Source: an uncultured Lentisphaerales bacterium
GTDB taxonomy: Bacteria > Verrucomicrobiota > Lentisphaeria > JABSQK01 > UBA12247
NCBI GenBank assembly: GCA_943788985.1
Contig: CALSSJ010000020.1
Span: forward strand, 1-64,000
Direction of reading: 5' to 3'
DNA length: 64,000 bases
The position numbers were made by a program, and so were the translations under genes. Position 1 is the first letter of the stretch. Every line of letters starts with the position of its first letter. The notes under the pieces were generated by a model that was given only the letters and a program-made list of their open reading frames with translations, did no database searches and had not been told where the DNA came from. Below, piece after piece: positions 1-64,000 of the stretch.

Positions 1-159
1 ACGATGTAAGTCCAAAGCGAGCCAACGACTGCACCCAATAGAACCGCACCGATAACGGCGCACCGATGACGGCAGATTTCGGAAACCCACGCGGAACTGC
101 CTCGACGAGATCCCGGTGGCTCTCCGGCATCAATTCCTGAAGATCGGTGTTTTTTTCAT
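1..159 (-). CDS. Integron cassette 10, partial: membrane protein running off the window edge; appears frameshifted
   Basis: ATG at 159, just inside the core site GTTCGGC (minus strand, 174-180). A hydrophobic stretch AVIGAVLLGAVVGSLWTYI is read after frame changes at an A-run and a short tandem duplication. Confidence 0.45.
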
Positions 160-173
160 AGTCTGATTTCTCT

Positions 174-220
174 GCCGAACGTCCGAGGTGTGGCTAGTCC
201 GCTGTTATGCTTTGTTAGCT
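174..220 (-). mobile_element. attC site, short/degenerate (47 bp)
   Basis: GCCGAAC (174-180) ... GTTAGCT (214-220) lies between two cassette ORFs, but the internal L boxes do not pair. Confidence 0.55.
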
Positions 221-247
221 AAGATTACAGACAAAAACAATACCGAG

Positions 248-907
248 TTATCGATCAACAATAAAGCACCCATCTTGGGAAATGGTGTTCTCATTCCAAT
301 CAATTCGATGCGCATACTCATAATCTAGGCCATAGTCCTGTGTACGAATGAAAATCACTGTAGCTGGGGTCATCGTTTCGCACTTAGCCTCTTCCATGAA
401 GTAGGTTTTTTGGTAATCAGCTGATCTCCATTCATATAGCTTAATCCTCCCGTCTTGATACCTTCCTAGTTTTCGTTCCCTAGTAACTCTGAGAGTGAGA
501 TCAGTTCCATTTATCTCTTTCCGCTCTTCTCCCTCACGCCATGGAGGTGTATATAAAAACGATGAGGTTTCACATTCAACAATACTAGCCTCAACAAGTT
601 TTCCGTAGTCGGAGATGTAATAGTATTTTGTGTGGATATGAAAAGAAAATGCCAACAAAACGAGAACCCCCAAAAAACACCATGCGTACCTCATTGGCAC
701 TTTAATCAGTATTACTATAGCACCAGACATTGCGCCAATAATGAGACCTACAAGGCCCCAAAAGATAGCGCCTAATAGCCAAAGATTCGATCCTTCCGCT
801 AGCCCAATAACTGCAGTCCATAAAAAACCCGCCACACAGCACGAAAAAGACCAGACAGTAAAATTAAATTTTTTAGGGGATGTAGGTAGTGGTGGTGGCG
901 TATTCAT
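248..907 (-). CDS. Integron cassette 9: hypothetical membrane protein (3 N-terminal TM segments plus a soluble domain)
   Basis: 219-aa AT-rich ORF bounded by attC sites. Confidence 0.75.
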   Translation of the reverse strand: MNTPPPLPTSPKKFNFTVWSFSCCVAGFLWTAVIGLAEGSNLWLLGAIFWGLVGLIIGAMSGAIVILIKVPMRYAWCFLGVLVLLAFSFHIHTKYYYISDYGKLVEASIVECETSSFLYTPPWREGEERKEINGTDLTLRVTRERKLGRYQDGRIKLYEWRSADYQKTYFMEEAKCETMTPATVIFIRTQDYGLDYEYAHRIDWNENTISQDGCFIVDR

Positions 908-919
908 AGCTGTATTGGG

Positions 920-979
920 TCCGAACGTCTGCGTTCACGCGCGCGGTATACCGCGTCGCTGTGCAACGCTTTGTTGGAT
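920..979 (-). mobile_element. attC site (60 bp)
   Basis: TCCGAAC...GTTGGAT; arms GCGTT-CAC / GTGCAACGC pair with one extrahelical base; central CGCGG-TATA-CCGCG hairpin. Confidence 0.92.
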
Positions 980-985
980 TCTCTT

Positions 986-2641
986 TCATTTTAGCTTGCC
1001 TGTTATTCTTGAGAGAGAAGGGGAATCAGCGATCTTTTTCCCGTCGGCAAGTAGTGTCAGTCCTTTACCTTTATTGTATTTCTCACCGGCCTTATCCCAG
1101 ATGATTGTCAGGATGCGGCCGTGATACAGAACATTATCCAGACAGAAGTAGTCCCACGTTTTGTCGGGGAGTAAAGGGTTCACTTCAACCACATCGTCAG
1201 ACCGTGGCCGTAGCCCGACAAGCCCTGTGATAATCAAGTCATTATATGAAGAGTGATTATAGTCCTTGCCGCGGTGGGGTCCGCCCTTGCGCGTAGCCAA
1301 ATCAGGATCGGTCTTGGCCCAGTCATGCAGGCGGGTACGAGCAATCCAGTCGCCGGTGTAGGGGTGAATGTTTTCATCGATCCATGGAACTACTTTGCCG
1401 TCTTTGCGCTTAAACTGATGGGAACGGGTGTAACACTTGAGGGTTTCGAAGTAGGCGTCCTTGCCGATGACGTCCTGCTGGTAGTTGTTGAGAAGGTTGG
1501 CGAGGGCGGTGAGGGTTGAACAGGTGGCAAGCGGCCAACTTGGGCCGTTCCATTGGCACTCGTGGCCCTCGTAGGAGAGCCTGAAATGCGGGTGGCGCTG
1601 CTCGGCGAAGGTGGGGCCGAATTTGGCGTAGAATCCCTCGGGATTCATCAGCTCCTTCCAGCCCGCCTCGTAGCCGGGGTCAGGCAGGTTGAAGTACCAT
1701 GGGGTGTAGCCGTAAAGTTCGCGCACGTCCTTAAGAGCTTCGTTTCTGGACGGGAGGTCCTTGCGATGAGGAGCAGAGAGAATTTTGAAGAACTTGGCCT
1801 CAGGATCCCAGAGCTTCTCTTGAATGAGTTTTTTGAGCGTCGAGGCTTTTTGCTCGTATTCTGCCGCGATGTCATCTTTGCCCGCCATGCGCGCGATGCG
1901 GGAAATCGCCTTGGCGTCGCCATACATGAAGCTGTTGAGCGTCGGGCGGAAGCCGTGTTTGCCGATGGAGGCCTCGCCGCCGTCGCGGTCATCGATGGTG
2001 TAGAACAGGCCGTTTGGCCGCTGGCCGATGTGAACCTGATGTTTCTTGTTCCATGGTGGCCAGACCCAGCCCTTTTCCCATGCCTCGTAGTTGTCGATGA
2101 GGTCGGGTAGCAGGTCGATTAGAAAAGGATCATTTGGGGTGACTAGGTTCCGGTTGTAGTAGGCATCTGCGATCCAGAAGCTGTAAGAGCGAAGGCTGCC
2201 GCCTTTGCGCAGCCAGAAGATGGCGTAATCATCCATGACCTTGGGGTCGTGCAGCCAGCGGCCCTCGTAGAAGTGGTGGGCGGCGGGGCAACTAATGGTG
2301 TTGTGTTTGCCCGCCCAGCTGACCTTGGGCATGAATTCGGTAACCACATAGCCGTCCTCGGTTTTCTTGATGTGTTTACGGTAGGTCCACCAGCGGAAGT
2401 AGTAAGTGCGGCGGAAGTCTTCGTCCGGGCAGTCAAAGAGGGGGATGTTGTTTTTCAGGAACGCGTAGGCATCTTTGTTTTTGATGTTGGAGAACATCTC
2501 CTCGTCATCCGCGTTGAAGCGCTCGACATACTCTTCCAACTTAGCTGTTGTCAGAACAAATGCCTTTGTTTCGGTGGCAGGTGACCAGCCAGACGTTGTA
2601 ACCGACGCCACAATTAACGCGATGAGTTTGAGTGTGTTCAT
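986..2641 (-). CDS. Integron cassette 8: secreted (alpha/alpha)6 glycoside hydrolase, MGH1/GH63-like
   Basis: Signal peptide from M at 2641; motifs YYFRWWTYRKH, HHFYEGRW, DDRDGGE, VRELYGYTPWYF, CQWNGPSWP, DYNHSSY; flanked by matched cassette ends ATCCAAC/GTTGGAT. Confidence 0.8.
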   Translation of the reverse strand: MNTLKLIALIVASVTTSGWSPATETKAFVLTTAKLEEYVERFNADDEEMFSNIKNKDAYAFLKNNIPLFDCPDEDFRRTYYFRWWTYRKHIKKTEDGYVVTEFMPKVSWAGKHNTISCPAAHHFYEGRWLHDPKVMDDYAIFWLRKGGSLRSYSFWIADAYYNRNLVTPNDPFLIDLLPDLIDNYEAWEKGWVWPPWNKKHQVHIGQRPNGLFYTIDDRDGGEASIGKHGFRPTLNSFMYGDAKAISRIARMAGKDDIAAEYEQKASTLKKLIQEKLWDPEAKFFKILSAPHRKDLPSRNEALKDVRELYGYTPWYFNLPDPGYEAGWKELMNPEGFYAKFGPTFAEQRHPHFRLSYEGHECQWNGPSWPLATCSTLTALANLLNNYQQDVIGKDAYFETLKCYTRSHQFKRKDGKVVPWIDENIHPYTGDWIARTRLHDWAKTDPDLATRKGGPHRGKDYNHSSYNDLIITGLVGLRPRSDDVVEVNPLLPDKTWDYFCLDNVLYHGRILTIIWDKAGEKYNKGKGLTLLADGKKIADSPSLSRITGKLK

Positions 2642-2658
2642 GTGTAGCTCTTGTCTAA

Positions 2659-2767
2659 ATCCAACGTTAAGGGTGAGTTTCGCGGAAACCAACCATAACT
2701 ATTGCGCGTGCATTTGATTTCAAAATAACCGAGCGTTTTAAGCGTAAACTCTAACCTCTGGTTGGAA
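2659..2767 (-). mobile_element. attC site (109 bp)
   Basis: ATCCAAC...GTTGGAA; arms GGTGAGTTTCGC / GCGTAAACTCTAACC; abuts the stop codon of the next cassette gene. Confidence 0.88.
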
Positions 2768-2768
2768 A

Positions 2769-3350
2769 TTAGTATGTTATAAGCTTTAGATAGCAGAGAT
2801 CTGATTCTTCACTCACGAGTAAGCGAATACATTTTAGCTCAGTCTCTGATGAGTAGTATTCGTTTATTTTCATGCTTTCAGGTCTCCACCAATAGTAGTG
2901 AGCCCTCATCTGTGCCGTGACTGTATAGTCAGTCAGTTCTTTTGGGGTCAATGAAAGATCATTGATAATCTGACGTTGCACTTGTGGATCAGCATGAAAT
3001 CGAAATGATCCATCATAATCCAGCCAGGCTCGTGCTCTATAATACAGGTGGTCGACATCATAATCACCGATGCGATTGATAAAATGTTTCTGATGTGAAG
3101 TTCGGGGAGGAAGGTCATAGTAATCAAGGGGGGTTATGACGATAAGTATAGCTGTAATCCATGATGCTCTCTTAAAGCTTCTTCGATTAATGAGAAAAAG
3201 TAAAATGAGAGGAATGGAGCAATATACCGAGAAGTATAAAAGAGTCATATGCGGAGGGCTTCCAAAAAAGAAAACATGGGTTGCTCCATATGCAAGCACA
3301 AGTGAAATGACAAAGAGTGTATGAGCAATAATGGAAAAAAATCTACGCAT
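2769..3350 (-). CDS. Integron cassette 7: hypothetical membrane protein
   Basis: ORF with 3 hydrophobic segments. Start taken at MRRFF because the longer ORF runs into the attC. Confidence 0.75.
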   Translation of the reverse strand: MRRFFSIIAHTLFVISLVLAYGATHVFFFGSPPHMTLLYFSVYCSIPLILLFLINRRSFKRASWITAILIVITPLDYYDLPPRTSHQKHFINRIGDYDVDHLYYRARAWLDYDGSFRFHADPQVQRQIINDLSLTPKELTDYTVTAQMRAHYYWWRPESMKINEYYSSETELKCIRLLVSEESDLCYLKLITY

Positions 3351-3374
3351 TGTATTACTTCTATTTATCTCCGT

Positions 3375-3434
3375 TTCCAACGCCAAGGTGACTCACGCGA
3401 GGAACGAGCGTTGATGTCCACCGTCTTGTTCGCG
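3375..3434 (-). mobile_element. attC site (60 bp)
   Basis: TTCCAAC...GTTCGCG; arms GGTGACTCACGC / GCGTTGATGTCCACC. Confidence 0.88.
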
Positions 3435-3609
3435 AAACCATTTTATCACAGATGAACGAATCAAAGTGCAAGCTAGACTCACCCACCGCAGCTTCGCGAG
3501 ATGCAGGGTGTGTGACAAGGGCTGGAGGGCTCACCGCTTGCCCCTCGCCAAACAAGCATCGACCGATCACCGATATGCGGGCGGCGAGGGATTGCCCCTC
3601 TTTTTCTCT
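3435..3609 (-). other. Integron cassette 6: ORF-less cassette with stem-loops and a candidate promoter
   Basis: 175 bp between two attC sites; cassette ends GTTCGCG/CGCGAAC are perfectly complementary; no credible ORF is confined to it. Confidence 0.8.
3440..3471 (-). promoter_or_regulatory. Candidate sigma-70 promoter (extended -10 TGnTAAAAT, upstream TTGCAC) reading into the downstream cassettes
   Basis: Minus strand reads TTGCACtttgattcgttcatctgTGaTAAAAT. The -35 spacing is 20 bp, so the extended -10 is the main signal. Confidence 0.5.
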
Positions 3610-3671
3610 CGCGAACGTCTGGGCTTAGAGGCGCGAGGTAACGAGCGTCTCTCTCCAGCCCTTTGTTCGAC
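3610..3671 (-). mobile_element. attC site (62 bp)
   Basis: CGCGAAC...GTTCGAC; arms GGGCTTAGAGGCGC / GCGTCTCTCTCCAGCCC. Confidence 0.88.
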
Positions 3672-3679
3672 AAAATCGC

Positions 3680-4744
3680 TCACTCTTTCGAGAAGCTGAT
3701 TTCGTGAAATGGTATTGTGTATTCAACGCGTTGATTCCCACGAATATCCCATATTTCTGCCAACAGGTTGGGCCTGTGGCCCGATAACGTAATCGTAAGG
3801 AGCCCAAAGTGATTGTCCATGATGGGACCCTCGATCCGATTCCTGTTCGGCGTGGCAAACGTCCATGTCTGTGACAGTCCACTTGCTGTGATGTCGTACA
3901 GCGGATAGCAATCGTCATGCTCGAACTTTGAAATCTCTGCGTAGTGAACATCCCCGCTAAGGACGACAAGATGATTGGCTTGCGTTTTCTTGATGAGTTG
4001 AATGAGGCGTTCTTGCTCATGCGGAAAGTTCGCCCACGCCTCATAGCCGTTATAATCGATTCCGAACTGGGTGCCCGAAGCAAGAATTCGACAGTCCGCG
4101 GGTTGGCTCAGTTCGTCTTCCAGCCAGGCCCATTGCTCTTCACCCAGGAGTGTTGCTGATTGGTTCGTATGGGGCGCATAGTCCAAATGATAAAAGAATC
4201 GTTTGGGTCTGTTGGTCTGATCTGTTCTCTTGACGAGGTCATCCCTGAACGTGCGGCCGTCCAGCAGAATGATCTGTATCGTTTTCTCTCCTACGCTCCG
4301 ATAGACCGAGTGGTAGATACCTTCGTGCTGATACCGCTCTGAATCCTTGGGTTCTTCGAAGAAGTCCAGGAAGATCTTCTTGGACGCCTCCTTGTGCGGG
4401 TAATGCTTCCCTGCATCATTCTGCCCGTAATCGTGGTCGTCCCATGTCGCGAGAATGTCGGTGTGCCTTTTCAAGTTCAGATACGAGGGCTTGGTTCCCA
4501 GTTGCCGATACTTGTTACGGAGCACATCCATATCCATGGTGTCGCCATAGATGTTGTCTCCCAGAAAGAGAAACACGTTGGGTTGATGCTTTACGACTTC
4601 ATTAAGAATGGGAAGAGGATGTCCCTGATTCCCGCACGAGCCAAAGGCTATGGTGAAAGTAGTGGCTGGGTTGGGTTCGCTTTCACCAGATGCGCACTGG
4701 CAGATGAGAAAGAGAAGAGCAAGCAGTTGTCGTGTGATCTTCAT
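3680..4744 (-). CDS. phoD: Integron cassette 5: alkaline phosphatase D family metallophosphatase, secreted
   Basis: Motifs IAFGSC, FLGDNIYGD, TWDDHDYG, LLDGR, LLGEEQWAWL, LSGDVHYAE; N-terminal signal sequence. Confidence 0.88.
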   Translation of the reverse strand: MKITRQLLALLFLICQCASGESEPNPATTFTIAFGSCGNQGHPLPILNEVVKHQPNVFLFLGDNIYGDTMDMDVLRNKYRQLGTKPSYLNLKRHTDILATWDDHDYGQNDAGKHYPHKEASKKIFLDFFEEPKDSERYQHEGIYHSVYRSVGEKTIQIILLDGRTFRDDLVKRTDQTNRPKRFFYHLDYAPHTNQSATLLGEEQWAWLEDELSQPADCRILASGTQFGIDYNGYEAWANFPHEQERLIQLIKKTQANHLVVLSGDVHYAEISKFEHDDCYPLYDITASGLSQTWTFATPNRNRIEGPIMDNHFGLLTITLSGHRPNLLAEIWDIRGNQRVEYTIPFHEISFSKE

Positions 4745-4774
4745 ATATTCTGGATGTCTTTGGATTGATCTGTC

Positions 4775-4861
4775 GTCGAACGCTTAACATCACCGGAAAA
4801 ATAATGTTGCAGAGCGAAGCGGAGCATCTTTATTTTGTCCGAGTGCATGTTTTTGTTAGAC
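4775..4861 (-). mobile_element. attC site (87 bp)
   Basis: GTCGAAC...GTTAGAC; arms AACATCACCGGAAAAATAA / TTATTTTGTCCGAGTGCATGTT. Confidence 0.88.
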
Positions 4862-4864
4862 TTT

Positions 4865-5969
4865 TTAATATTGACTTTGTATTACTAGGCTGTTTGCCAT
4901 AAGCCTAAACAGTGGATCAAATTGAGATATTTTTGCTCTTAATTCTTCCTCTGTCTCATTTGGCATTTTCGTAACCTGACACTGCAAGAAAATCATGTAA
5001 CTCTTGTATATGGCGATATACATCCTATTATACATCGTAGTATTGAGATCTAACCGTTGTGCATCGCCTATAAAATCAAGCACCGCTCCTGGCCAACGAT
5101 CGATTACAACTCTTTCTGTATTTATACTTCTGACATTGCTCATACCCATTCCATTAGCCATCTCTATGAGGCTACTTTTTGAAAATACTTCCAATGCTAG
5201 TTCTTTACTTCCCTCTATTGTTTGAAGCGCATTAATCTCTTGGCGCGTTAATTCGCCTTGTGCTTCTTTTTACAAGATCTCGCGTCATTATCAACGCTCC
5301 AGCAGGTCCTCTTCCGTTGTTGCTACTAAAATACTTAATTACATTAGGCCTATTCCCTTCCCGTTTCGACCAACTTCTTGGATATTCAATTTGTAAATCT
5401 AGCCCCTTAGATTTAGGATGCCCTTCTGTCCGATAAATAGTCTTAAAACCACGCAACAACTCATTAACTGGGTTTTCTTTAAACTGATAGATCAAAAGAG
5501 TTTCAAGTATTGGTGAAGGTATTTCGCCTGCTGCTCTTAACTTTACTTCTTCAAGAAATTGAACTGCGATATCTTGGGTTATCTGCTGCGATTTAAGAGT
5601 ATCATCTAATTGTTTTCTCATTATTGAGATAAACTCAGAATATTTATCCTTAAATAAACCCTTCAACTCTTTTTCTATATTTTTCTCAGAAGTACCAAAA
5701 GAACTATTAAATTCAAGCTCTGCTATTTTTGCCTGCAATGACAGTGTTGGGTATTCAGCCTTTATTCGATTAAGGCTGAACCTTTGTCCCATGATGAAAC
5801 CTAATGTTTTGGTAAGGTCCACATGAATCGGTTCTTTAGAGGCCTTGCCAACAGCATTTTGTGAAAAGGCAATACTTAACAAAACAATGAAAATAGAGAA
5901 AAAAAGCTGATGTATGCTCTCCCTTTTGCTGGGATGGATTTTTTTTAGTTTTATCATGAAATCGCCCAT
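4865..5969 (-). CDS. Integron cassette 4, gene 2: hypothetical exported protein, split by one frameshift
   Basis: ORFs 5232-5969 and 4865-5194 join (...DLVKEAQGELTRQEINALQ...) when one base is removed from the T-run at 5267-5271. Confidence 0.7.
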
Positions 5970-5971
5970 TA

Positions 5972-6268
5972 TTAATCATTTACTTTTTGATGATTCCAGC
6001 GATTTTTTAAATAAATTCCATTAATTATCCATAGTAATGGATTAAGGCTTATTATCGTTGCGATCAGAAATGCATATTTATTAAATTTTAATATCATTAT
6101 CATTAAGACTGTATTTATTCCAATTAACACAACTGCTAAACCAACTAAATCACTGAGCGTACCAAGCATATACAGATTACCTAAAGTTAAACCTAGCCAT
6201 GCCCATATATTCCACCATTTAAAGCCAATATCTTGGCTATCATTTACTAATTTTTGATTTTCAGTCAT
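5972..6268 (-). CDS. Integron cassette 4, gene 1: small membrane protein
   Basis: 98 aa, three hydrophobic segments, RBS GAGGGA, very AT-rich; no attC between it and the next gene. Confidence 0.75.
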   Translation of the reverse strand: MTENQKLVNDSQDIGFKWWNIWAWLGLTLGNLYMLGTLSDLVGLAVVLIGINTVLMIMILKFNKYAFLIATIISLNPLLWIINGIYLKNRWNHQKVND

Positions 6269-6292
6269 TACTATTCCCTCTTATTTTGTGAA

Positions 6293-6417
6293 GTCGAACG
6301 TCCGAGTCATCCTACGCCTGACCGAGGGCGCGCTCTGACTTCTGTGTTGATGGTTGAATGGTCATGATGCTTTCGACTCGCGGCGGGTCAGGCGTTAGGA
6401 TCGACGTCTTGTTCGCC
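6293..6417 (-). mobile_element. attC site (125 bp)
   Basis: GTCGAAC...GTTCGCC; arms GTCATCCTACGCCTGACC / GGTCAGGCGTTAGGATCGAC. Confidence 0.9.
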
Positions 6418-6428
6418 TCGTTGGTTTC

Positions 6429-6995
6429 TTACCAGTTTTCAGCGTAATAAAGAACTTCGTTTCGTTGCAGGCTGACGACCATGCCTTTGCTTTCACCGTG
6501 GTTCCAGTCATGCCCCGACCCCTTCCGGTAAGGCTCCGCATGAAAGATGAAAATCCTGTAGTCGCCTGGAAACTCGTATGTGCCCTCGGTAAGAGTGTGT
6601 GGGTGGGTGCTCCACAATCCATCATCTTGCTCATTGACAAGGGTTACAGAGTTCCCTCCGTCCTGATGCTGCTTCGCATTTTTTGTCGCGTGTTTGTGGA
6701 GGCTCTTCACTTCCGCCTCAGGAAGCTCCATTCTGAGTTGAACATGGCCGCCTCCCTGAAGAAAACCCGGGGACGAAGAAAACCTCACGGTGCGAGCGCT
6801 CGGTGGCACCGAACTGGGGAAATGATCGACTAGTCCGCTAGCCTTCCAATCTGCCAACACGTCCTGATACTCATCTATGGAACCAATTGGCTCTAGCGCT
6901 TTGTTGAAGCTGTAGACCATCCACGCAAATCCCAAGACACCCACCAGCACCAGGGCTCCTAGAATTCCGCCGATCCACTTTAGAGCACGTTTCAT
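6429..6995 (-). CDS. Integron cassette 3: hypothetical membrane-anchored protein
   Basis: 188 aa, single N-terminal TM segment, bounded by attC sites. Confidence 0.8.
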   Translation of the reverse strand: MKRALKWIGGILGALVLVGVLGFAWMVYSFNKALEPIGSIDEYQDVLADWKASGLVDHFPSSVPPSARTVRFSSSPGFLQGGGHVQLRMELPEAEVKSLHKHATKNAKQHQDGGNSVTLVNEQDDGLWSTHPHTLTEGTYEFPGDYRIFIFHAEPYRKGSGHDWNHGESKGMVVSLQRNEVLYYAENW

Positions 6996-7001
6996 TTTTC
7001 T

Positions 7002-7058
7002 GCCGAACGGCTTGGTCAGGGGCTGAGGTACGAAGTCCCTTGCACCAAAATGTTAGGC
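7002..7058 (-). mobile_element. attC site (57 bp)
   Basis: GCCGAAC...GTTAGGC; arms TTGGTCAGGGGCT / AGTCCCTTGCACCAA. Confidence 0.9.
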
Positions 7059-7384
7059 TACTGCTGTGGAGAGCCAATGCACTGGTACTTAGCTATAACT
7101 CTCCAACGAACACAGTTACCATAGCCATCGTAGGCTTGGCATTCAGACGTGGTGCCGCCAAAAGCTTCCGCACTTTGATACCCCCAAGCTTTACATCGCT
7201 GTGTTGCGGTTACTAGCCCTTGATCCCACTGAACTTGAGGTTTCTCGAACGCGCCATATGTATAGGACAGTTCAACAACACCGTCTGCGCGGCTTCCTCC
7301 TGTAGCCTGTAGTGTTTTTACACTTGTGCACCCGGTTAACGTTGTGAACATAAATAGTAGGGCGAGTAATGGCTGTGTTTTCAT
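7058..7384 (-). CDS. Integron cassette 2: YecR-like lipoprotein
   Basis: Lipobox LTGC; TGGSRADGVVELSY, RCKAWGY, AEAFGG and terminal YQC are typical of the YecR family. Confidence 0.85.
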   Translation of the reverse strand: MKTQPLLALLFMFTTLTGCTSVKTLQATGGSRADGVVELSYTYGAFEKPQVQWDQGLVTATQRCKAWGYQSAEAFGGTTSECQAYDGYGNCVRWRVIAKYQCIGSPQQ

Positions 7385-7435
7385 TTTTAGCTCTCCTTTA
7401 GTTTTTTTTGAGATTGTTGAAGATTTTCAATTGCA

Positions 7436-7534
7436 GCCTAACGCCGGAGTCCAGCGGCATTTGATGCGCCGGCCGTTTTTGCGGCAGCAAAAATGGGTGA
7501 CGGGTCAAATGTCCGCTGCAACGATTGGTTAGGT
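7436..7534 (-). mobile_element. attC site (99 bp)
   Basis: GCCTAAC...GTTAGGT; arms CAGCGGCATTTGA / TCAAATGTCCGCTG. Confidence 0.92.
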
Positions 7535-7553
7535 AAACAACCACCTAAAGCAT

Positions 7554-8111
7554 TCATTTCATTCGTGTTACGTGGAATACATGACCCTTCAAGATCATTT
7601 TGCCCTCGGCCGGACAGAGCACCACTTCGGGGTAGTATTCGTACAGATAAAGGTATAGGTAGCTCGAATCTTTCCAGATGCTTCCATCTGCGAGCATGAT
7701 TAGTTCGCCGCCGTTACCGTTGAAGGGCGTTGGCTCCTGGATGTTGGTCTTGTAGCAGGTTTGTTCTGGAGCAGGCTTAGCCTTCGGCTCCGGTTTGCCT
7801 TGGCTAGATTTGGGTTTCGCGACATCAACGTTGCCCAAATGTTTTTCGATCGACCATTTGATCGGATCCTTGCCTTCGATGTGGATCGTCACCCACAGTG
7901 GCGAAATCTCCGCCAAGAAGGACTTCCCTTCAAACAACAGGGGAGAAAATTTGAGGGACCACTTTTCAAGCAGTAGCTGCTCGCCCTTCTCCGTAACGAT
8001 GATGATGTGGTCATCATCAATCTCCGTCTGCACAAAGACTCTTTGCACGTCAGCGTACGCTTGGCTCGCAAACAGGGCGAAAGTGACCAACAACATTCTT
8101 AAGGGTGCCAT
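7554..8111 (-). CDS. Integron cassette 1 (attI-proximal): secreted hypothetical protein with two small beta domains and a K/P-rich linker
   Basis: Signal peptide ending AYA; linker AKPKSSQGKPEPKAKPAP. Confidence 0.8.
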   Translation of the reverse strand: MAPLRMLLVTFALFASQAYADVQRVFVQTEIDDDHIIIVTEKGEQLLLEKWSLKFSPLLFEGKSFLAEISPLWVTIHIEGKDPIKWSIEKHLGNVDVAKPKSSQGKPEPKAKPAPEQTCYKTNIQEPTPFNGNGGELIMLADGSIWKDSSYLYLYLYEYYPEVVLCPAEGKMILKGHVFHVTRMK

Positions 8112-8122
8112 AGAGTTTGCCC

Positions 8123-8165
8123 TTGTTTACCTAACAGTTATTCTCCTGCATATGTATTAGCGAGA
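8123..8165 (-). mobile_element. attI site, crossover G^TT at 8135
   Basis: Minus-strand GTTAGGTAAACAA (8135-8123) is the 13-bp inverted match of 7528-7540; no attC-type palindrome upstream; adjacent to the 5' end of intI. Confidence 0.8.
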
Positions 8166-8193
8166 ATATGGCATCAAATTCTTAAAGCTGCAA
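8165..8193 (-). promoter_or_regulatory. Candidate cassette promoter Pc (TTGCAG-N17-CATATT)
   Basis: Correct spacing, points at attI; weak -10 match. Confidence 0.3.
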
Positions 8194-8219
8194 GCGGATT
8201 TGGCAAGAGTTGTTGATTT

Positions 8220-8236
8220 TTGGCACAGGAGTTGCA
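8220..8236 (+). promoter_or_regulatory. Candidate sigma-54 (-24/-12) promoter for intI
   Basis: TTGGCACAGGAGTTGCA = TGGCAC-N5-TTGCA with GG-N10-GC spacing, 50-75 bp upstream of the possible intI starts. Confidence 0.65.
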
Positions 8237-8309
8237 GGGTATCATTCTACAGTGAGCGGTACGTAAACCTGCAAGGCTCCAGTATATGCCTAGGCGAATG
8301 GAGCATCAA

Positions 8310-9707
8310 ATGACCATAAATTCGAGTGTGCGCTGGCCAGCTGGGTACTTCGAGGTGTTGGATGAGGCGCAGATCCCGAAGCGGCAGCAGGGGGTTCTAT
8401 GCGCACTGGGTGCGGCAGTTCTTCGCACGTTGCTTGGGGCAGCGGCGTCGACGAGACCTGGGCCGGGCAGAGATCAATGGTTTTTCTGCAGCTTTTGGGC
8501 GAGGACGAGACAACTGCCGACTGGCAGGTCGAACAGGCCCAGGGCGCTCTCGAACTCTACTACGAGCGTTTTCGCGGCATCGCGCTGGCTTCCCGGTCTT
8601 TCACCGCGGTCGCAGTTCCGATCGGTCCACTGCCGGAGAAAGCCGCCGATATTGGCGCCAAGCGCCCGATCCCCAAGCCCCGAGGTGTGACGCCACTCTT
8701 ATCGGTTCCGGCTCCCGTCGCGGCAGTCCCTCCCGCTCGCAAGGCAGATTTGCAAGCCTTAGAGGAGGCAGTAAGAGGGGCGCTGCGTGTCGGGCACTAT
8801 GCCTACGAGACGGAGAAGACCTATGGCTCGTGGATCAAGCGCTTCGTGCGCTATCATGGGGTGCGTCGTCCGTCGGAGATGGGGGAGGCCGAGATTCACC
8901 AGTATCTGAGCCATCTGGCGATCAACGAGCGTGTTGCGGCAACAACGCAGAACCAGGCGCTGAATGCGATCGTGTTTGTCTACAAAAAGGTGCTACAACG
9001 CGACTTGGGTGACTTCAGCGATTTTGCGCGGGCCAAGGTAGGAAAGCGGCTACCAGTCGTGCTGAGTCGGACAGAGGTCCAGGCCGTTTTTGAGCCGCCT
9101 TGATGGCGACGTTGGGCTCCTGGCACGGCTCCTGTACGGAACCGGTATGCGTGTGAGTGAAGGGTTGCGTCTGCGCGTCTGCAATATCTCGTTTGATCGC
9201 AATGAGATTACGGTTCGCGCTGGTAAAGGCAATAAGGATCGCCGGGTGCCATTACCGACGGTGTTGAAGACAAGCCTGGCGTCACATCTGGATACACGTC
9301 GTGCGCTCTTCGAACGGGATCGCGTAACCAACATGCACGAGGTAGAGCTTCCGCTGGCTCTGGCGAAGAAGTACCCGCAGGCGGCCTACAGTTGGGAGTG
9401 GCAGTATGTGTTTCCGGCAGATTCATTCAGTCAGGATCCGCGAAGTGGCCGTACCCGTCGGCATCATATGCACGAGGCCCGCATCCAGCGCGGGGTGAAG
9501 CACGCGGCTAGGGCCGCAGGGCTTACGACTCGGGCGACCCCACACGTGTTGCGCCACTCGTTTGCCACCCATCTCTTGGAAGCGGGACAGGATATTCGTA
9601 CGGTTCAGGAGCTATTGGGCCATAGTGATGTCAAGACAACAATGATCTATACGCATGTGTTGAACTCTGGCCCACTCGGTGTCACTAGCCCGCTGGATAC
9701 ACTCTAA
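8310..9707 (+). CDS. intI: Integron integrase (tyrosine recombinase), ~464 aa once three +1 homopolymer frameshifts are corrected
   Basis: [39 protein letters not shown]; IntI-specific insertion [19 protein letters not shown]; shifts at G-run 8390-8394 and T-runs 8481-8485 and 9087-9091. Confidence 0.93.
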
Positions 9708-9858
9708 CAGCCTGTCGGACTTAGGATGATCGGCTGCAAACCTGAGCGATTTCGATCATTTCTTGCGTAATTTTTGTTAAGTACGCTCTGTCGGGTTTGA
9801 AGCCGGGGGCTGCTCTCTGCGTGCAACATAGTCACAAGTATTGAGTCAATCCTGGCCC

Positions 9859-9887
9859 TTGCCAGGCATAATAGTGAGTGATATAGT
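9859..9887 (+). promoter_or_regulatory. Candidate sigma-70 promoter for the carbohydrate cluster
   Basis: TTGCCA-N17-TATAGT with an extended TG. Confidence 0.45.
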
Positions 9888-10092
9888 TCGATACCTACCA
9901 GCTTACGTCTGCTGTGAACGCACCTTTCGGGAGCCTTGGAACTCGGATGCCCGTCCCGACCTGGTAACGATTGTTTTGATTAATGCCGGAGGCCATGACA
10001 AAGCTGCCAGAAACGAGGCGAGATGCCCACTCATGCTTATCCGTGGTTCGAAGGGTCGGGAAGATCAGAATGTAAAACAAGGGTAGTCATCG

Positions 10093-13000
10093 TTGACACC
10101 GATACGACAGATAGCAGGATGGACGATGATACAGGTAGTGGCACTTTCCCTGATGGGACACGCGGCGACTCTCGATGCCTTGCAGGGCGTCGAGACTCCT
10201 GATATTTCACTGAATGGTGCCTGGCATTTTCAGTTGCCGGCGCCGGTCGGTTTCTGGAAGGAACCAGCCGTATCCGCGGGTTGGAAGGCCATGCCGGTGC
10301 CCGGCGACGTCTTTCGAGGAGGCCACTTGATCAAGGAAGACGAGCCTTTCGCCTACAAGCGCAAGGTGTTGATTCCTGCGGACTACGCAGGTCAGCAGAT
10401 TCGCCTGCGCTTTGAAGGGGCGCATGAATACGCTCGTGTCTGGGTCAACGCCACCTACATCACCGAACATCAGGGCGGCTGGACGCCTTGGGAGTGCGAG
10501 ATTACCGCTGCGGTCACGCCGGGAGAGGAGGCCTGGATCGCGGTGGAACTCACGGATCTCAAGAAGGATATCGCCTTCAATGGCAAGCGGCTGCGGGCCA
10601 TTGGCGGGCTGGTCCGAAGCGTGACCCTGCAGGCCCGCCCGAAAACGATGTTCGAGTTCCCGATTGTCTCGTCGCCGTTCGCCGAGAATGGCCGAGACGC
10701 GACCTTGACTGTGGTCGGGCAGGTGGCCAGCCCCGATCCCCAGGCATCAGCATCGTTCCGGCTGTTTGATCCGGCGGGGCAGGAGGTGAACATCTCGCCA
10801 GCTAGGTGTGTGCTGGATCAGGCCCAGGTCACTTGGACGGCGTTGGTGAAGAGCCCGGAGACCTGGGATGCCGAGCATCCGCGCTTATACCGCTTGGAGA
10901 TCACTAGCAAGGCGCCCAATCAGGCCGAGGCTGTGTATTCGCGACAGATCGGATTGCGGGACATTGGCTTCGATGACAAGAAGAACCTGCTGATCAACGG
11001 CAAGGTGGTGAAACTTCGCGGTGCCAACCGGCACTTGGTGAACCCGCTGCGGGGCTTTGTCCCCGACGAGGAGATTGACCGGCGGGATGCGGAGCTGTTC
11101 AAAGAGGCGAACATGAATTTTGTGCGGACTTCACATTATCCGCCTGGCATTGGCTTTGCCGAGCAGTGTGACCGCTCGGGAATCTACATGATCCTGGAAT
11201 CGGCGGTGTTGGATGTGGGCAAGAAGAACCGCCCGTCGAAGGGGATGCACGACGACCCAAAATACGAGCATCTGTTCGTGAATCAACTGCGCGAGATGGT
11301 GCTCAATTATGGCAGTCACCCGGCGATCATCCTCTGGTCGACCTGCAACGAGAGCCTTTATGGCAAGAATATGCAGGCCTCGTACGACTTTGTGCACGCA
11401 CAGGATCCGACCCGCCCGGTAATCGCCTCGTACCAGGTGGTGGAAGACCCGGAGCATAAGAGCTACGATGTGAAGAGTTCTCATTACCCGCGGTGGGACA
11501 GGGACTACGAAGTCACAACGATGCCGACAATCTACGATGAGTGGATGCATGTGCTGGGGCATACGGCTCACGAGTGGCGGCATGATCCAAACTCCCGTGA
11601 TTACTGGGGGCGAAGCCTTGATGAAGCTTGGAGTCGCCTCTTTCCGGCGAACGGCAGCGTGGGCGCAGCAATCTGGAATTTTGTGGATGATATGACCATT
11701 CAGACGGACCCGACGCAGAAAAGTGCCCGCGGTGCGACCCGACGCATGAACCCGGAGACTGCCAAGCTGGTTGTCACCGGAAATCCCAGCAATATTACGG
11801 GGACCGCCCGTTGGGGAATTATCGACGAGTGGCGGCGGCCGAAGCCGGAATTCTGGAATGTAAAGAAGGCGTATAGCCCCGCTCGTCTGCTGAAAACCGC
11901 GGTGCGCGATGCGGATCCCGCAGCTCCCATTTCATTACCGATTCATAACCGCTACGATCATACTTCACTCGATGAGATTACGCTGGTGATGAGCTATGAG
12001 GGCAAAACGGTGCGGCTACCATGTCCATCGATTCCTCCTCACCAAAAGGGGGCGATCGAACTGCCAGCCGCAGACTGGAAGGCAGGCACGACGGTGGATC
12101 TCTCCTTCGTGGATGCGGCAGGTCGACTGGTTGACCGCTATGTGATTACCTTGGGCGAGGTTGCCGATCCCGTCGCACCGGCAGTGTCTAGAACACCGGA
12201 GGTAACCGAAGAGGATGGGAAAATCTTGGTCCAGGGCGATGCGTTTTGCTTCGTGGTGAACCGTGAAAGCGGCTTGATTCAACGCATCGAACACGATGCA
12301 GAAGTCATGAAACTTACGGGTCCGCTCCCCCATATCGTGAAGCTAGAGGAGTATCTGTATGAAGGAGTGAATCCGGCAATCGGAGCCGGGCTGAAGACCG
12401 TTATGCCCAAAACGGTCAGCTACGACAGCCCTTTGTTCAAGGCGTGGAAAAAAGACATCGATTCGGATTGAAGAAAAGGATCAGTCGGTCGAGATTCATG
12501 TGGCGGGCCGACTGGACGCGATGGAGGTGACCTATATCTACATCCTCGGCGCCAACGGGCGCTTCGATATTGCGTATCACTTCGACAAGATCCCGCCCCT
12601 TGTCGTCGAAAACAAGAAGCGCGACCGGGGTGGGCCACTGAACCTCGAAGTGGGGATCAAGTTTCCTGGCCAGTGATCAATTTGATCGCTCGAGTTGGGA
12701 CAAGCAGGCCTACTGGTCGACCTACCCGGAGGGCCACATCGGCCCGGTCCACTGGCAGCATCGCACTGTTCACAACGGATAAGCCGGAATGGGCGCAGAA
12801 GCCCGACACGCCTTGGGCCCAAGATGTCTGGGACTTCTACTTCATGGGCTGGGGTGTGCCGGGAGGCAAGCTGCTGACCTACGAGGCGTATGCGGCGAAG
12901 CAGGCCATTCGGACCTACACCCTGGAGGATACCAATGCCAGCATGGCGCTAACCGTCTATGGCGATGGGCAAAACCACTACGGCCCGTTTCGGACAGTTC

Positions 13001-13134
13001 AGCGACCAGACCTACTACCTCTACCTCCTCGACACGCTCGACTACCACCTCCGCTGGGGCAACTACAGCGCCGAAATCCGGCCTTCTGCTCAACACCAGG
13101 GCGTGGCCAGACTGGCGCTGAAGAAGGGGGCTGA
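10093..13134 (+). CDS. Glycoside hydrolase family 2 (beta-galactosidase-like); C-terminal part frameshifted
   Basis: LRFEGA, WDAEHPRLY, LRGANRH, NFVRTSHYP, WSTCNE, DEWMH, WGIIDEWRRPKPE. Coding-like sequence continues past the A-run near 12450 (…YPEGHIG…, KPDTPWAQD). Confidence 0.85.
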
Positions 13135-14718
13135 ATGATGATGGGAAGGGGCAAAGGCAAGAAGGAGCATCGTGTTGCAAGCGGGCTCTTCCTCCTCGTT
13201 CTCTGCGGCGCCCTGAGTGCCGGGGCGGAATTGTCGCTCCCCCATGTTTTCAGCGACCACATGGTCCTGCAGCAGGGAAAAGCGGTCAAGGTCTGGGGCT
13301 GGGCGACGCCCGGCCAGGAGGTCACGGTTCAGTTTCGCGGGGCTTCCGCGACGGCCAATGCCGGCGACGCCGGACGATGGGCGCTGCGTATACCATCCGG
13401 TAAAGCTGGCTCGGAGTCCTATCGCCTGCTGATCCGAGCTGGGCCAGGAGGAAATCGCCATTGAGGATATTCTGGTTGGGGAAGTGTGGCTCGCATCCGG
13501 GCAGTCGAACATGGTGTGGAAGCTGCGCCTGTCGCGGAGCCGGAGCGGGCGATCGCCGCCGCTGATCAGCCACTGATCCGGATGTTCCATGCTCCTAACG
13601 TAACGACTGAGCCGCCGCAGGACGATATCGAGGGACAGTGGACGGTTTGCTCGCCAGAGACCGCTGGCGAGTATTCAGCGGTGGCCTATTACTATGCCCG
13701 CAAGCTGCAGCAGGAGTTGAAGGTGCCAGTGGGCGTCATTGTCTCGGCCTGGGGCGGAAAACGCATCGAATCCTTTATCAGCCGTGAAACTCTTGGGGCT
13801 CGAGCTGAAACAAAGCACTTGATGACAGCGCTGCTGCGCCAGGAAAAGACCTATGATCCAGCGAAGGCGCTGGCAGCGTATGGGCAACGGAATGCAGCCT
13901 TTCAGGCTTGGATTGCTGAAGGACGCCCGGCAAACAAACCCCGCCCCATGCCCATGAAACATAAGCCTCAGCGCCCCCTGCTCACCGCCGGGCAACCGGG
14001 GGTGATCTTCAATTCGATGATCCATCCCTTCATCGGCTACGATGTGCAGGGCGCGATCTGGTACCAGGGCGAGTCCAATGCCCATATGAGCCTCTTGCCC
14101 TACGATGTCCTGCTCTCACTGTTGGTGCAGGACTGGCGCGAGCGCTGGGGCTATGATTTCCCGTTCTACTTCGTACAGCTGGCGAACTTCAAGGCGCCGA
14201 CCACGGAACCGGGTATTGAGCACCCGTGGCCCTATGTGCAAGATCGGATGCGCCGGGCCCTGGCGGTCATCTCGCATAGCGGCATGGCGGTGATCAATGA
14301 TGTCGGAGAAGAGAGCAACATTCACCCGAAAGACAAGCAAACGCCAGGCGAGCGCCTTGCCCGCTGGGCCTTGGCGAAGACATATGGAAGAAGCATGATT
14401 CATTCTGGCCCCCTATACGCATCATATCAGCGCCAGGCAGCTGCGTTGAGCGTGCGCTTTAGCTGCGTGGGCACCGGACTGCGATCCCGGGCTGGTACGG
14501 CACTGCAGCGCTTCGAAATCGCCGGCTCGGATGGTGTGTGGCAGTGGGCACAGGCTGAGATTGTCGGCGCCGACCGGGTGAAACTCAGCCACCCGAATAT
14601 TTCCGAACCGGTTGCCGCCCGCTATGCGTGGGCCAGTAATCCGACAGGCGCAAATCTGGTAAACAGCGAGGGCCTGCCCGCGTCCATATTCAGTACCGAG
14701 GACGACAACAAACAATGA
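13135..14718 (+). CDS. Sialate O-acetylesterase (SASA/DUF303) family; one frameshift near 13440
   Basis: [56 protein letters not shown]. Confidence 0.85.
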
Positions 14719-15422
14719 GACCATGCGCTGTAGCCAAGTCGCGCTTCACCCTGATTGAATTACTGGTGGTGATCGTCATTATCGCCATCTTAGCATCTCT
14801 ATTGCTGCCTTCGCTGGCGAAGGCTCGCGCAGCGGGGGCCCGGACGGCTTTTTGCCAGAATAATCTCAAGCAGATTTATCTGGCGCAGGCGCTGTACGTA
14901 AGCGAGAACAATGGGGGACTGGCCTGGACTCGCGTCGACCCAGGCGGGACTGCCCATTCGCAGACATGGATGTGGATGCTGGCGCCCGACCTCGGCCTCG
15001 ACCGTACGGAGGTCTATCCCTGGCGCGACGTCTATGTCGAGGACCTTGGCAGCAATGTCCTGGTCTGCCCCAGCGTCGAGATTGAACCGACCTACGACCG
15101 CCCCACGAACTATCGCGGATCCAAGTGGGCGGGGCATGGCAGGTATTACAACGGGTTTGACACGCCTACACAAACAGCGGCGCACCATGGGGGAGTTCTG
15201 CTGGCAAGGGTGTCAAAGCCAACAGAAGCGATGCTTCTTGGCGAGTCGAGCCAGAATGGCTACATCTACAATGGCGGTCACTTTCAAGATCCTGTCGTTG
15301 ACCGCGTGCATGCCGGTCAGTTGAACCGCCTGTTTGTGGACGGTCATGTCGGCAAGGGCGTTCTGACCAACGACTTGGACTACGTCTACTGGCATCGCTG
15401 GTCATGGTTTGACGGGCAGTGA
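14715..15422 (+). CDS. Prepilin-type N-terminal cleavage/methylation protein with an H-X9-DG C-terminal motif (DUF1559-like)
   Basis: [45 protein letters not shown]. Confidence 0.9.
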
Positions 15423-15538
15423 GAGACCGCCCGCAGCTTACATCCACCATTTCACACATGGAATTCACCGAGAACACCATGCTCGCATACGGTCGGGCGA
15501 TGGAAAATGAAGCTTTTGTTTCAAGACAGGATACCACA

Positions 15539-15805
15539 ATGGCCATGACTAAAGATCTAAAAGCCCCCAGCCAGCGCCGAACGGTCCTTTTCGGGAAATC
15601 CGAGTACACGTCTCCGACTGATGAATTGGGTCCGCTACGCGACAGCAGTGATGTCGTGGGAGATGCCCTGACGACGTATGAGTACAAGTGGTTGCGCGCC
15701 GTTGGGAATGAGGAATTCACGGGTGCGCACCTGTGGGCACATGACAATGACTTAGCCGAAAACTCTCCCCGGACAGAGCGTATCCATGAATTCATCAATA
15801 TCTGA
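15539..15805 (+). pseudogene. Internally deleted remnant resembling a phytanoyl-CoA dioxygenase family gene
   Basis: LGPLRDSSD joined directly to YEYKWLRAVGNEEFTGAH; far too short for the family. Confidence 0.4.
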
Positions 15806-16340
15806 TAAAATTCCCATCGTAGTTGGGATTCTATTGGCACTCAGTTTCGCATTTATCGGGTTTGTGTTCCTCGCCGTGGGAAGCTACCAATTCCTCCAGG
15901 GAGCGAAGAGTCAGGACTGGCCAGCAACTTCAGGAATCATTGCCCGTTCCGAGGTGAAGTCTACGAGCAGCAGAACCCGTACGTCGAAGCGCCATTCTAA
16001 GAACAAGACCCGCTATAGCGTCAGCGTTGTTTACACGTATCAGGTCGATGGCCAGGACTACGAGAACAACAGGCTGAGCTATGGCGGTAAAAAGTACAAA
16101 GCCCGGCCCCAAGCCGTGGAGGCAATGAAACCCTATAAGAAGGGAGCCAAGGTCGACGTTTTCTATTCCCCAGAAGACCCGGCGAGCAGCGTTCTCGTCA
16201 AGGGGAGTGGGACAGCTGGCGTGGCGATTGGCGTGGGTGCAATCTTGCTCTTGTTGGGCGGGGCAGCATCCATCATCATGATTGTGAGAGTAAGAAGACA
16301 TAGCGAGGGATTGCCCTCATCAGCATTCACCACGGAGTGA
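15786..16340 (+). CDS. DUF3592-like membrane protein
   Basis: TM, then SQDWPATSGII, YTYQVDGQDY, VDVFYSPEDPASSVL, then TM. Confidence 0.8.
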   Translation: MNSSISDKIPIVVGILLALSFAFIGFVFLAVGSYQFLQGAKSQDWPATSGIIARSEVKSTSSRTRTSKRHSKNKTRYSVSVVYTYQVDGQDYENNRLSYGGKKYKARPQAVEAMKPYKKGAKVDVFYSPEDPASSVLVKGSGTAGVAIGVGAILLLLGGAASIIMIVRVRRHSEGLPSSAFTTE

Positions 16341-17911
16341 TAGAATCCAAGATGAAAGCGTCTACCGTCAGTCAGTTGAATCATCTCTTCTCGGGGCTGG
16401 TCATGCTTTTGATCACCTGTTTGTCGGGCTCAGTCTACGCTGATGAGACCGATCACTCAGAGCCGCTGACCAGAAAACCCAATATCGTCATCCTGTTCGC
16501 CGATGACCTGGGCATCACCGACCTCGGATGCTATGGCCAAGAACACGGGAACACCTATCACGAAACGCCTAACATCGACCTGCTGGCCCGGCAGGGGATG
16601 CTGTTCACCAATGCCTACGCGGCAAGCCCGGTGTGCTCGCCTACGCGTGCCAGCATTCTCACAGGGAAATATCCCGCCCGCCTCCGTCTCACCGACTTTC
16701 TGCCAGGGCAGCTCCAGCCCCAATTTCGGGGCGTTACAGCATCACAACCGGAGCAGCAGTTCTTGCCGCCTGGAGAGATCACGGTGGGACAGGCCCTGAA
16801 AGATGGCGGCTATTCCACATGGTTCTTCGGGAAGTGGCATCTGGGCAAAGGGACTCCGGCCGACTTTGGCTTTGAGCAGGAATACGGAGCGCAGCAAAGC
16901 GAGGCGAACCGCTTCTATCCCTTCAAGAAGAAGCAGAAGAACCTCGGTGGTAAAGAGGGCGATACCATCACCGATGTGCTCACACAGAAGGCTGCTGAAC
17001 TCATCCGAGAACAACGGAAACAATGGGACAGCGGCCAGAAACAACCGTTCCTGCTTTACATGTCGTACTACCTGGTGCATATGCCGATCAAAGCCCGTCA
17101 GGAGGCCATCGCTTACTTTGAAGCCAAGAAGAAAACGAAGAAGTGGAAGCGCGCCGACTACGCGGCGATGCTCAAGATCCTCGACGACAATGTCGGGCGA
17201 TTAATGCAGGCGCTCAAAGGCAACGGCTTTGCAGACAATACGGTGGTCGTCTTCTACTCCGACAACGGCGGACACACCTGCACCTCCAATGCCCCCTACA
17301 AAGGATACAAAGGCGGCGTCTATGAGGGAGGAATCAAAGAGCCTCTCATCGTGAGATGGCCCGAACAGATCGTTCCGGGCTCAAAAAGCCCGGAACTGGT
17401 CAACACGCCCGATCTCTACCCCACCATGCTGCAGCTCGCGGGATTGCCGCTCAAGCCCAAACAGCACATGGATGGCCAAAGCTTCTATGACGCGCTCACA
17501 GGCAAAGGGATTGATGCGGACAAGGCGATATTCTGGCACCACCCGCACTACAGGGACAATGCCCCCAGCGTACCTGCCAGCGTTGTGCGTAAGGGCAGCT
17601 TTAAGCTCATCAGGCACTATGACAGCGGTTCGACCGAGTTGTTCAACCTCAAGGACGACACCTCCGAGACGCAAAATATCAGCCAATCCAAGCCAGAGGT
17701 AACGCAGGAGTTGAATGCGCTACTGGATGCCTGGCTTCATGAGGTGGCTGCTGTCATCCCGCAGAAAAACCCTAATTGCGATCCCGAGAAAGCGAAGCAC
17801 GAACTGTGGGGAGGCCCTGGAGAGGTTGCTCGGAGGAAAGCAAAGCTGTGGAGAAAGGCTCAAGCGCCCCATTCCAATGAACCGCAAACAAAGGCAAGCA
17901 GCCAACGATGA
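16337..17911 (+). CDS. Formylglycine-dependent sulfatase (family S1), secreted
   Basis: [42 protein letters not shown]. Confidence 0.93.
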
Positions 17912-18395
17912 AAAGACTCATTCCACTCAATCTCGTGGTACTTATCACCCTGTTGTCCACTTTGTCCCTGGCGAACGACAAACCGAACATCATTGTCATT
18001 ACGGCGGACGACTTGGGCTATGGGGATGTCGGCTGTTATGGCGCCAAGCCAGAAAACATCAAGACCCCGCACATCGACCGGCTCGCTGCTGAAGGCCTCC
18101 GTTTCACCAGCGCCTATACTGCTCTGCCTCCACCTGCCCCCCGAGCCATTGTGCTTTATTGCCGGGTACCCATGCCTTCCGCGTGGAAGGCTCAGGGATC
18201 GCAGAGCCGAACTCTCCCGCCTTGATTCGACCCGATGTCGTAACGCTGCCGAATCTACTCCAAAATGCGGGCGACAAAACTGCCGTCTTTGGGAAATGGC
18301 ACCTTGGTTTGGGAGACGAGAAAACGAACTGGAATAGGGAGCTTAAGCCGGGCCCACGGGACGCAGCCAGGACAATGGGAGTACGGGAACTCTAA
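17908..18395 (+). pseudogene. Sulfatase remnant (N-terminal part only, frameshifted)
   Basis: [29 protein letters not shown]; degenerate CxPxR; ends abruptly. Confidence 0.8.
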
Positions 18396-18575
18396 GCTCC
18401 TTTGGCTATCGCTCCGGTGCGCTGATGTAGCGCTCTATAGAACCACAACAAAGGGCTTCACCCGTACACGAGCCCCATGGAGAGTCTCGGGCCGGTCAGC
18501 CCAATCATTCGCGAACATGAGAAAGGAAACATCGATATGGACAAACAAGGCAGAGGAAGTGGCGGTTTGAGAGAC

Positions 18576-19229
18576 ATGCCCGCATATAGGTCTCAGCTGG
18601 GGATATTGGTCAGCACGATCATTTGGTGTGTTTTCATTACGGTTTCGCTCTACGCAGAAACAACGCCGAATATCTTTTTGATCTACGCGGATGATCAGGG
18701 CTGGAAGGATATCGGCTATCAGTCCAACGGCGCGTTCAAGACACCGGTGCTCGGCAAGATGCCAAGCGAGGGCATGGTCTTTTCCGTTGCCTATGCTAAC
18801 GCGGCCAATTGCCAGCCGGCTCGTGCCTGCCTGTTGTCTGGAAACTACACCGTACGCCACCACGTTTTTGCGGTCAACAAAACGGATAGAGGCCCCAAGG
18901 CCATGAGGCGCTTGGTACCGATACCGAATCGCGATGGGCTGGTAGAAGACGACGTCACCATTGCCGATGCACTCAAAGCGGCTGGCTACGCAACCGGTCA
19001 TTTCGGCAAGTGGTATCTCGACACCAAGAACGGTGCCGGTGGTGGTGGGGCTCTGCCAAGCCGACAGGGCTTCGAAGATAAGACCGCAGCACCCGAATGC
19101 GAAATCGAGCTGTATGAGCTGGAATCCGATCCGGGTGAGACTACTAATCTCGCCGGTAAGTATCCTGAAGTGGTTGAACGTATGGCGCGCTCCATGGCGG
19201 AAGCGCGCACGCCCATGACGAAGAGATAA
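18576..19229 (+). pseudogene. Sulfatase with a large internal deletion
   Basis: PNIFLIYADDQG, CQPAR and GKWYL are fused directly to the C-terminal ELYELESDPGETTNLA. Confidence 0.8.
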
Positions 19230-19299
19230 CCAATGAACCTGCTCAAGCGAGCGAGGCTGAACACGAAAGGACCGACAGCGAGAAGTAGGTAAGACTTGA

Positions 19300-20262
19300 A
19301 TGAATCATGACACAAAACCAAGTGGAAAGGTCGTCATAGCCGGAGGCTCTGGCTTTCTTGGTTCCCGGCTTGCGCAGTATCTTGTGGAGATGGGCTGCGA
19401 GGTGGTCGTTCTGTCGAGACAGGGTGCGAAGCCTAATGCATCCTGGGAGCATGCGAAATGGGATGGCCGCACCTTGGGTCCATGGACGAAGCACCTCGAC
19501 GGGGCAGGCGCTCTGGTGAACCTGGCGGGACGGACGGTTGACTGCATCAAGACGCCGGATCATTGCGATGAAATCCTCCGCTCACGGGTGGAATCCACGC
19601 GGGTTCTGGGCCTGGCTGTGCGCCGTGTTGCGAAGCCCCCACCGGTCTGGGTGCAGATGGCGACAGCGCATATTGTTGGGGATCCCCCGACCGCGGTCTG
19701 CGATGAAGATTCACCGCCAGGATACGGCCTCGCGCCATTTGTCGGCAAGGCCTGGGAGCAAGCCTGCCGAGAGGCCATCCTGCCTGACATGCGACTGGTG
19801 ATTCTGCGCACCAGCTTCGTGCTCGGTCGCAACGGGGGCGCCATGAAACGACTCGAGAAAATGGCAAGATGGGGCCTCGGCGGTACCATTGGCACCGGGA
19901 AACAAGGCATGAGTTGGATTCATGAACTGGACATGAATCGCCTTCTCGCGCGCGCGATTTCGGATGCCAGCATGCAGGGCGTTTACGTTGCGACCGCTCC
20001 GACCCCAGTCTCAAACCAAGAGTTTATGCGTGAGTTACGCAGCGCCCTACACCAGCCAATTGGCCTACCAGCAACGGAATGGATGGTACGGATTGGGGCC
20101 AGAGTGTTCCTAAGAACAGACCCGGAGCTGGCGTTGTACGGACGATACTGCGTCTCACGCCGGCTCAATGAGGAAGGATTCTCTTTCCAATTCCCAGAGC
20201 TTGGCTCCGCTCTGTGTGATATTTTTACTCCAACAACCCAACGGCCCCAGAAAAAGGAATGA
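19300..20262 (+). CDS. NAD-dependent epimerase family protein, TIGR01777/YfcH-like
   Basis: [43 protein letters not shown]. Confidence 0.88.
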
Positions 20263-21461
20263 ACATGTTTTTAAGAATGATCCCACTGATTGTCCTGGCA
20301 CTCATCGTAGGAGGCTGCATGACGCCACCCTACAAAACAAGTGACAATGCCGCTTTTACGCCCCGAGCATCCTACCCAAAATGGAGCTGGGATACGGTTC
20401 AAGAATACAAGATGTTCGGGGACAAAGCGTTACTGACAGATAACCAAGTTACGAAAATTGCGGGGTTATCCAACTTCATTGCCATCGAAAAAGAGCATGG
20501 CGTGACAGAACTTGGTACTGCCGATCTTGGTGCTAAGCATGAGGCGGCTCGCTTCAAGGCCGTTAATCCAGACATCAAGGTTCTGTTCTATTTCAATGGT
20601 GCCATTGCCTACGAATTCACCTCGTACACCGAGGATTTCTCGCCCAATGCCGACACAATGTCGGATCAGCAGCAGAAGGATCTGTTGCTTTTTGACACCG
20701 ACAAGAACGCCTATCATACAATTCAAGGCGACAACCGGTATACCTGGGATATTCTGAAGCCCAGCCTCCGTACCTGGTGGAGCGATAGCGTCGGTCATGC
20801 CGTCAACGCAACGGGGACCGATGGGGTCTTCTGGGATCAAATGCATGGCTGGATGTGGATGCGTCCGGACGAGCAGGAAGAGGTAAGAAAGGCTCACGTG
20901 ACGCTGCAGAAGATGACCAGCCAAGCGATGGGCAAGGGCAAAATTCTGCTCTGCAACAATGCCGCCGAAACCCCACGCTTCATCCCGCATTGCGATGCTG
21001 TGATGTACGAGCACCACAAGCCGCAGCAGTACCGAGACAACCCCAAAAGGTATGTGGCGGATTGGGAGCAAATGCGTGCCGTGGCCAACGCCGGTAAGAT
21101 CAATGTCTACCGCTGGGGCGTCGATCTCAGGGGCACTAAATTCGAGAACAGTCATGGCCGAGTTAGAAACGCCCCGGACAACCATCCGGTATTAGCAGAG
21201 ATCGCCAAAGAGCGGATCACCTTCCCATTGGCCTGCTTCCTCATTGGCGCTCAGCCCTATTCCTACTTCATGTTCAGCTGGGGCTGGGGCACATATACCG
21301 GGGCATTGGTCGACTTCCCGGAGATGAAGAAGCCGCTGGGCCCGCCGCTCGGCACCTATGAGCGTGAATCAGAAGACTCGTGGATCTTCAGGCGCAGCTT
21401 CACCCACGCGGACGTCTGGGTTGACCTGGGGAAAGAGGAGGCGCGAATCACCTGGAAGTGA
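20259..21461 (+). CDS. Lipoprotein glycoside hydrolase, GHL15/GH168 (endo-fucanase)-like
   Basis: Lipobox [61 protein letters not shown]. Confidence 0.7.
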
Positions 21462-21517
21462 CGTTGCCCAAAAATGACCAGCCACATCACCACAAGGAAA
21501 GAAGGAAGAATCTGAAG

Positions 21518-23056
21518 ATGAAGCGTATTACATCCCTGGCTTGCGTCAGCCTACTGGCCGTATCGGTCAATCTCATTGCGGCGGAAGCCCTGTACCAGAA
21601 CGATTTCGAAAACCTCGAAGTTGGGACGGCGCCCGCCAAGGTCGATGGCGCCGATCTCAGTACCGGCATATCCTGTGTGCGTGTGTCTGATACAAGGAAC
21701 GGACAGATACTCGTCATGACGGACTCAGCGGAGTATCCGAAAAATGTGTGGCCAATGCTGACGCACGACAGCACGATGCTGTCCAAGATTTCTGCTTCGA
21801 AATGGATCTACAGCGCCGACATCAAACAAGACGCTGAAAGCCCCGTCGATTTCGTCATTGAGTTTCGCAGTGCAGGTCCCAAGACTCGGTTCACCGCGAT
21901 CATTGCCAACGCCAAAGGTCAACTCCTGACACGCGGGAAAACGATAGCCAAGCTTTGCACCATCCCTCCCGGCACGTGGTGGACATTTGCGGTCACCTAC
22001 GATGAACGCAATCCCGAAACCTACCAGATTCAGATTACCGATGCGGCAGGTGCTGTGCTGGGCGAGACGACGATGGAGAATCCGCCTGGCATGGGCAGGA
22101 TTACCTGGCTGGGCTACGTCGGCTACACCAAGGCCGATGGCAGTTTCTATATCGATAATATCGAGCTACTGCCGCTGGCGGCGTCTTCCGATCCGCAAGA
22201 GAAGGCTAAAGAGACGCCAAAGCCAGCGCAGGTAGAGCCGACCTTTCGCGATGCCAAATACGGCGCACATGTCAAAGAACTGATGAATGTCTGGCAGGTC
22301 GAATCCGAGCAACCGCTGGGCGTGCTGCTGAACATCCATGGTGGGGGCTGGATGGGCGGTAGAAAAGCCGAGACCATGCATAAGAACCACCTGAACCCCG
22401 GCTACCACTATGCCTCGATCAGCTATCCGCTGGTCAATGAGGGCGCGGTGCAACCGACCATGCTCAACGCGGCGTTGCGGGCCGTGCAATTCCTGCGCTA
22501 CAAGGCAGAAGAGTGGAACATCGACCCGCAGCGGATCGTGGTCTCCGGCGGCTCAGCGGGGGGCTGTTCTAGTCTGCTCGTGGCGTTGCACGACGATGTG
22601 GCCGCCCCCAAAAGCGATGACCTGGTTGCGCGTTATTCGTCCCGCGTCGCCGGGGCCATGGTCGCTGGCGCGCAGACCACTATGAACCCGTTCGTGATCA
22701 AGGAACGCATCGGAGAAAAGACCTTTGGCAATCCGATGCCCTATAAGCCGTTTGGCGCCCAGACGATTCAGGGGCTCATGGACAATTGGGACGATTACAA
22801 AGAGATGGTACTGAAATGCTCCCCGCTTAGCCACCTCAGCGCGGATGATCCGCCGCTGCATCTGTTCTACAACGTCAACCGCGAGTTCCCGACCACGAAA
22901 TCCTCGAACGGGATTCACAGTCCGATTTTCGGTGAGATCATGCTGGAAGCCTGTAAAAAGGTCGGCGTCGAGTGCTATTTGCAGTACTGGGAAAAAGATC
23001 GCCCGAAACCTGCTGTCTCGCGACACGAGTTCCTGGATCGGCTATTGCTGAAGTAG
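21518..23056 (+). CDS. Secreted alpha/beta-hydrolase (carbohydrate esterase-like) with an N-terminal beta-sandwich domain
   Basis: Signal peptide; HGGGW oxyanion motif, GGSAG nucleophile, IHSP histidine. Confidence 0.85.
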   Translation: MKRITSLACVSLLAVSVNLIAAEALYQNDFENLEVGTAPAKVDGADLSTGISCVRVSDTRNGQILVMTDSAEYPKNVWPMLTHDSTMLSKISASKWIYSADIKQDAESPVDFVIEFRSAGPKTRFTAIIANAKGQLLTRGKTIAKLCTIPPGTWWTFAVTYDERNPETYQIQITDAAGAVLGETTMENPPGMGRITWLGYVGYTKADGSFYIDNIELLPLAASSDPQEKAKETPKPAQVEPTFRDAKYGAHVKELMNVWQVESEQPLGVLLNIHGGGWMGGRKAETMHKNHLNPGYHYASISYPLVNEGAVQPTMLNAALRAVQFLRYKAEEWNIDPQRIVVSGGSAGGCSSLLVALHDDVAAPKSDDLVARYSSRVAGAMVAGAQTTMNPFVIKERIGEKTFGNPMPYKPFGAQTIQGLMDNWDDYKEMVLKCSPLSHLSADDPPLHLFYNVNREFPTTKSSNGIHSPIFGEIMLEACKKVGVECYLQYWEKDRPKPAVSRHEFLDRLLLK

Positions 23057-23621
23057 CTTATGCGGTGGCGCATTGATCCTGCTTGTCCTCCAAACTCAGG
23101 GAGTTCTGTTCAGCGCCACCTCAGGCGCGCAACGCCAAACGCAGCCATGGCGCTGGTGAGTACCTGCAGAGAGGCGACTGCGGGAGCCTCAGGGCAGGTG
23201 ACTCACCCGCCACCGGGGTGTGGGAGTGGCTGGCTTGGCCGAGGAACGTTCTAGAAAATGTAAAATTCATGACATCTTGCGGGCATCGTCCCCAAGAAGG
23301 GCTTAACTTTCCCAATCCCCTACTTCATCGCGATCCCCCCAGAGATAGAGTTGCACCCAACCTGTCTGGAGCAATCATATGGCAGTCGTTTATATTTTAA
23401 TTCCCCTCACCATGGTGGTTACCGTGATCGGGATATGCATCTATATATCAGCAATAAACCATGCTGAGCATCATTCAGGCAAGGATAATCCTCAAATTCC
23501 TCTTGAGAAAATTAACGACAAACCAAGTGGATCCAAAGCCCGACAAGGCTGAAGCACGCCATTCTTCACCAAGGAACAAATGCCAGCCTTGGCTATTTGG
23601 AGATTCAGCTTTGCTGGCTCG

Positions 23622-24524
23622 CTATGTGGCTCTGGCTACGGAGAACTGCTGCCGGTAGGCAGTCGGCGAAGAGGCGAAGGCCTTGGAAAAACAGCGGGAG
23701 AAATAAAGGGGATCTTTGAATCCCACGGCGTGGGCGATCTCCTTGACGGGTGCGTTTGTTTCCGTTAGCAGGCGGCTGGCTTGCTGCAAACGTAGGTCGA
23801 TCAGGTATTGCCCCGGCGGCACGCCAAAACGGCGCGCCCAGTGGCGGCGAAAGTTCGTAGGCGACATGCCGTGTTCCAGCGCCAGCTTCATGAAGTCGGG
23901 CTGCTCGTTCAAGGTATTGGCCAGGTGGCTGCGGATCTCATTGAGTGCAATGTCGTAGGGACCAGTTGGCTCGGGAAGGCGGCGAACACGAGATTCGAGC
24001 AGGAGTCGCTCGCAAATACGATCGACTCGGTCGGCGGCCCCTTCGGTTTCGCGGTCTTGGCTGCAGATCAGCAATTCGTCCACGAGCGCGCGGACCGTGC
24101 GGCTGGATTTGATCGGCCAGACTGGTTGCTCGGGAAGTCGAATGCCCCAGGCAGAAAGGGTTGCCATCAGCTCCCTGCTGTACATGATGAATAGTTCGTC
24201 CCACGAGGCACCGCTTGGCTCCGGACCGTATTTCAGCCGTGCTCCCGGCGACTGCAGCATCACGCATGGTGCCTCGACCGGGAAGACCTGGTCGTTGCAG
24301 TGCAAGCTGCCGCGCCCCTCCAGTATGAAGGAGAAGTTTACACTCTCGACCACGGTGTCCATCCACTCATGCTTGCCCGGCTGGTACCCGAGGCTCTGCA
24401 CCCTGGCTCCTGTCGGCATGATTCGGGGGATGGCCCCCAGATGCGTGGTAAAATAATCCATATCTTCGGACAAATACTCTATGGCAGCTAGGTTGCAATT
24501 CAATTGGCCATGCGCAATGTTCAA
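23622..24524 (-). CDS. AraC family transcriptional regulator
   Basis: Cupin-like N-terminus; C-terminal VKEIAHAVGFKDPLYFSRCFSK; divergent from the 24684 operon. Confidence 0.92.
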   Translation of the reverse strand: MNIAHGQLNCNLAAIEYLSEDMDYFTTHLGAIPRIMPTGARVQSLGYQPGKHEWMDTVVESVNFSFILEGRGSLHCNDQVFPVEAPCVMLQSPGARLKYGPEPSGASWDELFIMYSRELMATLSAWGIRLPEQPVWPIKSSRTVRALVDELLICSQDRETEGAADRVDRICERLLLESRVRRLPEPTGPYDIALNEIRSHLANTLNEQPDFMKLALEHGMSPTNFRRHWARRFGVPPGQYLIDLRLQQASRLLTETNAPVKEIAHAVGFKDPLYFSRCFSKAFASSPTAYRQQFSVARAT

Positions 24525-24683
24525 TTTCTGAGTGAATACCTAAAACAGCGACGGTCAAGTGCGATCGCGTGAGATGGCTCTCCGAACGGTGTATGTACAT
24601 TTCAACGCCCGGCCTCCTGCCGAGAATACGACATTCTTGATTTGTTTTCACACTCCCCTAAGGCATAACATGCAGGTTCTTCG

Positions 24684-27600
24684 ATGAAGCTAGGTTTACA
24701 ATGGTCAGGCATGCTTGTCGTGCTGCTTATCGTCGGTAGCTGCAGCAAGGCAGATCACAGCGATGCGGGCTCGGGGGATGCTGGCGCCACCTCCGGGACT
24801 GATCCGTCTTTCTCCCTCCCAGAGACAGTCTCGTTCAATCAGCATATTCGCCCCATCTTATCGGACAGCTGTTTCGCCTGCCATGGGCCAGATGTGGACA
24901 ATCAACTGAGTCCGTTCCGCTTGGATACCGAGGAAGCCTCACGCACGAATCTTGCGAAGGAGGGTGATCCACCACGCTACGGGATTGTCCCGGGCAAGCC
25001 AGAGGAAAGTCTGCTGATCGAGCGGGTAACGCATGAAGATGTTGCGATACGTATGCCGCCCGTGTCCGGAAACAAGAAGGCAATCACCGCTGAGCAAGCT
25101 GCGCTGCTGCGAAAGTGGATCGCAGACGGCGCCAAATACGAGAAGCACTGGGCTTTCGTCGCACCTGAGAAACCCGCGGTTCCGACCGTGGCCAATGCGT
25201 CATGGGCTCAGAATGACGTCGACCGCTTTGTCTTGGCAAAGTTGGAGACAATGCAAATCGCTCCCTCGCCAGAGGCCGATAAAGAAACGTTAATCAGGCG
25301 CGTATCGATGGATCTCACGGGGCTGCCACCATCGCCTGCGGAAATCGATGCCTTTGTGACGGATGAATCCGACGTTGCGTACGAAGCATTGGTGGACCGG
25401 GTGATGCAATCGGCCCATTATGGAGAACGCATGGCGATTGATTGGCTGGATTCAGCGCGCTACGCAGATACCAATGCGGTGCACGTGGACCTCGAGCGTT
25501 CGAGCTGGCCCTGGCGCGATTGGGTGATCAGGGCGTTTAACGAGAATATGCCCTATGACCAGTTCATTACGGAGCAGATCGCGGGCGATCTCTTACCCGA
25601 TGCCACGGTTGAGCAGAAGATTGCGACTGCCTTCAATCGCAACCACGGAATCAATAATGAGGGCGGTACCATCCCGGAGGAGTTTCTGGTGGAGTATGCC
25701 GTGGACCGCGTGAGCACGATGGGATCGGCGATGATGGGTCTCACCCTGGCATGTGCCCGCTGTCACGATCATAAGTTTGACCCGATAACCCAGGATGATT
25801 TCTTCAGCCTGTTCTCATTCTTCAACAACATCCCCGAAAAGGGGCTGGAATCCCAGAATGAGTTCCAAGCTCTGGCTTACAAACCCTTCATCTATGTCTA
25901 CACGGATGAGCAGAAGAAAACGAAGGAGACGCTCGACGGCATCTTGGCTGAGTTTGATTCGCTGAAGAGGAAGAAGGGGCCGGATGTGCCGAAGCTGCCA
26001 GGAGACGAGAAGGCGGTGGCTTGGGAAGCATTGACCTTAAAAAAGGTGCATAGTGACAAGGCCAAAATGGCTACGATTGTGAAGGTGAAAACGCAGAAGG
26101 GCCTGAAGAGAAATATCAGGGACACGACGGTGCTCATTGAGGATACTAAGCGTATCCACTTCAGACAGGGCGTGGGCAAAGATGCCGCACTTGACTTCAC
26201 GTTTAAGGCACCGGCGACGCCGTTTAATGTCATACGGGTGGAAGCGCTCATTGCCGCTGGCAGGCCAGGCCGCAACGAACAAATACGAGATCCAGAAACG
26301 ATTCTGAGCGGGGTGGAAGTCTCTCTCGTAACCGGGAAGAAGACCCAGCGGCTCGAAGTGGTTACAGGGCATTCCACGCTTGGAGCAAGCGGGGAGAGCA
26401 TTGTGGCCGCTCTGGATGACGACAAGGCGAGCGTTTGGAACTGGGGCGCAGGGGCCATGGACCACCATTTTTTCCTGGTGCTCAAGGAACCTGTCACAGC
26501 GGTCAAAGGTGAGCTCGTCGTGCGATTGCACTATCGCGGCGAACAGATCAGGGCAAAATTCTACAATGACTTCATTTTCTACGCGGGCAATAATCAGCAT
26601 GGCTATGCTGCGCCCATCGCGCTTATTCCCGCCAAACAACGCTTGGGCTGGCACAAAGATGCCCTGCTTATAAATGGTTGGAATGCAAAGAGACAGACGA
26701 AACTTCGCTTTAGAGACGTAGCTCAGGCAAGGAGCCAGGATGGCACGTTGAAAAAGACTGCCACGCGCTGCATGGTGATGGAAGAGAAGAAGGACATCAC
26801 CCCTACCTACGTGTTGGATCGGGGTGCCTATGACGCACCGCTCGAGGAGCGCCCGCGGGAGCGTGAGACGCCGTCGGTGTTCCCCCCCATGCCTGAAGAT
26901 GCGCCCAAGAATCGTCTGGGCCTGGCTCAGTGGTTGGTCTCGAAGGAGAACCCGCTCACCTCACGCGTTGCCGTGAATCGTTTCTGGCAGCAGATTTTCG
27001 AGCACGGGATCGTCAAGACTTCTGAAGACTTTGGCCTACAGAGCGAGCTGCCGTCGCATCCGGGCTTGCTCGACTACCTGGCGGTGGATTTTCAGGAGAA
27101 TGGCTGGGACGTGAAACGGCTGATGAAGATGATGGTGATGAGTGCGACTTATCGCCAGTCGTCGCAACTTCGTCCGGACCTGCAGGAGCTTGATCCTGAC
27201 AACCGGTTGCTGGCGCAGGCATCTCGGTATCGCTTTCCGGCTGAAGTGATTCGCGACAATGCCTTGGCGGCCTCTGGCTTGCTGAACGACACCATTGGTG
27301 GTCCAAGCGTGCGGCCGTATCAACCCGCTGGGTTGTGGCGTGAGAAGACGATGCGAGCCTCTGCGAGTACGGGTACGTATGTGCGGGATGAGGGCGACAA
27401 GCTCTACCGCCGGGGCATGTACACCTTTTGGAAGCAGGCCGTACCGCCGCCCCAGATGGAGCTTTTTGATGCGCCTTCGCGGGAGAACTGCACCATCAAA
27501 CGTCGTACCACCATCACGCCGCTTCAGGCTCTGATGCTGATGAATGATGAGACCTATCTTGAGCTGTCGCGCGAACTTGCGACGCGGCTGTTTAAGGAGG

Positions 27601-27875
27601 TCGAGGGGGCCTGGGAAGACCAGCTATCGAAACGGATCGAAACCGGCCTGCGCTTGACCACCGGACGAAAACCCAGCACTGAGGAACTGGGCACTTGGAT
27701 CCAGTTTTCGGAGGAAAACCTGAAGCGCTTTAGTGAGAGTCCGGAGAATGCCAAAAGCTTCCTGAGCTATGGCGAGAAACCGCGGGATGAATCGCTGCCT
27801 GAACTGGAACTCGCGGCTTTGACCTACACGATGTCTGCGGTGTTTAACCTTGATGAAACCATCACCCGAGATTAG
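24684..27875 (+). CDS. Planctomycete cytochrome c / DUF1549 / DUF1553 lipoprotein
   Basis: [70 protein letters not shown]. Confidence 0.92.
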
Positions 27876-27878
27876 ATC

Positions 27879-29333
27879 ATGGATCCGCTGGAAGACCATT
27901 ATCTAAACGTCACCCGCAAGCAATTCTTTGCGAAGACAGCTGCAGGCATTGGCGGATTGGCGCTTGGCTCGTTGATGAACCAATCGCTGTTGGCCAACTC
28001 GCCATTGGAGCGAGGCCTCTTGGGCGCCCCACATTTTCCGGCGAAAGCCAAGCGGGTGATTTACCTGTTTCAGAATGGTGGGCCTGCACAGCAGGATTTG
28101 TTCGATTACAAACCGGGGCTGCTGGAGAAATACGACCAGGATCTCCCAGATTCGGTCCGTGGCAATCAGCGAATTACCGGAATGACGTCGCGCCAGGCAC
28201 GATTTCCCATCGTCCCTTCCATCTTTAAGTTCAACAAGCATGCCAACAACCAGGATGGGCTCTGGGTCTCTGAGCTTTATCCGTACACCGCCCAGATCGC
28301 CAAGGAGATTTGCGTGGTGAAATCCATGCATACCTCAGCCATCAATCATGAGCCAGGCATCACCTTTCTGCAGACGGGTTCTGAACTGCCGGGGCGGCCA
28401 TCGTTTGGCTCGTGGGCGAGCTACGGTCTGGGGAGTGCGAATGAGAACTTGCCCGGCTTCGTGGTCATGATCAGCCAAGCGCAAGGCGGCAATGTGCAGA
28501 CCGTTTCCTCACGGTTGTGGGGCTCTGGCTTTTTGCCCGGCGAACACCAAGGGGTAAACCTGCGTGGCGCCGCAGACCCCGTGCTGTTTTTGAATGACCC
28601 AAGTGGTATCGAACGGCAGGATCGCCGGCGGATGCTGGATTTTTTGGCAAAGCGAAACCAGGAAGAAGCCCAGCGCTCGAAGGATCCCGACGTGACCGCG
28701 CGAATTGCCCAATACGAAATGGCCTACCGCATGCAGATGTCGGTGCCTGAGCTCACTGATTTCTCCGGAGAGTCGGCAGAAACGCTGGCGATGTATGGTC
28801 CCAATGTCCAGAAGCCTGGGGCCTACGCCTATAACTGCCTAATGGCGCGGCGCTTGTCAGAGCGAGGTGTACGCTTCATCCAGCTCTACAATCGCGGCTG
28901 GGACCAACACAACAATCTGCCCAGGGACTTGAAGAAGCAGGCAGCTGCCTCGGATCAGCCCCAGGCGGCGTTGATCAAGGACCTCAAGCAGCGCGGTATG
29001 CTCGACGATACCTTGGTCATCTGGGGCGGGGAGTTCGGCCGTACCACCTATGGTCAGGGCGGGCTGAGCAAGACGAACTATGGGCGAGACCATCATCCTC
29101 GTTGCTTCACGATGTGGTTTGCCGGCGGCGGGATCAAACCCGGAATCAGCTATGGCCGAACCGATGACTATGGCTACAACATTGTTGAGAATCCCGTCCA
29201 CGTCCATGATTTGCACGCCACGTTGTTGCACTTGATGGGGATCAATCATGAGCAGTTGACCTACCGGCATCAAGGACGGGACTTCAGGCTCACCGATGTC
29301 CACGGACACGTGATGAGCGACCTACTAATCTAG
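27879..29333 (+). CDS. DUF1501 domain protein (sulfatase-like fold, Tat-like signal), copy 1
   Basis: PHFPAKAKRVIYLFQNGGP, GWDQH, GEFGRT, GRDHHP, VHDLHAT. Confidence 0.92.
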   Translation: MDPLEDHYLNVTRKQFFAKTAAGIGGLALGSLMNQSLLANSPLERGLLGAPHFPAKAKRVIYLFQNGGPAQQDLFDYKPGLLEKYDQDLPDSVRGNQRITGMTSRQARFPIVPSIFKFNKHANNQDGLWVSELYPYTAQIAKEICVVKSMHTSAINHEPGITFLQTGSELPGRPSFGSWASYGLGSANENLPGFVVMISQAQGGNVQTVSSRLWGSGFLPGEHQGVNLRGAADPVLFLNDPSGIERQDRRRMLDFLAKRNQEEAQRSKDPDVTARIAQYEMAYRMQMSVPELTDFSGESAETLAMYGPNVQKPGAYAYNCLMARRLSERGVRFIQLYNRGWDQHNNLPRDLKKQAAASDQPQAALIKDLKQRGMLDDTLVIWGGEFGRTTYGQGGLSKTNYGRDHHPRCFTMWFAGGGIKPGISYGRTDDYGYNIVENPVHVHDLHATLLHLMGINHEQLTYRHQGRDFRLTDVHGHVMSDLLI

Positions 29334-29360
29334 CCTAAATACTTCACGCAAGGCCCACGT

Positions 29361-30812
29361 ATGAATCCACTGGAAGATCATTATCTGAATCTGACCCGCA
29401 GGCAGTTCTTTGCCAAGGGAGCCGCAGGCATTGGCGGACTGGCACTAGGCTCGTTGATGAAGCAACCAGCGCTGGCCGGTTCGCCGCTTGAGCGCGGCAT
29501 CTTGGGGGCACCCCATTTTCCGGCCAAGGCCAAAAGAGTGATCTACCTGTTTCAGAATGGTGGCCCTGCTCAGCAAGATCTGTTTGATTACAAGCCAGAG
29601 CTTATGGAGCAGTATGACAAGGATCTGCCCGATTCGATACGAGGTAAGCAGCGGATTACGGGGATGACCTCGCGCCAAGCGCGGTTTCCTGTGGCCCCGT
29701 CCATCTTCAAGTTCAACAAGCATGAGAACAATGAGGATGGGTTGTGGGTCTCTGAGCTCTACCCGCATACGGGGGCGATCGCCAAGGAGATTTGCGTGGT
29801 GAAATCGATGCATACCTCAGCCATCAATCATGAGCCGGGCATCACCTTCTTGCAGACCGGTTCCGAACTGCCGGGCCGGCCATCGTTTGGCTCGTGGGCG
29901 AGCTATGGCCTGGGCAGCGCCAATGAGAATCTACCGGGCTTTGTCGTGATGATCAGCCAAGGATACGGCAACATGCAGACCATTTCGTCCCGACTGTGGG
30001 GCTCTGGATTTTTGCCGAGCGAGCATCAGGGTGTGAACCTACGCGGGGCCGAAGATCCCGTGCTCTTTCTGAGCGACCCCAACGGCATCGAGCGACAGGA
30101 TCGGCGTCGCATGCTGGATTTTCTGGCAAAGCGCAACCAGGAAGAAGCGTTACGGTCGAACGATCCAGACGTGGCTGCGCGCATTGCCCAATACGAAATG
30201 GCCTACCGCATGCAGATGTCGGTGCCTGAGTTAACAGATTTTGCTGAGGAGTCCGAAGACACGCTGGCGATGTATGGCCCCGATGTCAAAAAGGCTGGTT
30301 CCTACGCTTACAACTGCCTGATGGCGCGACGCTTGGCAGAGCGCGGGGTGCGCTTTATCCAGCTGTATAACCGTGGTTGGGACCAGCACGGCAATCTGCC
30401 GAAAGATATCAAGAAGCAAGCAGACGCGACAGACCAACCCCAGGCGGCGTTGATCAAGGACTTGAAACAGCGCGGGATGCTTGATGATACGCTGGTGATT
30501 TGGGGCGGAGAATTTGGCCGCACCACCTACAGCCAGGGCACTCTGTCAAAGACAAACTACGGGCGGGACCATCATCCTCGTTGCTTCAGCATGTGGTTCG
30601 CCGGCGGCGGAATCAAACCCGGAATCAGCTATGGCCAAACCGATGATTATTGCTACAACATCATTGAGAACCCGGTCCACGTCCATGATCTGCACGCGAC
30701 GCTGTTGCACCTCATGGGCATCAATCATGAGCAGTTGACCTACCGGCATCAAGGACGCGACTTCCGCCTCACCGATGTCCATGGCCACATCATCAACGAC
30801 ATCTTGGTTTAG
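29361..30812 (+). CDS. DUF1501 domain protein, copy 2 (tandem paralogue)
   Basis: Same motifs; TRRQFF twin-arginine; colinear with copy 1. Confidence 0.92.
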   Translation: MNPLEDHYLNLTRRQFFAKGAAGIGGLALGSLMKQPALAGSPLERGILGAPHFPAKAKRVIYLFQNGGPAQQDLFDYKPELMEQYDKDLPDSIRGKQRITGMTSRQARFPVAPSIFKFNKHENNEDGLWVSELYPHTGAIAKEICVVKSMHTSAINHEPGITFLQTGSELPGRPSFGSWASYGLGSANENLPGFVVMISQGYGNMQTISSRLWGSGFLPSEHQGVNLRGAEDPVLFLSDPNGIERQDRRRMLDFLAKRNQEEALRSNDPDVAARIAQYEMAYRMQMSVPELTDFAEESEDTLAMYGPDVKKAGSYAYNCLMARRLAERGVRFIQLYNRGWDQHGNLPKDIKKQADATDQPQAALIKDLKQRGMLDDTLVIWGGEFGRTTYSQGTLSKTNYGRDHHPRCFSMWFAGGGIKPGISYGQTDDYCYNIIENPVHVHDLHATLLHLMGINHEQLTYRHQGRDFRLTDVHGHIINDILV

Positions 30813-31052
30813 GACTGAGATGATGACGATAGCCGAGATCGATGAGCGAGCACTCCGACCAGAGTCGAATAGCCCGTTGGAGTTCACAACTTTAGTTGTG
30901 CGGCATGCAGGCTGGCAGTTGCGGCGTGGCACATCTAAAGCGTTTAACTTGAACGCGTTACGCTGTCTCCCACTTCAGTCAACAAACACTCCTTGGCGCT
31001 CCCAGACTCAATTCATCGCTACTATCTCCTAAGCCCGTAAGACTTCTAGGCA

Positions 31053-34000
31053 ATGATGATCTCCGTTTCCGAATCAACGATTAAAAAATTCCTCAAGATT
31101 TTTGCTGTGTTGGCTAGCGCCGCCATGATCGCGAGCGGCTTCTTCTCTGCCCCGGAATTGCCGGAAGAACTCGCCCTGTTTGTCGGCCGATTCCACCCGC
31201 TGGTGGTCCACATGCCGATCGGCTTCGTGACCGCGGTCCTGCTGATCCAGCTGGTCGCAATCTATCGTAGGGCCGACCTGCGTCTGGCCGTTCGGACGCT
31301 GCTGTGGTTTACGATGATCTCTGGCATTCTGTCGGCAGTGTTTGGGACCTTGCTGGCCATTCCCGGTGGCTACGACGAGGTGCTGCTGGAGCGGCATCGC
31401 TGGCTGGGAATCGGGACCAGCATCGCCTGCATCTGGATGTTGGTCGCGCACCAGTCAAATCGCAAGCAGAGAGACATGCTCTACAGCCTGTGCCTGTTGA
31501 TTTGTATGGGGCTGGTAGGGGCTACCGGGCACCTAGGCGGGGCTCTGACCCATGGCGAAGGCTATCTCACGGCCTACCTACCAGAAGTCTTAGGGGGGCC
31601 GGCCCTGCCAGAGCCAATCGATCCCGGAACCAAGGAAGATGCCGCCATCTATGGGCGCGTCATCCAGCCGCTGCTACAGAGCAAATGCGTGTCCTGCCAT
31701 AACCCAGGGAAGAATAACGGTGATTTGCAGATGCATGATCTAGCCAGCCTACTGAAAGGTGGCAAGCACGGACCTGCGATCAATACCAAGAGCGCATCTG
31801 AGAGTTTGCTCATCACCCGAGCTGAACTGCCGCTTGAGCACAAGGAGCATATGCCGCCGAAAGGCAAGGTCCAGCTGACAGATCCCGAACTGGAATTGCT
31901 TCGCTGGTGGATTGGCCAGGACGCGCCAGAGCGTGTGGCTCTGGATGGAGACCTGCCACAAGATGAATCGATCGCGCTGATGGAAAGCGCACTGAGCTTT
32001 GCAATCGCGGAGCCAAAGCTGCCGTTGCTCAGCTGGGAAGAGACCGTCGAGGCTAGCAAACCGCTTCACAACAATCCGAACGTCCGGATCCGTCGAGTCT
32101 CACTCGACACACCGGTGGTGGACGTATTCTTTGAGCCAAGTTCAGACAACATCGATGCCCTTGTTGCACAGCTGCTGCCGATCAAGGCGAATATCTTACT
32201 GCTGGATTTGAGCAATACCGAATTCACCGACGCTGCCGTCGAACAGCTGGCTGGCTTTACTAATCTGGAAGAGCTGCGTCTGAACAACACGCCGATCACA
32301 GATGCCCATGTTGCGCAATTCGAACGCTTGCGGCAGTTGAGGAAGCTGAACCTCTACGGCACACAGATTAGTGATGCCGCCTTGGTTGCGCTGCGGAAAC
32401 TCCCCGAACTCAGGCAGGTAAACACCTACGAGACGGAGGCGACGTACGAGGCTGCCGAGCAGTTTATCGCCGAGATGGAGAACGAAGTCGTGCAACGGAA
32501 GCTGGAGAATAAAATCAAGCAGCTAAAATCGCAGCTTCTGTCGCTGGCAGTTGAAGTCGTTGGCATTGAACCAGAGCCGCCTGCGACAACCCTTGCCGCG
32601 AGTCTGGAAAAATTCAATAGCGACACATCCAGCTACGGCACACTTGTCACGAAGCGTGCGAGAGTCGCCGTCAGCTCGACCTCTGTGCATGATCCGCCGA
32701 ATGGCTTGCGATCCCTGATCCAAGAAAAGGGCGAAGAGCTTCCCTTCTCGTTTCATACTGCCGAAGAAAAGAACCCGTGGGTATCCTTCAACTATCAAGC
32801 CCCGATTCGCCTGAATGCGATCAGCATTCGCAACCGCACCGACCTCACCGAACGGGCCGCCGGCCTCGTCTTGGAAGGCAAGCTTAGCACGGCGAACGAG
32901 ATTGTCGTGGTGACGAATACAATGGACACGAAACTCACCGAGTATGCGCTAGGCCAACGGCTGCAAGGGCGCTACATCACGATGCGGTTTACGGGGCCAG
33001 GGACCTGTAACCCGGGCGGCTCAGAATTGGTGCTCGCCCTTGGGCCCGAGAGCGCCTATCAGAAAGATGTGCTGGCACTCAAGCCCATCGCATACTACAG
33101 CTTTGACACAGCTGATCTCGCCAAGGCAGACACAGCGAGTAACCTGGGCTCGCTTGCGAACTCCGCAACTCTGGCAGGCGGTGCACGCTTCAGCGGCGAA
33201 AGCGGTGGCTACATCGGTGGTGCGCTCACTATTGACGACAACAGTAACCATGTCCTGCTTGTTGATGACGGTGCGATTGCTCTCGGCCAGGATTGGACTA
33301 TTTCCACCTGGTTCCAAGGGCTGCATGACTCCTCAAACTTCCGTACATTGACCCGGTCCAAGGACGATGGGGCGGATCATCAAGTCATCATCAACAATGG
33401 GACCGATAACCTGGGGCTCTATAACAATGGCGACCCCGAGGCCAGAGGCTTTCAGGACAGTGGCTATGATCTCCTCCTTGGTGATGCTGCCTGGCACCAT
33501 CTTGTCGCAGTCGGCACCGGCGGTGACGCCGGGAAAACGGAGTTTTACATCGATGGCAAGCACGTCGCGACGGTCGAACAAGGCAGTTCGGGGAATGTGT
33601 ATGCGATCGGAAACTACCAGCATGGCACCCAGCCCTTTGCGCAGGCCCTTGACGAGTTTGCGGTCTTTGATCGCGCCTTGACAACTGCTCAGATCGCCAT
33701 CCTCGCAGGCAACAAACCCGCCCCAGCCAAGGTCGCTGACACCGTCCTGCTGCCAGCGCCAGTCAAGGCAACCGCGTCGAGCGAGTTCAGTGAGAACTAT
33801 GCCGTGACGCATCTGTTTGACGGCGCTCCAACCATCCAAGATCTGGGCACCTCGCAGATGCTGGGGACGCAATATGCCGGTAAAGGACCTGGGCCGCATG
33901 TGGTCAGCTATGACATGGGAGCCTCCGTAACCTTCGACCGCATTTTCTACGCCCAGCGGCCCACGAATCTTTGCGATGCCACCAACACGATTGAGTTTTG

Positions 34001-35636
34001 GGTTAGCGATAGCGACCCCGGGCCTACTTCCACCGAAATGCCAATGCTCGGCGGTTCGGGCTGGCAGGAAATCCATGCGTTCGAGGGCACGCCCAGTGCG
34101 TGGAATGTCGACTTGACTGAACTTCCCAGCGACAAGCGAACCGCCACAGATTTTCGCTTGGTCATTAAGAAGGAGAAGGCGATTCTACATCTGCAAAAGG
34201 TGTTACTGTGGGGCGAAAGTCGCCCTGCGTCGGTCTCGGTTTCCATTCTGGATGCGGGCAAAGGCAAGTATGGCAGCCGCATCAGCACAGAGGCCAAGGT
34301 CTCGGTGAGTTCAACCACTGTGCATGATCCTCCGGCGGGCTTGAAGGCGCTCATCCAGGACAAGGATAATGGACTCGATTTCGCATTTCACACCGGAAAC
34401 GAGATGAAGCCCTGGGTGCAGTTCAGCTATCCCATCGAGACCACTGTGCATGCGATCCATATCGTCAATCGCAAAGATCTCATAGAACGCGCCGAAGATC
34501 TGGCCCTGCAGAGTTCGAAAGACGGCAAGACCTGGGACGAGATTTGGGCGTCCGATGCGGTAGCCCCGGAATGGACGCTTGACCTGACCAAAGTCCCCGT
34601 TGCCAAGCGGGAAGCTAAGTACTTCCGGCTTATCCTTGATCGTGAATCCCCGGCGACGCTTCATCTCTCGCAAGTACACATGTGGGGAATTGGCCAAGCA
34701 CCTGCTAAACCAGAGGCAGCGGTTGCGCCAGCAAGGACAGGCCAAGGTGACTGGATTTACGAGGTGGTCTCAAATTGGGGAGCGGTGCCCGGGCATGATC
34801 ACATCGGCGCCACCAACGGCAGCATCGTGATCGATAAGTCTGGCAAGGTCTACGTGTCTACCGATGGCCCTCACGGACTGATTGTATATGAGCAAGACGG
34901 CACTTTTATTAAGAGCCTTGGTCCCCATACCAAGCGGTTTCATGGTATGAACATTGCGGAAGAAAATGCCAAAGAATACATCTTCGCGGCAGCAATGGGC
35001 ATCGTCTACAAGATCGACCTCGATGGACATGTCGTCCTTAAAATTGAGGGGGCCAAACAGGCGCCGGAGAATATCTGGGCAAAAGCCACGGCCGTCGCCA
35101 TCGCACCGAACGGAGACCTGTTTATCGCCGATGGCTATGGCAGCTCTGTCATCTACAAGTACCAGAGCGACGGCACGTTCATCCGCAAGTTTGGATTGCG
35201 GGGAAAAAAGGATGGTCAATTCACCATTAGCCATGGACTGATCATTGACGCCCGAAATCCAAAGGCTCCTTTGCTGCTAGTCTGCGATCGCGAGAACGGC
35301 CGACTTCAGCATTTCGATCTGGATGGAAACTTTGTGGAGGTCATCATTGATGGCCTGCGCCGTCCATGTGCGGCATCCATCCACAATGACTTTATGCTTG
35401 TGGCCGAACTGGCTGGGCGGGCGGTGATATTGGACAAGAATAACGAGATTGTATCCATCTTGGGCGACAACCCACAGGTCAAGCAACGGGCAAACTTTCG
35501 GGTACCGCCAAAGGACTGGAAAGAAGGCGTTTTCACCGCGCCCCACGGCTGTTGCTTCGATGCCAAGGGTAATGTCTACATACAAGACTGGAACAAGTTC
35601 GGCCGCATCACCAAACTGGTGCGAGTCGCAAAGTAA
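31053..35636 (+). CDS. Multidomain protein: membrane domain, cytochrome c (CVSCH), LRR, discoidin/F5-8-like domains, LamG-like domain, NHL-repeat propeller
   Basis: GRFHPLVVHMPIG; CVSCH...HMPP; LEELRLNNTPITD repeats; WHHLVAV...FYIDGK...LDEFAVFDRAL; IADGYG, VCDRENGRLQHF, PHGCCFD. Confidence 0.85.
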   Translation: MMISVSESTIKKFLKIFAVLASAAMIASGFFSAPELPEELALFVGRFHPLVVHMPIGFVTAVLLIQLVAIYRRADLRLAVRTLLWFTMISGILSAVFGTLLAIPGGYDEVLLERHRWLGIGTSIACIWMLVAHQSNRKQRDMLYSLCLLICMGLVGATGHLGGALTHGEGYLTAYLPEVLGGPALPEPIDPGTKEDAAIYGRVIQPLLQSKCVSCHNPGKNNGDLQMHDLASLLKGGKHGPAINTKSASESLLITRAELPLEHKEHMPPKGKVQLTDPELELLRWWIGQDAPERVALDGDLPQDESIALMESALSFAIAEPKLPLLSWEETVEASKPLHNNPNVRIRRVSLDTPVVDVFFEPSSDNIDALVAQLLPIKANILLLDLSNTEFTDAAVEQLAGFTNLEELRLNNTPITDAHVAQFERLRQLRKLNLYGTQISDAALVALRKLPELRQVNTYETEATYEAAEQFIAEMENEVVQRKLENKIKQLKSQLLSLAVEVVGIEPEPPATTLAASLEKFNSDTSSYGTLVTKRARVAVSSTSVHDPPNGLRSLIQEKGEELPFSFHTAEEKNPWVSFNYQAPIRLNAISIRNRTDLTERAAGLVLEGKLSTANEIVVVTNTMDTKLTEYALGQRLQGRYITMRFTGPGTCNPGGSELVLALGPESAYQKDVLALKPIAYYSFDTADLAKADTASNLGSLANSATLAGGARFSGESGGYIGGALTIDDNSNHVLLVDDGAIALGQDWTISTWFQGLHDSSNFRTLTRSKDDGADHQVIINNGTDNLGLYNNGDPEARGFQDSGYDLLLGDAAWHHLVAVGTGGDAGKTEFYIDGKHVATVEQGSSGNVYAIGNYQHGTQPFAQALDEFAVFDRALTTAQIAILAGNKPAPAKVADTVLLPAPVKATASSEFSENYAVTHLFDGAPTIQDLGTSQMLGTQYAGKGPGPHVVSYDMGASVTFDRIFYAQRPTNLCDATNTIEFWVSDSDPGPTSTEMPMLGGSGWQEIHAFEGTPSAWNVDLTELPSDKRTATDFRLVIKKEKAILHLQKVLLWGESRPASVSVSILDAGKGKYGSRISTEAKVSVSSTTVHDPPAGLKALIQDKDNGLDFAFHTGNEMKPWVQFSYPIETTVHAIHIVNRKDLIERAEDLALQSSKDGKTWDEIWASDAVAPEWTLDLTKVPVAKREAKYFRLILDRESPATLHLSQVHMWGIGQAPAKPEAAVAPARTGQGDWIYEVVSNWGAVPGHDHIGATNGSIVIDKSGKVYVSTDGPHGLIVYEQDGTFIKSLGPHTKRFHGMNIAEENAKEYIFAAAMGIVYKIDLDGHVVLKIEGAKQAPENIWAKATAVAIAPNGDLFIADGYGSSVIYKYQSDGTFIRKFGLRGKKDGQFTISHGLIIDARNPKAPLLLVCDRENGRLQHFDLDGNFVEVIIDGLRRPCAASIHNDFMLVAELAGRAVILDKNNEIVSILGDNPQVKQRANFRVPPKDWKEGVFTAPHGCCFDAKGNVYIQDWNKFGRITKLVRVAK

Positions 35637-35860
35637 GCGAGCCCTCTCAGGCCGGCCTTCCCACGTTCCTGTAGAACGCTATGCACCCCGCTTCATACGT
35701 AAGCTTGGCGAGCGCAGAAGTCTACAAGGAAGGCCAGAAGGAAAGGAGGGCTTGTAGGCGTAAAAATTGGACATGACTACGGTGGCCGCACGGCTGCACT
35801 AGTGGCCACCGGTCCCTAGTCAGCAAGCTCTGCAAGATTCTCGACGAAGAGGCAGGCGCG

Positions 35861-36677
35861 ATGCATGCCGAGTTTGACGCAACTCAGTGGACCTTGGGCG
35901 ACGTGAATTGGGCGTTTCGCTTGCTTGTCCGAGACCAGTATACGACCACCAACTTCGACGAGCTGGTCAAAAATCTGCAGAATATCCCGGATCTCTTCGG
36001 ACTCGCCTATGCGGTGAGCTTTGGGGTCGAAGATGAGAAGCGCACGTTATCTGCCAAGTATCCGGTGGTCAGCCTGGGCTTGTAGTAGGGCATTCTGGCT
36101 CATGTTACACAGGGACTCTGCATTCACAACCTTGTGTATAAGCGGGTGGCTTATGACTACCTACGCTCACGGCAAATGACCAAAGGATCTGGCTACGATT
36201 TCGGCGGCAAACTGATTGAGCCCTACTTGTCGCAGGATGAGCGACTCTTGCTCAGTAACGTCATGGAGCGCTGTCAGGCCTTCATGCGCGAGCACTATTC
36301 AGCTCGCGACGCGCACTTTCTGGAGCACGAAGGTCGGCTGCTATTTATGTCCTTTCTCAAGCCCATCATCAACGGTGGCGGCTCCATGTGGAAGCAGCCA
36401 GTGCTCGGCGACGAGCGCCGCATGAATCTGGTGGTCACTTATGGCAAGAGCCAGAAAGAGGTCGTCGAACTCAAGATCTAGCACCGCGAAGCCGATCAAC
36501 AAGCGAGGCCTCCAGCAGCTCTCCGAGTATTTGGACTCCCTGGGGCTCACCGCCAGCTACATCCTGATCTTCGACTTTCGCGCCAGCAAAGAATGGAACT
36601 CAGAAGACCTGACCATCGCCAACAAGCAGATCACCGCAGTGTGCGTGAGAGAGTACGACAGCCGGGGACATTCCTAA
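35861..36677 (+). pseudogene. Remnant of an AAA-ATPase-like / PD-(D/E)XK nuclease domain gene
   Basis: TNFDELVKNL, EGRLLFMSFLKPIINGGG, VVELKI*, GLQQLSEYLD, YILIFDF; in-frame stops, frameshifts and no N-terminus. Confidence 0.65.
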
Positions 36678-36821
36678 TAGTCTCTGCGACTTGGTCTAAC
36701 TCCCATCGCGCCGTTAGCACGCTTGACGCTCAGATACGCAATGCTAGATTACACGTTTTCCCTTTGTCAGGCAGAGCCCACCGCAGGGCGACACTTTTCT
36801 AGAATTAAGCCAGGAGTCATA

Positions 36822-37223
36822 ATGTCAGTTCGATTGAGATTGCGCCGCACAGGCACGCGCAACAAAGCATGCTATCGTGTTGTAGCCGCAGACCAACGTT
36901 CCCCGCGTGATGGACGCTTTATCGAGGCCTTGGGTCTCTACGATCCACGTCATGAAGATGAGAACCTTGATCTAGCACGCGTCGACTACTGGCTCGCAAA
37001 CGGCGCCCAGCCTAGCGAGACCGTGAGAGACATTATCCGCCGTTGCCGCGACCGCGCTGCAGGCATTGTCACAGAGCCAGCTCCCGAGCCCGTCGCTGAA
37101 GTTGAAGCAGCTCCAGTTGTTGAAGAAGAAACAGCTCCGGTCGAGACCGCTGAAGAAACCGCACCAGCAGAAGCTCCTGCTGCTGAAGAAGCTGGCGTTG
37201 CGGACAAAGAGATCAGCGCCTGA
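36822..37223 (+). CDS. rpsP: 30S ribosomal protein S16 with an acidic Ala/Glu/Pro-rich tail
   Basis: MSVRLRLRRTG, YRVVAADQRSPRDGRFIE, GAQPSETV. Confidence 0.97.
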   Translation: MSVRLRLRRTGTRNKACYRVVAADQRSPRDGRFIEALGLYDPRHEDENLDLARVDYWLANGAQPSETVRDIIRRCRDRAAGIVTEPAPEPVAEVEAAPVVEEETAPVETAEETAPAEAPAAEEAGVADKEISA

Positions 37224-37540
37224 TGATCGCTTTTTTCCGCAAGCTTTTCGGCAAGGGTGATGCGCCAGTCGTAACCACCAAGCGCACTGCGCCCGCAGGC
37301 GAATGTGATTTGCCCGCTTTTGTGCACTTTGTCGCAGGAAATCTCGTGGAAACCCGGAAGCAGGTGAAGGTGACTAGCGAGCGCGATGATCTCGGACTTC
37401 TGATCCACGTGGACTGTGTCGAGGGCCAGGCTGGTCGTGTGATCGGCCGGCGCGGTCGTACCATCACCGCCATTCAGGGGTTGGTGCGCGCGGCGAATGC
37501 AGGAAAGCGCCAGAAGACAAAGGTTATTGTAAACGGGTAG
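37223..37540 (+). CDS. khpA: KH-domain RNA-binding protein
   Basis: [11 protein letters not shown]xxG loop; lies directly after rpsP. Confidence 0.85.
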
Positions 37541-37550
37541 CGAGCCAGTT

Positions 37551-38252
37551 ATGCGGATCGATGTCATCACCATCTTTCCCGACGTCTGCGACGCATACTT
37601 CAGTGAATCAATCATTAAGCGAGCTAGAGATCGGGAATTAATTGAGATTCAGCTAACTAATCTGCGAGACTTCACGCACGATAAGCATCGTTCCGTTGAT
37701 GATCGGCCCTATGGCGGCGGCGCCGGCATGGTCATGAAACCGGAACCACTTTTCGAAGCCGTTGAAGCACTGAGGACCGAGCAGAGCCACGTGATTATGA
37801 TGTCACCCCAGGGCAATCGGTTCACTCAGCAGAAAGCGCAGCAGTTGCGGAATTCGCAACACTTGATTCTCATCTGTGGCCATTATGAAGGATTTGACGA
37901 ACGAATTAGAGAAAGGTTGGTAGACGAGGAGATTTCAATCGGCGACTATGTGCTGACCAGCGGGATGCTTCCCGCAATGGTGATCACAGACGCGGTTGTC
38001 AGGCTGTTACCAGGTGTACTGGGTTGTGCGGACTCCGCAATCGAGGAATCCTTCAGTGAAGGCTTACTGGAATACCCCCACTACACTCGGCCGGAAGTAT
38101 ATCGAGGCATGGAAGTGCCCCCCGTGCTGCTTTCCGGAAACCATGGCCAGATTGCCAAATGGCGCCAGAATCAATCCGAGCTACGAACCAGGGAACGACG
38201 TCCCGATCTCTGGCAACAGATAAATGATACAAACGACGAGGACAAAGTATGA
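37551..38252 (+). CDS. trmD: tRNA (guanine37-N1)-methyltransferase
   Basis: [42 protein letters not shown]. Confidence 0.97.
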
Positions 38253-38596
38253 GCATTCTACAGAAAATAGACCAAGAACAGGCTAGGAACGAGCACCCGG
38301 ATTTCGGTATCGGTGATACCATTCGCGTGCACGTACGTATCGTCGAAGGCGACAAGGAACGTATCCAGGCCTTCTCCGGCACAGTAATCGGCCTGAACAA
38401 CGGCGGCCATGCCGAGACAGTGACCGTGCGTCGCGTATCCTATGGCCAGGGTGTGGAGCGTGTCTTCCCGCTGCAATCCCCACGTATTGCCAAGATTGAA
38501 GTCGAGATGCGTGGCCATGTGCGTCGCGCTAAGCTGTACTACCTCCGCGATCGCGTGGGCAAAGCTGCTCGCATTAAGGAAAAGCTCCGTCGTTGA
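38249..38596 (+). CDS. rplS: 50S ribosomal protein L19
   Basis: [36 protein letters not shown]. Confidence 0.97.
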
Positions 38597-39237
38597 CCTT
38601 TCCTGATTCCTGCGGCTTCTACGGGTTCGAACCCGTAGCCAGAGCCGCAGGATACCACGCCATTGCCGGCGTCGATGAAGTGGGCCGCGGCCCACTCGCC
38701 GGCCCGGTCGTGGCCGTGGCCGCGATCGTGCATGAGGCCGAGCAATTCGCTGGCCTGAACGACTCCAAGAAGGTCACCGAGAAACGCCGCGACACGCTCT
38801 ACGAGCTCCTTGCGAACTCCGCAGATGTGCAATACGGAGTGGGCAGCATTACGCCTGCTGAAATTGACAGGATCAACATCCTGCAGGCTACGCACAAAGC
38901 CATGCGCTTGGCAATCGCCGCGCTTCCCACCCCCGCAGACTTCGTTCTGGTGGATGGTCGCCCCGTCCCACGACTGGGCTGCGACTCACACAACTTGATC
39001 AAAGGCGACGGCCGCTGCGCCTCCATTGCCGCCGCCAGCATTCTGGCAAAAGTGATCCGCGACCGCCAGATGGTCGCCTACGACGAAGAGTTTCCGGGCT
39101 ACAGCTTTGCCTCCCACAAAGGGTACGGCACGGCAGCTCACCTCGCTGCGCTACGCAGCCTCGGTGCTTGCCCGATACACCGCCGTTCTTTCGCCCCGGT
39201 TCGTGACGTCGTTGAGCCCACACTGTTTGACTCTTAA
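38593..39237 (+). CDS. rnhB: Ribonuclease HII
   Basis: [42 protein letters not shown]. Confidence 0.96.
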
Positions 39238-39355
39238 CTCTTGACGCTTGACGCTTGGAATGACGCAGTGACTGTCTGACGCATTGACAGACAGACAGTG
39301 AGTCATCCGGTCAGAGAGTCAACGCAAGAGTCAAAAGTCAAGAGTCAAGAGTCAA
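39227..39355. repeat. Inverted arrays of heptamer repeats (TTGACTC/TTGACGC ... GAGTCAA)
   Basis: Four left units at 39227-39254 and five right units at 39316-39355, between convergent genes. Confidence 0.85.
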
Positions 39356-39367
39356 CTAATCTTCCCC

Positions 39368-41299
39368 TCACTTCTGCGCCGCCAGCATTTTCCTAGCAGT
39401 CTCCAGATGCCCCGGCGCAGTCGGATGAGCGGGCACCAACCGCAAGGTCTCCTCAAGATGGTGGATCGCCTTCGCGAATTTCCGACTCGCCCCATAGACC
39501 ACGCCAATGTTATGGTGAGCGTCTGCATACTTCGGATCCCGGCGTAATGTCTCCTGCCAGGCTTTTACGGCCTCTTCAGCATTGCCACGCAGGTACCAAT
39601 GCATACCATACTCGAAACTGCTCTTGGGCCGCCCCTGATCCATGGCAATCCGCAGGTACTTCTCGGCAGACTCCCAGTTCTCCTGCAGCTTGTACACCAC
39701 ACCGAGATTTAGCGCACAGTCCACGGGTGCGTCCACCATGCCATAGGCTTTCTCAAGATACTGCTGCGCCTTTTTCATATTTCCCAGACCGTGGTAGGCC
39801 ACGCCAAGATTGTGCCAAACAGCTGCTGGCTCATGGCCGAGCTCGATGCACTTCTCCAGGGCCGGTCGCGCGTCGGCAGCTCGCCCCGCATTGAGGGCCC
39901 AAGTGCCCCAGCGTTCCAAGGCACTGGTGTACTCCGGATCGACCGTTGTCGCCTCGTAGTACAGAGGCCCGGCCTCAGCGATCTTCCCGCCCTGTTCCCA
40001 ATACATCGCCAAGCAATTCAGCGCCAGCGCGTTGTCGCGCGCCTTGGCCAGGCTGTCCTGCCACAACGTCTCGCTGTTCTGCCAGATGCCAACCCGCTGG
40101 AATGCGAGCCCGCCGTGAAGAACGAAAATAGCAGCAACCACCCCAGTCCTTAATTTCTGCTGCGGAATCCGCAACAGACCGGCCATGACAGCCAGCAAGA
40201 GCCCGGGCCCAGCTAGATAGAGGTAGCGGTCCGCCATAATCGTGGACAGCGCGTGAAAGATGCTCGAAACTAAAATCAACGCAATCAGAAACCAGCCCAC
40301 GCAAAATGCAGACGAGCGGATGCCTCGTCGCCATTGCCAGGCCGCCCAGCCCACCAGCAACAGAAGCCCTGCCCCACCGCCAAGCGCAGCTGGAGAAGTG
40401 AGCGGAATGATCCGGTTCGGATACTTGTTATTCAGCCCGAGGGGCAGGATCTCATGCCCGAGGTAGAAGGCGAAGGCGCGGAGAATCCCACCCGCTGACG
40501 CACTAGTCTCGCGAGCACGCTCGATCACGATCGTCTCCGTGCCTTCAAGCAAGCCGGCTCGGATCCGAATGGAGACCAGGGTCCAGACTAACAGTGCCGG
40601 CAGGTAACCAAGCGCGCGTTTTCGCAGGACCGCGATCGGAGCTTCTGACGAACGGCAAAGATCGAACAGCATGACCAGCCCGGGGAGGATCACCGCGAAG
40701 GGGCTCGAGAGCATCGCAAACCCCAAGGCTGCCGCGCCCGCGCAGTGCCAGCCCCAGTTGACTCGCTCTGCATTGGCTGTCGCTCGGGTGTAGCAATACA
40801 GCGCCGCAAACCCACCACTGGCCAGCAGTCCGTACTTCAGCGATGACACCCAAGCTACGGCCTCGACATTCACGGGATGAATGGCGAACCAGGCCGCGGT
40901 ACAGGCAGCAAGCAGATCATACTCTCGCGTGCCGCGGTCCGGCCAAAGCTGCGGCACTGCTAAACGGAGGAAGAGAAACAGAAAGATGCTGGCCAGCGCG
41001 TGAAACAGGGCGTTGACCAAGTGATAGCCGCCCGCATCAAGCTGCCAAAGCTGATACTGGACGGCGTAAGCCAGCTGCCGAATTGGCTGATAGGATTTTC
41101 CGGGCGTGACTTTGAAGGATTTCGCCACGGCTTCCACCAGCGGCCCGGTGACCACCGGATTCTCGCTAACCAAGACCGGATCGTCGAAGTTTACAAACTG
41201 GTAGCTTCCCGTGCGCCCATAGAGAATCGCCACCGCCAGCACCAATAGACCGCACACCATTGGCGCAAAGTGTTTTGCGGACTCCGCATTTTTCGGCAT
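39368..41299 (-). CDS. TMTC-like GT-C membrane protein with C-terminal TPR repeats
   Basis: FVNFDD, YQPIR, YHLVNALFH, HPVNVEAVAW, MADRYLY, WQNSETLW, TPRs. Confidence 0.85.
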   Translation of the reverse strand: MPKNAESAKHFAPMVCGLLVLAVAILYGRTGSYQFVNFDDPVLVSENPVVTGPLVEAVAKSFKVTPGKSYQPIRQLAYAVQYQLWQLDAGGYHLVNALFHALASIFLFLFLRLAVPQLWPDRGTREYDLLAACTAAWFAIHPVNVEAVAWVSSLKYGLLASGGFAALYCYTRATANAERVNWGWHCAGAAALGFAMLSSPFAVILPGLVMLFDLCRSSEAPIAVLRKRALGYLPALLVWTLVSIRIRAGLLEGTETIVIERARETSASAGGILRAFAFYLGHEILPLGLNNKYPNRIIPLTSPAALGGGAGLLLLVGWAAWQWRRGIRSSAFCVGWFLIALILVSSIFHALSTIMADRYLYLAGPGLLLAVMAGLLRIPQQKLRTGVVAAIFVLHGGLAFQRVGIWQNSETLWQDSLAKARDNALALNCLAMYWEQGGKIAEAGPLYYEATTVDPEYTSALERWGTWALNAGRAADARPALEKCIELGHEPAAVWHNLGVAYHGLGNMKKAQQYLEKAYGMVDAPVDCALNLGVVYKLQENWESAEKYLRIAMDQGRPKSSFEYGMHWYLRGNAEEAVKAWQETLRRDPKYADAHHNIGVVYGASRKFAKAIHHLEETLRLVPAHPTAPGHLETARKMLAAQK

Positions 41300-42189
41300 C
41301 AGCCGCTGAGCGTTGCGATCTGCTCGCCGACTTTTAGCCATGTCTCATATCCCGCTGCCGAGTGCTGCACAAGATCGTCATCCCAGCGCAAGACGCCGGG
41401 CGCGAATACTAATACTACCGTAGAACCGCCAAACTCGAAGTAGCCCTTCTCATCCATCTTCTGAAACGTCTCTTCATCATGCGTTTCGACAATTCCCGAG
41501 ACGCCGAACGCCCCCACTTCGACAAACGCAAAGGGCCCAAGCGCCTCACTCTCCAGTTGGTTCACGACGCGAAGGTTCTGGCCAAAGGCGTTCACCCCGC
41601 AGGCCAGCGCAAGCGGATTGACCGAGTGGTAGCGGCCCGGCACCCGGGTGCTGGATACGCGCCTGCCGCCGCATGGGAAGTGATATCTGTGATAATCCGC
41701 CGGACAGAGTCGTGCCACGAGCACATCGCCGCCGGAGAATACCGCTGCGCCGCATGCCAGCAACTCATCTAAGGAATATGAGCAGCCTTTCGCCGGAACC
41801 ACGGTGCGCTCCGTGATGCTGGGAAATAGGAGATAGCGACCGTCTGCCGGCGCCACTATCACGTCTTCTGCGGAGTCATACGGCCGGGCATCCGGCTGTA
41901 GCCGGCGGGTAAAAAATGCCTGAAACGTCGGGTAGCTGTCTGCCGGATCCAGAAACTCCGCAGCATCTATCTCGAGGTGTGTGATCGTGGGCGCGACGCG
42001 ACGCCGCGAGAGCCGGGAGTTGCAGTATGCCCCCATCAGCTTGGAGGGCCAGGCGCTATGAAAAAAGAGCCGAGCCAGAAACGGAATGCGGTCTCCGGCA
42101 TACGCCCAGCGGATCATGCCGTCGCCGAGGACGACTTCAGTCTCCGGCTCGCTCTGGCCACGACGATAGAATTGTATATCTGCGGGCAT
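41299..42189 (-). CDS. psd: Phosphatidylserine decarboxylase
   Basis: FFTRRL, APADG, RLCPADYHRYHFP, SVNP, FEFGGST self-cleavage motif. Confidence 0.93.
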   Translation of the reverse strand: MPADIQFYRRGQSEPETEVVLGDGMIRWAYAGDRIPFLARLFFHSAWPSKLMGAYCNSRLSRRRVAPTITHLEIDAAEFLDPADSYPTFQAFFTRRLQPDARPYDSAEDVIVAPADGRYLLFPSITERTVVPAKGCSYSLDELLACGAAVFSGGDVLVARLCPADYHRYHFPCGGRRVSSTRVPGRYHSVNPLALACGVNAFGQNLRVVNQLESEALGPFAFVEVGAFGVSGIVETHDEETFQKMDEKGYFEFGGSTVVLVFAPGVLRWDDDLVQHSAAGYETWLKVGEQIATLSG

Positions 42190-42198
42190 CCAGGAGGG

Positions 42199-43839
42199 TC
42201 AGTTGCGCACCGCGCGACGCACCGAGGCGTCCTCGGCACGTTGCTCAAAGCGCAAAATGTATTTGAAGCGGTCGTACAGCCAGAATCCCGCCAGCACGAT
42301 GGCACAGAGAAAGAGTGCTGTAAATCCGACGCTGAAGAGCTGGTCCGCGGTCGATCCGCGCGTGGTCATCGTCGCACGTCGCACCCAGCTCATCACGCCG
42401 GAAAACACGGACTGGTCCACAATGGTGGTAAACATGGCGTGGGTCAGCCCACGAGCGATCAGCGCAGCGATTACCACGAACGGAAGCACCATGCCGCGGT
42501 GACGGGACCAAGTCCGCCCGCTGGTTCTGGCGCCCAAGCGCATGTGGTCAAGCATCCGGGCCCGGGCCCGCAGGCCGCGCGCGTCTTCCTGTGACCATAC
42601 CGAAATCGATGTAGGCGGTACGCTGAAATTACCCTGCGTTACACCGCTGAGCGAAATCTCGCGCGGCAACAAGCTCCGATTATGGCGACGCATCTGGGCC
42701 GCGAGCAGCAGATAGCCATGGTACATGAGATACTCTCGCTCGCAACGGGTCATCGGCCCGAGGGTGGCACGCAGTCCAGCGAGCGCCCGCACCAACTCAC
42801 GAGGCAGGACACCGTCGATGTCCTCCGGTTCTGCTTCAATCTGCGGGTGCACCACACAAAGCCCAGCGATCGGGCTCTCGCGATCAGGCTCCCGTAGCTT
42901 GTCAGACAGCCAGCCTAGAATCCGACGGCGATTCTCGGATTGCATCAGGGTCACGACCGACGAGAGCCCGTTGGGCGTCGCAGCGCACACCGAAGGCGCA
43001 GAGCCATCGCAAACCAGTAGGTGGATCGGCGCGTGCACATGATTCTCTGGCTGTCGTAGCGTAGGCGTCAACTTGTTCTGTTCCGGCGGGGACAGTTCGA
43101 AATAGTCCAGTAGCGTCTCCATCCCCTGACTATCGGCAATGCCCCCGTCGGTCAGCACGGAATCATCCAGCTCCACGGCACCGAAAGCGTCTACATCTGC
43201 GGCCGACGCCGCCATCACGCCAGCCAACGAAAGAGCATTGCGATCTGCGCAATCGATCTGCTCCTTCAAGCTCTCGTTCGACTCGCGCCCGTAGACCATG
43301 CGCCGTCCATCCGTCAGGCAGGTGGTGTTGATCAGCAGCCGCGGGACGGTAAAAAACGGCCCGACCTCACGGTCACGATCGTTGTTCACATGCGGCAGGT
43401 CTGCCAGCGTCAAGGGCTCGTCAAACAGCTGGCGCTCAATTGTTTCCGCGAGCGCACTGCCGGGCTGCAACTTTCCCAGCCGCGCCTTAAACTTGTGCCA
43501 TGGCTCGCCCAGACGATTTCTGCGCCCAATAACCAGACCTCGCTCCGTGGAGGTAAGGAAATCCTCGATAATCTCGTCGCACAACGCGATGCGTGAGCGA
43601 TCCGGTTCCGCCGCCAATCGGGCATGCATCTCCACCAAGTAATACCCTCCGGCCAGTGATCCGCCACCCGTGGCTGAAATCACCTCTATATGCTCCATGA
43701 TGCGCAACTCTTCGAGCATGCGAATAGCACCGAGCTGAAAATAGGCCGCCCGCAGCCCTGAACCCGAAAGCGCCAAGCCGATTCGCACGGACTGGCCGCC
43801 TGGGGGCCGCACCATTGATGGAATTGCTCGAGCTGGCAT
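42199..43839 (-). CDS. Patatin-like phospholipase homologue with C-terminal TM segments and a degenerate nucleophile motif
   Basis: IGLALSGSGLRAA, ISATGGGS, LINTTCL, AASAA, DGGIAD. Confidence 0.75.
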   Translation of the reverse strand: MPARAIPSMVRPPGGQSVRIGLALSGSGLRAAYFQLGAIRMLEELRIMEHIEVISATGGGSLAGGYYLVEMHARLAAEPDRSRIALCDEIIEDFLTSTERGLVIGRRNRLGEPWHKFKARLGKLQPGSALAETIERQLFDEPLTLADLPHVNNDRDREVGPFFTVPRLLINTTCLTDGRRMVYGRESNESLKEQIDCADRNALSLAGVMAASAADVDAFGAVELDDSVLTDGGIADSQGMETLLDYFELSPPEQNKLTPTLRQPENHVHAPIHLLVCDGSAPSVCAATPNGLSSVVTLMQSENRRRILGWLSDKLREPDRESPIAGLCVVHPQIEAEPEDIDGVLPRELVRALAGLRATLGPMTRCEREYLMYHGYLLLAAQMRRHNRSLLPREISLSGVTQGNFSVPPTSISVWSQEDARGLRARARMLDHMRLGARTSGRTWSRHRGMVLPFVVIAALIARGLTHAMFTTIVDQSVFSGVMSWVRRATMTTRGSTADQLFSVGFTALFLCAIVLAGFWLYDRFKYILRFEQRAEDASVRRAVRN

Positions 43840-43936
43840 AATTCTCCAATCAGATTCAAGAGGGCGCGCTTGATTTGCGCAAAAGCGTATTCTATATATC
43901 CGACTTGCGGAAAGTTGCAACTTTTGGACGTGATAG

Positions 43937-44728
43937 ATGTACTACTGGATTTCTCAAGGATTGGTGTTGGTGTTGGTCATCGTCTCCATCCTTCATGTTC
44001 ACCTTGGGGCGGAACGCCGCTCTACCGAAGAGGCCACCGATTCAGCGCCGATGGGCGTAATTCGCGCCCTGATTATTGTCTGTGGCGTCGTCTTGATGGG
44101 GCTCAATGTCGCCACAGCCACCCGCATTGACGAGCGCCTAGATACGCAGCTGGCGGAATTCCAAGACCAGCTGGGCCGCCTGCAGTCACAAGTGGGCCGA
44201 ATCGACGCCTCGGTCAGCAGCCTGGACGTCCTGCGAAGCAGTGAGGCCGCAGAGCTCGAACAGCTGGAAAGTGTGAGTAAGCAACAGCGGCAGCTCGTCG
44301 ATAACCTGAATGGTGCCATTCGAGAAACCCGCACCGTCGCCACTGAGCTGAATCTGTTCACGCCCGTCCTGCGCAGCGTGGCCGCCGGCCGCGTCCAAGA
44401 AGATGCGCCTCCTTCGCGACTGAGCTCGACATCGACCGGCCATATTCGCATCTCCACGTCCTCATCAGGGCTGATGACGGTCGAAGAGAAAAAGATCAAT
44501 GACGACCTAGCGGCGTGCAAGAACCAGCGGGATAAGCTGCTCCTAGACAAGGAAGAGGCAAGCGCCTCGTTCAAAGCGGCCATGCGCGGCAACATGCCCG
44601 CAGACAGCGTCATGCGCATCAATCGCGACTTCCGGGACTTTGTCGAAGATGCCGAGGAGCGCATTCAGCGGCTGGACCGCAAAATCAATAGCCTGCGTCT
44701 GCAACTCGGCCGCCTTCAGGAGCGTTAG
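43937..44728 (+). CDS. Hypothetical membrane-anchored coiled-coil protein
   Basis: Two TM segments followed by heptad-rich helices; its stop overlaps the comM start. Confidence 0.7.
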   Translation: MYYWISQGLVLVLVIVSILHVHLGAERRSTEEATDSAPMGVIRALIIVCGVVLMGLNVATATRIDERLDTQLAEFQDQLGRLQSQVGRIDASVSSLDVLRSSEAAELEQLESVSKQQRQLVDNLNGAIRETRTVATELNLFTPVLRSVAAGRVQEDAPPSRLSSTSTGHIRISTSSSGLMTVEEKKINDDLAACKNQRDKLLLDKEEASASFKAAMRGNMPADSVMRINRDFRDFVEDAEERIQRLDRKINSLRLQLGRLQER

Positions 44729-46266
44729 TGCTCGCCAAGACTTTCAGCGCGGCACTCAAGGGTGTCGACGCATTTACTGTCGAGATCGAAGTAAATGCGA
44801 CATTTGCCGGGGAAAAAACGCAGGTTTCCATCGTCGGCCTGCCGGATACGGCAGTGCGCGAGAGCAAGGAGCGCGTGCATTCCGCCCTCACCTCTTCCGG
44901 CTACTTTCACCCGCACGGCTTCACCACGGTGAATCTAGCCCCTGCGGACATCAAAAAAGTGGGAGCGGGCTTCGACCTGCCGATCGCAATCGGTATCATG
45001 GCTACCGGCGACGCCATGGGCGGTGTCGACCTCAGCCGTACGCTGCTAGTCGGGGAGCTCGCGCTCGACGGCGCGATACGCCCTACACGCGGTGCCCTGT
45101 CCATCGCGGTTCACGCGCGCCATCACGGCTACCACACCCTCATTCTGCCGAGCGAGAATGCGCATGAGGCCGCCATCGTGGACGGAATCCAGGTGATCGG
45201 CGTCAAGCACTTGACCGAAGCCACAGAAGTATTAAAAGGCCAGTCGCTCATTGAGCCAACGGTGATCGATGCTCTGGAGTACTTCTCCACACACATCGAC
45301 ACCAGCTTGGATTTTGCCGACATCAAGGGCCAAGAGACAGCCAAGCGCGCGGTCCAAGTAGCCGCTGCTGGCGGCCACAATTGCTTGCTGGTCGGCCCTC
45401 CAGGCACAGGCAAGAGCATGATCGCCAAGCGGCTCCCAGCCATTCTGCCATTGATGTCTCTCGAAGAAGCCATCGAAACCACCCGCATTCACAGCGTCGC
45501 TGGCCATCTCCCAATCGGCCAGCCGTTGCTCGTCGCGCGGCCGTTTCGCTCGCCGCATCACACGATCAGCGACGCGGGCATGCTGGGGGGCCAGAGCAAC
45601 CCACAGCCTGGCGAGATCAGCCTGGCCCACCACGGTATCCTTTTCCTCGACGAGCTCCCCGAGTTCCCCCGCAAGGCCCTCGAAGTGCTGCGCCAGCCCA
45701 TGGAGGATGGCCAAGTCACCATTTCCCGGGCAGCCGGTTCTTGCACCTTCCCCGCGCGCTTTCAATTGATCGCCGCGATGAATCCGTGCCCTTGTGGGCA
45801 CTATGGCAGTTCTGGGCAGCGAACCTGCCGCTGTTCATCGTCCCAGGTCCGCAAGTATCGTTCTCGGCTCTCTGGTCCATTGCTCGACCGCATCGACATC
45901 CATGTCGAAGTCGCCAGCCTATCCGAGGACGAGCTAATGAAGCGCCCCACCGGCGAATCATCCCAAGTTCTGCGCGACCGTGTACAAGCTGCCCGCAGCA
46001 AGCAGTCAGAGCGGTTTGCGGACTCCGCAACGCACTGCAATGCGCAGATGACGTCCAAGGAACTCCGCGAGCACTGCGAGCTGGACGATCCTGCGGCACA
46101 ACTGCTCAAGCTCGCGCTCAGCGAGATGGGCATCAGCGCCCGCGCCTACGACCGCATTCTGCGCGTAGCGCGAACCATTGCCGACCTGAACGGCAGTGAG
46201 ATCCTGTCGATCCCCGAGATCTCCGAGGCCATCCAATACCGCAGCCTCGACCGAGAACTCTGGTAG
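44728..46266 (+). CDS. comM: YifB/ComM Mg-chelatase-like AAA+ ATPase
   Basis: VGLPDTAVRESKERV, GPPGTGKS, RPFRSPHHT, FLDELPEF, MNPCPCG, SGPLLDRID. Confidence 0.95.
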   Translation: MLAKTFSAALKGVDAFTVEIEVNATFAGEKTQVSIVGLPDTAVRESKERVHSALTSSGYFHPHGFTTVNLAPADIKKVGAGFDLPIAIGIMATGDAMGGVDLSRTLLVGELALDGAIRPTRGALSIAVHARHHGYHTLILPSENAHEAAIVDGIQVIGVKHLTEATEVLKGQSLIEPTVIDALEYFSTHIDTSLDFADIKGQETAKRAVQVAAAGGHNCLLVGPPGTGKSMIAKRLPAILPLMSLEEAIETTRIHSVAGHLPIGQPLLVARPFRSPHHTISDAGMLGGQSNPQPGEISLAHHGILFLDELPEFPRKALEVLRQPMEDGQVTISRAAGSCTFPARFQLIAAMNPCPCGHYGSSGQRTCRCSSSQVRKYRSRLSGPLLDRIDIHVEVASLSEDELMKRPTGESSQVLRDRVQAARSKQSERFADSATHCNAQMTSKELREHCELDDPAAQLLKLALSEMGISARAYDRILRVARTIADLNGSEILSIPEISEAIQYRSLDRELW

Positions 46267-46366
46267 CAGAGTTTATCCACACAGTGAGAATTATGCCACT
46301 CTTTCCCCTAAAGTCGGCTTGGTGTGGAGCAGCCCTGAATCTGCATAATTGCAGATGGAATAAGAT

Positions 46367-47425
46367 ATGATCCCTGACGCCTTTACCCCCTCCTTTACCA
46401 TTACCAACCGCATGACGGCGGCGATCACACAGATCGAGCGCGCGCGCGGTTTTCTGGAGGCAGCCCAACTTTCAGGCGAGTGGGTGAGGGAGATGAGCGA
46501 CAAGGCACTGATTCGCGAGGCGCATCACAGCACCCACATAGAAGGCACCCAGCTGACACTGGAGCAGTCCACGCGCTTGTGGCAGGGCGAGTCTCTGCCG
46601 AACGTCAATCCGGAGGATGCGCGGGAGTTAACGAATTTTCGCGACGCGTTTACTTTCGTTTCCGACTTTCTTGAGGCCGGTGACCCGATTACCGAGGGCA
46701 TGATCCGCGAGATTCATCGCTATCTGGTGACAGGTGTGCGCGGTGGTGCCGCTGCACCTGGTGATTACCGGCGGCTCCAGAACTTCGTCTCGAACTCTGC
46801 AACGGGAGCGGTGATCTATACCCCACCGAGCGCGGTGGAGGTGCCATTAATGATGTCGGAGCTCGTAAAGTGGCTGAATGCTGACCTGGAGATTCACCCC
46901 GTTCTCGTGAGCGGAATTGCGCAATTTCAGCTGGTTCACATCCATCCATTCCTGGATGGCAACGGGCGTACGTCGCGTTTACTCTCCACGCTCTGCCTAT
47001 ACAAGAGCGGCTACGACTTCAAGCGCCTTTTCACAATCAGTGATTTTTACGACCGCGACCGTCGCGCCTTCTACGATGCCATTCAAGGCGTGCAAGACAA
47101 CGGCATGGACATGACTCACTGGCTGGAATACTTCGTCACTGGGCTCGAGACGCAGATGCTAGAGGTACGAATACGCGGCGAACAAGTGATCCGTCGTGAT
47201 GTGTTAGTACGGCAGCACAGTTTGAATAAACGACAAGAAGGAGCATTGGGTTTGGCGCTGAGCAATGGCCGTTTTGAGATCATCGATTTCGAATCAGCTT
47301 GCCCCGCGGTCAGCAAGAGAACACTACAACGAGACCTGAGTGGCTTGCTTGCTGCTGGCCTGATCAAGGAAGTTGGCGCTGGCCCCACAGATCCCACCCG
47401 GCACTATGTTCTGAATGAGCTATGA
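46367..47425 (+). CDS. Fic family protein with a C-terminal winged HTH
   Basis: [12 protein letters not shown] catalytic motif; STHIEGT inhibitory-type motif; [12 protein letters not shown]. Confidence 0.92.
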
Positions 47426-47460
47426 CAAGCTATGACACGGAGCTGTGACAAGCTATGACA
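47418..47460 (+). repeat. Four direct 10-mer repeats AGCT(A/G)TGACA overlapping the Fic stop codon
   Basis: Units at 47418, 47428, 47441 and 47451. Confidence 0.9.
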
Positions 47461-47486
47461 TCTTTGCTTCCAAAATCATCCTACAT

Positions 47487-47708
47487 CAGCCATGGAAGAT
47501 GGCCAGGTCACCATTTCACGAGCAACCGATTCCCGCAGCGCAACTACTCAAGCTCGCGCTCAGCGAGATGGGAATCAGCGCCCGCGCCTTCGACCGCATT
47601 CTGCGCGTAGCGCGAACCATTGCCGACCTGAACGGCAGTGAGGTCCTCTCGATCCCCGAGATCTCCGAGGCAATCCAATACCGCAGCCTCGATCGGGAAC
47701 TCTGGTAA
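47487..47708 (+). pseudogene. Partial duplicate of comM (internal segment fused to the 3' end)
   Basis: 47487-47532 resembles comM ~45694-45740; 47533-47708 closely matches comM ~46090-46266 (AQLLKLALSEMG...YRSLDRELW). Confidence 0.9.
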
Positions 47709-47774
47709 ACAGCGAATTTTGCCCTGGCCTAACGGCACGCCGCAAAGCAATCGACTCGAGTCGAGCCCTTAGTT

Positions 47775-47806
47775 GCTATGACATGGAGCTGTGACAAGCA
47801 ATGACG
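47775..47806 (+). repeat. Second copy of the 10-mer repeat block
   Basis: GCTATGACAtggAGCTGTGACAAGCAATGACG matches 47429-47460. Confidence 0.85.
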
Positions 47807-47935
47807 CATTCTTGGCGCCACAGCGTCACTCCGGCCTCCATTCTCAGCCGGCCACCAGCGTAGTCTCAGTAATGCTGGCCACTGCTGTGCTCTTGTCAGT
47901 AAAGAGTGAATCTAGCCAGCGTATACGCCTGCGCA

Positions 47936-48190
47936 TCAGGCAACATCAATTCCTAGTTCGAACAACAGGCGCCGTGTCGCAAGAATATCAGGCGCGTTCA
48001 TTCGGAGGCGGTCCGCTGTGGCACGTCCCACACCTGTCTTCCCAAGAATCCGCAGGTCGGCGCTCCAGGAAAAGTGTTCTTGCCAACTATCCTGCCGAGG
48101 ATTGAACAAGCGGCAACGCTTGCCCGATTCTGGTTCCTGTGCGGACTCAAACGCCCACTTCTGAGCGTTGCAACGCGGGCAGGGGATACT
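47936..48190 (-). pseudogene. HNH endonuclease C-terminal remnant
   Basis: CPRCNAQK, LFNPRQDSWQEHFSW, GRAT..LRMN; the N-terminal CxxC/HNH part is missing. Confidence 0.7.
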
Positions 48191-48280
48191 ACTTCTATTC
48201 AGGTTCCGTTGTTGACTCAAGGGCCACGCATGAGTAGCCTTTCAATTCAAGGACGAAAACGCCCGGGAAGTAGGCCACGA

Positions 48281-49194
48281 TTAATGACCGGCGCCAATGG
48301 ATTGGTGCACTCTTTCTGCTTCGAAACAATCGCATAGTGTATGGCTCTTAACGCGGAAATAATGCGGGCGCTCCACCCGCGCTCCCAGCGAAGACTGTCC
48401 AAGATTGGGACAGTCCTCGCGGCACTGATCGCACCACGAGAGGCTAGAGGTGCTCAGGCTCCGCAGCGTTATTTCTTTTCCTCTTGGGCGTCTTCGGCTT
48501 TTGGGGGCCCGGTGGCACGCCGTGGGTGTCTTACACGCCATTGTCACCGGTGATGTTTGGGGCCTTGCCGTGGTAGGCTTGGCAATCCTAATCCAGGACG
48601 GGGGTGCCAACCCAGCACTGGCCGTCCTCTGGCTTAAGCCAGTCGTAAGCGGTATGGCCAAGGTGCGTGGTATGATAGATGAAGAAAGGCTTGTTCTGTT
48701 TTTGCTGGCGTTCTATGAAGTTAAAGGCGAAGCCTAGCTCTATGTCTGGCCCGTAGCTGTGCAGCCCGAAGTTCTGCTTGGATTCCGCGGAGTTGTGACA
48801 CCCACTGAGTGTACCGGGCGCAGCGGGGCGGTTCATTAGCCGCAAATCTGGGTAACAGTACCAGCCGTGCTTGAGTAGGTGTCCCGGACCTTGCCGGTGT
48901 CGTCGATCAACTCGCCCGTGGCCTTATTCTCCCACCACTTTTGGCGCTGCAGACGGTGGCGGCCCAGGCAATCTTGATCCAGCAGTCTTCTCACGCCATG
49001 CGATCCATGGCCGGGGTCTTGGCCCGGTACTTGGGACTGGAGGTGTCCTCACGCTCGGGTTCGGTCTAGACGCTGCTGCCGTAGATGGGAAATTCTCGGG
49101 CACTGATGTCGCCAGCAAAGTAAACGATGATGTTGGGCCTGTCGGCTGCGACGAGGTATGACGCAGCCAAAGCCAGAAGTAGCGCGGCCTTTAC
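48281..49194 (-). pseudogene. Decayed sulfatase gene
   Basis: Signal peptide plus [50 protein letters not shown]; in-frame stops and deletions. Confidence 0.75.
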
Positions 49195-50688
49195 CGGCGG
49201 CCCGGCGCAGTCGGTACCCCCGATTCCAACACGTCCTGGTATTCCGCAGACATGCGCTTGACGATGACGCTAAGCTCTGGATTCTTGATCAGGTTCTTGG
49301 TCTCCCCCGGATCCTGTTCGAGATTATAGAGGGCCTTGGGCTCAAACGTCGTGCGCTTCCAGTTCGTCTGAATGATCAGCTTCCACGGGGCCTTGCGGTA
49401 CATGAGTTGCTTACCAGCGCCAGCCTGATGCATGAAGTAGTCGCGCCGCTGGAACCCGTCCTTGCCGAGGAGCAGCGGCAGCAAGTTGTTCGAATCGAGC
49501 GCCTGTCCATCGGGGAGCTCTGTACCGAGCAAGGCAGCGAACGTGGCGACGAAATCCTGACTCACAGCCAGCTCGTCGGTACTCCCCGGTTCGATATGCC
49601 CCGGCCAAACGGCGAAGAACGGCACACGATGCCCACCTTCTAACGGCGAATTTTTGGAGCCGTTCCAGCCACCGCCAGGTTGGTAACCCAGCTTGGATGC
49701 ATTCCAATCTACCAGTCCGCCATTGTCGGAGGTTAAGATAAAGAGCGTGTTGTCGAGGGTGCCGCTGGCTAGCAGCGCATCGACGATTCGCTTGACCTGC
49801 ATGTCGAGATCTGCGAGCAGATCCAGGTGAGCGGTCGGACCAGATCCTTTGACTTTGCGCCCATCAAACTCAGCTGTCGGACGGTGCGGCAAGTGGACGG
49901 TGTGTGTGCAATAGTAGAGAAAGAAGGGATCTTCCTTTTCGGCACTGGCTTTGATGAAGTCTACGGCCTTGGCAGAGATCACCTTCCCTAACTCACGAGC
50001 GTCCCAGTTTGTATCGCCCATTCCCGGGCCTTTGTCGGAGATGTCTTTTGCATAGGGCGCGCTGTTTTTATCGAAGAAGATGATCTCAGAGTCCTTGGCC
50101 CAGGGATACCAGACCTGGTTCTCGTAGAGTAGATAGATGGGGCCTTGGACGCCGCAGGTGCTGGTGAAGTCGTAGTCGAATCCGCAGTCCTTGGGACCAC
50201 CGCCAACCATTTGGCGCAGGTCTACCTTTCCAGTCAGGTCTCCGTTCTTCGCCCCGCGATAGATGGTCTTGGTGCCTGGGATGTAAAAGTCGCCCCCAAG
50301 ATGCCATTTGCCAATGAAGCCGGTGTTGTAGCCGGCATCGCGGACGACCGTCCCGAGCGTCACCTCTCCCGGTTTGAATGCCGTTTCGGCGAAGGTGCTC
50401 CAGACGCCCCACGGCGCGTAGGAACGGTAGTTATTGTTTCCGCTCATTACCGCGTAACGCGTGGGCGCGCACAGGGCGGTGGCTGAATGGCCATCGCGAA
50501 ACCAAAGGCTTTGCTGCGCCAGCGCATCAATATTCGGCGTCTCGACCAGCGGCTTCTTTTGCTGGTGTGAGCGAACGTGAAAGCTGATGTCGCCGTGCCC
50601 GACATCGTCGGCCAGAATGAGAACGATGTTCGGCCGGTCCCGCAGCCACGACGGTAAAGGCAAGCAGGGCTGCCAGGACTTGGATCAT
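49191..50688 (-). CDS. Sulfatase (family S1); signal peptide separated by one frameshift near 50640
   Basis: [40 protein letters not shown] at 50688 gives [16 protein letters not shown]. Confidence 0.9.
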
Positions 50689-50932
50689 AGATGATTTCAA
50701 CACGGCTGTTTCCTACCTTCAGAATTCGCGTTTGCGTCGTGGCCAACAGCCGGGGCCGCCGCAGGGCGCGAGGGGATAGAAAAGGAGGCCAAGGCCGCCG
50801 GGAGCACCAAGGCTGGAACCACCAGTAGACCGCTTGGGGACCTGCATCAGCATAAACAGCAGCGTGGCTACTGGCCCGATTATTGACCATCCTCTTCTTT
50901 CTTCCATGCCTATATTCCGCGGCCGGCTTTCT

Positions 50933-52036
50933 TCAGAGGTCGTAGTAGGCCTGTTCGGAGACCTTAGACCAAACGCTAATGTTCTCACGAAACGCGCGGT
51001 ATGACTCGTAGACCCGCTTGGTAAACGGATCTCCGGCCATCCCGTCCAGGACTTCGGTGGCATGCTTGCGCAGTCCGCTAAGGACGTCCTCAGGAAATGG
51101 GAGGATCTTGGTCTTGCCTGCGGCACGAAGCTCCACGAGCGCTGTGGAGTTCGCGGCATCCATGCGGCTGAGCAGCAGCATGTTGGAGCGAGCAGCAGCC
51201 GCCGTAACGATGGCTTGTAGGTCGGCTGGTAGTTCGTCGTATGCGGCCTTATTGACCATCATCTCCAAGGTGGAGCCGGGCTCATGCCAACCGGGATAAT
51301 AGTAGTAGTCTGCGACTTTATGCAGACCGAGCTTGGTGTCGTGAAACGGACCGATAAACTCAGTAGCGTCGATACGGCCGCGTTCAAGGCTGGTGTAGAT
51401 CTCGCCACCTGGGGTGAGCTCGGCCTTGCCGCCGGCTGCGGAGAGGACTTCGCCCCCTAGGCCGGGTATTCGCATTTTGAGTCCCTTGAGATCACTCAGG
51501 GAGCCAATCTCGTTCCTGAACCAACCGCCCATCTGCACGCCGGTGTTGCCGATGGCAAATGGAACCAGCCCAAAGCCGGCATACAACTCACGCCAGAGTT
51601 CCATGCCGCCGCCTGCAAGTAGCCAGGCGTTCATCTGTTGGGCGTTGAAACCGAATGGCACGGTGGTGAAGAATTGCGCGGCAGCGGATTTTCCCTTCCA
51701 GTAGTAAGCAGCGCTGTGCCCCATCTGGGCGCTGCCCTGCGCCACGGCGTCGAACACGCCGAGAGCTGGAACCAGCTCACCAGCGCCGTGGACCTGAATA
51801 GTCAGGCGTCCGCTTGACATGGCAGCAATCCAGGCAGCAATCTCTTCGGCAGACTCCTGCAACACCGGAAAGTTTGCTGGCCACGCGGTGACCATCTGCC
51901 ACTCATAGTGCTTACCGCTCGCACCGCCGCCCGCAGCAGGGCCTTGCTGCGGAGCGCAGCCGCTGAGTGCAGCCGCGCCTCCAACAATTCCCGCGTGCTT
52001 TAGAAACGAGCGCCGCGATACCTCCTCACCAGCCAT
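50933..52036 (-). CDS. TRAP transporter substrate-binding protein (DctP/TakP-like), Tat signal
   Basis: SRRSFLK, GNTGVQMGGWF, LKMRIPGLGG, YYYPGWHEPG. Confidence 0.92.
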   Translation of the reverse strand: MAGEEVSRRSFLKHAGIVGGAAALSGCAPQQGPAAGGGASGKHYEWQMVTAWPANFPVLQESAEEIAAWIAAMSSGRLTIQVHGAGELVPALGVFDAVAQGSAQMGHSAAYYWKGKSAAAQFFTTVPFGFNAQQMNAWLLAGGGMELWRELYAGFGLVPFAIGNTGVQMGGWFRNEIGSLSDLKGLKMRIPGLGGEVLSAAGGKAELTPGGEIYTSLERGRIDATEFIGPFHDTKLGLHKVADYYYYPGWHEPGSTLEMMVNKAAYDELPADLQAIVTAAAARSNMLLLSRMDAANSTALVELRAAGKTKILPFPEDVLSGLRKHATEVLDGMAGDPFTKRVYESYRAFRENISVWSKVSEQAYYDL

Positions 52037-52039
52037 GGC

Positions 52040-54103
52040 TTAGGCCTCTGCGAGCCTTAGCGAGGCTGTGATTTCCTCTGTAAGCTTGGCAATCCCCTTG
52101 ACAGTCGCAGTCGCGCCAGTCGGCATGACTACGTCGTCGCCGATCTTCTTTCCCATCATCGCCTTGCCAAGTGGCGTGTCGAATGAGATGAGATGGCGTT
52201 TAGGGTCACTGTCCCAGAGCCCGACAATGTGGTAGGTCACATCCTTGCCCTCGAGCTTGATGGTGATGGACGCTCCGGGGATCACGATATCTCCAGGGAT
52301 CACTTCACTGAAATCTGTGCCCTGCACGGTCTTAAGGCCGCGTTCTAGCTCTTCTTGACGGGAACGAAGCAACCGCTGCTCTTCTTTGGCGGCCTTGAAT
52401 TCTGCGTTCTCGCGAAGGTCCCCGTAGCTGCGGGCCAAGGAGATTTGGCGAATGTTCGCCGGGATCCGCTTCTCAACGATGTCTTTGAGCTCTGCCTGCC
52501 GTTGCTGAATGCTGGCGAACGAGCTTTTCTTGTCCATCGGACGGCGGGCGACGATTTTGCGCCGCTCCTCGACGATCTCCCGCGCTTCCGGATAGATCCG
52601 GCAGATTTTCACAAGCAGGCTCTGTTGCTCGCCTTTATTCAGCACCTGGGTGTTCTTGGTGGTTTTAACCAGAGCCGAGATTCCGGCTTCGTCGCCGTCT
52701 CGCATCAGCCGCTTCTGGAACGACTGATCATCCACAACGAGCTTGAGCAAGTCGCGGCGCGCCTTGATGTAGTCGCCCTTTGCGGGTTTGTTCAGGACGC
52801 GGAAAATGGCGATAGGATTAGAGAATGCGGTCTCGCGATGTGCTTTTTGCTTCCATAGCCAAACCACGATGTCAGCATTCGCCGTCCCCCGCCGGATGCT
52901 GTCGATAGCGAGTCGCTGCATGTCCTGCAGGTCGCCATCGTAGGCTTTCAGAATTCCTTCCACACCAGAGAGCAGGCGAGCGGGCAGCAGAATGATGACC
53001 ACATCGAACCATTCCCGGCCTCGGGCCTGAAACACGGCGTTGAGCCAGCCCACCACTTCCTTAGCGGAAAGCTTCTTGATTACATCGATGACCTCTTCGT
53101 GGGAACTCCAGGCGATGCTGTCTTGCGGAAGCGCGCCGATCATTTCTTTTTGCCAGTCGGCGCCGCCTGTTGCGAGCCATAGACGGCCCATAGCAGTGGC
53201 AAAGAACTGCTTGTTCATTGGCTTGCGCGCAGCAAAGTTGAACAGAGTGAGAATGTGCGCCTGCTTCTCTTCATCGGGCTCGATGCTGTCGACGCCATCA
53301 AGGCCGATAATCAGCTCTTCAAGGCTTCGTGCATTATCCCAAGTACGCTCTGCCTTGGGCGCGACTGCTTTGCTGGCAGTGGCCAATTTGGCATTCCGCC
53401 ACTCGTCATAGTCCCGCTTGGCCATTAGCCGTGGAACGATAAGGCTGGCGGTCACAGGCCCGACTTTTCCGATTCGGGGGAGGAAGCTGGCGCCGATCTG
53501 TTCGTCCAGCTCTTTGGCCTCGACTTCAGGCTTCCAGCTGCCGATGCGGCCGGATAGCTCGGCGACTTTTGAAGCGGGCTTTGCGACAAACAGCGTCGCC
53601 AGGCTCTGGGCCATGGAGAACGTCTGCCGAGTCTGAAACTTCACAGATACGAGATCACTGAACCCGTCAATCTCAGTCACGGTGCCAAGGCCGAACGAAT
53701 TATGCCAGACGATAGAGTCTTCCCTAAAAATCTTGATGATCTCCAATCTCTGGCGCACGACTCGAATATCGATCTTGCTGTCGAGAACTGCGGAGGCCTT
53801 AATCAGGCCGGCCGGATCAGGATAGTCGCCGTGTTCTTTGCGCACGCTTGCAGCGATGGTGTCGCGGACAGCCATCACATCTACGCCCAGCCGAGCAGCA
53901 TGTAGGGCTAAGTCGCGCAGTTGAGGGTTAGCCGCAGCCGCGTCGGGGTCCTCAAGAATCACCGGGAGGCCTTCTGCGAGCGCGCTGTTCTCTGCGGCTT
54001 CCAACGCCTTCTGCTGAGCAAGTCCTTCCAAAAGTTTTGCGATAGCTGCTGAATCGTTCTCAGCCACGCCCAAGATATTCGCCTCAAGTTCGTCTATTGT
54101 CAT
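52040..54103 (-). CDS. greA: GreA/GreB family elongation factor with a long N-terminal extension
   Basis: C-terminal ARSYGDLRENAEFKAAK, YHIVGLWDSD, ISFDTPLGKAMMGK. Confidence 0.82.
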   Translation of the reverse strand: MTIDELEANILGVAENDSAAIAKLLEGLAQQKALEAAENSALAEGLPVILEDPDAAAANPQLRDLALHAARLGVDVMAVRDTIAASVRKEHGDYPDPAGLIKASAVLDSKIDIRVVRQRLEIIKIFREDSIVWHNSFGLGTVTEIDGFSDLVSVKFQTRQTFSMAQSLATLFVAKPASKVAELSGRIGSWKPEVEAKELDEQIGASFLPRIGKVGPVTASLIVPRLMAKRDYDEWRNAKLATASKAVAPKAERTWDNARSLEELIIGLDGVDSIEPDEEKQAHILTLFNFAARKPMNKQFFATAMGRLWLATGGADWQKEMIGALPQDSIAWSSHEEVIDVIKKLSAKEVVGWLNAVFQARGREWFDVVIILLPARLLSGVEGILKAYDGDLQDMQRLAIDSIRRGTANADIVVWLWKQKAHRETAFSNPIAIFRVLNKPAKGDYIKARRDLLKLVVDDQSFQKRLMRDGDEAGISALVKTTKNTQVLNKGEQQSLLVKICRIYPEAREIVEERRKIVARRPMDKKSSFASIQQRQAELKDIVEKRIPANIRQISLARSYGDLRENAEFKAAKEEQRLLRSRQEELERGLKTVQGTDFSEVIPGDIVIPGASITIKLEGKDVTYHIVGLWDSDPKRHLISFDTPLGKAMMGKKIGDDVVMPTGATATVKGIAKLTEEITASLRLAEA

Positions 54104-54113
54104 GTCGTCCCCG

Positions 54114-54599
54114 TTATTGATTTCTACCAAAAGTTTTATAGTTCTTCTCGGCTGCCTCAGCGATCAACATCGCGTCATCTGCCTGCAAGCGAATCGGCAC
54201 CAGAATCGAGCCCGATCCCGGATAGGACCGCGCCACAAAAGTCCCGCGATAAATACCGTCTACCATGAACACGAGCCGCCTGCCATGATAGTCAATGGCG
54301 GCCTGCGTCCACAAGTTTTCACCATGGCGATCTAGATGCAAGGCGAGGTGAAAGGTACCATCCCGCGATTCGAGTGCCTCTGCACTTGCGATACCTGGTG
54401 AGGCAAGCATTGGCAACCTACGCACATACAGCCTCTGGCCATCGACCATAATCGCGCGTTCGAACTTGCCCATACGGGGTGAAACCCGCGGAATTAGTTC
54501 GTGAATCGTGATTAGCTGGTGTCGCTTATAGAACGAGTCTTCAAATGTCTCGCAGCCTGTAAGTAGGGCCACCGCAATGAGAAGTGCTACGCACTTCAT
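54114..54599 (-). CDS. Lipoprotein, possibly SecDF P1-head-like
   Basis: Lipobox LTGC; LHLDRHG...GRRLVFMVDG pattern. Confidence 0.6.
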   Translation of the reverse strand: MKCVALLIAVALLTGCETFEDSFYKRHQLITIHELIPRVSPRMGKFERAIMVDGQRLYVRRLPMLASPGIASAEALESRDGTFHLALHLDRHGENLWTQAAIDYHGRRLVFMVDGIYRGTFVARSYPGSGSILVPIRLQADDAMLIAEAAEKNYKTFGRNQ

Positions 54600-55993
54600 A
54601 GGTCCTCTCCGTACTTCTCTTCGAACTGCTCTGCCGATATTCCCATCGCGTGCGCGGCCTTATTACGATCGCCATCCATAGCACGCAACGTGTGCGTCAC
54701 AAACTCCATCTCCTTCTGACGCAGAAACTTTCGCAGGGAGCGCCAGCGCAAATCGTACTCGTCTGAATAGCCTTTTCCTTGGCTGGAACGTACGAAACAG
54801 TAGCGAACGGGTCGGGGTAAATGCTCCAGCCGAATTCGACAATCCTCAGTGGCCGCGCGCCGCGCAGCCCGGCGAATTGAGCCTACAAGCTCGCGGACAT
54901 TCCCGGGCCAGGTGTAGGCCTCCAACGCCGCCATGGCCTTCATCTCAATCGAAATCTTCTTGTCTCGATTTAGATTCAGGTCATGCATCGTATGCTGGGT
55001 CAGGAGGGCGATGTCACCCGCGCGCTCACGCAACGGCGGAAGTTCAATCGTCGCCAGCCCCAGGCCGTAATAGAGTTCTTCGAGCAACTCACCGCGCGCC
55101 AGCTTGCGTTCGAGTGGCTCGGTGGAAGAGATGAGTACCCGGAACTCCGCCGGGATCGTTCGTCGATCGCGTTGAAACATCCCACTCTGCACGACGCGAA
55201 CTAAATCATGCTGGACGGAGTGAGGCAAACAGCCGATCTCATTCAGGTAAAGCGTACCGCCGTGCGCTTGCTCGAGGCAACCCACAAACGGTACGCGACG
55301 TCGCTCCATCTGCACCTGCGACTCCGGCTCGCTCCTGGCAGAGAATGGAACCCCGAAGAACTCATCGTGCAACATCACACTCGGGATGTCCAGACAGTCA
55401 AACTCAATAAAAGGCCCGTCGCGGAAAACGCCACAGTCATGGAGCGCACGCGCGACCAAGCTCTTGCCAACCCCCGACTCTCCAAGGAGGCAGAAGGTGG
55501 TTTCCATATCTGCCGCTTCAGCAATCAGATCATAGAGCTGACGCATGCGTAAACTCTCACCAATCATGCCCATGTTCGCCTCTACGGCCTTGCTTAGCTC
55601 CGTACCGCCGAGATTCGAGAACGGAAGTGCGCGGCGCACCACCGCCAGCAACTCCTCCAAATCGAACGGCTTCCCGATGTAGTCAAACGCTCCCAGCCGC
55701 ATGGCATTGATCGCTGAGTCGACATCTGCATGTCCTGTCATCATGACGACGGGCGTATTCGGGTGGGAATTCACCAGCATGCTGAGCACTGCCATGCCAT
55801 CGATCCCTGGCATCACCAAGTCCGTCAGCACGAGGTCGATGTCTTCTTCGTCGACAACTCGAACCACATGCTCGCCATGTTCAAGGGTAAACACCTCGTA
55901 CCCCTGCCGGCGCAGCAGCGTTTTCAACACAGTAATAATTCCTGGGTCATCATCAAGTACCAGGATACGATCTTTACGCGCGTCAGCCATCAA
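54596..55993 (-). CDS. NtrC-family response regulator (REC-AAA-HTH) with a degenerate sigma-54 activation motif
   Basis: VLDDD, TDLVMP, KPF; GESGVGKS; WPGNVREL; no GAFTGA; Walker B reads LYLNE. Confidence 0.88.
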   Translation of the reverse strand: MMADARKDRILVLDDDPGIITVLKTLLRRQGYEVFTLEHGEHVVRVVDEEDIDLVLTDLVMPGIDGMAVLSMLVNSHPNTPVVMMTGHADVDSAINAMRLGAFDYIGKPFDLEELLAVVRRALPFSNLGGTELSKAVEANMGMIGESLRMRQLYDLIAEAADMETTFCLLGESGVGKSLVARALHDCGVFRDGPFIEFDCLDIPSVMLHDEFFGVPFSARSEPESQVQMERRRVPFVGCLEQAHGGTLYLNEIGCLPHSVQHDLVRVVQSGMFQRDRRTIPAEFRVLISSTEPLERKLARGELLEELYYGLGLATIELPPLRERAGDIALLTQHTMHDLNLNRDKKISIEMKAMAALEAYTWPGNVRELVGSIRRAARRAATEDCRIRLEHLPRPVRYCFVRSSQGKGYSDEYDLRWRSLRKFLRQKEMEFVTHTLRAMDGDRNKAAHAMGISAEQFEEKYGEDL

Positions 55994-56029
55994 TAAATCC
56001 CGTCAAGCAGGGATCGAGATTATCAGTCG

Positions 56030-56794
56030 TCAATAGACGTCCTCCAGGTAAACTCTATCTCCTACTGAGATGCGTAGAGACTCGGCAGCGTTTCCTTGGT
56101 TCACTGCAAGCTCCACCAGACCGTAGCTGTTCACCAACGCCAGCGCGTCGCCGGGATTGGCCGTCGCGTACGTCAGCGACACGCGCTGGGCCTCAAACTC
56201 GCCGCATCGCACAGTGGCTTCCGCCGAGATGGCGTCGGGGCGGACGTTGGTAACCGCATTCCCAAACCGGTCGATGCAAATAACACGGCTTGCCGCCGAC
56301 TCCGGAAGATGCACCGGATCCCGAACGAGCGAGCCAAACTGCCCGGGCGGGGTACCGCCTGCTGCGTGCGCGCCGACAGGGGCAAACACATCGCGCCCGG
56401 GGAAAGTATGTGAGCGGCAGCTGCCGTGCCACCGCGTCTCCGTCAAGGAATGGATTTCGGCCGCGTCTCCGGCACCTTGTATCAGGACCCCGTTATCTGG
56501 TCCGGCCAGTGTGGCGTGTTGCGTTCGCACAATCAAGCCTCTGCGATCACTCCCCGCACCTGGATCCACGACCACGATAAATGTCGTGCCCTGCGGAAAG
56601 TGAGGGCCACTCTGTGCAACAAAAAACGCCGCACAACAAATGTCATGCGGCGCAATTTCGTGCGTCAAGTCAATAACACGCAGGTCCGGGTTCACCGAGG
56701 CAATGGCGCCCTTCATGACACCAACATACGGATCGGAGACACCGAAGTCTGTGAGCAGGACAATCAGCCCATCGGCTTGTGACCGCTGGCTCAA
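56030..56794 (-). CDS. SAM-dependent chlorinase/fluorinase (DUF62) family protein
   Basis: LLTDFG, YVGVMKG, VVDPG, TFPGRDVFAP, IDRFGN, ELAVNQG. Confidence 0.9.
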   Translation of the reverse strand: MSQRSQADGLIVLLTDFGVSDPYVGVMKGAIASVNPDLRVIDLTHEIAPHDICCAAFFVAQSGPHFPQGTTFIVVVDPGAGSDRRGLIVRTQHATLAGPDNGVLIQGAGDAAEIHSLTETRWHGSCRSHTFPGRDVFAPVGAHAAGGTPPGQFGSLVRDPVHLPESAASRVICIDRFGNAVTNVRPDAISAEATVRCGEFEAQRVSLTYATANPGDALALVNSYGLVELAVNQGNAAESLRISVGDRVYLEDVY

Positions 56795-56810
56795 AGCTGC
56801 GACAGCAGCC

Positions 56811-57038
56811 TTAGGCCTTTTCGATCGCGCCGGAGCGGATACAGGCCACGCAAACAACAGCGCGCTTAACCGTACCGTTGAGACGAATCCGTACGGACTG
56901 CAAGTTCGGCCGAAAGACCCGTTTGACGTTCTTTACTACGTGGGTGCCGATACCGCCTTGCTTCTTAGCCAGACCGCGTCGGGAAATGCTACCACCGGAA
57001 ACCCGGCGTTTCGCACATACTGCACATTCCTTGGGCAT
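56811..57038 (-). CDS. rpmB: 50S ribosomal protein L28
   Basis: CAVCAK, RRGLAKKQGGIG, KRVFRPNLQ, VCVACIRSG. Confidence 0.95.
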   Translation of the reverse strand: MPKECAVCAKRRVSGGSISRRGLAKKQGGIGTHVVKNVKRVFRPNLQSVRIRLNGTVKRAVVCVACIRSGAIEKA

Positions 57039-57090
57039 AGTCAATCTCCTCTGAAAATCATATCATAGCGACGTTCGCAAGCGCAAATAG

Positions 57091-57166
57091 TGGTGGGTTG
57101 GCCGGGGCTCGAACCCGGGACCCACGGCTTAAAAGGCCGTTGCTCTACCGACTGAGCTACCAACCC
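57091..57166 (-). tRNA. tRNA-Lys(TTT)
   Basis: 76-nt cloverleaf GGGTTGG...CCAACCC-ACCA; anticodon arm ACGGC-CTTTTAA-GCCGT; GTTCGAG T-loop. Confidence 0.97.
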
Positions 57167-57273
57167 ACGCCGCATTGCGAGCCGAGTAAAATACTCAGCC
57201 TGACCAATCTGTCAATCCGCCTGTGAGTACTTCGTCCACAAGCGACAAAACCAGGGGCGTTTCAGCTAACTCT

Positions 57274-58296
57274 TCAAGGTGTCCGTAACTCATCGAGGAG
57301 CTGTCCGACCAGGTCCGCAGAGGTAAGATTCTCCGCTTCTGCTTCATAGGATGGCACGACGCGATGCCGCAGGACATCAGGCGCCACGTCCTTGACATCC
57401 TGTGGGACCACATAAGCACGTCCAGCCAGAAATGCGGTCGCCTTGGCCGCGATCGCCATCGCCAGCGTGGCGCGCGGTGACGCCCCAATCTGAATCAACT
57501 CAGCAAACCTCTCCAACTTTGCTTCATTCTGGCGCTCCGACAGCTGATCGTGCTTGCTAGTCCGCGTCGCAAACACGATATCCAAAATGTAGGCTACGAT
57601 CTTCTCGTCGATGTACACCTTATCGACCCACTTGCGGGCGTTTTGAATATCATCTAGTGAGGCGACCTGCGTAGCCACGCTTTTAACGTCCGGATGAGCC
57701 ATGCGCTCAAGAATCACCGCTTCTTCGTCTCGCGTGGGGTAATCGAGCTCGACCTTCAGCATGAAGCGGTCCGTCTGTGCTTCGGGAAGCGGGTAGGTTC
57801 CTTCCTGCTCCAGTGGATTCTGCGTGGCCATCACCAAGAATGGTGACGGCAGCTTGTGGGTGACCCCAGCAATCGTGACCTGGCGCTCCTGCATGGCTTC
57901 CAACAAAGCGCTCTGCACCTTCGCTGGCGCACGATTGATCTCGTCTGCCAAAACGATGTTCGCAAACACCGGGCCCTTCTTGACCGAGAAGCTCTGATCG
58001 TGCGGATTGTAGATGGTAGTTCCAATCACGTCAGCAGGAAGCAGATCAGGCGTAAATTGCAGGCGCGCAAAGTCACCGCCGACGGCCTGCGCCAGCAGGT
58101 TGATCGTCAAGGTTTTGGCCAGACCAGGCACACCTTCTACTAGAATGTGGCCGTTGGTTACCATGCCGAGAATTAAGCGGTCAAGCAGCCGCTCCTGACC
58201 GACCAGAAAACGCCCGACCTCTACGCGAAGCGTCTGCACGAATGCAGATGCGGCCTTGATCTTGTTCTGCAGCTCCTGAAGTTCCTGTTGTTGCAT
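57274..58296 (-). CDS. moxR: MoxR family AAA+ ATPase
   Basis: EGVPGLAKT, QFTPDLLPAD, LADEINRAPAKVQSALLEAM, ATQNPLEQEGTYPLPEAQ. Confidence 0.95.
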   Translation of the reverse strand: MQQQELQELQNKIKAASAFVQTLRVEVGRFLVGQERLLDRLILGMVTNGHILVEGVPGLAKTLTINLLAQAVGGDFARLQFTPDLLPADVIGTTIYNPHDQSFSVKKGPVFANIVLADEINRAPAKVQSALLEAMQERQVTIAGVTHKLPSPFLVMATQNPLEQEGTYPLPEAQTDRFMLKVELDYPTRDEEAVILERMAHPDVKSVATQVASLDDIQNARKWVDKVYIDEKIVAYILDIVFATRTSKHDQLSERQNEAKLERFAELIQIGASPRATLAMAIAAKATAFLAGRAYVVPQDVKDVAPDVLRHRVVPSYEAEAENLTSADLVGQLLDELRTP

Positions 58297-58443
58297 AAAT
58301 CCGTCTCGCTCTATTCTGATTGGGTGTCGGCAGCAGACGCCGACTGGGCGGAAAAGTTGCACCGACACGTGCAATCAACAACAGTCTTCGCAGCAAGTTC
58401 GGCCAATCAGCCCCGTGCCCTCACCTTGTTGATTGCAACAGGC

Positions 58444-60219
58444 CTAGCGCGCGGGCGACGGTGCTGGCGCTGGTGGCGGGCTCACTGCGGGTGTAGACGT
58501 CGCGGGTGCAACCTCGCCCTCAAGCTCTTGCGGAATCATCGTTTCAGGCGGAATCTCGGAAGGAGCTACTGGGACGCGTGCTGGTACCAAGCGATAGATC
58601 TTGTAGCGCAGTTCTTTGTCATCAGCCATCACTTGATAGTCATCTAGAATCCGCTGCAGCTCGGTCTGCTTGGCGAAGTCGCCCAGATCAGTGATCACGA
58701 AGTACTCGGCGCCAATCTCCTCAACGATCAAGTCAAACAAATCGCGACTGACTTTCTCCTCACTCTGTGCGGTCGCCAGGGTGCGGTTGACCAGCGCGGT
58801 CGCACCGGGCCAACGCCTGCCGCCAAACTTCCCGTAGTAGGTCAAATCTGTGCCGCCGTCCTCCCCCAGATAGATCGCAGCCGTAGTGTGATTCAAGTCC
58901 TCGCCCAGCTTGATCGCCAATTGACGCCGCGCCTCGATTCGCTTGTGAAAGGCAGGGTGAATGAACATGATCACCTTCTTGTGGACGCCGACCAGCCCGG
59001 TAACGAACTCGAAACCAACCTTACCTACGGAGGCTTCGCCCTTCGTCAGCGCCTTTAACTTGGGAGCAGAAACCGCCAGCTGGAGCAGGACCGGAATGAC
59101 TACGACCGCGGCCAATGCAACGAGATGCTGCTTCACGAACCCGATCCTCTCTTGGACAAGATGCTGCACCAAGAAGGCGTAGGATACTGCCACCAGCGGA
59201 ATGAGCTGCAAGTGGTAGTAGTCGTGCGTGTGGATGTGATAGGTAAAGATACACGAGTACACTGCGTAGCCACACCACCAAGAGCGGATGAGAATCTTTG
59301 CCAATGGCTTCTTAGGCAGCGCCCATGCACTCCAAATCGCCAGCGCCAACGGAATCAGCCCGATCATGCGGCCGACCATGCGCGCAGTGCCCAGCCAGAA
59401 CTTTTTCGTCAGCAGCAGCGCTGGCTGCACCGTCGCATTAGCCTGCCAGTCGAGATTCGAATCGCCCCCCAAGATGTGCAGCGCGTAATAGGCGATCGGA
59501 ATCGAAAAACAAGCACCCACGATGTATGGGACAGGGCTGGTAAAGATTCCGAAGATCGAGTGACGCCACGCCCAGAGCCCAATGCAGATCAGCCCGATTG
59601 GCACGAGACAAAGCGGCTTGATAAATACGGCCAAACTCCACAGCACAGCCGCCGCCGCGACTCGTCCTGCGGTCTGCTTCTCCACCACCAACAAAAAAGC
59701 GTGCAGCCCGCCCAAGAACAGGCAAATCATCAGCGGATCAGGCTGGAAGCTTCGCGTCCCAATGACCCCAAACGGCAGAAATAGATAGACCCCCAGCGAG
59801 GCCACGGCACAATAATTCGGCGCAATGCCGCGCACGATTCTGAATACGAATACGCCTCCCAATAGCCATAGCAACGAGGCGATAGCCTTCGGAACCCACA
59901 GCCTCTCGCCGCCCAGCATGTTGTAGAAGAAGACTGAGGTGCCTTCCATCACGCGCGGCTCGAGCAGTAGTTCATCGGCCAGGTTCTGCGCGGCTACCGC
60001 ACGTTCCCACTCCGGCGCAGTTGTCTTATTCTCCATGTACATCCCACGTGCAATAGCAGCACACATGAACTGGCGTGCGGGATGGTAGTCAATCGGTGGC
60101 GCGGTGATCCGGTACATCCGAACACCGAACGCCAGGATAAACAGAAGCAGGACAATCGCCTTGAGTTTAGGGGCCAGTGCCTGTTGTGGAGTGTAAATCA
60201 GCTCTTCCTGGTCAGACAC
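58444..60219 (-). CDS. ArnT/PMT-like GT-C membrane glycosyltransferase
   Basis: DYHPARQ loop, RSFQPD, many TM helices, HDYYHL; GTG start with RBS GGAGG. Confidence 0.8.
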   Translation of the reverse strand: MSDQEELIYTPQQALAPKLKAIVLLLFILAFGVRMYRITAPPIDYHPARQFMCAAIARGMYMENKTTAPEWERAVAAQNLADELLLEPRVMEGTSVFFYNMLGGERLWVPKAIASLLWLLGGVFVFRIVRGIAPNYCAVASLGVYLFLPFGVIGTRSFQPDPLMICLFLGGLHAFLLVVEKQTAGRVAAAAVLWSLAVFIKPLCLVPIGLICIGLWAWRHSIFGIFTSPVPYIVGACFSIPIAYYALHILGGDSNLDWQANATVQPALLLTKKFWLGTARMVGRMIGLIPLALAIWSAWALPKKPLAKILIRSWWCGYAVYSCIFTYHIHTHDYYHLQLIPLVAVSYAFLVQHLVQERIGFVKQHLVALAAVVVIPVLLQLAVSAPKLKALTKGEASVGKVGFEFVTGLVGVHKKVIMFIHPAFHKRIEARRQLAIKLGEDLNHTTAAIYLGEDGGTDLTYYGKFGGRRWPGATALVNRTLATAQSEEKVSRDLFDLIVEEIGAEYFVITDLGDFAKQTELQRILDDYQVMADDKELRYKIYRLVPARVPVAPSEIPPETMIPQELEGEVAPATSTPAVSPPPAPAPSPAR

Positions 60220-60250
60220 GTGGCCCTCCTCCGATCCTGTTGGTGGTCTA

Positions 60251-61960
60251 TTACTTGGTCTTGCGGCCAAACCACACGTTCGCTAGACCTGCGGTATACC
60301 ACCGCAGGTAATTCTTGAGCCACGCAAACAGCCGAAATTTCGACTCGCCGCCCTTACGCTGCTTCCAAACGGTCGGAATCTCGCAGATTTTCAGCCCGCG
60401 CGAATGCCCTTTGACGGTCAGCTCAAACGAGAACTCGAATCCACCGCTGCTTTCAATGTCGATGCTCTTCAAATACTTGGCCCGGTACAGCTTAAACGAG
60501 TTCGTGACGTCCGAAGTCGGGAAGCGGGTCAGCATGTGAAAGGATCGGTTGGCGACACGAGAGAGAAGATCTTGAATAAATGGACCACCGAGCTTCTTGC
60601 CGTCACCCGAGTAACGCGTACCACAGACGATGTCGAAACCGCCATCGGCCTTCGCGACCATTTCGTTGATCGTGTGCATGTCATCCGAAAGATCACCGTT
60701 CACCATAACGATATATTCGCCGCGGGCAGCGTCGATTCCGGCGCGGATCGCATTGATCACGCCAGGCCCGATATCGTTTTTGACCAGTTTGAGTTCGGGC
60801 ACGCTTTGCATCATCTGCTCCACGTACGGGACGGTCGTGTCTTCGTCGAAATCATAGACCACGAGTATTTCGAAGGGAACGCCCACGTGGCGTTTCACTT
60901 CTTGGATCGTCGGGACAATCAAGTCATCCTCGTTGTAGACCGGCGTAATGATGGTCAACTCCGGACAGGATCCAGTCGTGGCTTCATCGTAGTTATCGCG
61001 AAACCACTCGACCGTCTCCTTCAGGCCCTTGTCGAGCAGCATTTTCGGCTCGAACCCTGACACCCGCGTGAGCTTCTCACTGGACAAAGACTTGCGCGGA
61101 GCGCCCTCAGGCTTGGTCGTATCAAACTCAAGCACCGGCGTTTTGCCGCTGATCTCGCAGATCTTGCGCACCAGATCTCCGATGGTCGTCTCGCGGTCAT
61201 GCCCTACGTTAACGGGGTCCGCTACCGCATACTTCTCGGTGAGATCCATAAAGCCCTGAGCCACATCCAGCACGTGCACGAAGGCCCGCGTCTGATTTCC
61301 CGAGCCCCAAACCCGTACGGGGTCTTCGCCATCGAGCACGCGCTTGGTCAGCGCCGGAATCACGTGCGACTTCTCGCCGTCCCAGCCATCGCCCGCGCCA
61401 TAGACATTATTCGGCCGCGCCACCGCGATCTTCATGTCGTACTCTTTCGCGTAGTATCTGGCCTGAACCTCCATATTGATCTTACCCAGCGCATAGCCCT
61501 CGTTCACCAACTCCGGAGTACCGGTGTAGGCTTCTTCCGTCGTGGGAGCAGGCGCGCCATCGGGGTAGACACAGGACGAACTCACGACTTAAGTCCGCTC
61601 GACGTTGTTCAGTCGGCAGGCTTGTAGGACGTTGAGGCCCAACAATGTATTGAAGGTAAACATCTCGCCGTGATGGTCCTGGCTGTACTCCAAACCACAG
61701 GCCTTGGCCACTAGGTTCATACAGACATCCATCCCGGCCGTCGCAGTCAGACAACTGTCGAACGATACCAAGTCGAGTTGCATGAAATCAATCTGGTCAA
61801 AGATTTCCCTCAGGTTTTCCTTGCGGCCGCGTTCGAGATTGTCCGCCACGCGAACCGTTGAGCCTTGGTTCAGCAATAGCCTAACTAGTTTGGCGCCAAC
61901 AAAACCAGCGCCGCCAGCGACCAATACTTTTTTCTTCTTCCAGAAACTTTCCTGGCCCAT
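60251..61960 (-). CDS. Fusion of an NAD-dependent nucleotide-sugar epimerase and a GT2 (polyprenol-phosphate glycosyltransferase-like) domain; one in-frame TAA at 61589-61591
   Basis: AGGAGFVG, SSSCVY, YALGK, VWGSGNQTRAFVHV; then IITPVYNE, VYDFDED, NGDLSD. The two ORFs share a frame (ERT*VVSSSCVY). Confidence 0.82.
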
Positions 61961-62437
61961 TGCACGTCCTTGCCATTACGGTCCAGCGAGAAAATCCGAG
62001 GAGATCAGCCGCAATTCTGCGGGACTCGCAGCGCCCGGATCCAAAAGTGAACCGCTACGATAGGTGAATTTCATTTGTCTGCAACACGCTGATTCTCAAA
62101 TAGTTCGCGATGTGCGCATGCACCCGTGCCAGACTGAGCCTGCAAACACCGAATTTGAGAATTCAGTGCACGGACTCCAGTCGCCAAATTCCTGCGCGTG
62201 TCTGGAGTCGCAGCCGAGCGGGAGTTTTGTCAGGCCATCTCCGTTTCAGACGAGCGCGGCGTGGATGACGGGCACGTGGACAAGGAGCCATTTCCACTGG
62301 CACGATCGCTTGGCTTCCCCAGCGCTTCCTGCAGCCCCTCACAAGACCCAAATTAAGCCCTCGCTTTCGAGGAGTTGCTGCCTAGACCAAGCGTTGAAAT
62401 AATAGTTCCCATTCCTTCCCCTTTTCCGAAACCTGCA

Positions 62438-62960
62438 ATGAGACATCATGGGATGCTACTGATCCTCGCAGCCTTGCCTGTCATCACCGCGATAGCTTCC
62501 GACAAATATTTCGATGGCAACGGGACCGCAGCTTGCTTCGGACTAACCAGCGGCAGTTAGCCGTTTCCCCTCGACCCAACCGTGGCGATCTGGAATACCG
62601 ATACGACAGGAGCGGCCGGGGAGGCCATCCTTACGCTGGCTAGCGGCGATGTTGCAAACTTCATGCCGAGCGGGACCTCCGGAGTTAGATTTGACTGTGA
62701 GAATTATGGTGGCGTGCCATTGGGGGCACTACAACCGGAGTTGAAAGTGGCGCGCCGTTCATCCAGCCCATGCAAAATCAAAGTGGCGGCGGCCTGGCCC
62801 TCACCTAGTCGCGAGGTGAAATCGTCGACACCAGCGGTTTTGAAAACGGTTTCTGGTGGGACCTCTATACCACTGGCGACTATACTAGGATCGGCGCAAA
62901 TTTGCTGACCTCCGGAGATGATGGGGTGACGGCAAACGGTACACTGAACATTGACCAAGC
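62438..62960 (+). pseudogene. Broken gene for a secreted protein (fragment)
   Basis: Signal-like MRHHGMLLILAALPVITAIAS, then stops and frameshifts; Gly/Thr-rich beta-type sequence. Confidence 0.35.
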
Positions 62961-62979
62961 AGGCATTTAGATCCGGCAG

Positions 62980-63924
62980 TTGTCTACGACTAGGCCGGAA
63001 GCATTCAGGTTCAGATCGGTGTTAGCGGCCAAGCAAAGCGGGCCATCTTTTGCAAAAAGTGTGGATAGAGATCTGACTCCCGCAGAGATTAAGTCACTAG
63101 CTGAGTTCGCCAAAGAGAATGGTGGGAAAGACCTAAGGGGCTTCTCTGTTCACAAACTTCCCACAGGCCAAGCGGGGATGATTACGGCTGACAATTCATT
63201 GACCGCGAAAGGTGCTTGGCGTATTGTAGCTCTCTTAAATAAGTGGAAGGAAAATCAAGATTTTGAAATCGAAGTCGAGAACTCACCTGCGACCACAATT
63301 ACACGCAACCAAAATTGGAAAGAGGATCCTAATGGGAAAGGTTATCTATCAACGCTTGAGCCCAGAGGAGGCAGTGGCAGAGTTCGGCAACTTGATCGGT
63401 ATCGTCGGGGGGCCTACCGAGACATCCTCAGAGAGGAACTCAAAAGCGCAGGAGCCAAGGGATCTTTCTCCCTCAGAAGAGGAATACGAAGACGAGACAG
63501 CGGATACTCTGGCTCGGCAAAAACGGAACGCTGGGATCGTCTGCCGGGCGCGCCAATTAAAGAAGGAGCAACAGGCCCGGACCCAAGACTAAATGAGGTT
63601 GCGGAGTCCTACGCTAAATCGATTGGCATCCAACTTCGACGGCAGGCTGAATACGTCAGGGTAGATCCTGACCGGGCAAGTCGCATTGCGGACGCCTATG
63701 AGGCCATGCCCCACGACCCTTCTGATCCAGCCGTCCAGGAAGCCTACCAGAATCTTATTGATCAGACGATGGCCCAGTACCGGGCTCTAGAGTCGGCTGG
63801 GTACGAGTTCTATTTTGCAGCCCCCGAGACGGCGACCGCCAATCCGTGGGACGACATGCGCGAGTTGCGTAAGCATAAGCAAATGCCTGTGTTCCCCACT
63901 GAGGAGGGACACGCCAATGGGTGA
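62980..63924 (+). CDS. Fragment resembling phage-type large polyvalent proteins
   Basis: No clear start; NWKEDPNGKGYL and RIADAYEAMPHDPSDPAVQEAYQNLIDQTMAQYRALE, recognised by eye only. Confidence 0.45.
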   Translation: MSTTRPEAFRFRSVLAAKQSGPSFAKSVDRDLTPAEIKSLAEFAKENGGKDLRGFSVHKLPTGQAGMITADNSLTAKGAWRIVALLNKWKENQDFEIEVENSPATTITRNQNWKEDPNGKGYLSTLEPRGGSGRVRQLDRYRRGAYRDILREELKSAGAKGSFSLRRGIRRRDSGYSGSAKTERWDRLPGAPIKEGATGPDPRLNEVAESYAKSIGIQLRRQAEYVRVDPDRASRIADAYEAMPHDPSDPAVQEAYQNLIDQTMAQYRALESAGYEFYFAAPETATANPWDDMRELRKHKQMPVFPTEEGHANG

Positions 63925-64000
63925 GACTTGCTCATTGTCAGCAATAACGCACTATTGGCGGACACTCGCATTCGCTGGGTAGCTAGGCCCGTCCTAGCAA

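Follow-up and report, generated by a model that had tools for sequence, protein, structure and literature searches.

Chromosomal integrons such as the Vibrio cholerae superintegron and those of Xanthomonas combine an integrase gene, intI, with a divergently oriented array of co-oriented cassettes, most of which are of unknown function and whose attC sites resemble one another. In many Xanthomonas integrons, intI is inactivated. The canonical attC sites attC-aadA7, VCR2 and attC-oxa2, as described in an excerpt of PMC5027507, are 57–141 nt long and carry on the bottom strand 5′-RYYYAAC...GTTRRRY-3′, an unpaired spacer and an L box; opposite AAC they have two or three extrahelical bases, of which the first is usually G, the last is a conserved T, and the outermost lie 6 bp apart. 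Cassette genes have a median length of 402 nt (sd 308), with carbohydrate metabolism under-represented among them (odds ratio 0.158), according to a partial text of PMC7370490, and the largest known cassettes reach ~2 kb (PMC4889954). Secreted-protein and plant-carbohydrate cassettes have already been published.

We analysed a stretch of 64,000 nucleotides (the window) and find the arrangement of the Vibrio and Xanthomonas integrons in a PVC-type host: intI is transcribed divergently from at least 10 co-oriented cassettes, again mostly of unknown function and with attC sites resembling one another, and the array extends past window position 1 (Table 1). Our reading, to which we assign a probability of roughly 0.87, is that window positions 1–9707 constitute a chromosomal integron in which a glycoside hydrolase (GH) gene and a PhoD-like gene reside as large single-gene cassettes, and that the GH cassette is mobile. 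The locus differs from the Vibrio and Xanthomonas integrons in its host, in the first extrahelical base of its attC sites, which is C or T and not G, and in two cassettes carrying large hydrolases, predicted to be exported, of well-known chromosomal families.

Table 1 Features of the integron and its surroundings (window coordinates)
Feature	Position	Strand	Basis or remark
Cassette array	1–8135	-	attI junction beside intI; nine attC sites, A to I
attC site A	174–220	-	Degenerate; belongs to 219-aa ORF cassette
attC site B, GH cassette's own	920–979	-	+ strand is the folding bottom strand
GH cassette, 1739 bp	926–2664	-	Crossover points between AA and C; own-box 4/4
GH142-type glycoside hydrolase, 551 aa	986–2641	-	PF22422 233.9 bits; PF03633 40 bits
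attC site C	2659–2767	-	Of 194/205-aa ORF cassette; bounds GH cassette start
Cassette, 194-aa (ATG) or 205-aa (TTG) membrane-type ORF	2665–3380	-	Low GC
attC site D	3375–3434	-	Of ORF-less cassette; R1 training site
ORF-less cassette, 235 bp	3381–3615	-	Boundaries and ORF list
attC site E, PhoD cassette's own	3610–3671	-	Fold and R1
PhoD-like cassette, 1165 bp	3616–4780	-	Own-box 4/4
Short PhoD-like metallophosphatase, 354 aa	3680–4744	-	PF09423 77.8 bits (cut-off 27)
attC site F	4775–4861	-	Of three-ORF cassette; bounds PhoD cassette start
Three-ORF cassette, 1518 bp, low GC	4781–6298	-	ORFs of 109, 245 and 98 aa
attC site G	6293–6417	-	Bulged C, 6 bp, bulged T
attC site H	7002–7058	-	Bulged C, 6 bp, bulged T
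attC site I, first cassette's	7436–7534	-	Fold and own-box
attI-side junction box, ACCTAAC (+ strand)	8129–8135	-	Complementary to site I far box
Integron integrase gene intI	8399–9707	+	TIGR02249; split by frameshift
Chromosomal polysaccharide-degradation genes	10093–24524	+	Pfam: GH2, SASA-type esterase, sulfatases, GHL15, BD-FAE esterase
AraC regulator	23622–24524	-	Pfam

Cassette boundaries, set at the crossover points between AA and C, were derived from the attC sites and from the attI-side box, which sits between intI and the first cassette ORF. The earlier note had placed both genes between attC sites, which is correct; its bounds were slightly off and are replaced by those in Table 1. 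Counted from attI, the PhoD cassette is the fifth (~3.4 kb away) and the GH cassette the eighth (~5.5 kb). Between and beside them lie further cassettes: the 194/205-aa ORF (GC3 0.349, two TM-like segments) has no family in Pfam, NCBIfam or PADLOC, the ORF list holds no ORF of ≥50 aa inside the bounds of the 235-bp cassette, and the three ORFs of the 1518-bp cassette have no Pfam or PADLOC family, nor does the 245-aa ORF, the only one of them run against NCBIfam, have one there. The intI gene is interrupted near 9095–9103, adjoining a T5 run: the N-terminal half matches TIGR02249 in one frame (118 bits, profile 4–112) and the C-terminal half in another (302.7 bits, cut-off 265, profile 112–315), and the two matches abut at profile position 112. 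In this inactivation the locus resembles many Xanthomonas integrons.

We compared the box at the start of each cassette with the far box of the same cassette's hairpin (own-box test). In the GH cassette, GTTGGAT before the ORF (complement of 2659–2665) is matched by ATCCAAC (complement of 973–979), which opens an imperfect hairpin 3′ of the ORF; in the PhoD cassette, GTTCGAC (complement of 4775–4781) is matched by GTCGAAC (complement of 3665–3671), which likewise opens a hairpin 3′ of the ORF. These are the exactly complementary ends that had been described before. Summed over all cassettes, complementarity holds at 31 of 36 variable positions, and six of nine cassettes, GH and PhoD included, match exactly (4/4), whereas among 100,000 permuted pairings one reached 31 and two reached six exact pairs. 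When the comparison is instead made between the paired boxes of a single site in the array, agreement is poorer (1/4 for the GH site, 2/4 for the PhoD site), which is what a recombination cut lying within the box would produce.

The hairpins have the layout that PMC5027507 gives for attC: between AAC/GTT boxes and a spacer follows a stem whose single-base bulges fall on the arm facing AAC. In sites B, G and H the outermost bulges (first and last) are separated by 6 bp, the last being T. Compared with the canonical sites in the PMC5027507 excerpt, they are similarly long (47–125 nt) with shorter spacers (2–5 nt), and five of the nine (B, D, F, G, H) have C as the first bulged base, where G is usual there, as does a homologous attC of a second genome described below; site C has T. 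Site B (−18.1 kcal/mol, z −5.3) reads inward as a TCT/TT spacer, 5 bp, bulged C, 3 bp, bulged T, 3 bp and bulged T, all bulges lying opposite AAC. Site E (−12.4 kcal/mol, z −1.8) has the same TCT/TT spacer and 5-bp L stem, and is irregular and less canonical further in, with extra bases mostly on the 3′ arm. Of the sites bounding the cassette starts, C (−14.2 kcal/mol, z −2.4, own-box 4/4) shows its bulged T, a 6-bp run and then a branching stem, and F (−14.5 kcal/mol, z −3.8, own-box 3/4) carries 3′ arm bulges at a different spacing. Site D has three bulges (C, T, T) on the 3′ arm, which the computed fold spaces at 5 bp (z −0.6, own-box 4/4), site I folds at −29.2 kcal/mol (z −6.3) with a single T bulge and pairs 4/4 with the attI-side box, and site A retains AAC/GTT boxes in a poor, bulge-free fold (z +0.6, own-box 1/4). 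The z-scores of E and C count as modest, those of A and D as null. In the L-box helix, a structure derived from these same sequences, compensatory changes occur in 8 of 8 pairs, 79.6% of cells are paired versus 31–50% with slid partners, and the covariation score was reached by 0 of 500 shuffles.

For a small leave-out attC model (R1), the training set consisted of the five sites bounding neither the GH nor the PhoD cassette. Its best non-training matches in 128 kb were site E (E-value 0.022) and then site B (0.25); site F scored among chance matches (E-value 2), and site C was not found at E-values up to 10. R1 is thus a weak model that recovered, of the bounding sites, only the two cassettes' own attC. 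An Rfam search returned no attC match. A structural descriptor detected five of the nine window sites and was also passed by 10 of 300 random 220-nt pieces.

The GH protein aligns over its full length with the C-terminal domain of BT_1020, the GH142 beta-L-arabinofuranosidase of Bacteroides thetaiotaomicron (PDB 5MQR/5MQS residues 604–1101, E-value 1.5e-122, 409 bits), and keeps the equivalent of Glu694, the putative catalytic residue, together with nearby aligned Trp and His residues. BT_1020 has an additional N-terminal domain and belongs to a polysaccharide utilisation locus, whereas the window protein stands alone, begins with a signal-like segment and is cassette-borne. By homology, it is probably a stand-alone beta-L-arabinofuranosidase, with an exported form predicted.

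An Opitutia MAG (L001) carries this GH cassette too, in an array that is otherwise different, with an 89% identical protein and the same GTTGGAT and ATCCAAC ends. Window positions 2666–961 align with L001 979–2678 at 87.5% nucleotide identity over 1707 nt; homology ends at the cassette boundaries, and the flanks are unrelated, L001 having different cassettes and then GT, pilT-like, dapA, dapB and ruvA genes. The attC 3′ of the L001 gene is homologous to site B and is recovered by R1 (E-value 0.0035 in 1.84 Mb). Since the same gene and attC lie in another genome's array, the comparison indicates that this cassette is mobile as a unit. The second-closest GH (L002, 86%) has an attC-like hairpin 5′ of the gene and none 3′ of it. 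In the tree, the window GH groups with L001 and L002 (support 99), their closest sister being a chromosomal Verrucomicrobia gene in L003 (support 100), and the group as a whole is nested among chromosomal Verrucomicrobiota homologues; the question raised earlier, whether the closest homologues are cassette-borne or chromosomal, is answered by L001 on the one side and by more distant, chromosomal-looking relatives on the other. Across 80 GH loci, the descriptor scan found no attC-like hairpin within 220 nt 3′ of the stop at 79, and none has IntI within 6 kb. The dN/dS ratio is 0.095 between the window and L001 copies and 0.095–0.123 among the three closest copies (dS 0.55–1.0): the GH cassette is kept under purifying selection. 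Its GC3 of 0.694 is close to the host mean (0.677, sd 0.033), as had been noticed. Recruitment from a related gene pool, as then proposed, is only partly supported: the tree points to a chromosomal Verrucomicrobiota origin, but local recruitment does not follow from GC content, because the L001 copy has the same GC.

The PhoD-like protein shares the PhoD-type metallophosphatase domain with Bacillus subtilis PhoD (2YEQ; E-value 2.9e-9), with WDDH and GDVH aligned. It is shorter (354 aa versus 527 aa in the solved chain, with only residues 74–274 aligning), stays far below the NCBIfam PhoD equivalog cut-off (42 bits against 1000), and has an N-terminal signal-like segment without a twin arginine, whereas B. 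subtilis PhoD is exported via the Tat pathway. Among its 6636 homologues, the named ones are mainly from Verrucomicrobiota. No second context of the PhoD cassette was found at the GH loci examined; among them only L002 has a PhoD-like gene, at 43% identity and outside any cassette.

Several claims of the earlier note concerned the character of this cargo. Pfam bears out both family assignments (PF22422 and PF03633 for GH, PF09423 for PhoD). Cargo of this size and function is unusual by the cassette-gene median and the carbohydrate odds ratio in the partial text of PMC7370490, and the ~2 kb maximum in PMC4889954 places both cassettes inside the known size range. Secretion of both enzymes, also proposed there, is consistent with an N-terminal hydrophobic segment that a crude hydropathy measure detects in both, and in 9 of 10 cassette ORFs overall. 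The adjoining polysaccharide-degradation cluster is present, AraC regulator included. Export, activity, substrates and expression of the two enzymes are predictions.

We weighed three other explanations. Both genes could be ordinary chromosomal genes whose hairpins are unrelated repeats or terminators resembling attC; AAC...GTT hairpins are frequent by chance, as the random pieces passing the descriptor illustrate, R1 misses site C and barely detects F, and both genes have host-like GC and come from large chromosomal families. Chance resemblance leaves unexplained, however, the own-box complementarity, the one-arm bulges with 6-bp spacing, the single orientation directly beside an IntI gene and the joint travel of hairpin and GH to another array, where homology does not extend beyond the boxes, and is already disfavoured; we regard it as very improbable. 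We consider it just as improbable that assembly or binning joined DNA of two organisms within the array or at its junction with the chromosome. The GC of the cassettes at 1–8 kb (0.28–0.54) does differ from that of the remaining window (0.52–0.62), and integron arrays are repeat-rich and difficult to assemble, but mixed GC is normal in cassette arrays, intI with its host-like GC links the array to the GH2 cluster without a break, and proteins identical to the window GH occur on five contigs, the longest of 129 kb. Such a join would in any case have no bearing on the cassette status of the two genes.

The cassettes could, finally, be real and yet belong to an integron that is dead, as cargo that is silent, decaying and without a nutrient-acquisition role in the host, which we consider unlikely, though less so than the other two. 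The frameshifted intI, the fifth and eighth positions from attI and the partial degeneracy of site A and flanking sites fit such decay, as does a scan that found no sigma-70-like promoter before either gene and five sigma-70-like sites in the region against a shuffle mean of 11.1; that scan was, however, restricted to a sigma-70-type consensus, and a single frameshift beside a homopolymer could have arisen in assembly. Neither ORF is truncated, both keep their family motifs, codon use and GC3 of both are host-like, and dN/dS of ~0.1 among the GH copies at this dS speaks against decay.

For the integron reading, an IntI-type tyrosine recombinase would once have inserted circular cassettes at attI (~8135), with recombination taking place between attI and the bottom strand of every attC in its hairpin form and the cut falling between A and C of 5′-AAC-3′, so that the cassettes came to lie head to tail along the minus strand; we infer that recombination of this kind is the actual origin of the array. 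As the GH lineage branches from chromosomal Verrucomicrobiota genes, a chromosomal CAZyme gene would once have acquired an attC and joined the cassette pool. With the integrase reading frame broken, the array has probably stopped moving cassettes, barring an integrase supplied in trans. The element is of a known kind and its GH and PhoD cargo is unusual, and the GH cassette in a second array indicates that integrons can move feeding enzymes besides resistance genes.

At the left end of the window lies an integron that is typical as an element and atypical in its cargo. Between an ACCTAAC box on the attI side and position 1 the sequence forms nine imperfect hairpins, designated A to I, with NNNNAAC and GTTNNNN ends on the plus strand, and the array extends past the left edge of the window. 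The nine attC sites lie on a single strand (174–7534). Neighbouring sites are at most 1.7 kb apart, and the array starts 265 bp from the integron integrase gene, intI. PMC4889954 states an array rule of attC sites less than 4 kb apart, and a co-oriented attC array beside intI within this spacing is what we observe. GC content in 1-kb steps is 0.37–0.55 over the first 8.1 kb, where all sizeable ORFs are on the minus strand, and 0.52–0.62 over the rest of the window.

Principal features of the integron in the window
Feature	Position	Strand	Remarks
GH cassette	926-2664, 1739 bp	-	GTTGGAT with ATCCAAC, exact
PhoD cassette	3616-4780, 1165 bp	-	GTTCGAC with GTCGAAC, exact
attI-side box ACCTAAC	8129-8135		between intI and first cassette ORF
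Integron integrase gene (intI)	8399-9707	+	TIGR02249

Matches to the NCBIfam profile TIGR02249 place intI in the IntI subfamily, including its specific extra segment. The C half scores 302.7 bits (cut-off 265, profile positions 112–315) and the N half 118 bits (profile positions 4–112) in a different frame; a single frameshift, near 9095–9103 and beside a T5 run, thus divides the gene. The single frameshift was verified by the profile, and one ORF (8399–9103) spans the N half in one frame. Within the N half (8399–8770), about 100 residues precede the part that matches the IntI profile and may be an N-terminal extension; an overlapping open frame runs from 8286. The frameshift at the T5 homopolymer could be an assembly error; generally poor sequence is argued against by the presence of long uninterrupted ORFs in other parts of the window (up to 1527 aa).

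The gene content past intI bears out the placement of the integron beside a polysaccharide-degradation cluster, as proposed in the earlier note: GH2, a SASA-type esterase, two sulfatase ORFs, GHL15, a BD-FAE esterase and an AraC regulator are followed by PSCyt, PSD1 and DUF1501 genes and then by housekeeping genes. PSCyt, PSD1 and DUF1501 proteins are typical of the PVC group. Since the polysaccharide cluster, these PVC-type genes and housekeeping genes all lie beyond intI, the integron is chromosomal. One 250-aa ORF in the cluster (18477–19229) matches just the first 110 of 301 sulfatase-profile positions and may represent a sulfatase gene with a truncation or frameshift.

Cleavage by the integron integrase falls between A and C within AAC. 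The first six bases of an inserted cassette therefore come from its own R box, and the remaining attC is at its far end. We compared the box at each cassette start with the far box of the hairpin of the same cassette (own-box complementarity) and found agreement at 31 of 36 variable positions, with six of the nine cassettes exact at 4/4. Upon permutation of the pairing in 100,000 runs, the mean was 17.8; a value of 31 was reached once and six exact pairs twice. Own-box complementarity (4/4 for both) and the permutation test confirm the claim that the GH and PhoD genes lie between attC sites with complementary cassette ends. The two boxes within one array site agree less (1/4 for the GH site, 2/4 for the PhoD site); recombination at the AAC cut predicts this poorer within-site match, unlike an ordinary inverted repeat. 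AAC and GTT are invariant in all ten aligned sites, in agreement with the RYYYAAC/GTTRRRY pairing of attC sites.

PMC5027507 describes the attC bottom strand as 5'-RYYYAAC, an unpaired spacer and an L box, pairing with GTTRRRY, with two or three extrahelical bases on the arm opposite AAC (the first usually G, the last a conserved T, 6 bp apart) and lengths of 57–141 bp. We folded the hairpins as plus strand with DNA parameters. Site B (920–979), the GH cassette's own attC, shows a TCT/TT spacer, 5 bp, C, 3 bp, T, 3 bp and T; sites G and H and the attC of the GH gene at locus L001, in an Opitutia MAG, show C, 6 bp and T. In these four, the extrahelical bases are on the arm opposite AAC, the first and last are 6 bp apart and the last is T. 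Site C (2659–2767, bounding the start of the GH cassette) has a T bulge and then a 6-bp run, site D has C, 2 bp, T, 3 bp and T in the computed fold (5 bp apart), site F (4775–4861, bounding the start of the PhoD cassette) has three bulges, differently spaced, and site I has a T bulge only. Site E (3610–3671), the PhoD cassette's own attC, shares spacer and L stem with B and has irregular extra bases, mostly on the 3' arm; site A is degenerate. The position of the bulges, on the plus-strand 3' arm, identifies the plus strand as the bottom strand; the directions of the cassette genes and of intI agree with this.

Sites B, D, F, G and H and the GH attC of L001 (2660–2715) have C as the first extrahelical base, and site C and the hairpin at locus L002 (labelled Akkermansiaceae) have T; in the canonical site of PMC5027507 this base is usually G. 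This is the sole departure from the layout described there and, as the paper says 'usually', it constitutes a difference and not an exclusion. The pyrimidine may reflect a lineage-specific attC/IntI pairing in PVC bacteria.

Strong folding z-scores were obtained for sites B (−5.3), I (−6.3) and F (−3.8) and modest ones for sites C (−2.4), G (−2.2), H (−1.9) and E (−1.8); those of sites D (−0.6) and A (+0.6) are null. RNAalifold returned no consensus structure for five sites, and the structure was therefore written by hand. In the ten-site alignment, with a structure derived from the same sequences, the R and L helices are 79.6% paired, compared to 31–50% with the partners slid. Two-sided changes occur in all eight L-box pairs and 0 of 500 shuffles reached the covariation score, again for a structure taken from the sequences themselves. 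Loose scans for AAC...GTT hairpins gave many matches outside the array and were dropped as not discriminating.

A search of the window with Rfam returned one tRNA and no attC match. We trained a covariance model (R1) on the five array sites that do not bound the GH or PhoD cassettes and searched the whole window with filters off. The top two non-training matches in 128 kb are the two cassettes' own attC sites, E (E-value 0.022) and B (0.25); site F appears at an E-value of 2, in the range of chance matches, and site C is absent at E-values up to 10. This small model thus supports the own sites E and B and says little on the upstream sites C and F, which rest on geometry and box complementarity. 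Over 1.84 Mb of loci, R1 found the attC after the GH gene in L001 (E-value 0.0035). A further R1 match, in another GH locus (L033, 2390–2528, E-value 0.17), begins inside the GH ORF with no evident hairpin and was judged to be chance. A second model built from ten sites (R2) found its own training sites only over 984 kb; as it scored the upstream site of L001 (929–986) at an E-value of just 5.3 with filters off, its silence on other loci is weak evidence.

The 551-aa GH ORF (986–2641) matches PF22422 (233.9 bits) and PF03633 in Pfam, and aligns end to end with residues 604–1101 of PDB 5MQR/5MQS (E-value 1.5e-122), the (alpha/alpha)6 catalytic domain of BT_1020. According to 10.1101/2020.03.26.009860, 5MQS is BT_1020, a GH142 beta-L-arabinofuranosidase whose putative catalytic residue is Glu694. 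The TEF motif containing the equivalent of Glu694 is kept in the window protein. The label 'glycoside hydrolase' was thus right and can be sharpened: by homology, the protein is GH142-type, with putative beta-L-arabinofuranosidase activity. The family is large, with at least 7551 significant matches among 8000 candidates scored, and the named matches belong to Verrucomicrobiota and Planctomycetota.

A genome scan with the GH yielded 80 loci. Whether the closest homologue is cassette-borne or chromosomal had been raised in the earlier note; it is cassette-borne. In L001, the closest locus (89% amino-acid identity), GTTGGAT precedes the gene, ATCCAAC and a homologous attC follow it, and GTTCGAC stands at the end. 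By blastn, window positions 2666–961 align to L001 979–2678 with 87.5% identity over 1707 nt and there is no alignment beyond; the neighbouring cassettes of L001 are unlike those of the window on both sides, and its array end adjoins genes for a glycosyltransferase, a pilT-like ATPase, dapA, dapB and ruvA. Gene and attC thus occur together in different arrays, with homology ending at the boxes, as for a mobile cassette.

L002, the second closest locus (86%), has a hairpin directly ahead of the gene (147–239, −18.4 kcal/mol, z-score −4.7, R2 E-value 0.11) with bulges T, 6 bp and T, and none after it. This arrangement could represent a cassette that has decayed, the end of an array or an intermediate on the way to a cassette. 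Downstream lies a convergent PhoD-like gene (2213–3283), 43% identical to that of the window; the two genes are adjacent in just one of the 80 GH loci, and we make no claim of a functional link. From the third closest homologue onward (81% identity or less), no attC-like hairpin was found within 220 nt past the stop codon; with a hairpin descriptor that finds five of the nine window sites and is passed by 10 of 300 random pieces, L001 alone among the 80 loci passes. IntI was found within 6 kb of the GH gene at none of them.

We calculated a FastTree tree of 79 rows, excluding two loci (L045 and L074) with a best aligned segment of less than 400 residues. The window GH, L001 and L002 form one clade (support 99). 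L003 is sister to this clade (support 100); it is a longer, chromosomal gene, and the gene after it was read as fabI-like. Among the three close copies, dN/dS is 0.095–0.123 at dS of 0.55–1.0, so the cassette form is old, shared and under purifying selection. Judged by these sequence comparisons, the GH cassette is, by comparative proof, a mobile and selected unit.

Codon composition bears on where the gene came from. GC3 of the GH is 0.694 (host mean 0.677, sd 0.033) and its codon-adaptation index 0.732 (host mean 0.714, sd 0.029; index from 23 window genes); the PhoD-like gene is inside the host range (0.597 and 0.669), and five other cassette ORFs have GC3 values of 0.22–0.37. The earlier note took the host-like GC of the GH as a sign of possible recruitment from a related chromosomal pool. 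The GH copies in L001–L003 share the composition of the window GH. The phylum placement of the host is tentative as well: its YifB has named homologues in Lentisphaeria (57–62%) and in a single 'Rhodothermales' MAG (68%), and clusters of TrmD look-alikes have mixed membership. Recruitment from this particular host is therefore not supported, and the part of the proposal that stands is a Verrucomicrobial chromosomal pool.

The product of the second gene is best called PhoD-like. The 354-aa ORF (3680–4744) carries a PhoD-like metallophosphatase domain (PF09423, 77.8 bits, cut-off 27), and the claim that it is PhoD holds to this extent; with the PhoD equivalog NF058638 its score is 42.1 bits (cut-off 1000), and equivalence to characterised PhoD does not follow. 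The alignment to B. subtilis PhoD (2YEQ) spans only 201 residues, with WDDH and GDVH in register. Plasmid searches with the PhoD-like protein and the GH returned just distant homologues on large replicons (28 and 5 records, respectively, all below 60% identity). The 235-kb Rufibacter tibetensis plasmid NZ_CP012644.1 carries distant homologues of both (each 41%), about 60 kb apart (136889–137860 and 196547–198082).

By a crude hydropathy measure, GH and PhoD-like protein have a hydrophobic segment at the start, as do nine of ten cassette ORFs. These N-termini would fit the enrichment of signal peptides in cassette proteins reported in PMC10661359 (16.1% vs 6.8%). A promoter scan found nothing ahead of the GH or PhoD-like gene. 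The second cassette (7058–7384) encodes a YecR-like lipoprotein (PF13992, 85.3 bits), one of just three cassette ORFs with a Pfam family, and PADLOC assigned no family to the seven unknown cassette ORFs. The 1518-bp cassette at 4781–6298 has very low GC (ORF GC 0.28–0.37) and three ORFs (109, 245 and 98 aa), of which two have membrane-type segments; no family was assigned to any of them in Pfam or PADLOC, nor to the 245-aa ORF in NCBIfam. A 235-bp cassette (3381–3615) has exact own-box complementarity, no ORF of at least 50 aa inside its bounds and a terminator-like hairpin on the plus strand (3579–3600).

Cassette genes have a median length of 402 nt (sd 308) in the survey of PMC7370490, which also reports carbohydrate metabolism as under-represented (odds ratio 0.158); a 1.7-kb GH142-type cassette stands against this picture of short genes and a carbohydrate-metabolism deficit. 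PMC4889954 puts the largest known cassettes at ~2 kb and lists integrons in Verrucomicrobia, PMC11089894 reports plant-associated cassettes that include plant-derived carbohydrate use and cell-wall degradation, and 10.1101/2025.02.12.637893 describes CAZyme genes carried by mobile elements, including integrons. In the titles and abstracts of literature outside subscription journals, we found no GH142 or PhoD-like cassette described; supplementary tables of surveys may list such cassettes.

The definition of the integron is unchanged by these results, and no resistance or virulence function is involved. The GH cassette provides a testable example of a mainstream chromosomal CAZyme gene recruited by integrons and then moved among environmental bacteria, and the series from L003 (chromosomal sister) to the window and L001 (cassettes) and L002 (upstream hairpin only) could bear on how cassettes are made. 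A broader reading, to which we assign a probability of roughly one in four, is that in PVC polysaccharide degraders, integrons with a distinct attC subtype (pyrimidine as first extrahelical base) might routinely carry large exported enzymes for nutrient scavenging (CAZymes and phosphatases), recruited from Verrucomicrobial chromosomes, across classes or phyla and under selection. If this were true, integrons would have a part in shaping CAZyme repertoires, which has so far been attributed to polysaccharide utilisation loci, plasmids and conjugative elements.

Follow-up and report, generated by a model that had tools for sequence, protein, structure and literature searches.

In class 1 integrons and in the chromosomal integron of Vibrio cholerae, the integrase gene intI diverges from the attI site and the cassette array, and integrase expression is coupled to a signal of stress or nutritional state. 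The integrase promoter, PintI, lies in the attI-intI interval and is opposed by a promoter that reads in the cassette direction from near the 5' end of intI. According to PMC3108266, PintI has the -35 and -10 elements of a sigma-70 promoter and is repressed by LexA, and the ancestral integron is also inferred to have been LexA regulated. Integrons are thought to shuffle their cassettes "on demand," and the signal documented so far is mainly DNA damage acting via LexA (PMC8876359, PMC3108266). A 2022 review lists SOS/LexA, cAMP-CRP, the stringent response, RpoS (indirectly), FIS, H-NS, and IHF as inputs to the integrase, and RpoN occurs 0 times in its text (PMC8876359). A full-text literature search gave, among the matches listed and in the portions of text returned, no statement of sigma-54 (RpoN) control of an integron integrase; the available parts of PMC13732558 and PMC5963079 likewise report no such control.

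We analyzed an integron in the genome of an uncultured Lentisphaerales bacterium (4.58 Mb in 48 contigs, 83.6% complete, 58% G+C), using a stretch of 64,000 nucleotides, hereafter the window, that begins at a contig end. The locus is a classical (sedentary) chromosomal integron, consisting of intI, an adjoining attI, and a set of cassettes divergent from intI. The attI region was located by eye at 8125 to 8167 on the minus strand, with a crossover core, GTTAGGT, that is the reverse complement of 8129 to 8135. On the plus strand, 8134 to 8147 (AACAGTTATTCTCC) fits, again by eye, the motif AAC-A-NNN-TATT-N-TCC found at the corresponding position in the closest relatives. As in class 1 and V. cholerae integrons, the integrase promoter would lie in the attI-intI interval, with a candidate promoter of cassette orientation near the 5' end of intI opposing it. 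The difference lies in the type of promoter: where PintI of those systems is a LexA-repressed sigma-70 promoter, this interval carries a -24/-12 element of the sigma-54 type, no sigma-70-like match of at least 9/12 in the direction of intI, and none of the known LexA boxes. We consider it probable, at roughly 55%, that this element is a real RpoN site and acts as a lineage-specific, sigma-54-dependent PintI.

The original prediction singled out a 17-mer at 8220 to 8236 with GG-N10-GC spacing, described as facing intI from 50 to 75 bp before its possible starts. This 17-mer includes TGGCACAGGAGTTGCA at 8221 to 8236 on the plus strand, a direct reading of which gives the element TGGCAC-N5-TTGCA; it agrees with the sigma-54 consensus TGGCAC-N5-TTGCW at 11/11 specified positions, and the spacing between the GG (8222-8223) and the GC (8234-8235) is exact, as had been claimed. 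The placement is also correct: the element lies between attI and intI on the same strand as intI, and its end is 49, 61, and 73 nt from the candidate starts ATG 8286, ATG 8298, and ATG 8310. The candidate starts themselves stand, except that the third is at 8310, not 8311; it is preceded by GGAG at 8300 to 8303. In sigma-54 promoters the GC dinucleotide usually lies ~12 nt before the transcription start, and on the basis of the GC position only, the start is predicted at 8246 to 8248 on the plus strand. The element is the sole match to the consensus without mismatch across the 64-kb window. When up to 1 mismatch is allowed, 3 matches occur in the window, compared to 3.05 expected, which leaves the perfect match as the only notable one.

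The stretch also turned up in sequencing runs from 9 studies, of marine and estuary origin, and 17 DNA runs contain half or more of the words of the locus. We aligned four of these runs to 6000 to 12500, namely, X1 (DNA) and X17, X18, and X19 (RNA libraries), in the form of assembled Logan contigs, which carry neither 5' ends nor strand. The region of ~8140 to 8360 is covered in X1, X17, and X18, and in the contigs of 3/3 of these runs the 16-mer at 8221 to 8236 is unaltered and without an indel, with variable positions flanking it at 8219, 8256, and 8257. Because the 16-mer recurs unaltered in independent runs, the motif is not an error of an indel-prone assembly. BLAST found no other copy of 8134 to 8320 in the genome, and the region is therefore not a repeat element.

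The integrase gene (8286 to 9707, plus strand) encodes a tyrosine recombinase and matches Pfam Phage_int_SAM_4 and Phage_integrase. The NCBIfam integron integrase model TIGR02249 scores 302.7 bits (cutoff, 265) on 9090 to 9704 alone, which encodes the C-terminal 205 aa, and 118 bits on 8477 to 9100, which encodes the preceding 208 aa. As assembled, the gene falls into four frame segments separated by three frameshifts, and intact homologues of 461 to 484 aa align across all four. Each break is a single extra letter in a 5-nt homopolymer, near 8390, 8481, and 9089. The extra letter is missing from a DNA contig of X1 (1,406 nt, covering 8330 to 9738) at each of the three places, and from RNA-library contigs at 8481 (X19) and at 9088 (X18); a fourth homopolymer difference of this kind occurs at 12448. 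With the three letters removed, a frame of 472 aa is open from ATG 8286. Frame breaks of this assembly affect recA and rpoN as well, rpoN reading in three frames, and by analogy we take the breaks in rpoN to be the same homopolymer assembly error as those in intI and recA. We considered the possibility that intI is a pseudogene and the promoter a relic. The X1 contig and the 472-aa frame speak against this, as does the fact that recA and rpoN are broken in the same way, and we reject it. We conclude that the frameshifts are homopolymer insertions of the assembly and that the natural intI gene is intact.

The same runs contain rearranged forms of the array. In contigs of X17 and X1, with 57 and 32 letters, respectively, on the shorter side of the joint, 7005/7010 is connected straight to 8133/8132. 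Here the attC that follows cassette 2 and attI are fused at their GTT, and the point of joining lies between the G and the TT of the core. It follows from the attC-attI joint that cassette 3 (6429 to 6995) is first in the array in those populations. In three runs, another neighbor stands beyond 7009. Cover is absent over 7085 to 7952, an observation that we used only together with the contig joints spanning this interval. Joints of this kind are what integrase activity at attI would be expected to produce, and they show an array that is being reshuffled and that differs between populations. Given an integrase that is intact in the X1 contig and an array that differs at the exact attI crossover, a working promoter for intI is expected.

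The consensus recurs elsewhere in the genome. Perfect matches to the consensus number 13 genome-wide, compared to 4.4 expected from base composition (~0.06 per 64 kb). Five of the 13 are intergenic, against an analytic expectation of 0.66 under a first-order Markov model, where intergenic DNA amounts to 465 kb (10% of the genome) according to a crude longest-ORF map. Of the other four intergenic perfect matches, three lie before plausible sigma-54 targets, and the fourth (C12) belongs to a repeat that is present in two copies. Other intergenic matches, agreeing at 11/11 or 10/11 positions, were found 37 to 121 nt before genes for Hsp70/DnaK, a DUF2339 membrane protein, a PspA/IM30-like fragment (24 bits, under the Pfam cutoff of 33.9), an ammonium transporter (amtB), glutamine synthetase (glnA), Usp, a DegP-like protease, and a DUF3127 protein. 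Judged by these predicted products, the genes behind the intergenic matches are a textbook sigma-54 regulon of nitrogen, envelope, and proteotoxic stress functions. Since classic targets stand behind the matches, the consensus TGGCAC-N5-TTGCW predicts well in this organism. The classical sigma-54 promoters, of the glnA, amtB, and pspA types, share this consensus with the element before intI, and the glnA, amtB, pspA-like, and dnaK sites of this genome lie in the same range of distances from the start codon as the intI element. Where the intI element departs from classical sigma-54 promoters is in the gene served, which is the site-specific recombinase of a gene-capture system, and in that no upstream activator sequence is recognized.

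The genome also encodes the required machinery. The original prediction called for rpoN and for an enhancer-binding ATPase, and both are present. The rpoN gene retains all three domains, with Sigma54_DBD at 189.6 bits on contig C48 and AID and CBD just upstream. A profile search of the genome gave 9 matches to Sigma54_activat above 100 bits. The enhancer-binding proteins, at least 8 of which are encoded in the genome, include GAF, REC, and sensor-less types among the 8 examined, and most carry an HTH_8 (Fis-type helix-turn-helix) domain.

These counts can be turned against the main alternative, in which the match arose by chance and has no function, and intI is transcribed from a weak or nonconsensus sigma-70-type promoter or by read-through. 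Chance alone would give ~0.66 intergenic perfect matches in this genome and may thus account for one of the five, and the motif was picked in the original prediction after the whole window had been read. Against this, five such matches are found, three of the other four precede plausible targets, and at face value ~6/7 of such sites are not due to chance. For a perfect, correctly oriented intergenic match in this genome, a real RpoN site is thus far more probable than an accident, with odds of ~6 to 1 at face value. The orientation and spacing of the element are those of a promoter for intI, and the plus strand offers no alternative of at least 9/12. The failure to find an activator site and the results with homologous integrases described next favor chance, which we regard as unlikely on balance but as the alternative deserving the most weight.

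Conservation of the motif upstream of related integrase genes, proposed as a check, was not observed. Of 61 related genomes from the same order or class, none of them from the same genus or family, 14 (including G000) encode a homologue, at an identity of at most 53%. Of 30 loci compared from these genomes, 18 contain a full-length gene, and the sigma-54 motif at 9/11 or better is present within 400 nt upstream of 0/18. We then turned to a wider set of 160 loci from genome and metagenome collections, of which 135 were usable after removal of those that were cut at the 5' end, had an ORF of less than 300 aa, or had less than 100 nt upstream. A motif of at least 10/11 was found upstream of 0/135, and a 9/11 match occurs at one of them, at position -253. 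The closest homologues in this set are only 64 to 74% identical to the window integrase in the catalytic domain. At this distance, absence of the motif shows that it is a lineage-specific feature, not that the site is unreal; the comparison addresses conservation among these distant homologues.

The closest relatives are integrases of Verrucomicrobiota/Kiritimatiellota (loci L049 to L055 and L129 to L131), which account for the 64 to 74% identity in the catalytic domain. Together with the DUF1559/N-methyl protein encoded at 14715 to 15422, these relatives point to a host that probably belongs to the PVC group. They share with the window integrase a long form of 461 to 519 aa with an extra N-terminal domain, and their attI sites share the motif AAC-A-NNN-TATT. 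Unlike the window, they have no -24/-12 element within 300 nt upstream, and in several of them a TTGAC(A/G/C) hexamer was seen by eye before the gene.

A consensus scan for sigma-70-like promoters on the plus strand before intI yielded no match of at least 9/12; the best relaxed match reaches 8/12, with a poor -10 element. Such scores discriminate little, as the best matches of the relatives lie at 8 to 10/12, compared to 8/12 for the window. On the minus strand, the scan predicted two candidates at 9/12: TTGATG-17-TATACT (8281 to 8309), a possible Pc within the 5' end of intI, and TTGCCA-17-AAGAAT (8178 to 8206). Both point toward the cassettes, and 0.4 such sites are expected in shuffled sequences. 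The first of them and the sigma-54 element stand face to face.

This arrangement allows another reading, in which RpoN binds the element but mainly not for intI. A sigma-54 holoenzyme can occupy DNA without firing, and a stable closed complex at 8221 to 8236, between the leftward sigma-70-like promoter at 8309 to 8281 and attI, could form a roadblock to transcription of the cassettes, or compete with it, and so dampen it. The excess of sigma-70-like sites directed at the cassettes (8309 to 8281 and 8206 to 8178, against the 0.4 expected), the position of the element between the first of these and attI, and the lack of a recognized activator site would all suit such a role, which has no direct support here and does not account for an element that faces intI at a normal promoter distance. 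We think it improbable as the main function, and it and the role of intI promoter are not mutually exclusive.

With respect to LexA, the original prediction reported no CTGT-N8-ACAG or TGTTC-N4-GAACA box between attI and intI. This is borne out: none of the four known forms, CTGT-N8-ACAG, TGTTC-N4-GAACA, GAAC-N4-GTTC, and GTTC-N7-GTTC, occurs at up to 1 mismatch in 8112 to 8320. LexA control of intI is nonetheless conceivable, as the LexA box of this lineage may differ from these four forms. A candidate lineage motif, GCTnAT-N4-ATnAGC, scores at least 8/10 in 13/30 lexA upstream regions from this genome and its relatives, and its best score in the attI-intI interval is 7/10. In this genome the motif displayed no intergenic enrichment, and no tie to SOS genes was found. 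The recA gene lies behind a cinA-like gene, and its promoter is outside the stretch reached.

The sequence around the element also raises the possibility that the motif belongs to attI. The repeat search returned CAAGAGTTG at 8204 to 8212 and CAGGAGTTG at 8226 to 8234 (9 nt, 89%), and the hexamer TTGGCA was noted by eye at 8200 and 8220. Together these make up a weak, imperfect direct repeat, TTGGCA..AGTTG (8200 to 8234, plus strand; copies at 8200 to 8212 and 8220 to 8234), which could be due to chance and whose second copy overlaps the sigma-54 element. The attI1 site has accessory integrase-binding repeats, DR1 and DR2. By analogy, the copies, 20 to 22 nt apart, could be accessory binding sites for the integrase, and the likeness to a sigma-54 promoter would be incidental. 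In some relatives, too, the interval from the attI core to intI contains direct repeats, as in L133, where ATGCCTCAAAAA occurs twice (by eye). This fits the proposal, but those repeats have no sequence in common with the one found here. Moreover, the 9 nt and the hexamer make only a short, imperfect repeat, its first copy is not sigma-54-like, and a role in attI would leave RpoN free to bind the perfect site. We rate this explanation as doubtful, if anything marginally more so than the roadblock.

If the element is the promoter of intI, as we favor, its activator may bind nearby. The only stretch in which an activator site would be unaffected by a change of cassettes is 8134 to 8220. When this stretch was compared with 220 nt of upstream sequence from each of 11 other candidate sigma-54 promoters, no shared word rose above background; the longest common words, of 7 to 9 nt, were rejected as a shared activator site, as their lengths lie in the range given by 500 random genome segments. 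Neither an inverted repeat of at least 8 nt was present in 8112 to 8320, nor was an activator-binding site, or a link to a particular enhancer-binding protein or signal, found in the attI-intI region. Some enhancer-binding activators require no upstream DNA site.

The sigma-54 control of intI put forward in the original prediction is therefore upheld in part. The element and its placement, the presence of rpoN and of activators, the classic targets behind other matches, and the lack of a sigma-70-like promoter or known LexA box argue for it, and the missing motif upstream of homologues argues against it. In the model that we favor, the sigma-54 holoenzyme would bind TGGCAC-N5-TTGCA at 8221 to 8236 as a closed complex, which an enhancer-binding AAA+ ATPase, bound within 8134 to 8220 or acting without a DNA site, would remodel so that transcription starts near 8247, with a leader of ~40 to 60 nt before intI. 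Integrase synthesis would then lead to excision of cassettes and their insertion at attI (core, 8129 to 8135) by attI x attC recombination, and the integrase would be gated by the signal of the activator and not by LexA and DNA damage. In class 1 integrons, promoters that stand face to face interfere with each other. By the same token, firing or occupancy of either the sigma-54 element or the opposed Pc-like promoter at 8309 to 8281 may interfere with the other. Binding by RpoN, the start site, the dependence on an activator, and the nature of the signal are the parts of this model that we infer from the sequence.

The RNA-library contigs of X17, X18, and X19 cover intI. Their depth tracks that of the DNA run and their cover extends upstream of the predicted start, so they lend no support to transcription of the gene or to a start near 8247.

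Sigma-54 promoters show virtually no basal activity and depend on a dedicated ATPase. Control of this kind, if true, would amount to a different and very tight gating of the integrase, and it would mean that sedentary integrons outside Proteobacteria have been rewired to host-specific signals. The element suggests that gene-cassette shuffling in this integron may answer to a signal other than DNA damage. The chances seem to us about even that we have here the first case of an integron integrase transcribed by the sigma-54 holoenzyme and strictly off until an enhancer-binding ATPase fires, with cassette capture and reshuffling tied to a nitrogen, envelope, or proteotoxic stress signal and not to SOS, in a wild marine population whose array varies at the attI crossover. 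The system itself is well known; the regulatory variant would be new, and the case for it comes from sequence context at one site in one lineage.

The cassettes form an array of about ten short ORFs on the minus strand that runs from 8111 to the contig end at 1. By eye, the ORFs are separated by attC-like sites (RYYYAAC ... GTTRRRY), such as ACCTAAC...GTTAGGC at 7532 to 7431 and GCCTAAC...GTTCGGC at 7057 to 7002; an Rfam search of 1 to 10200 gave no match at an E value of 0.1 or better. Pfam assigned a YecR-like lipoprotein to the ORF at 7058 to 7384, a PhoD-like phosphatase to that at 3680 to 4744, and a GH63/MGH1-like hydrolase to that at 986 to 2692. The remaining cassette ORFs lie at 7554 to 8111, 6429 to 6995, 5972 to 6268, 5232 to 5969, 4865 to 5194, 2769 to 3386, and 248 to 907, and for most of them Pfam gave no family. 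The phosphatase and the GH63-like hydrolase agree with the nutrient-scavenging cargo that had been proposed for this array. Elsewhere in the window, a DUF1559/N-methyl protein is encoded at 14715 to 15422.

The assembled short reads of public runs show that the cassette array at attI is not fixed. In contigs of an RNA-library run (X17) and a DNA sequencing run (X1), the attC behind cassette 2 is fused directly to attI at their common GTT (window 7005-8133). Because of this attC-attI joint, cassettes 1 and 2 (7058-8111) are absent from the X17 and X1 populations, in which cassette 3 comes first. At 7009, loose contig ends in three runs reveal yet another neighbor. These joints and loose ends are natural cassette turnover captured in metagenomes.

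The 5' end of intI may vary as well. In X1, X17 and a further RNA-library run, X18, one contig shares 8140-8360 with the window and then diverges at 8359-8360 into unlike sequence; in X1, the diverging contig has a depth of 10.3, compared to 5.99 for the contig running on into intI. In part of the population, intI may be interrupted, or lie in another context, just past its start.

The integrase of the window and its closest relatives (L049-L055 and L129-L131) are long forms of 461 to 519 aa, which carry an additional N-terminal domain of ~110 aa (in the window, the N-terminal part is encoded by 8286-8620) with the motifs RWPxGYFxVL, a ten-letter stretch not shown here, DWQ and YYEQFRGI. In an alignment, this domain is 27% identical to the SAM-like domain of the same protein, and it resembles a duplicated N-terminal domain.

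The genome assembly contains single-letter insertions within homopolymers. Four extra letters in the window (8390, 8481, 9089 and 12448) are missing from the X1 DNA contig, and RNA-library contigs concur with X1 at three of the four sites (8481, 9088 and 12448). Both recA (contig C23:68873-70220) and rpoN (C48:456-1933) are broken over three frames, and many false pseudogenes are to be expected from gene calling on this assembly.

Perfect sigma-54 elements, matching all 11 specified positions of TGGCAC-N5-TTGCW, lie upstream of dnaK (C10:51480-51495, at 39 nt) and of a pspA-like gene (C15:19613-19628). Sigma-54 control of dnaK would be unusual next to its regulation by sigma-32 in model bacteria. 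Two further perfect elements (C12:1743-1758 and C12:14291-14306) do not share the strand of the ORFs around them but lie on the other one. Each falls inside one of two identical stretches, at least 196 nt long and separated by 12.5 kb, which are probably a repeated element. A sigma-54 activator of the receiver-AAA+ type is encoded at window 54596-55993 (-), 46 kb from the integron; it has no detectable helix-turn-helix, and no connection between it and the integron was found.

A palindrome-like sequence, GCTnAT-N4-ATnAGC, recurs 70 to 105 nt upstream of lexA in this genome (C16:10855-10870) and its relatives (L211-L239). It scores at least 8/10 in 13 of 30 lexA upstream regions and is a candidate LexA box of this order or class.
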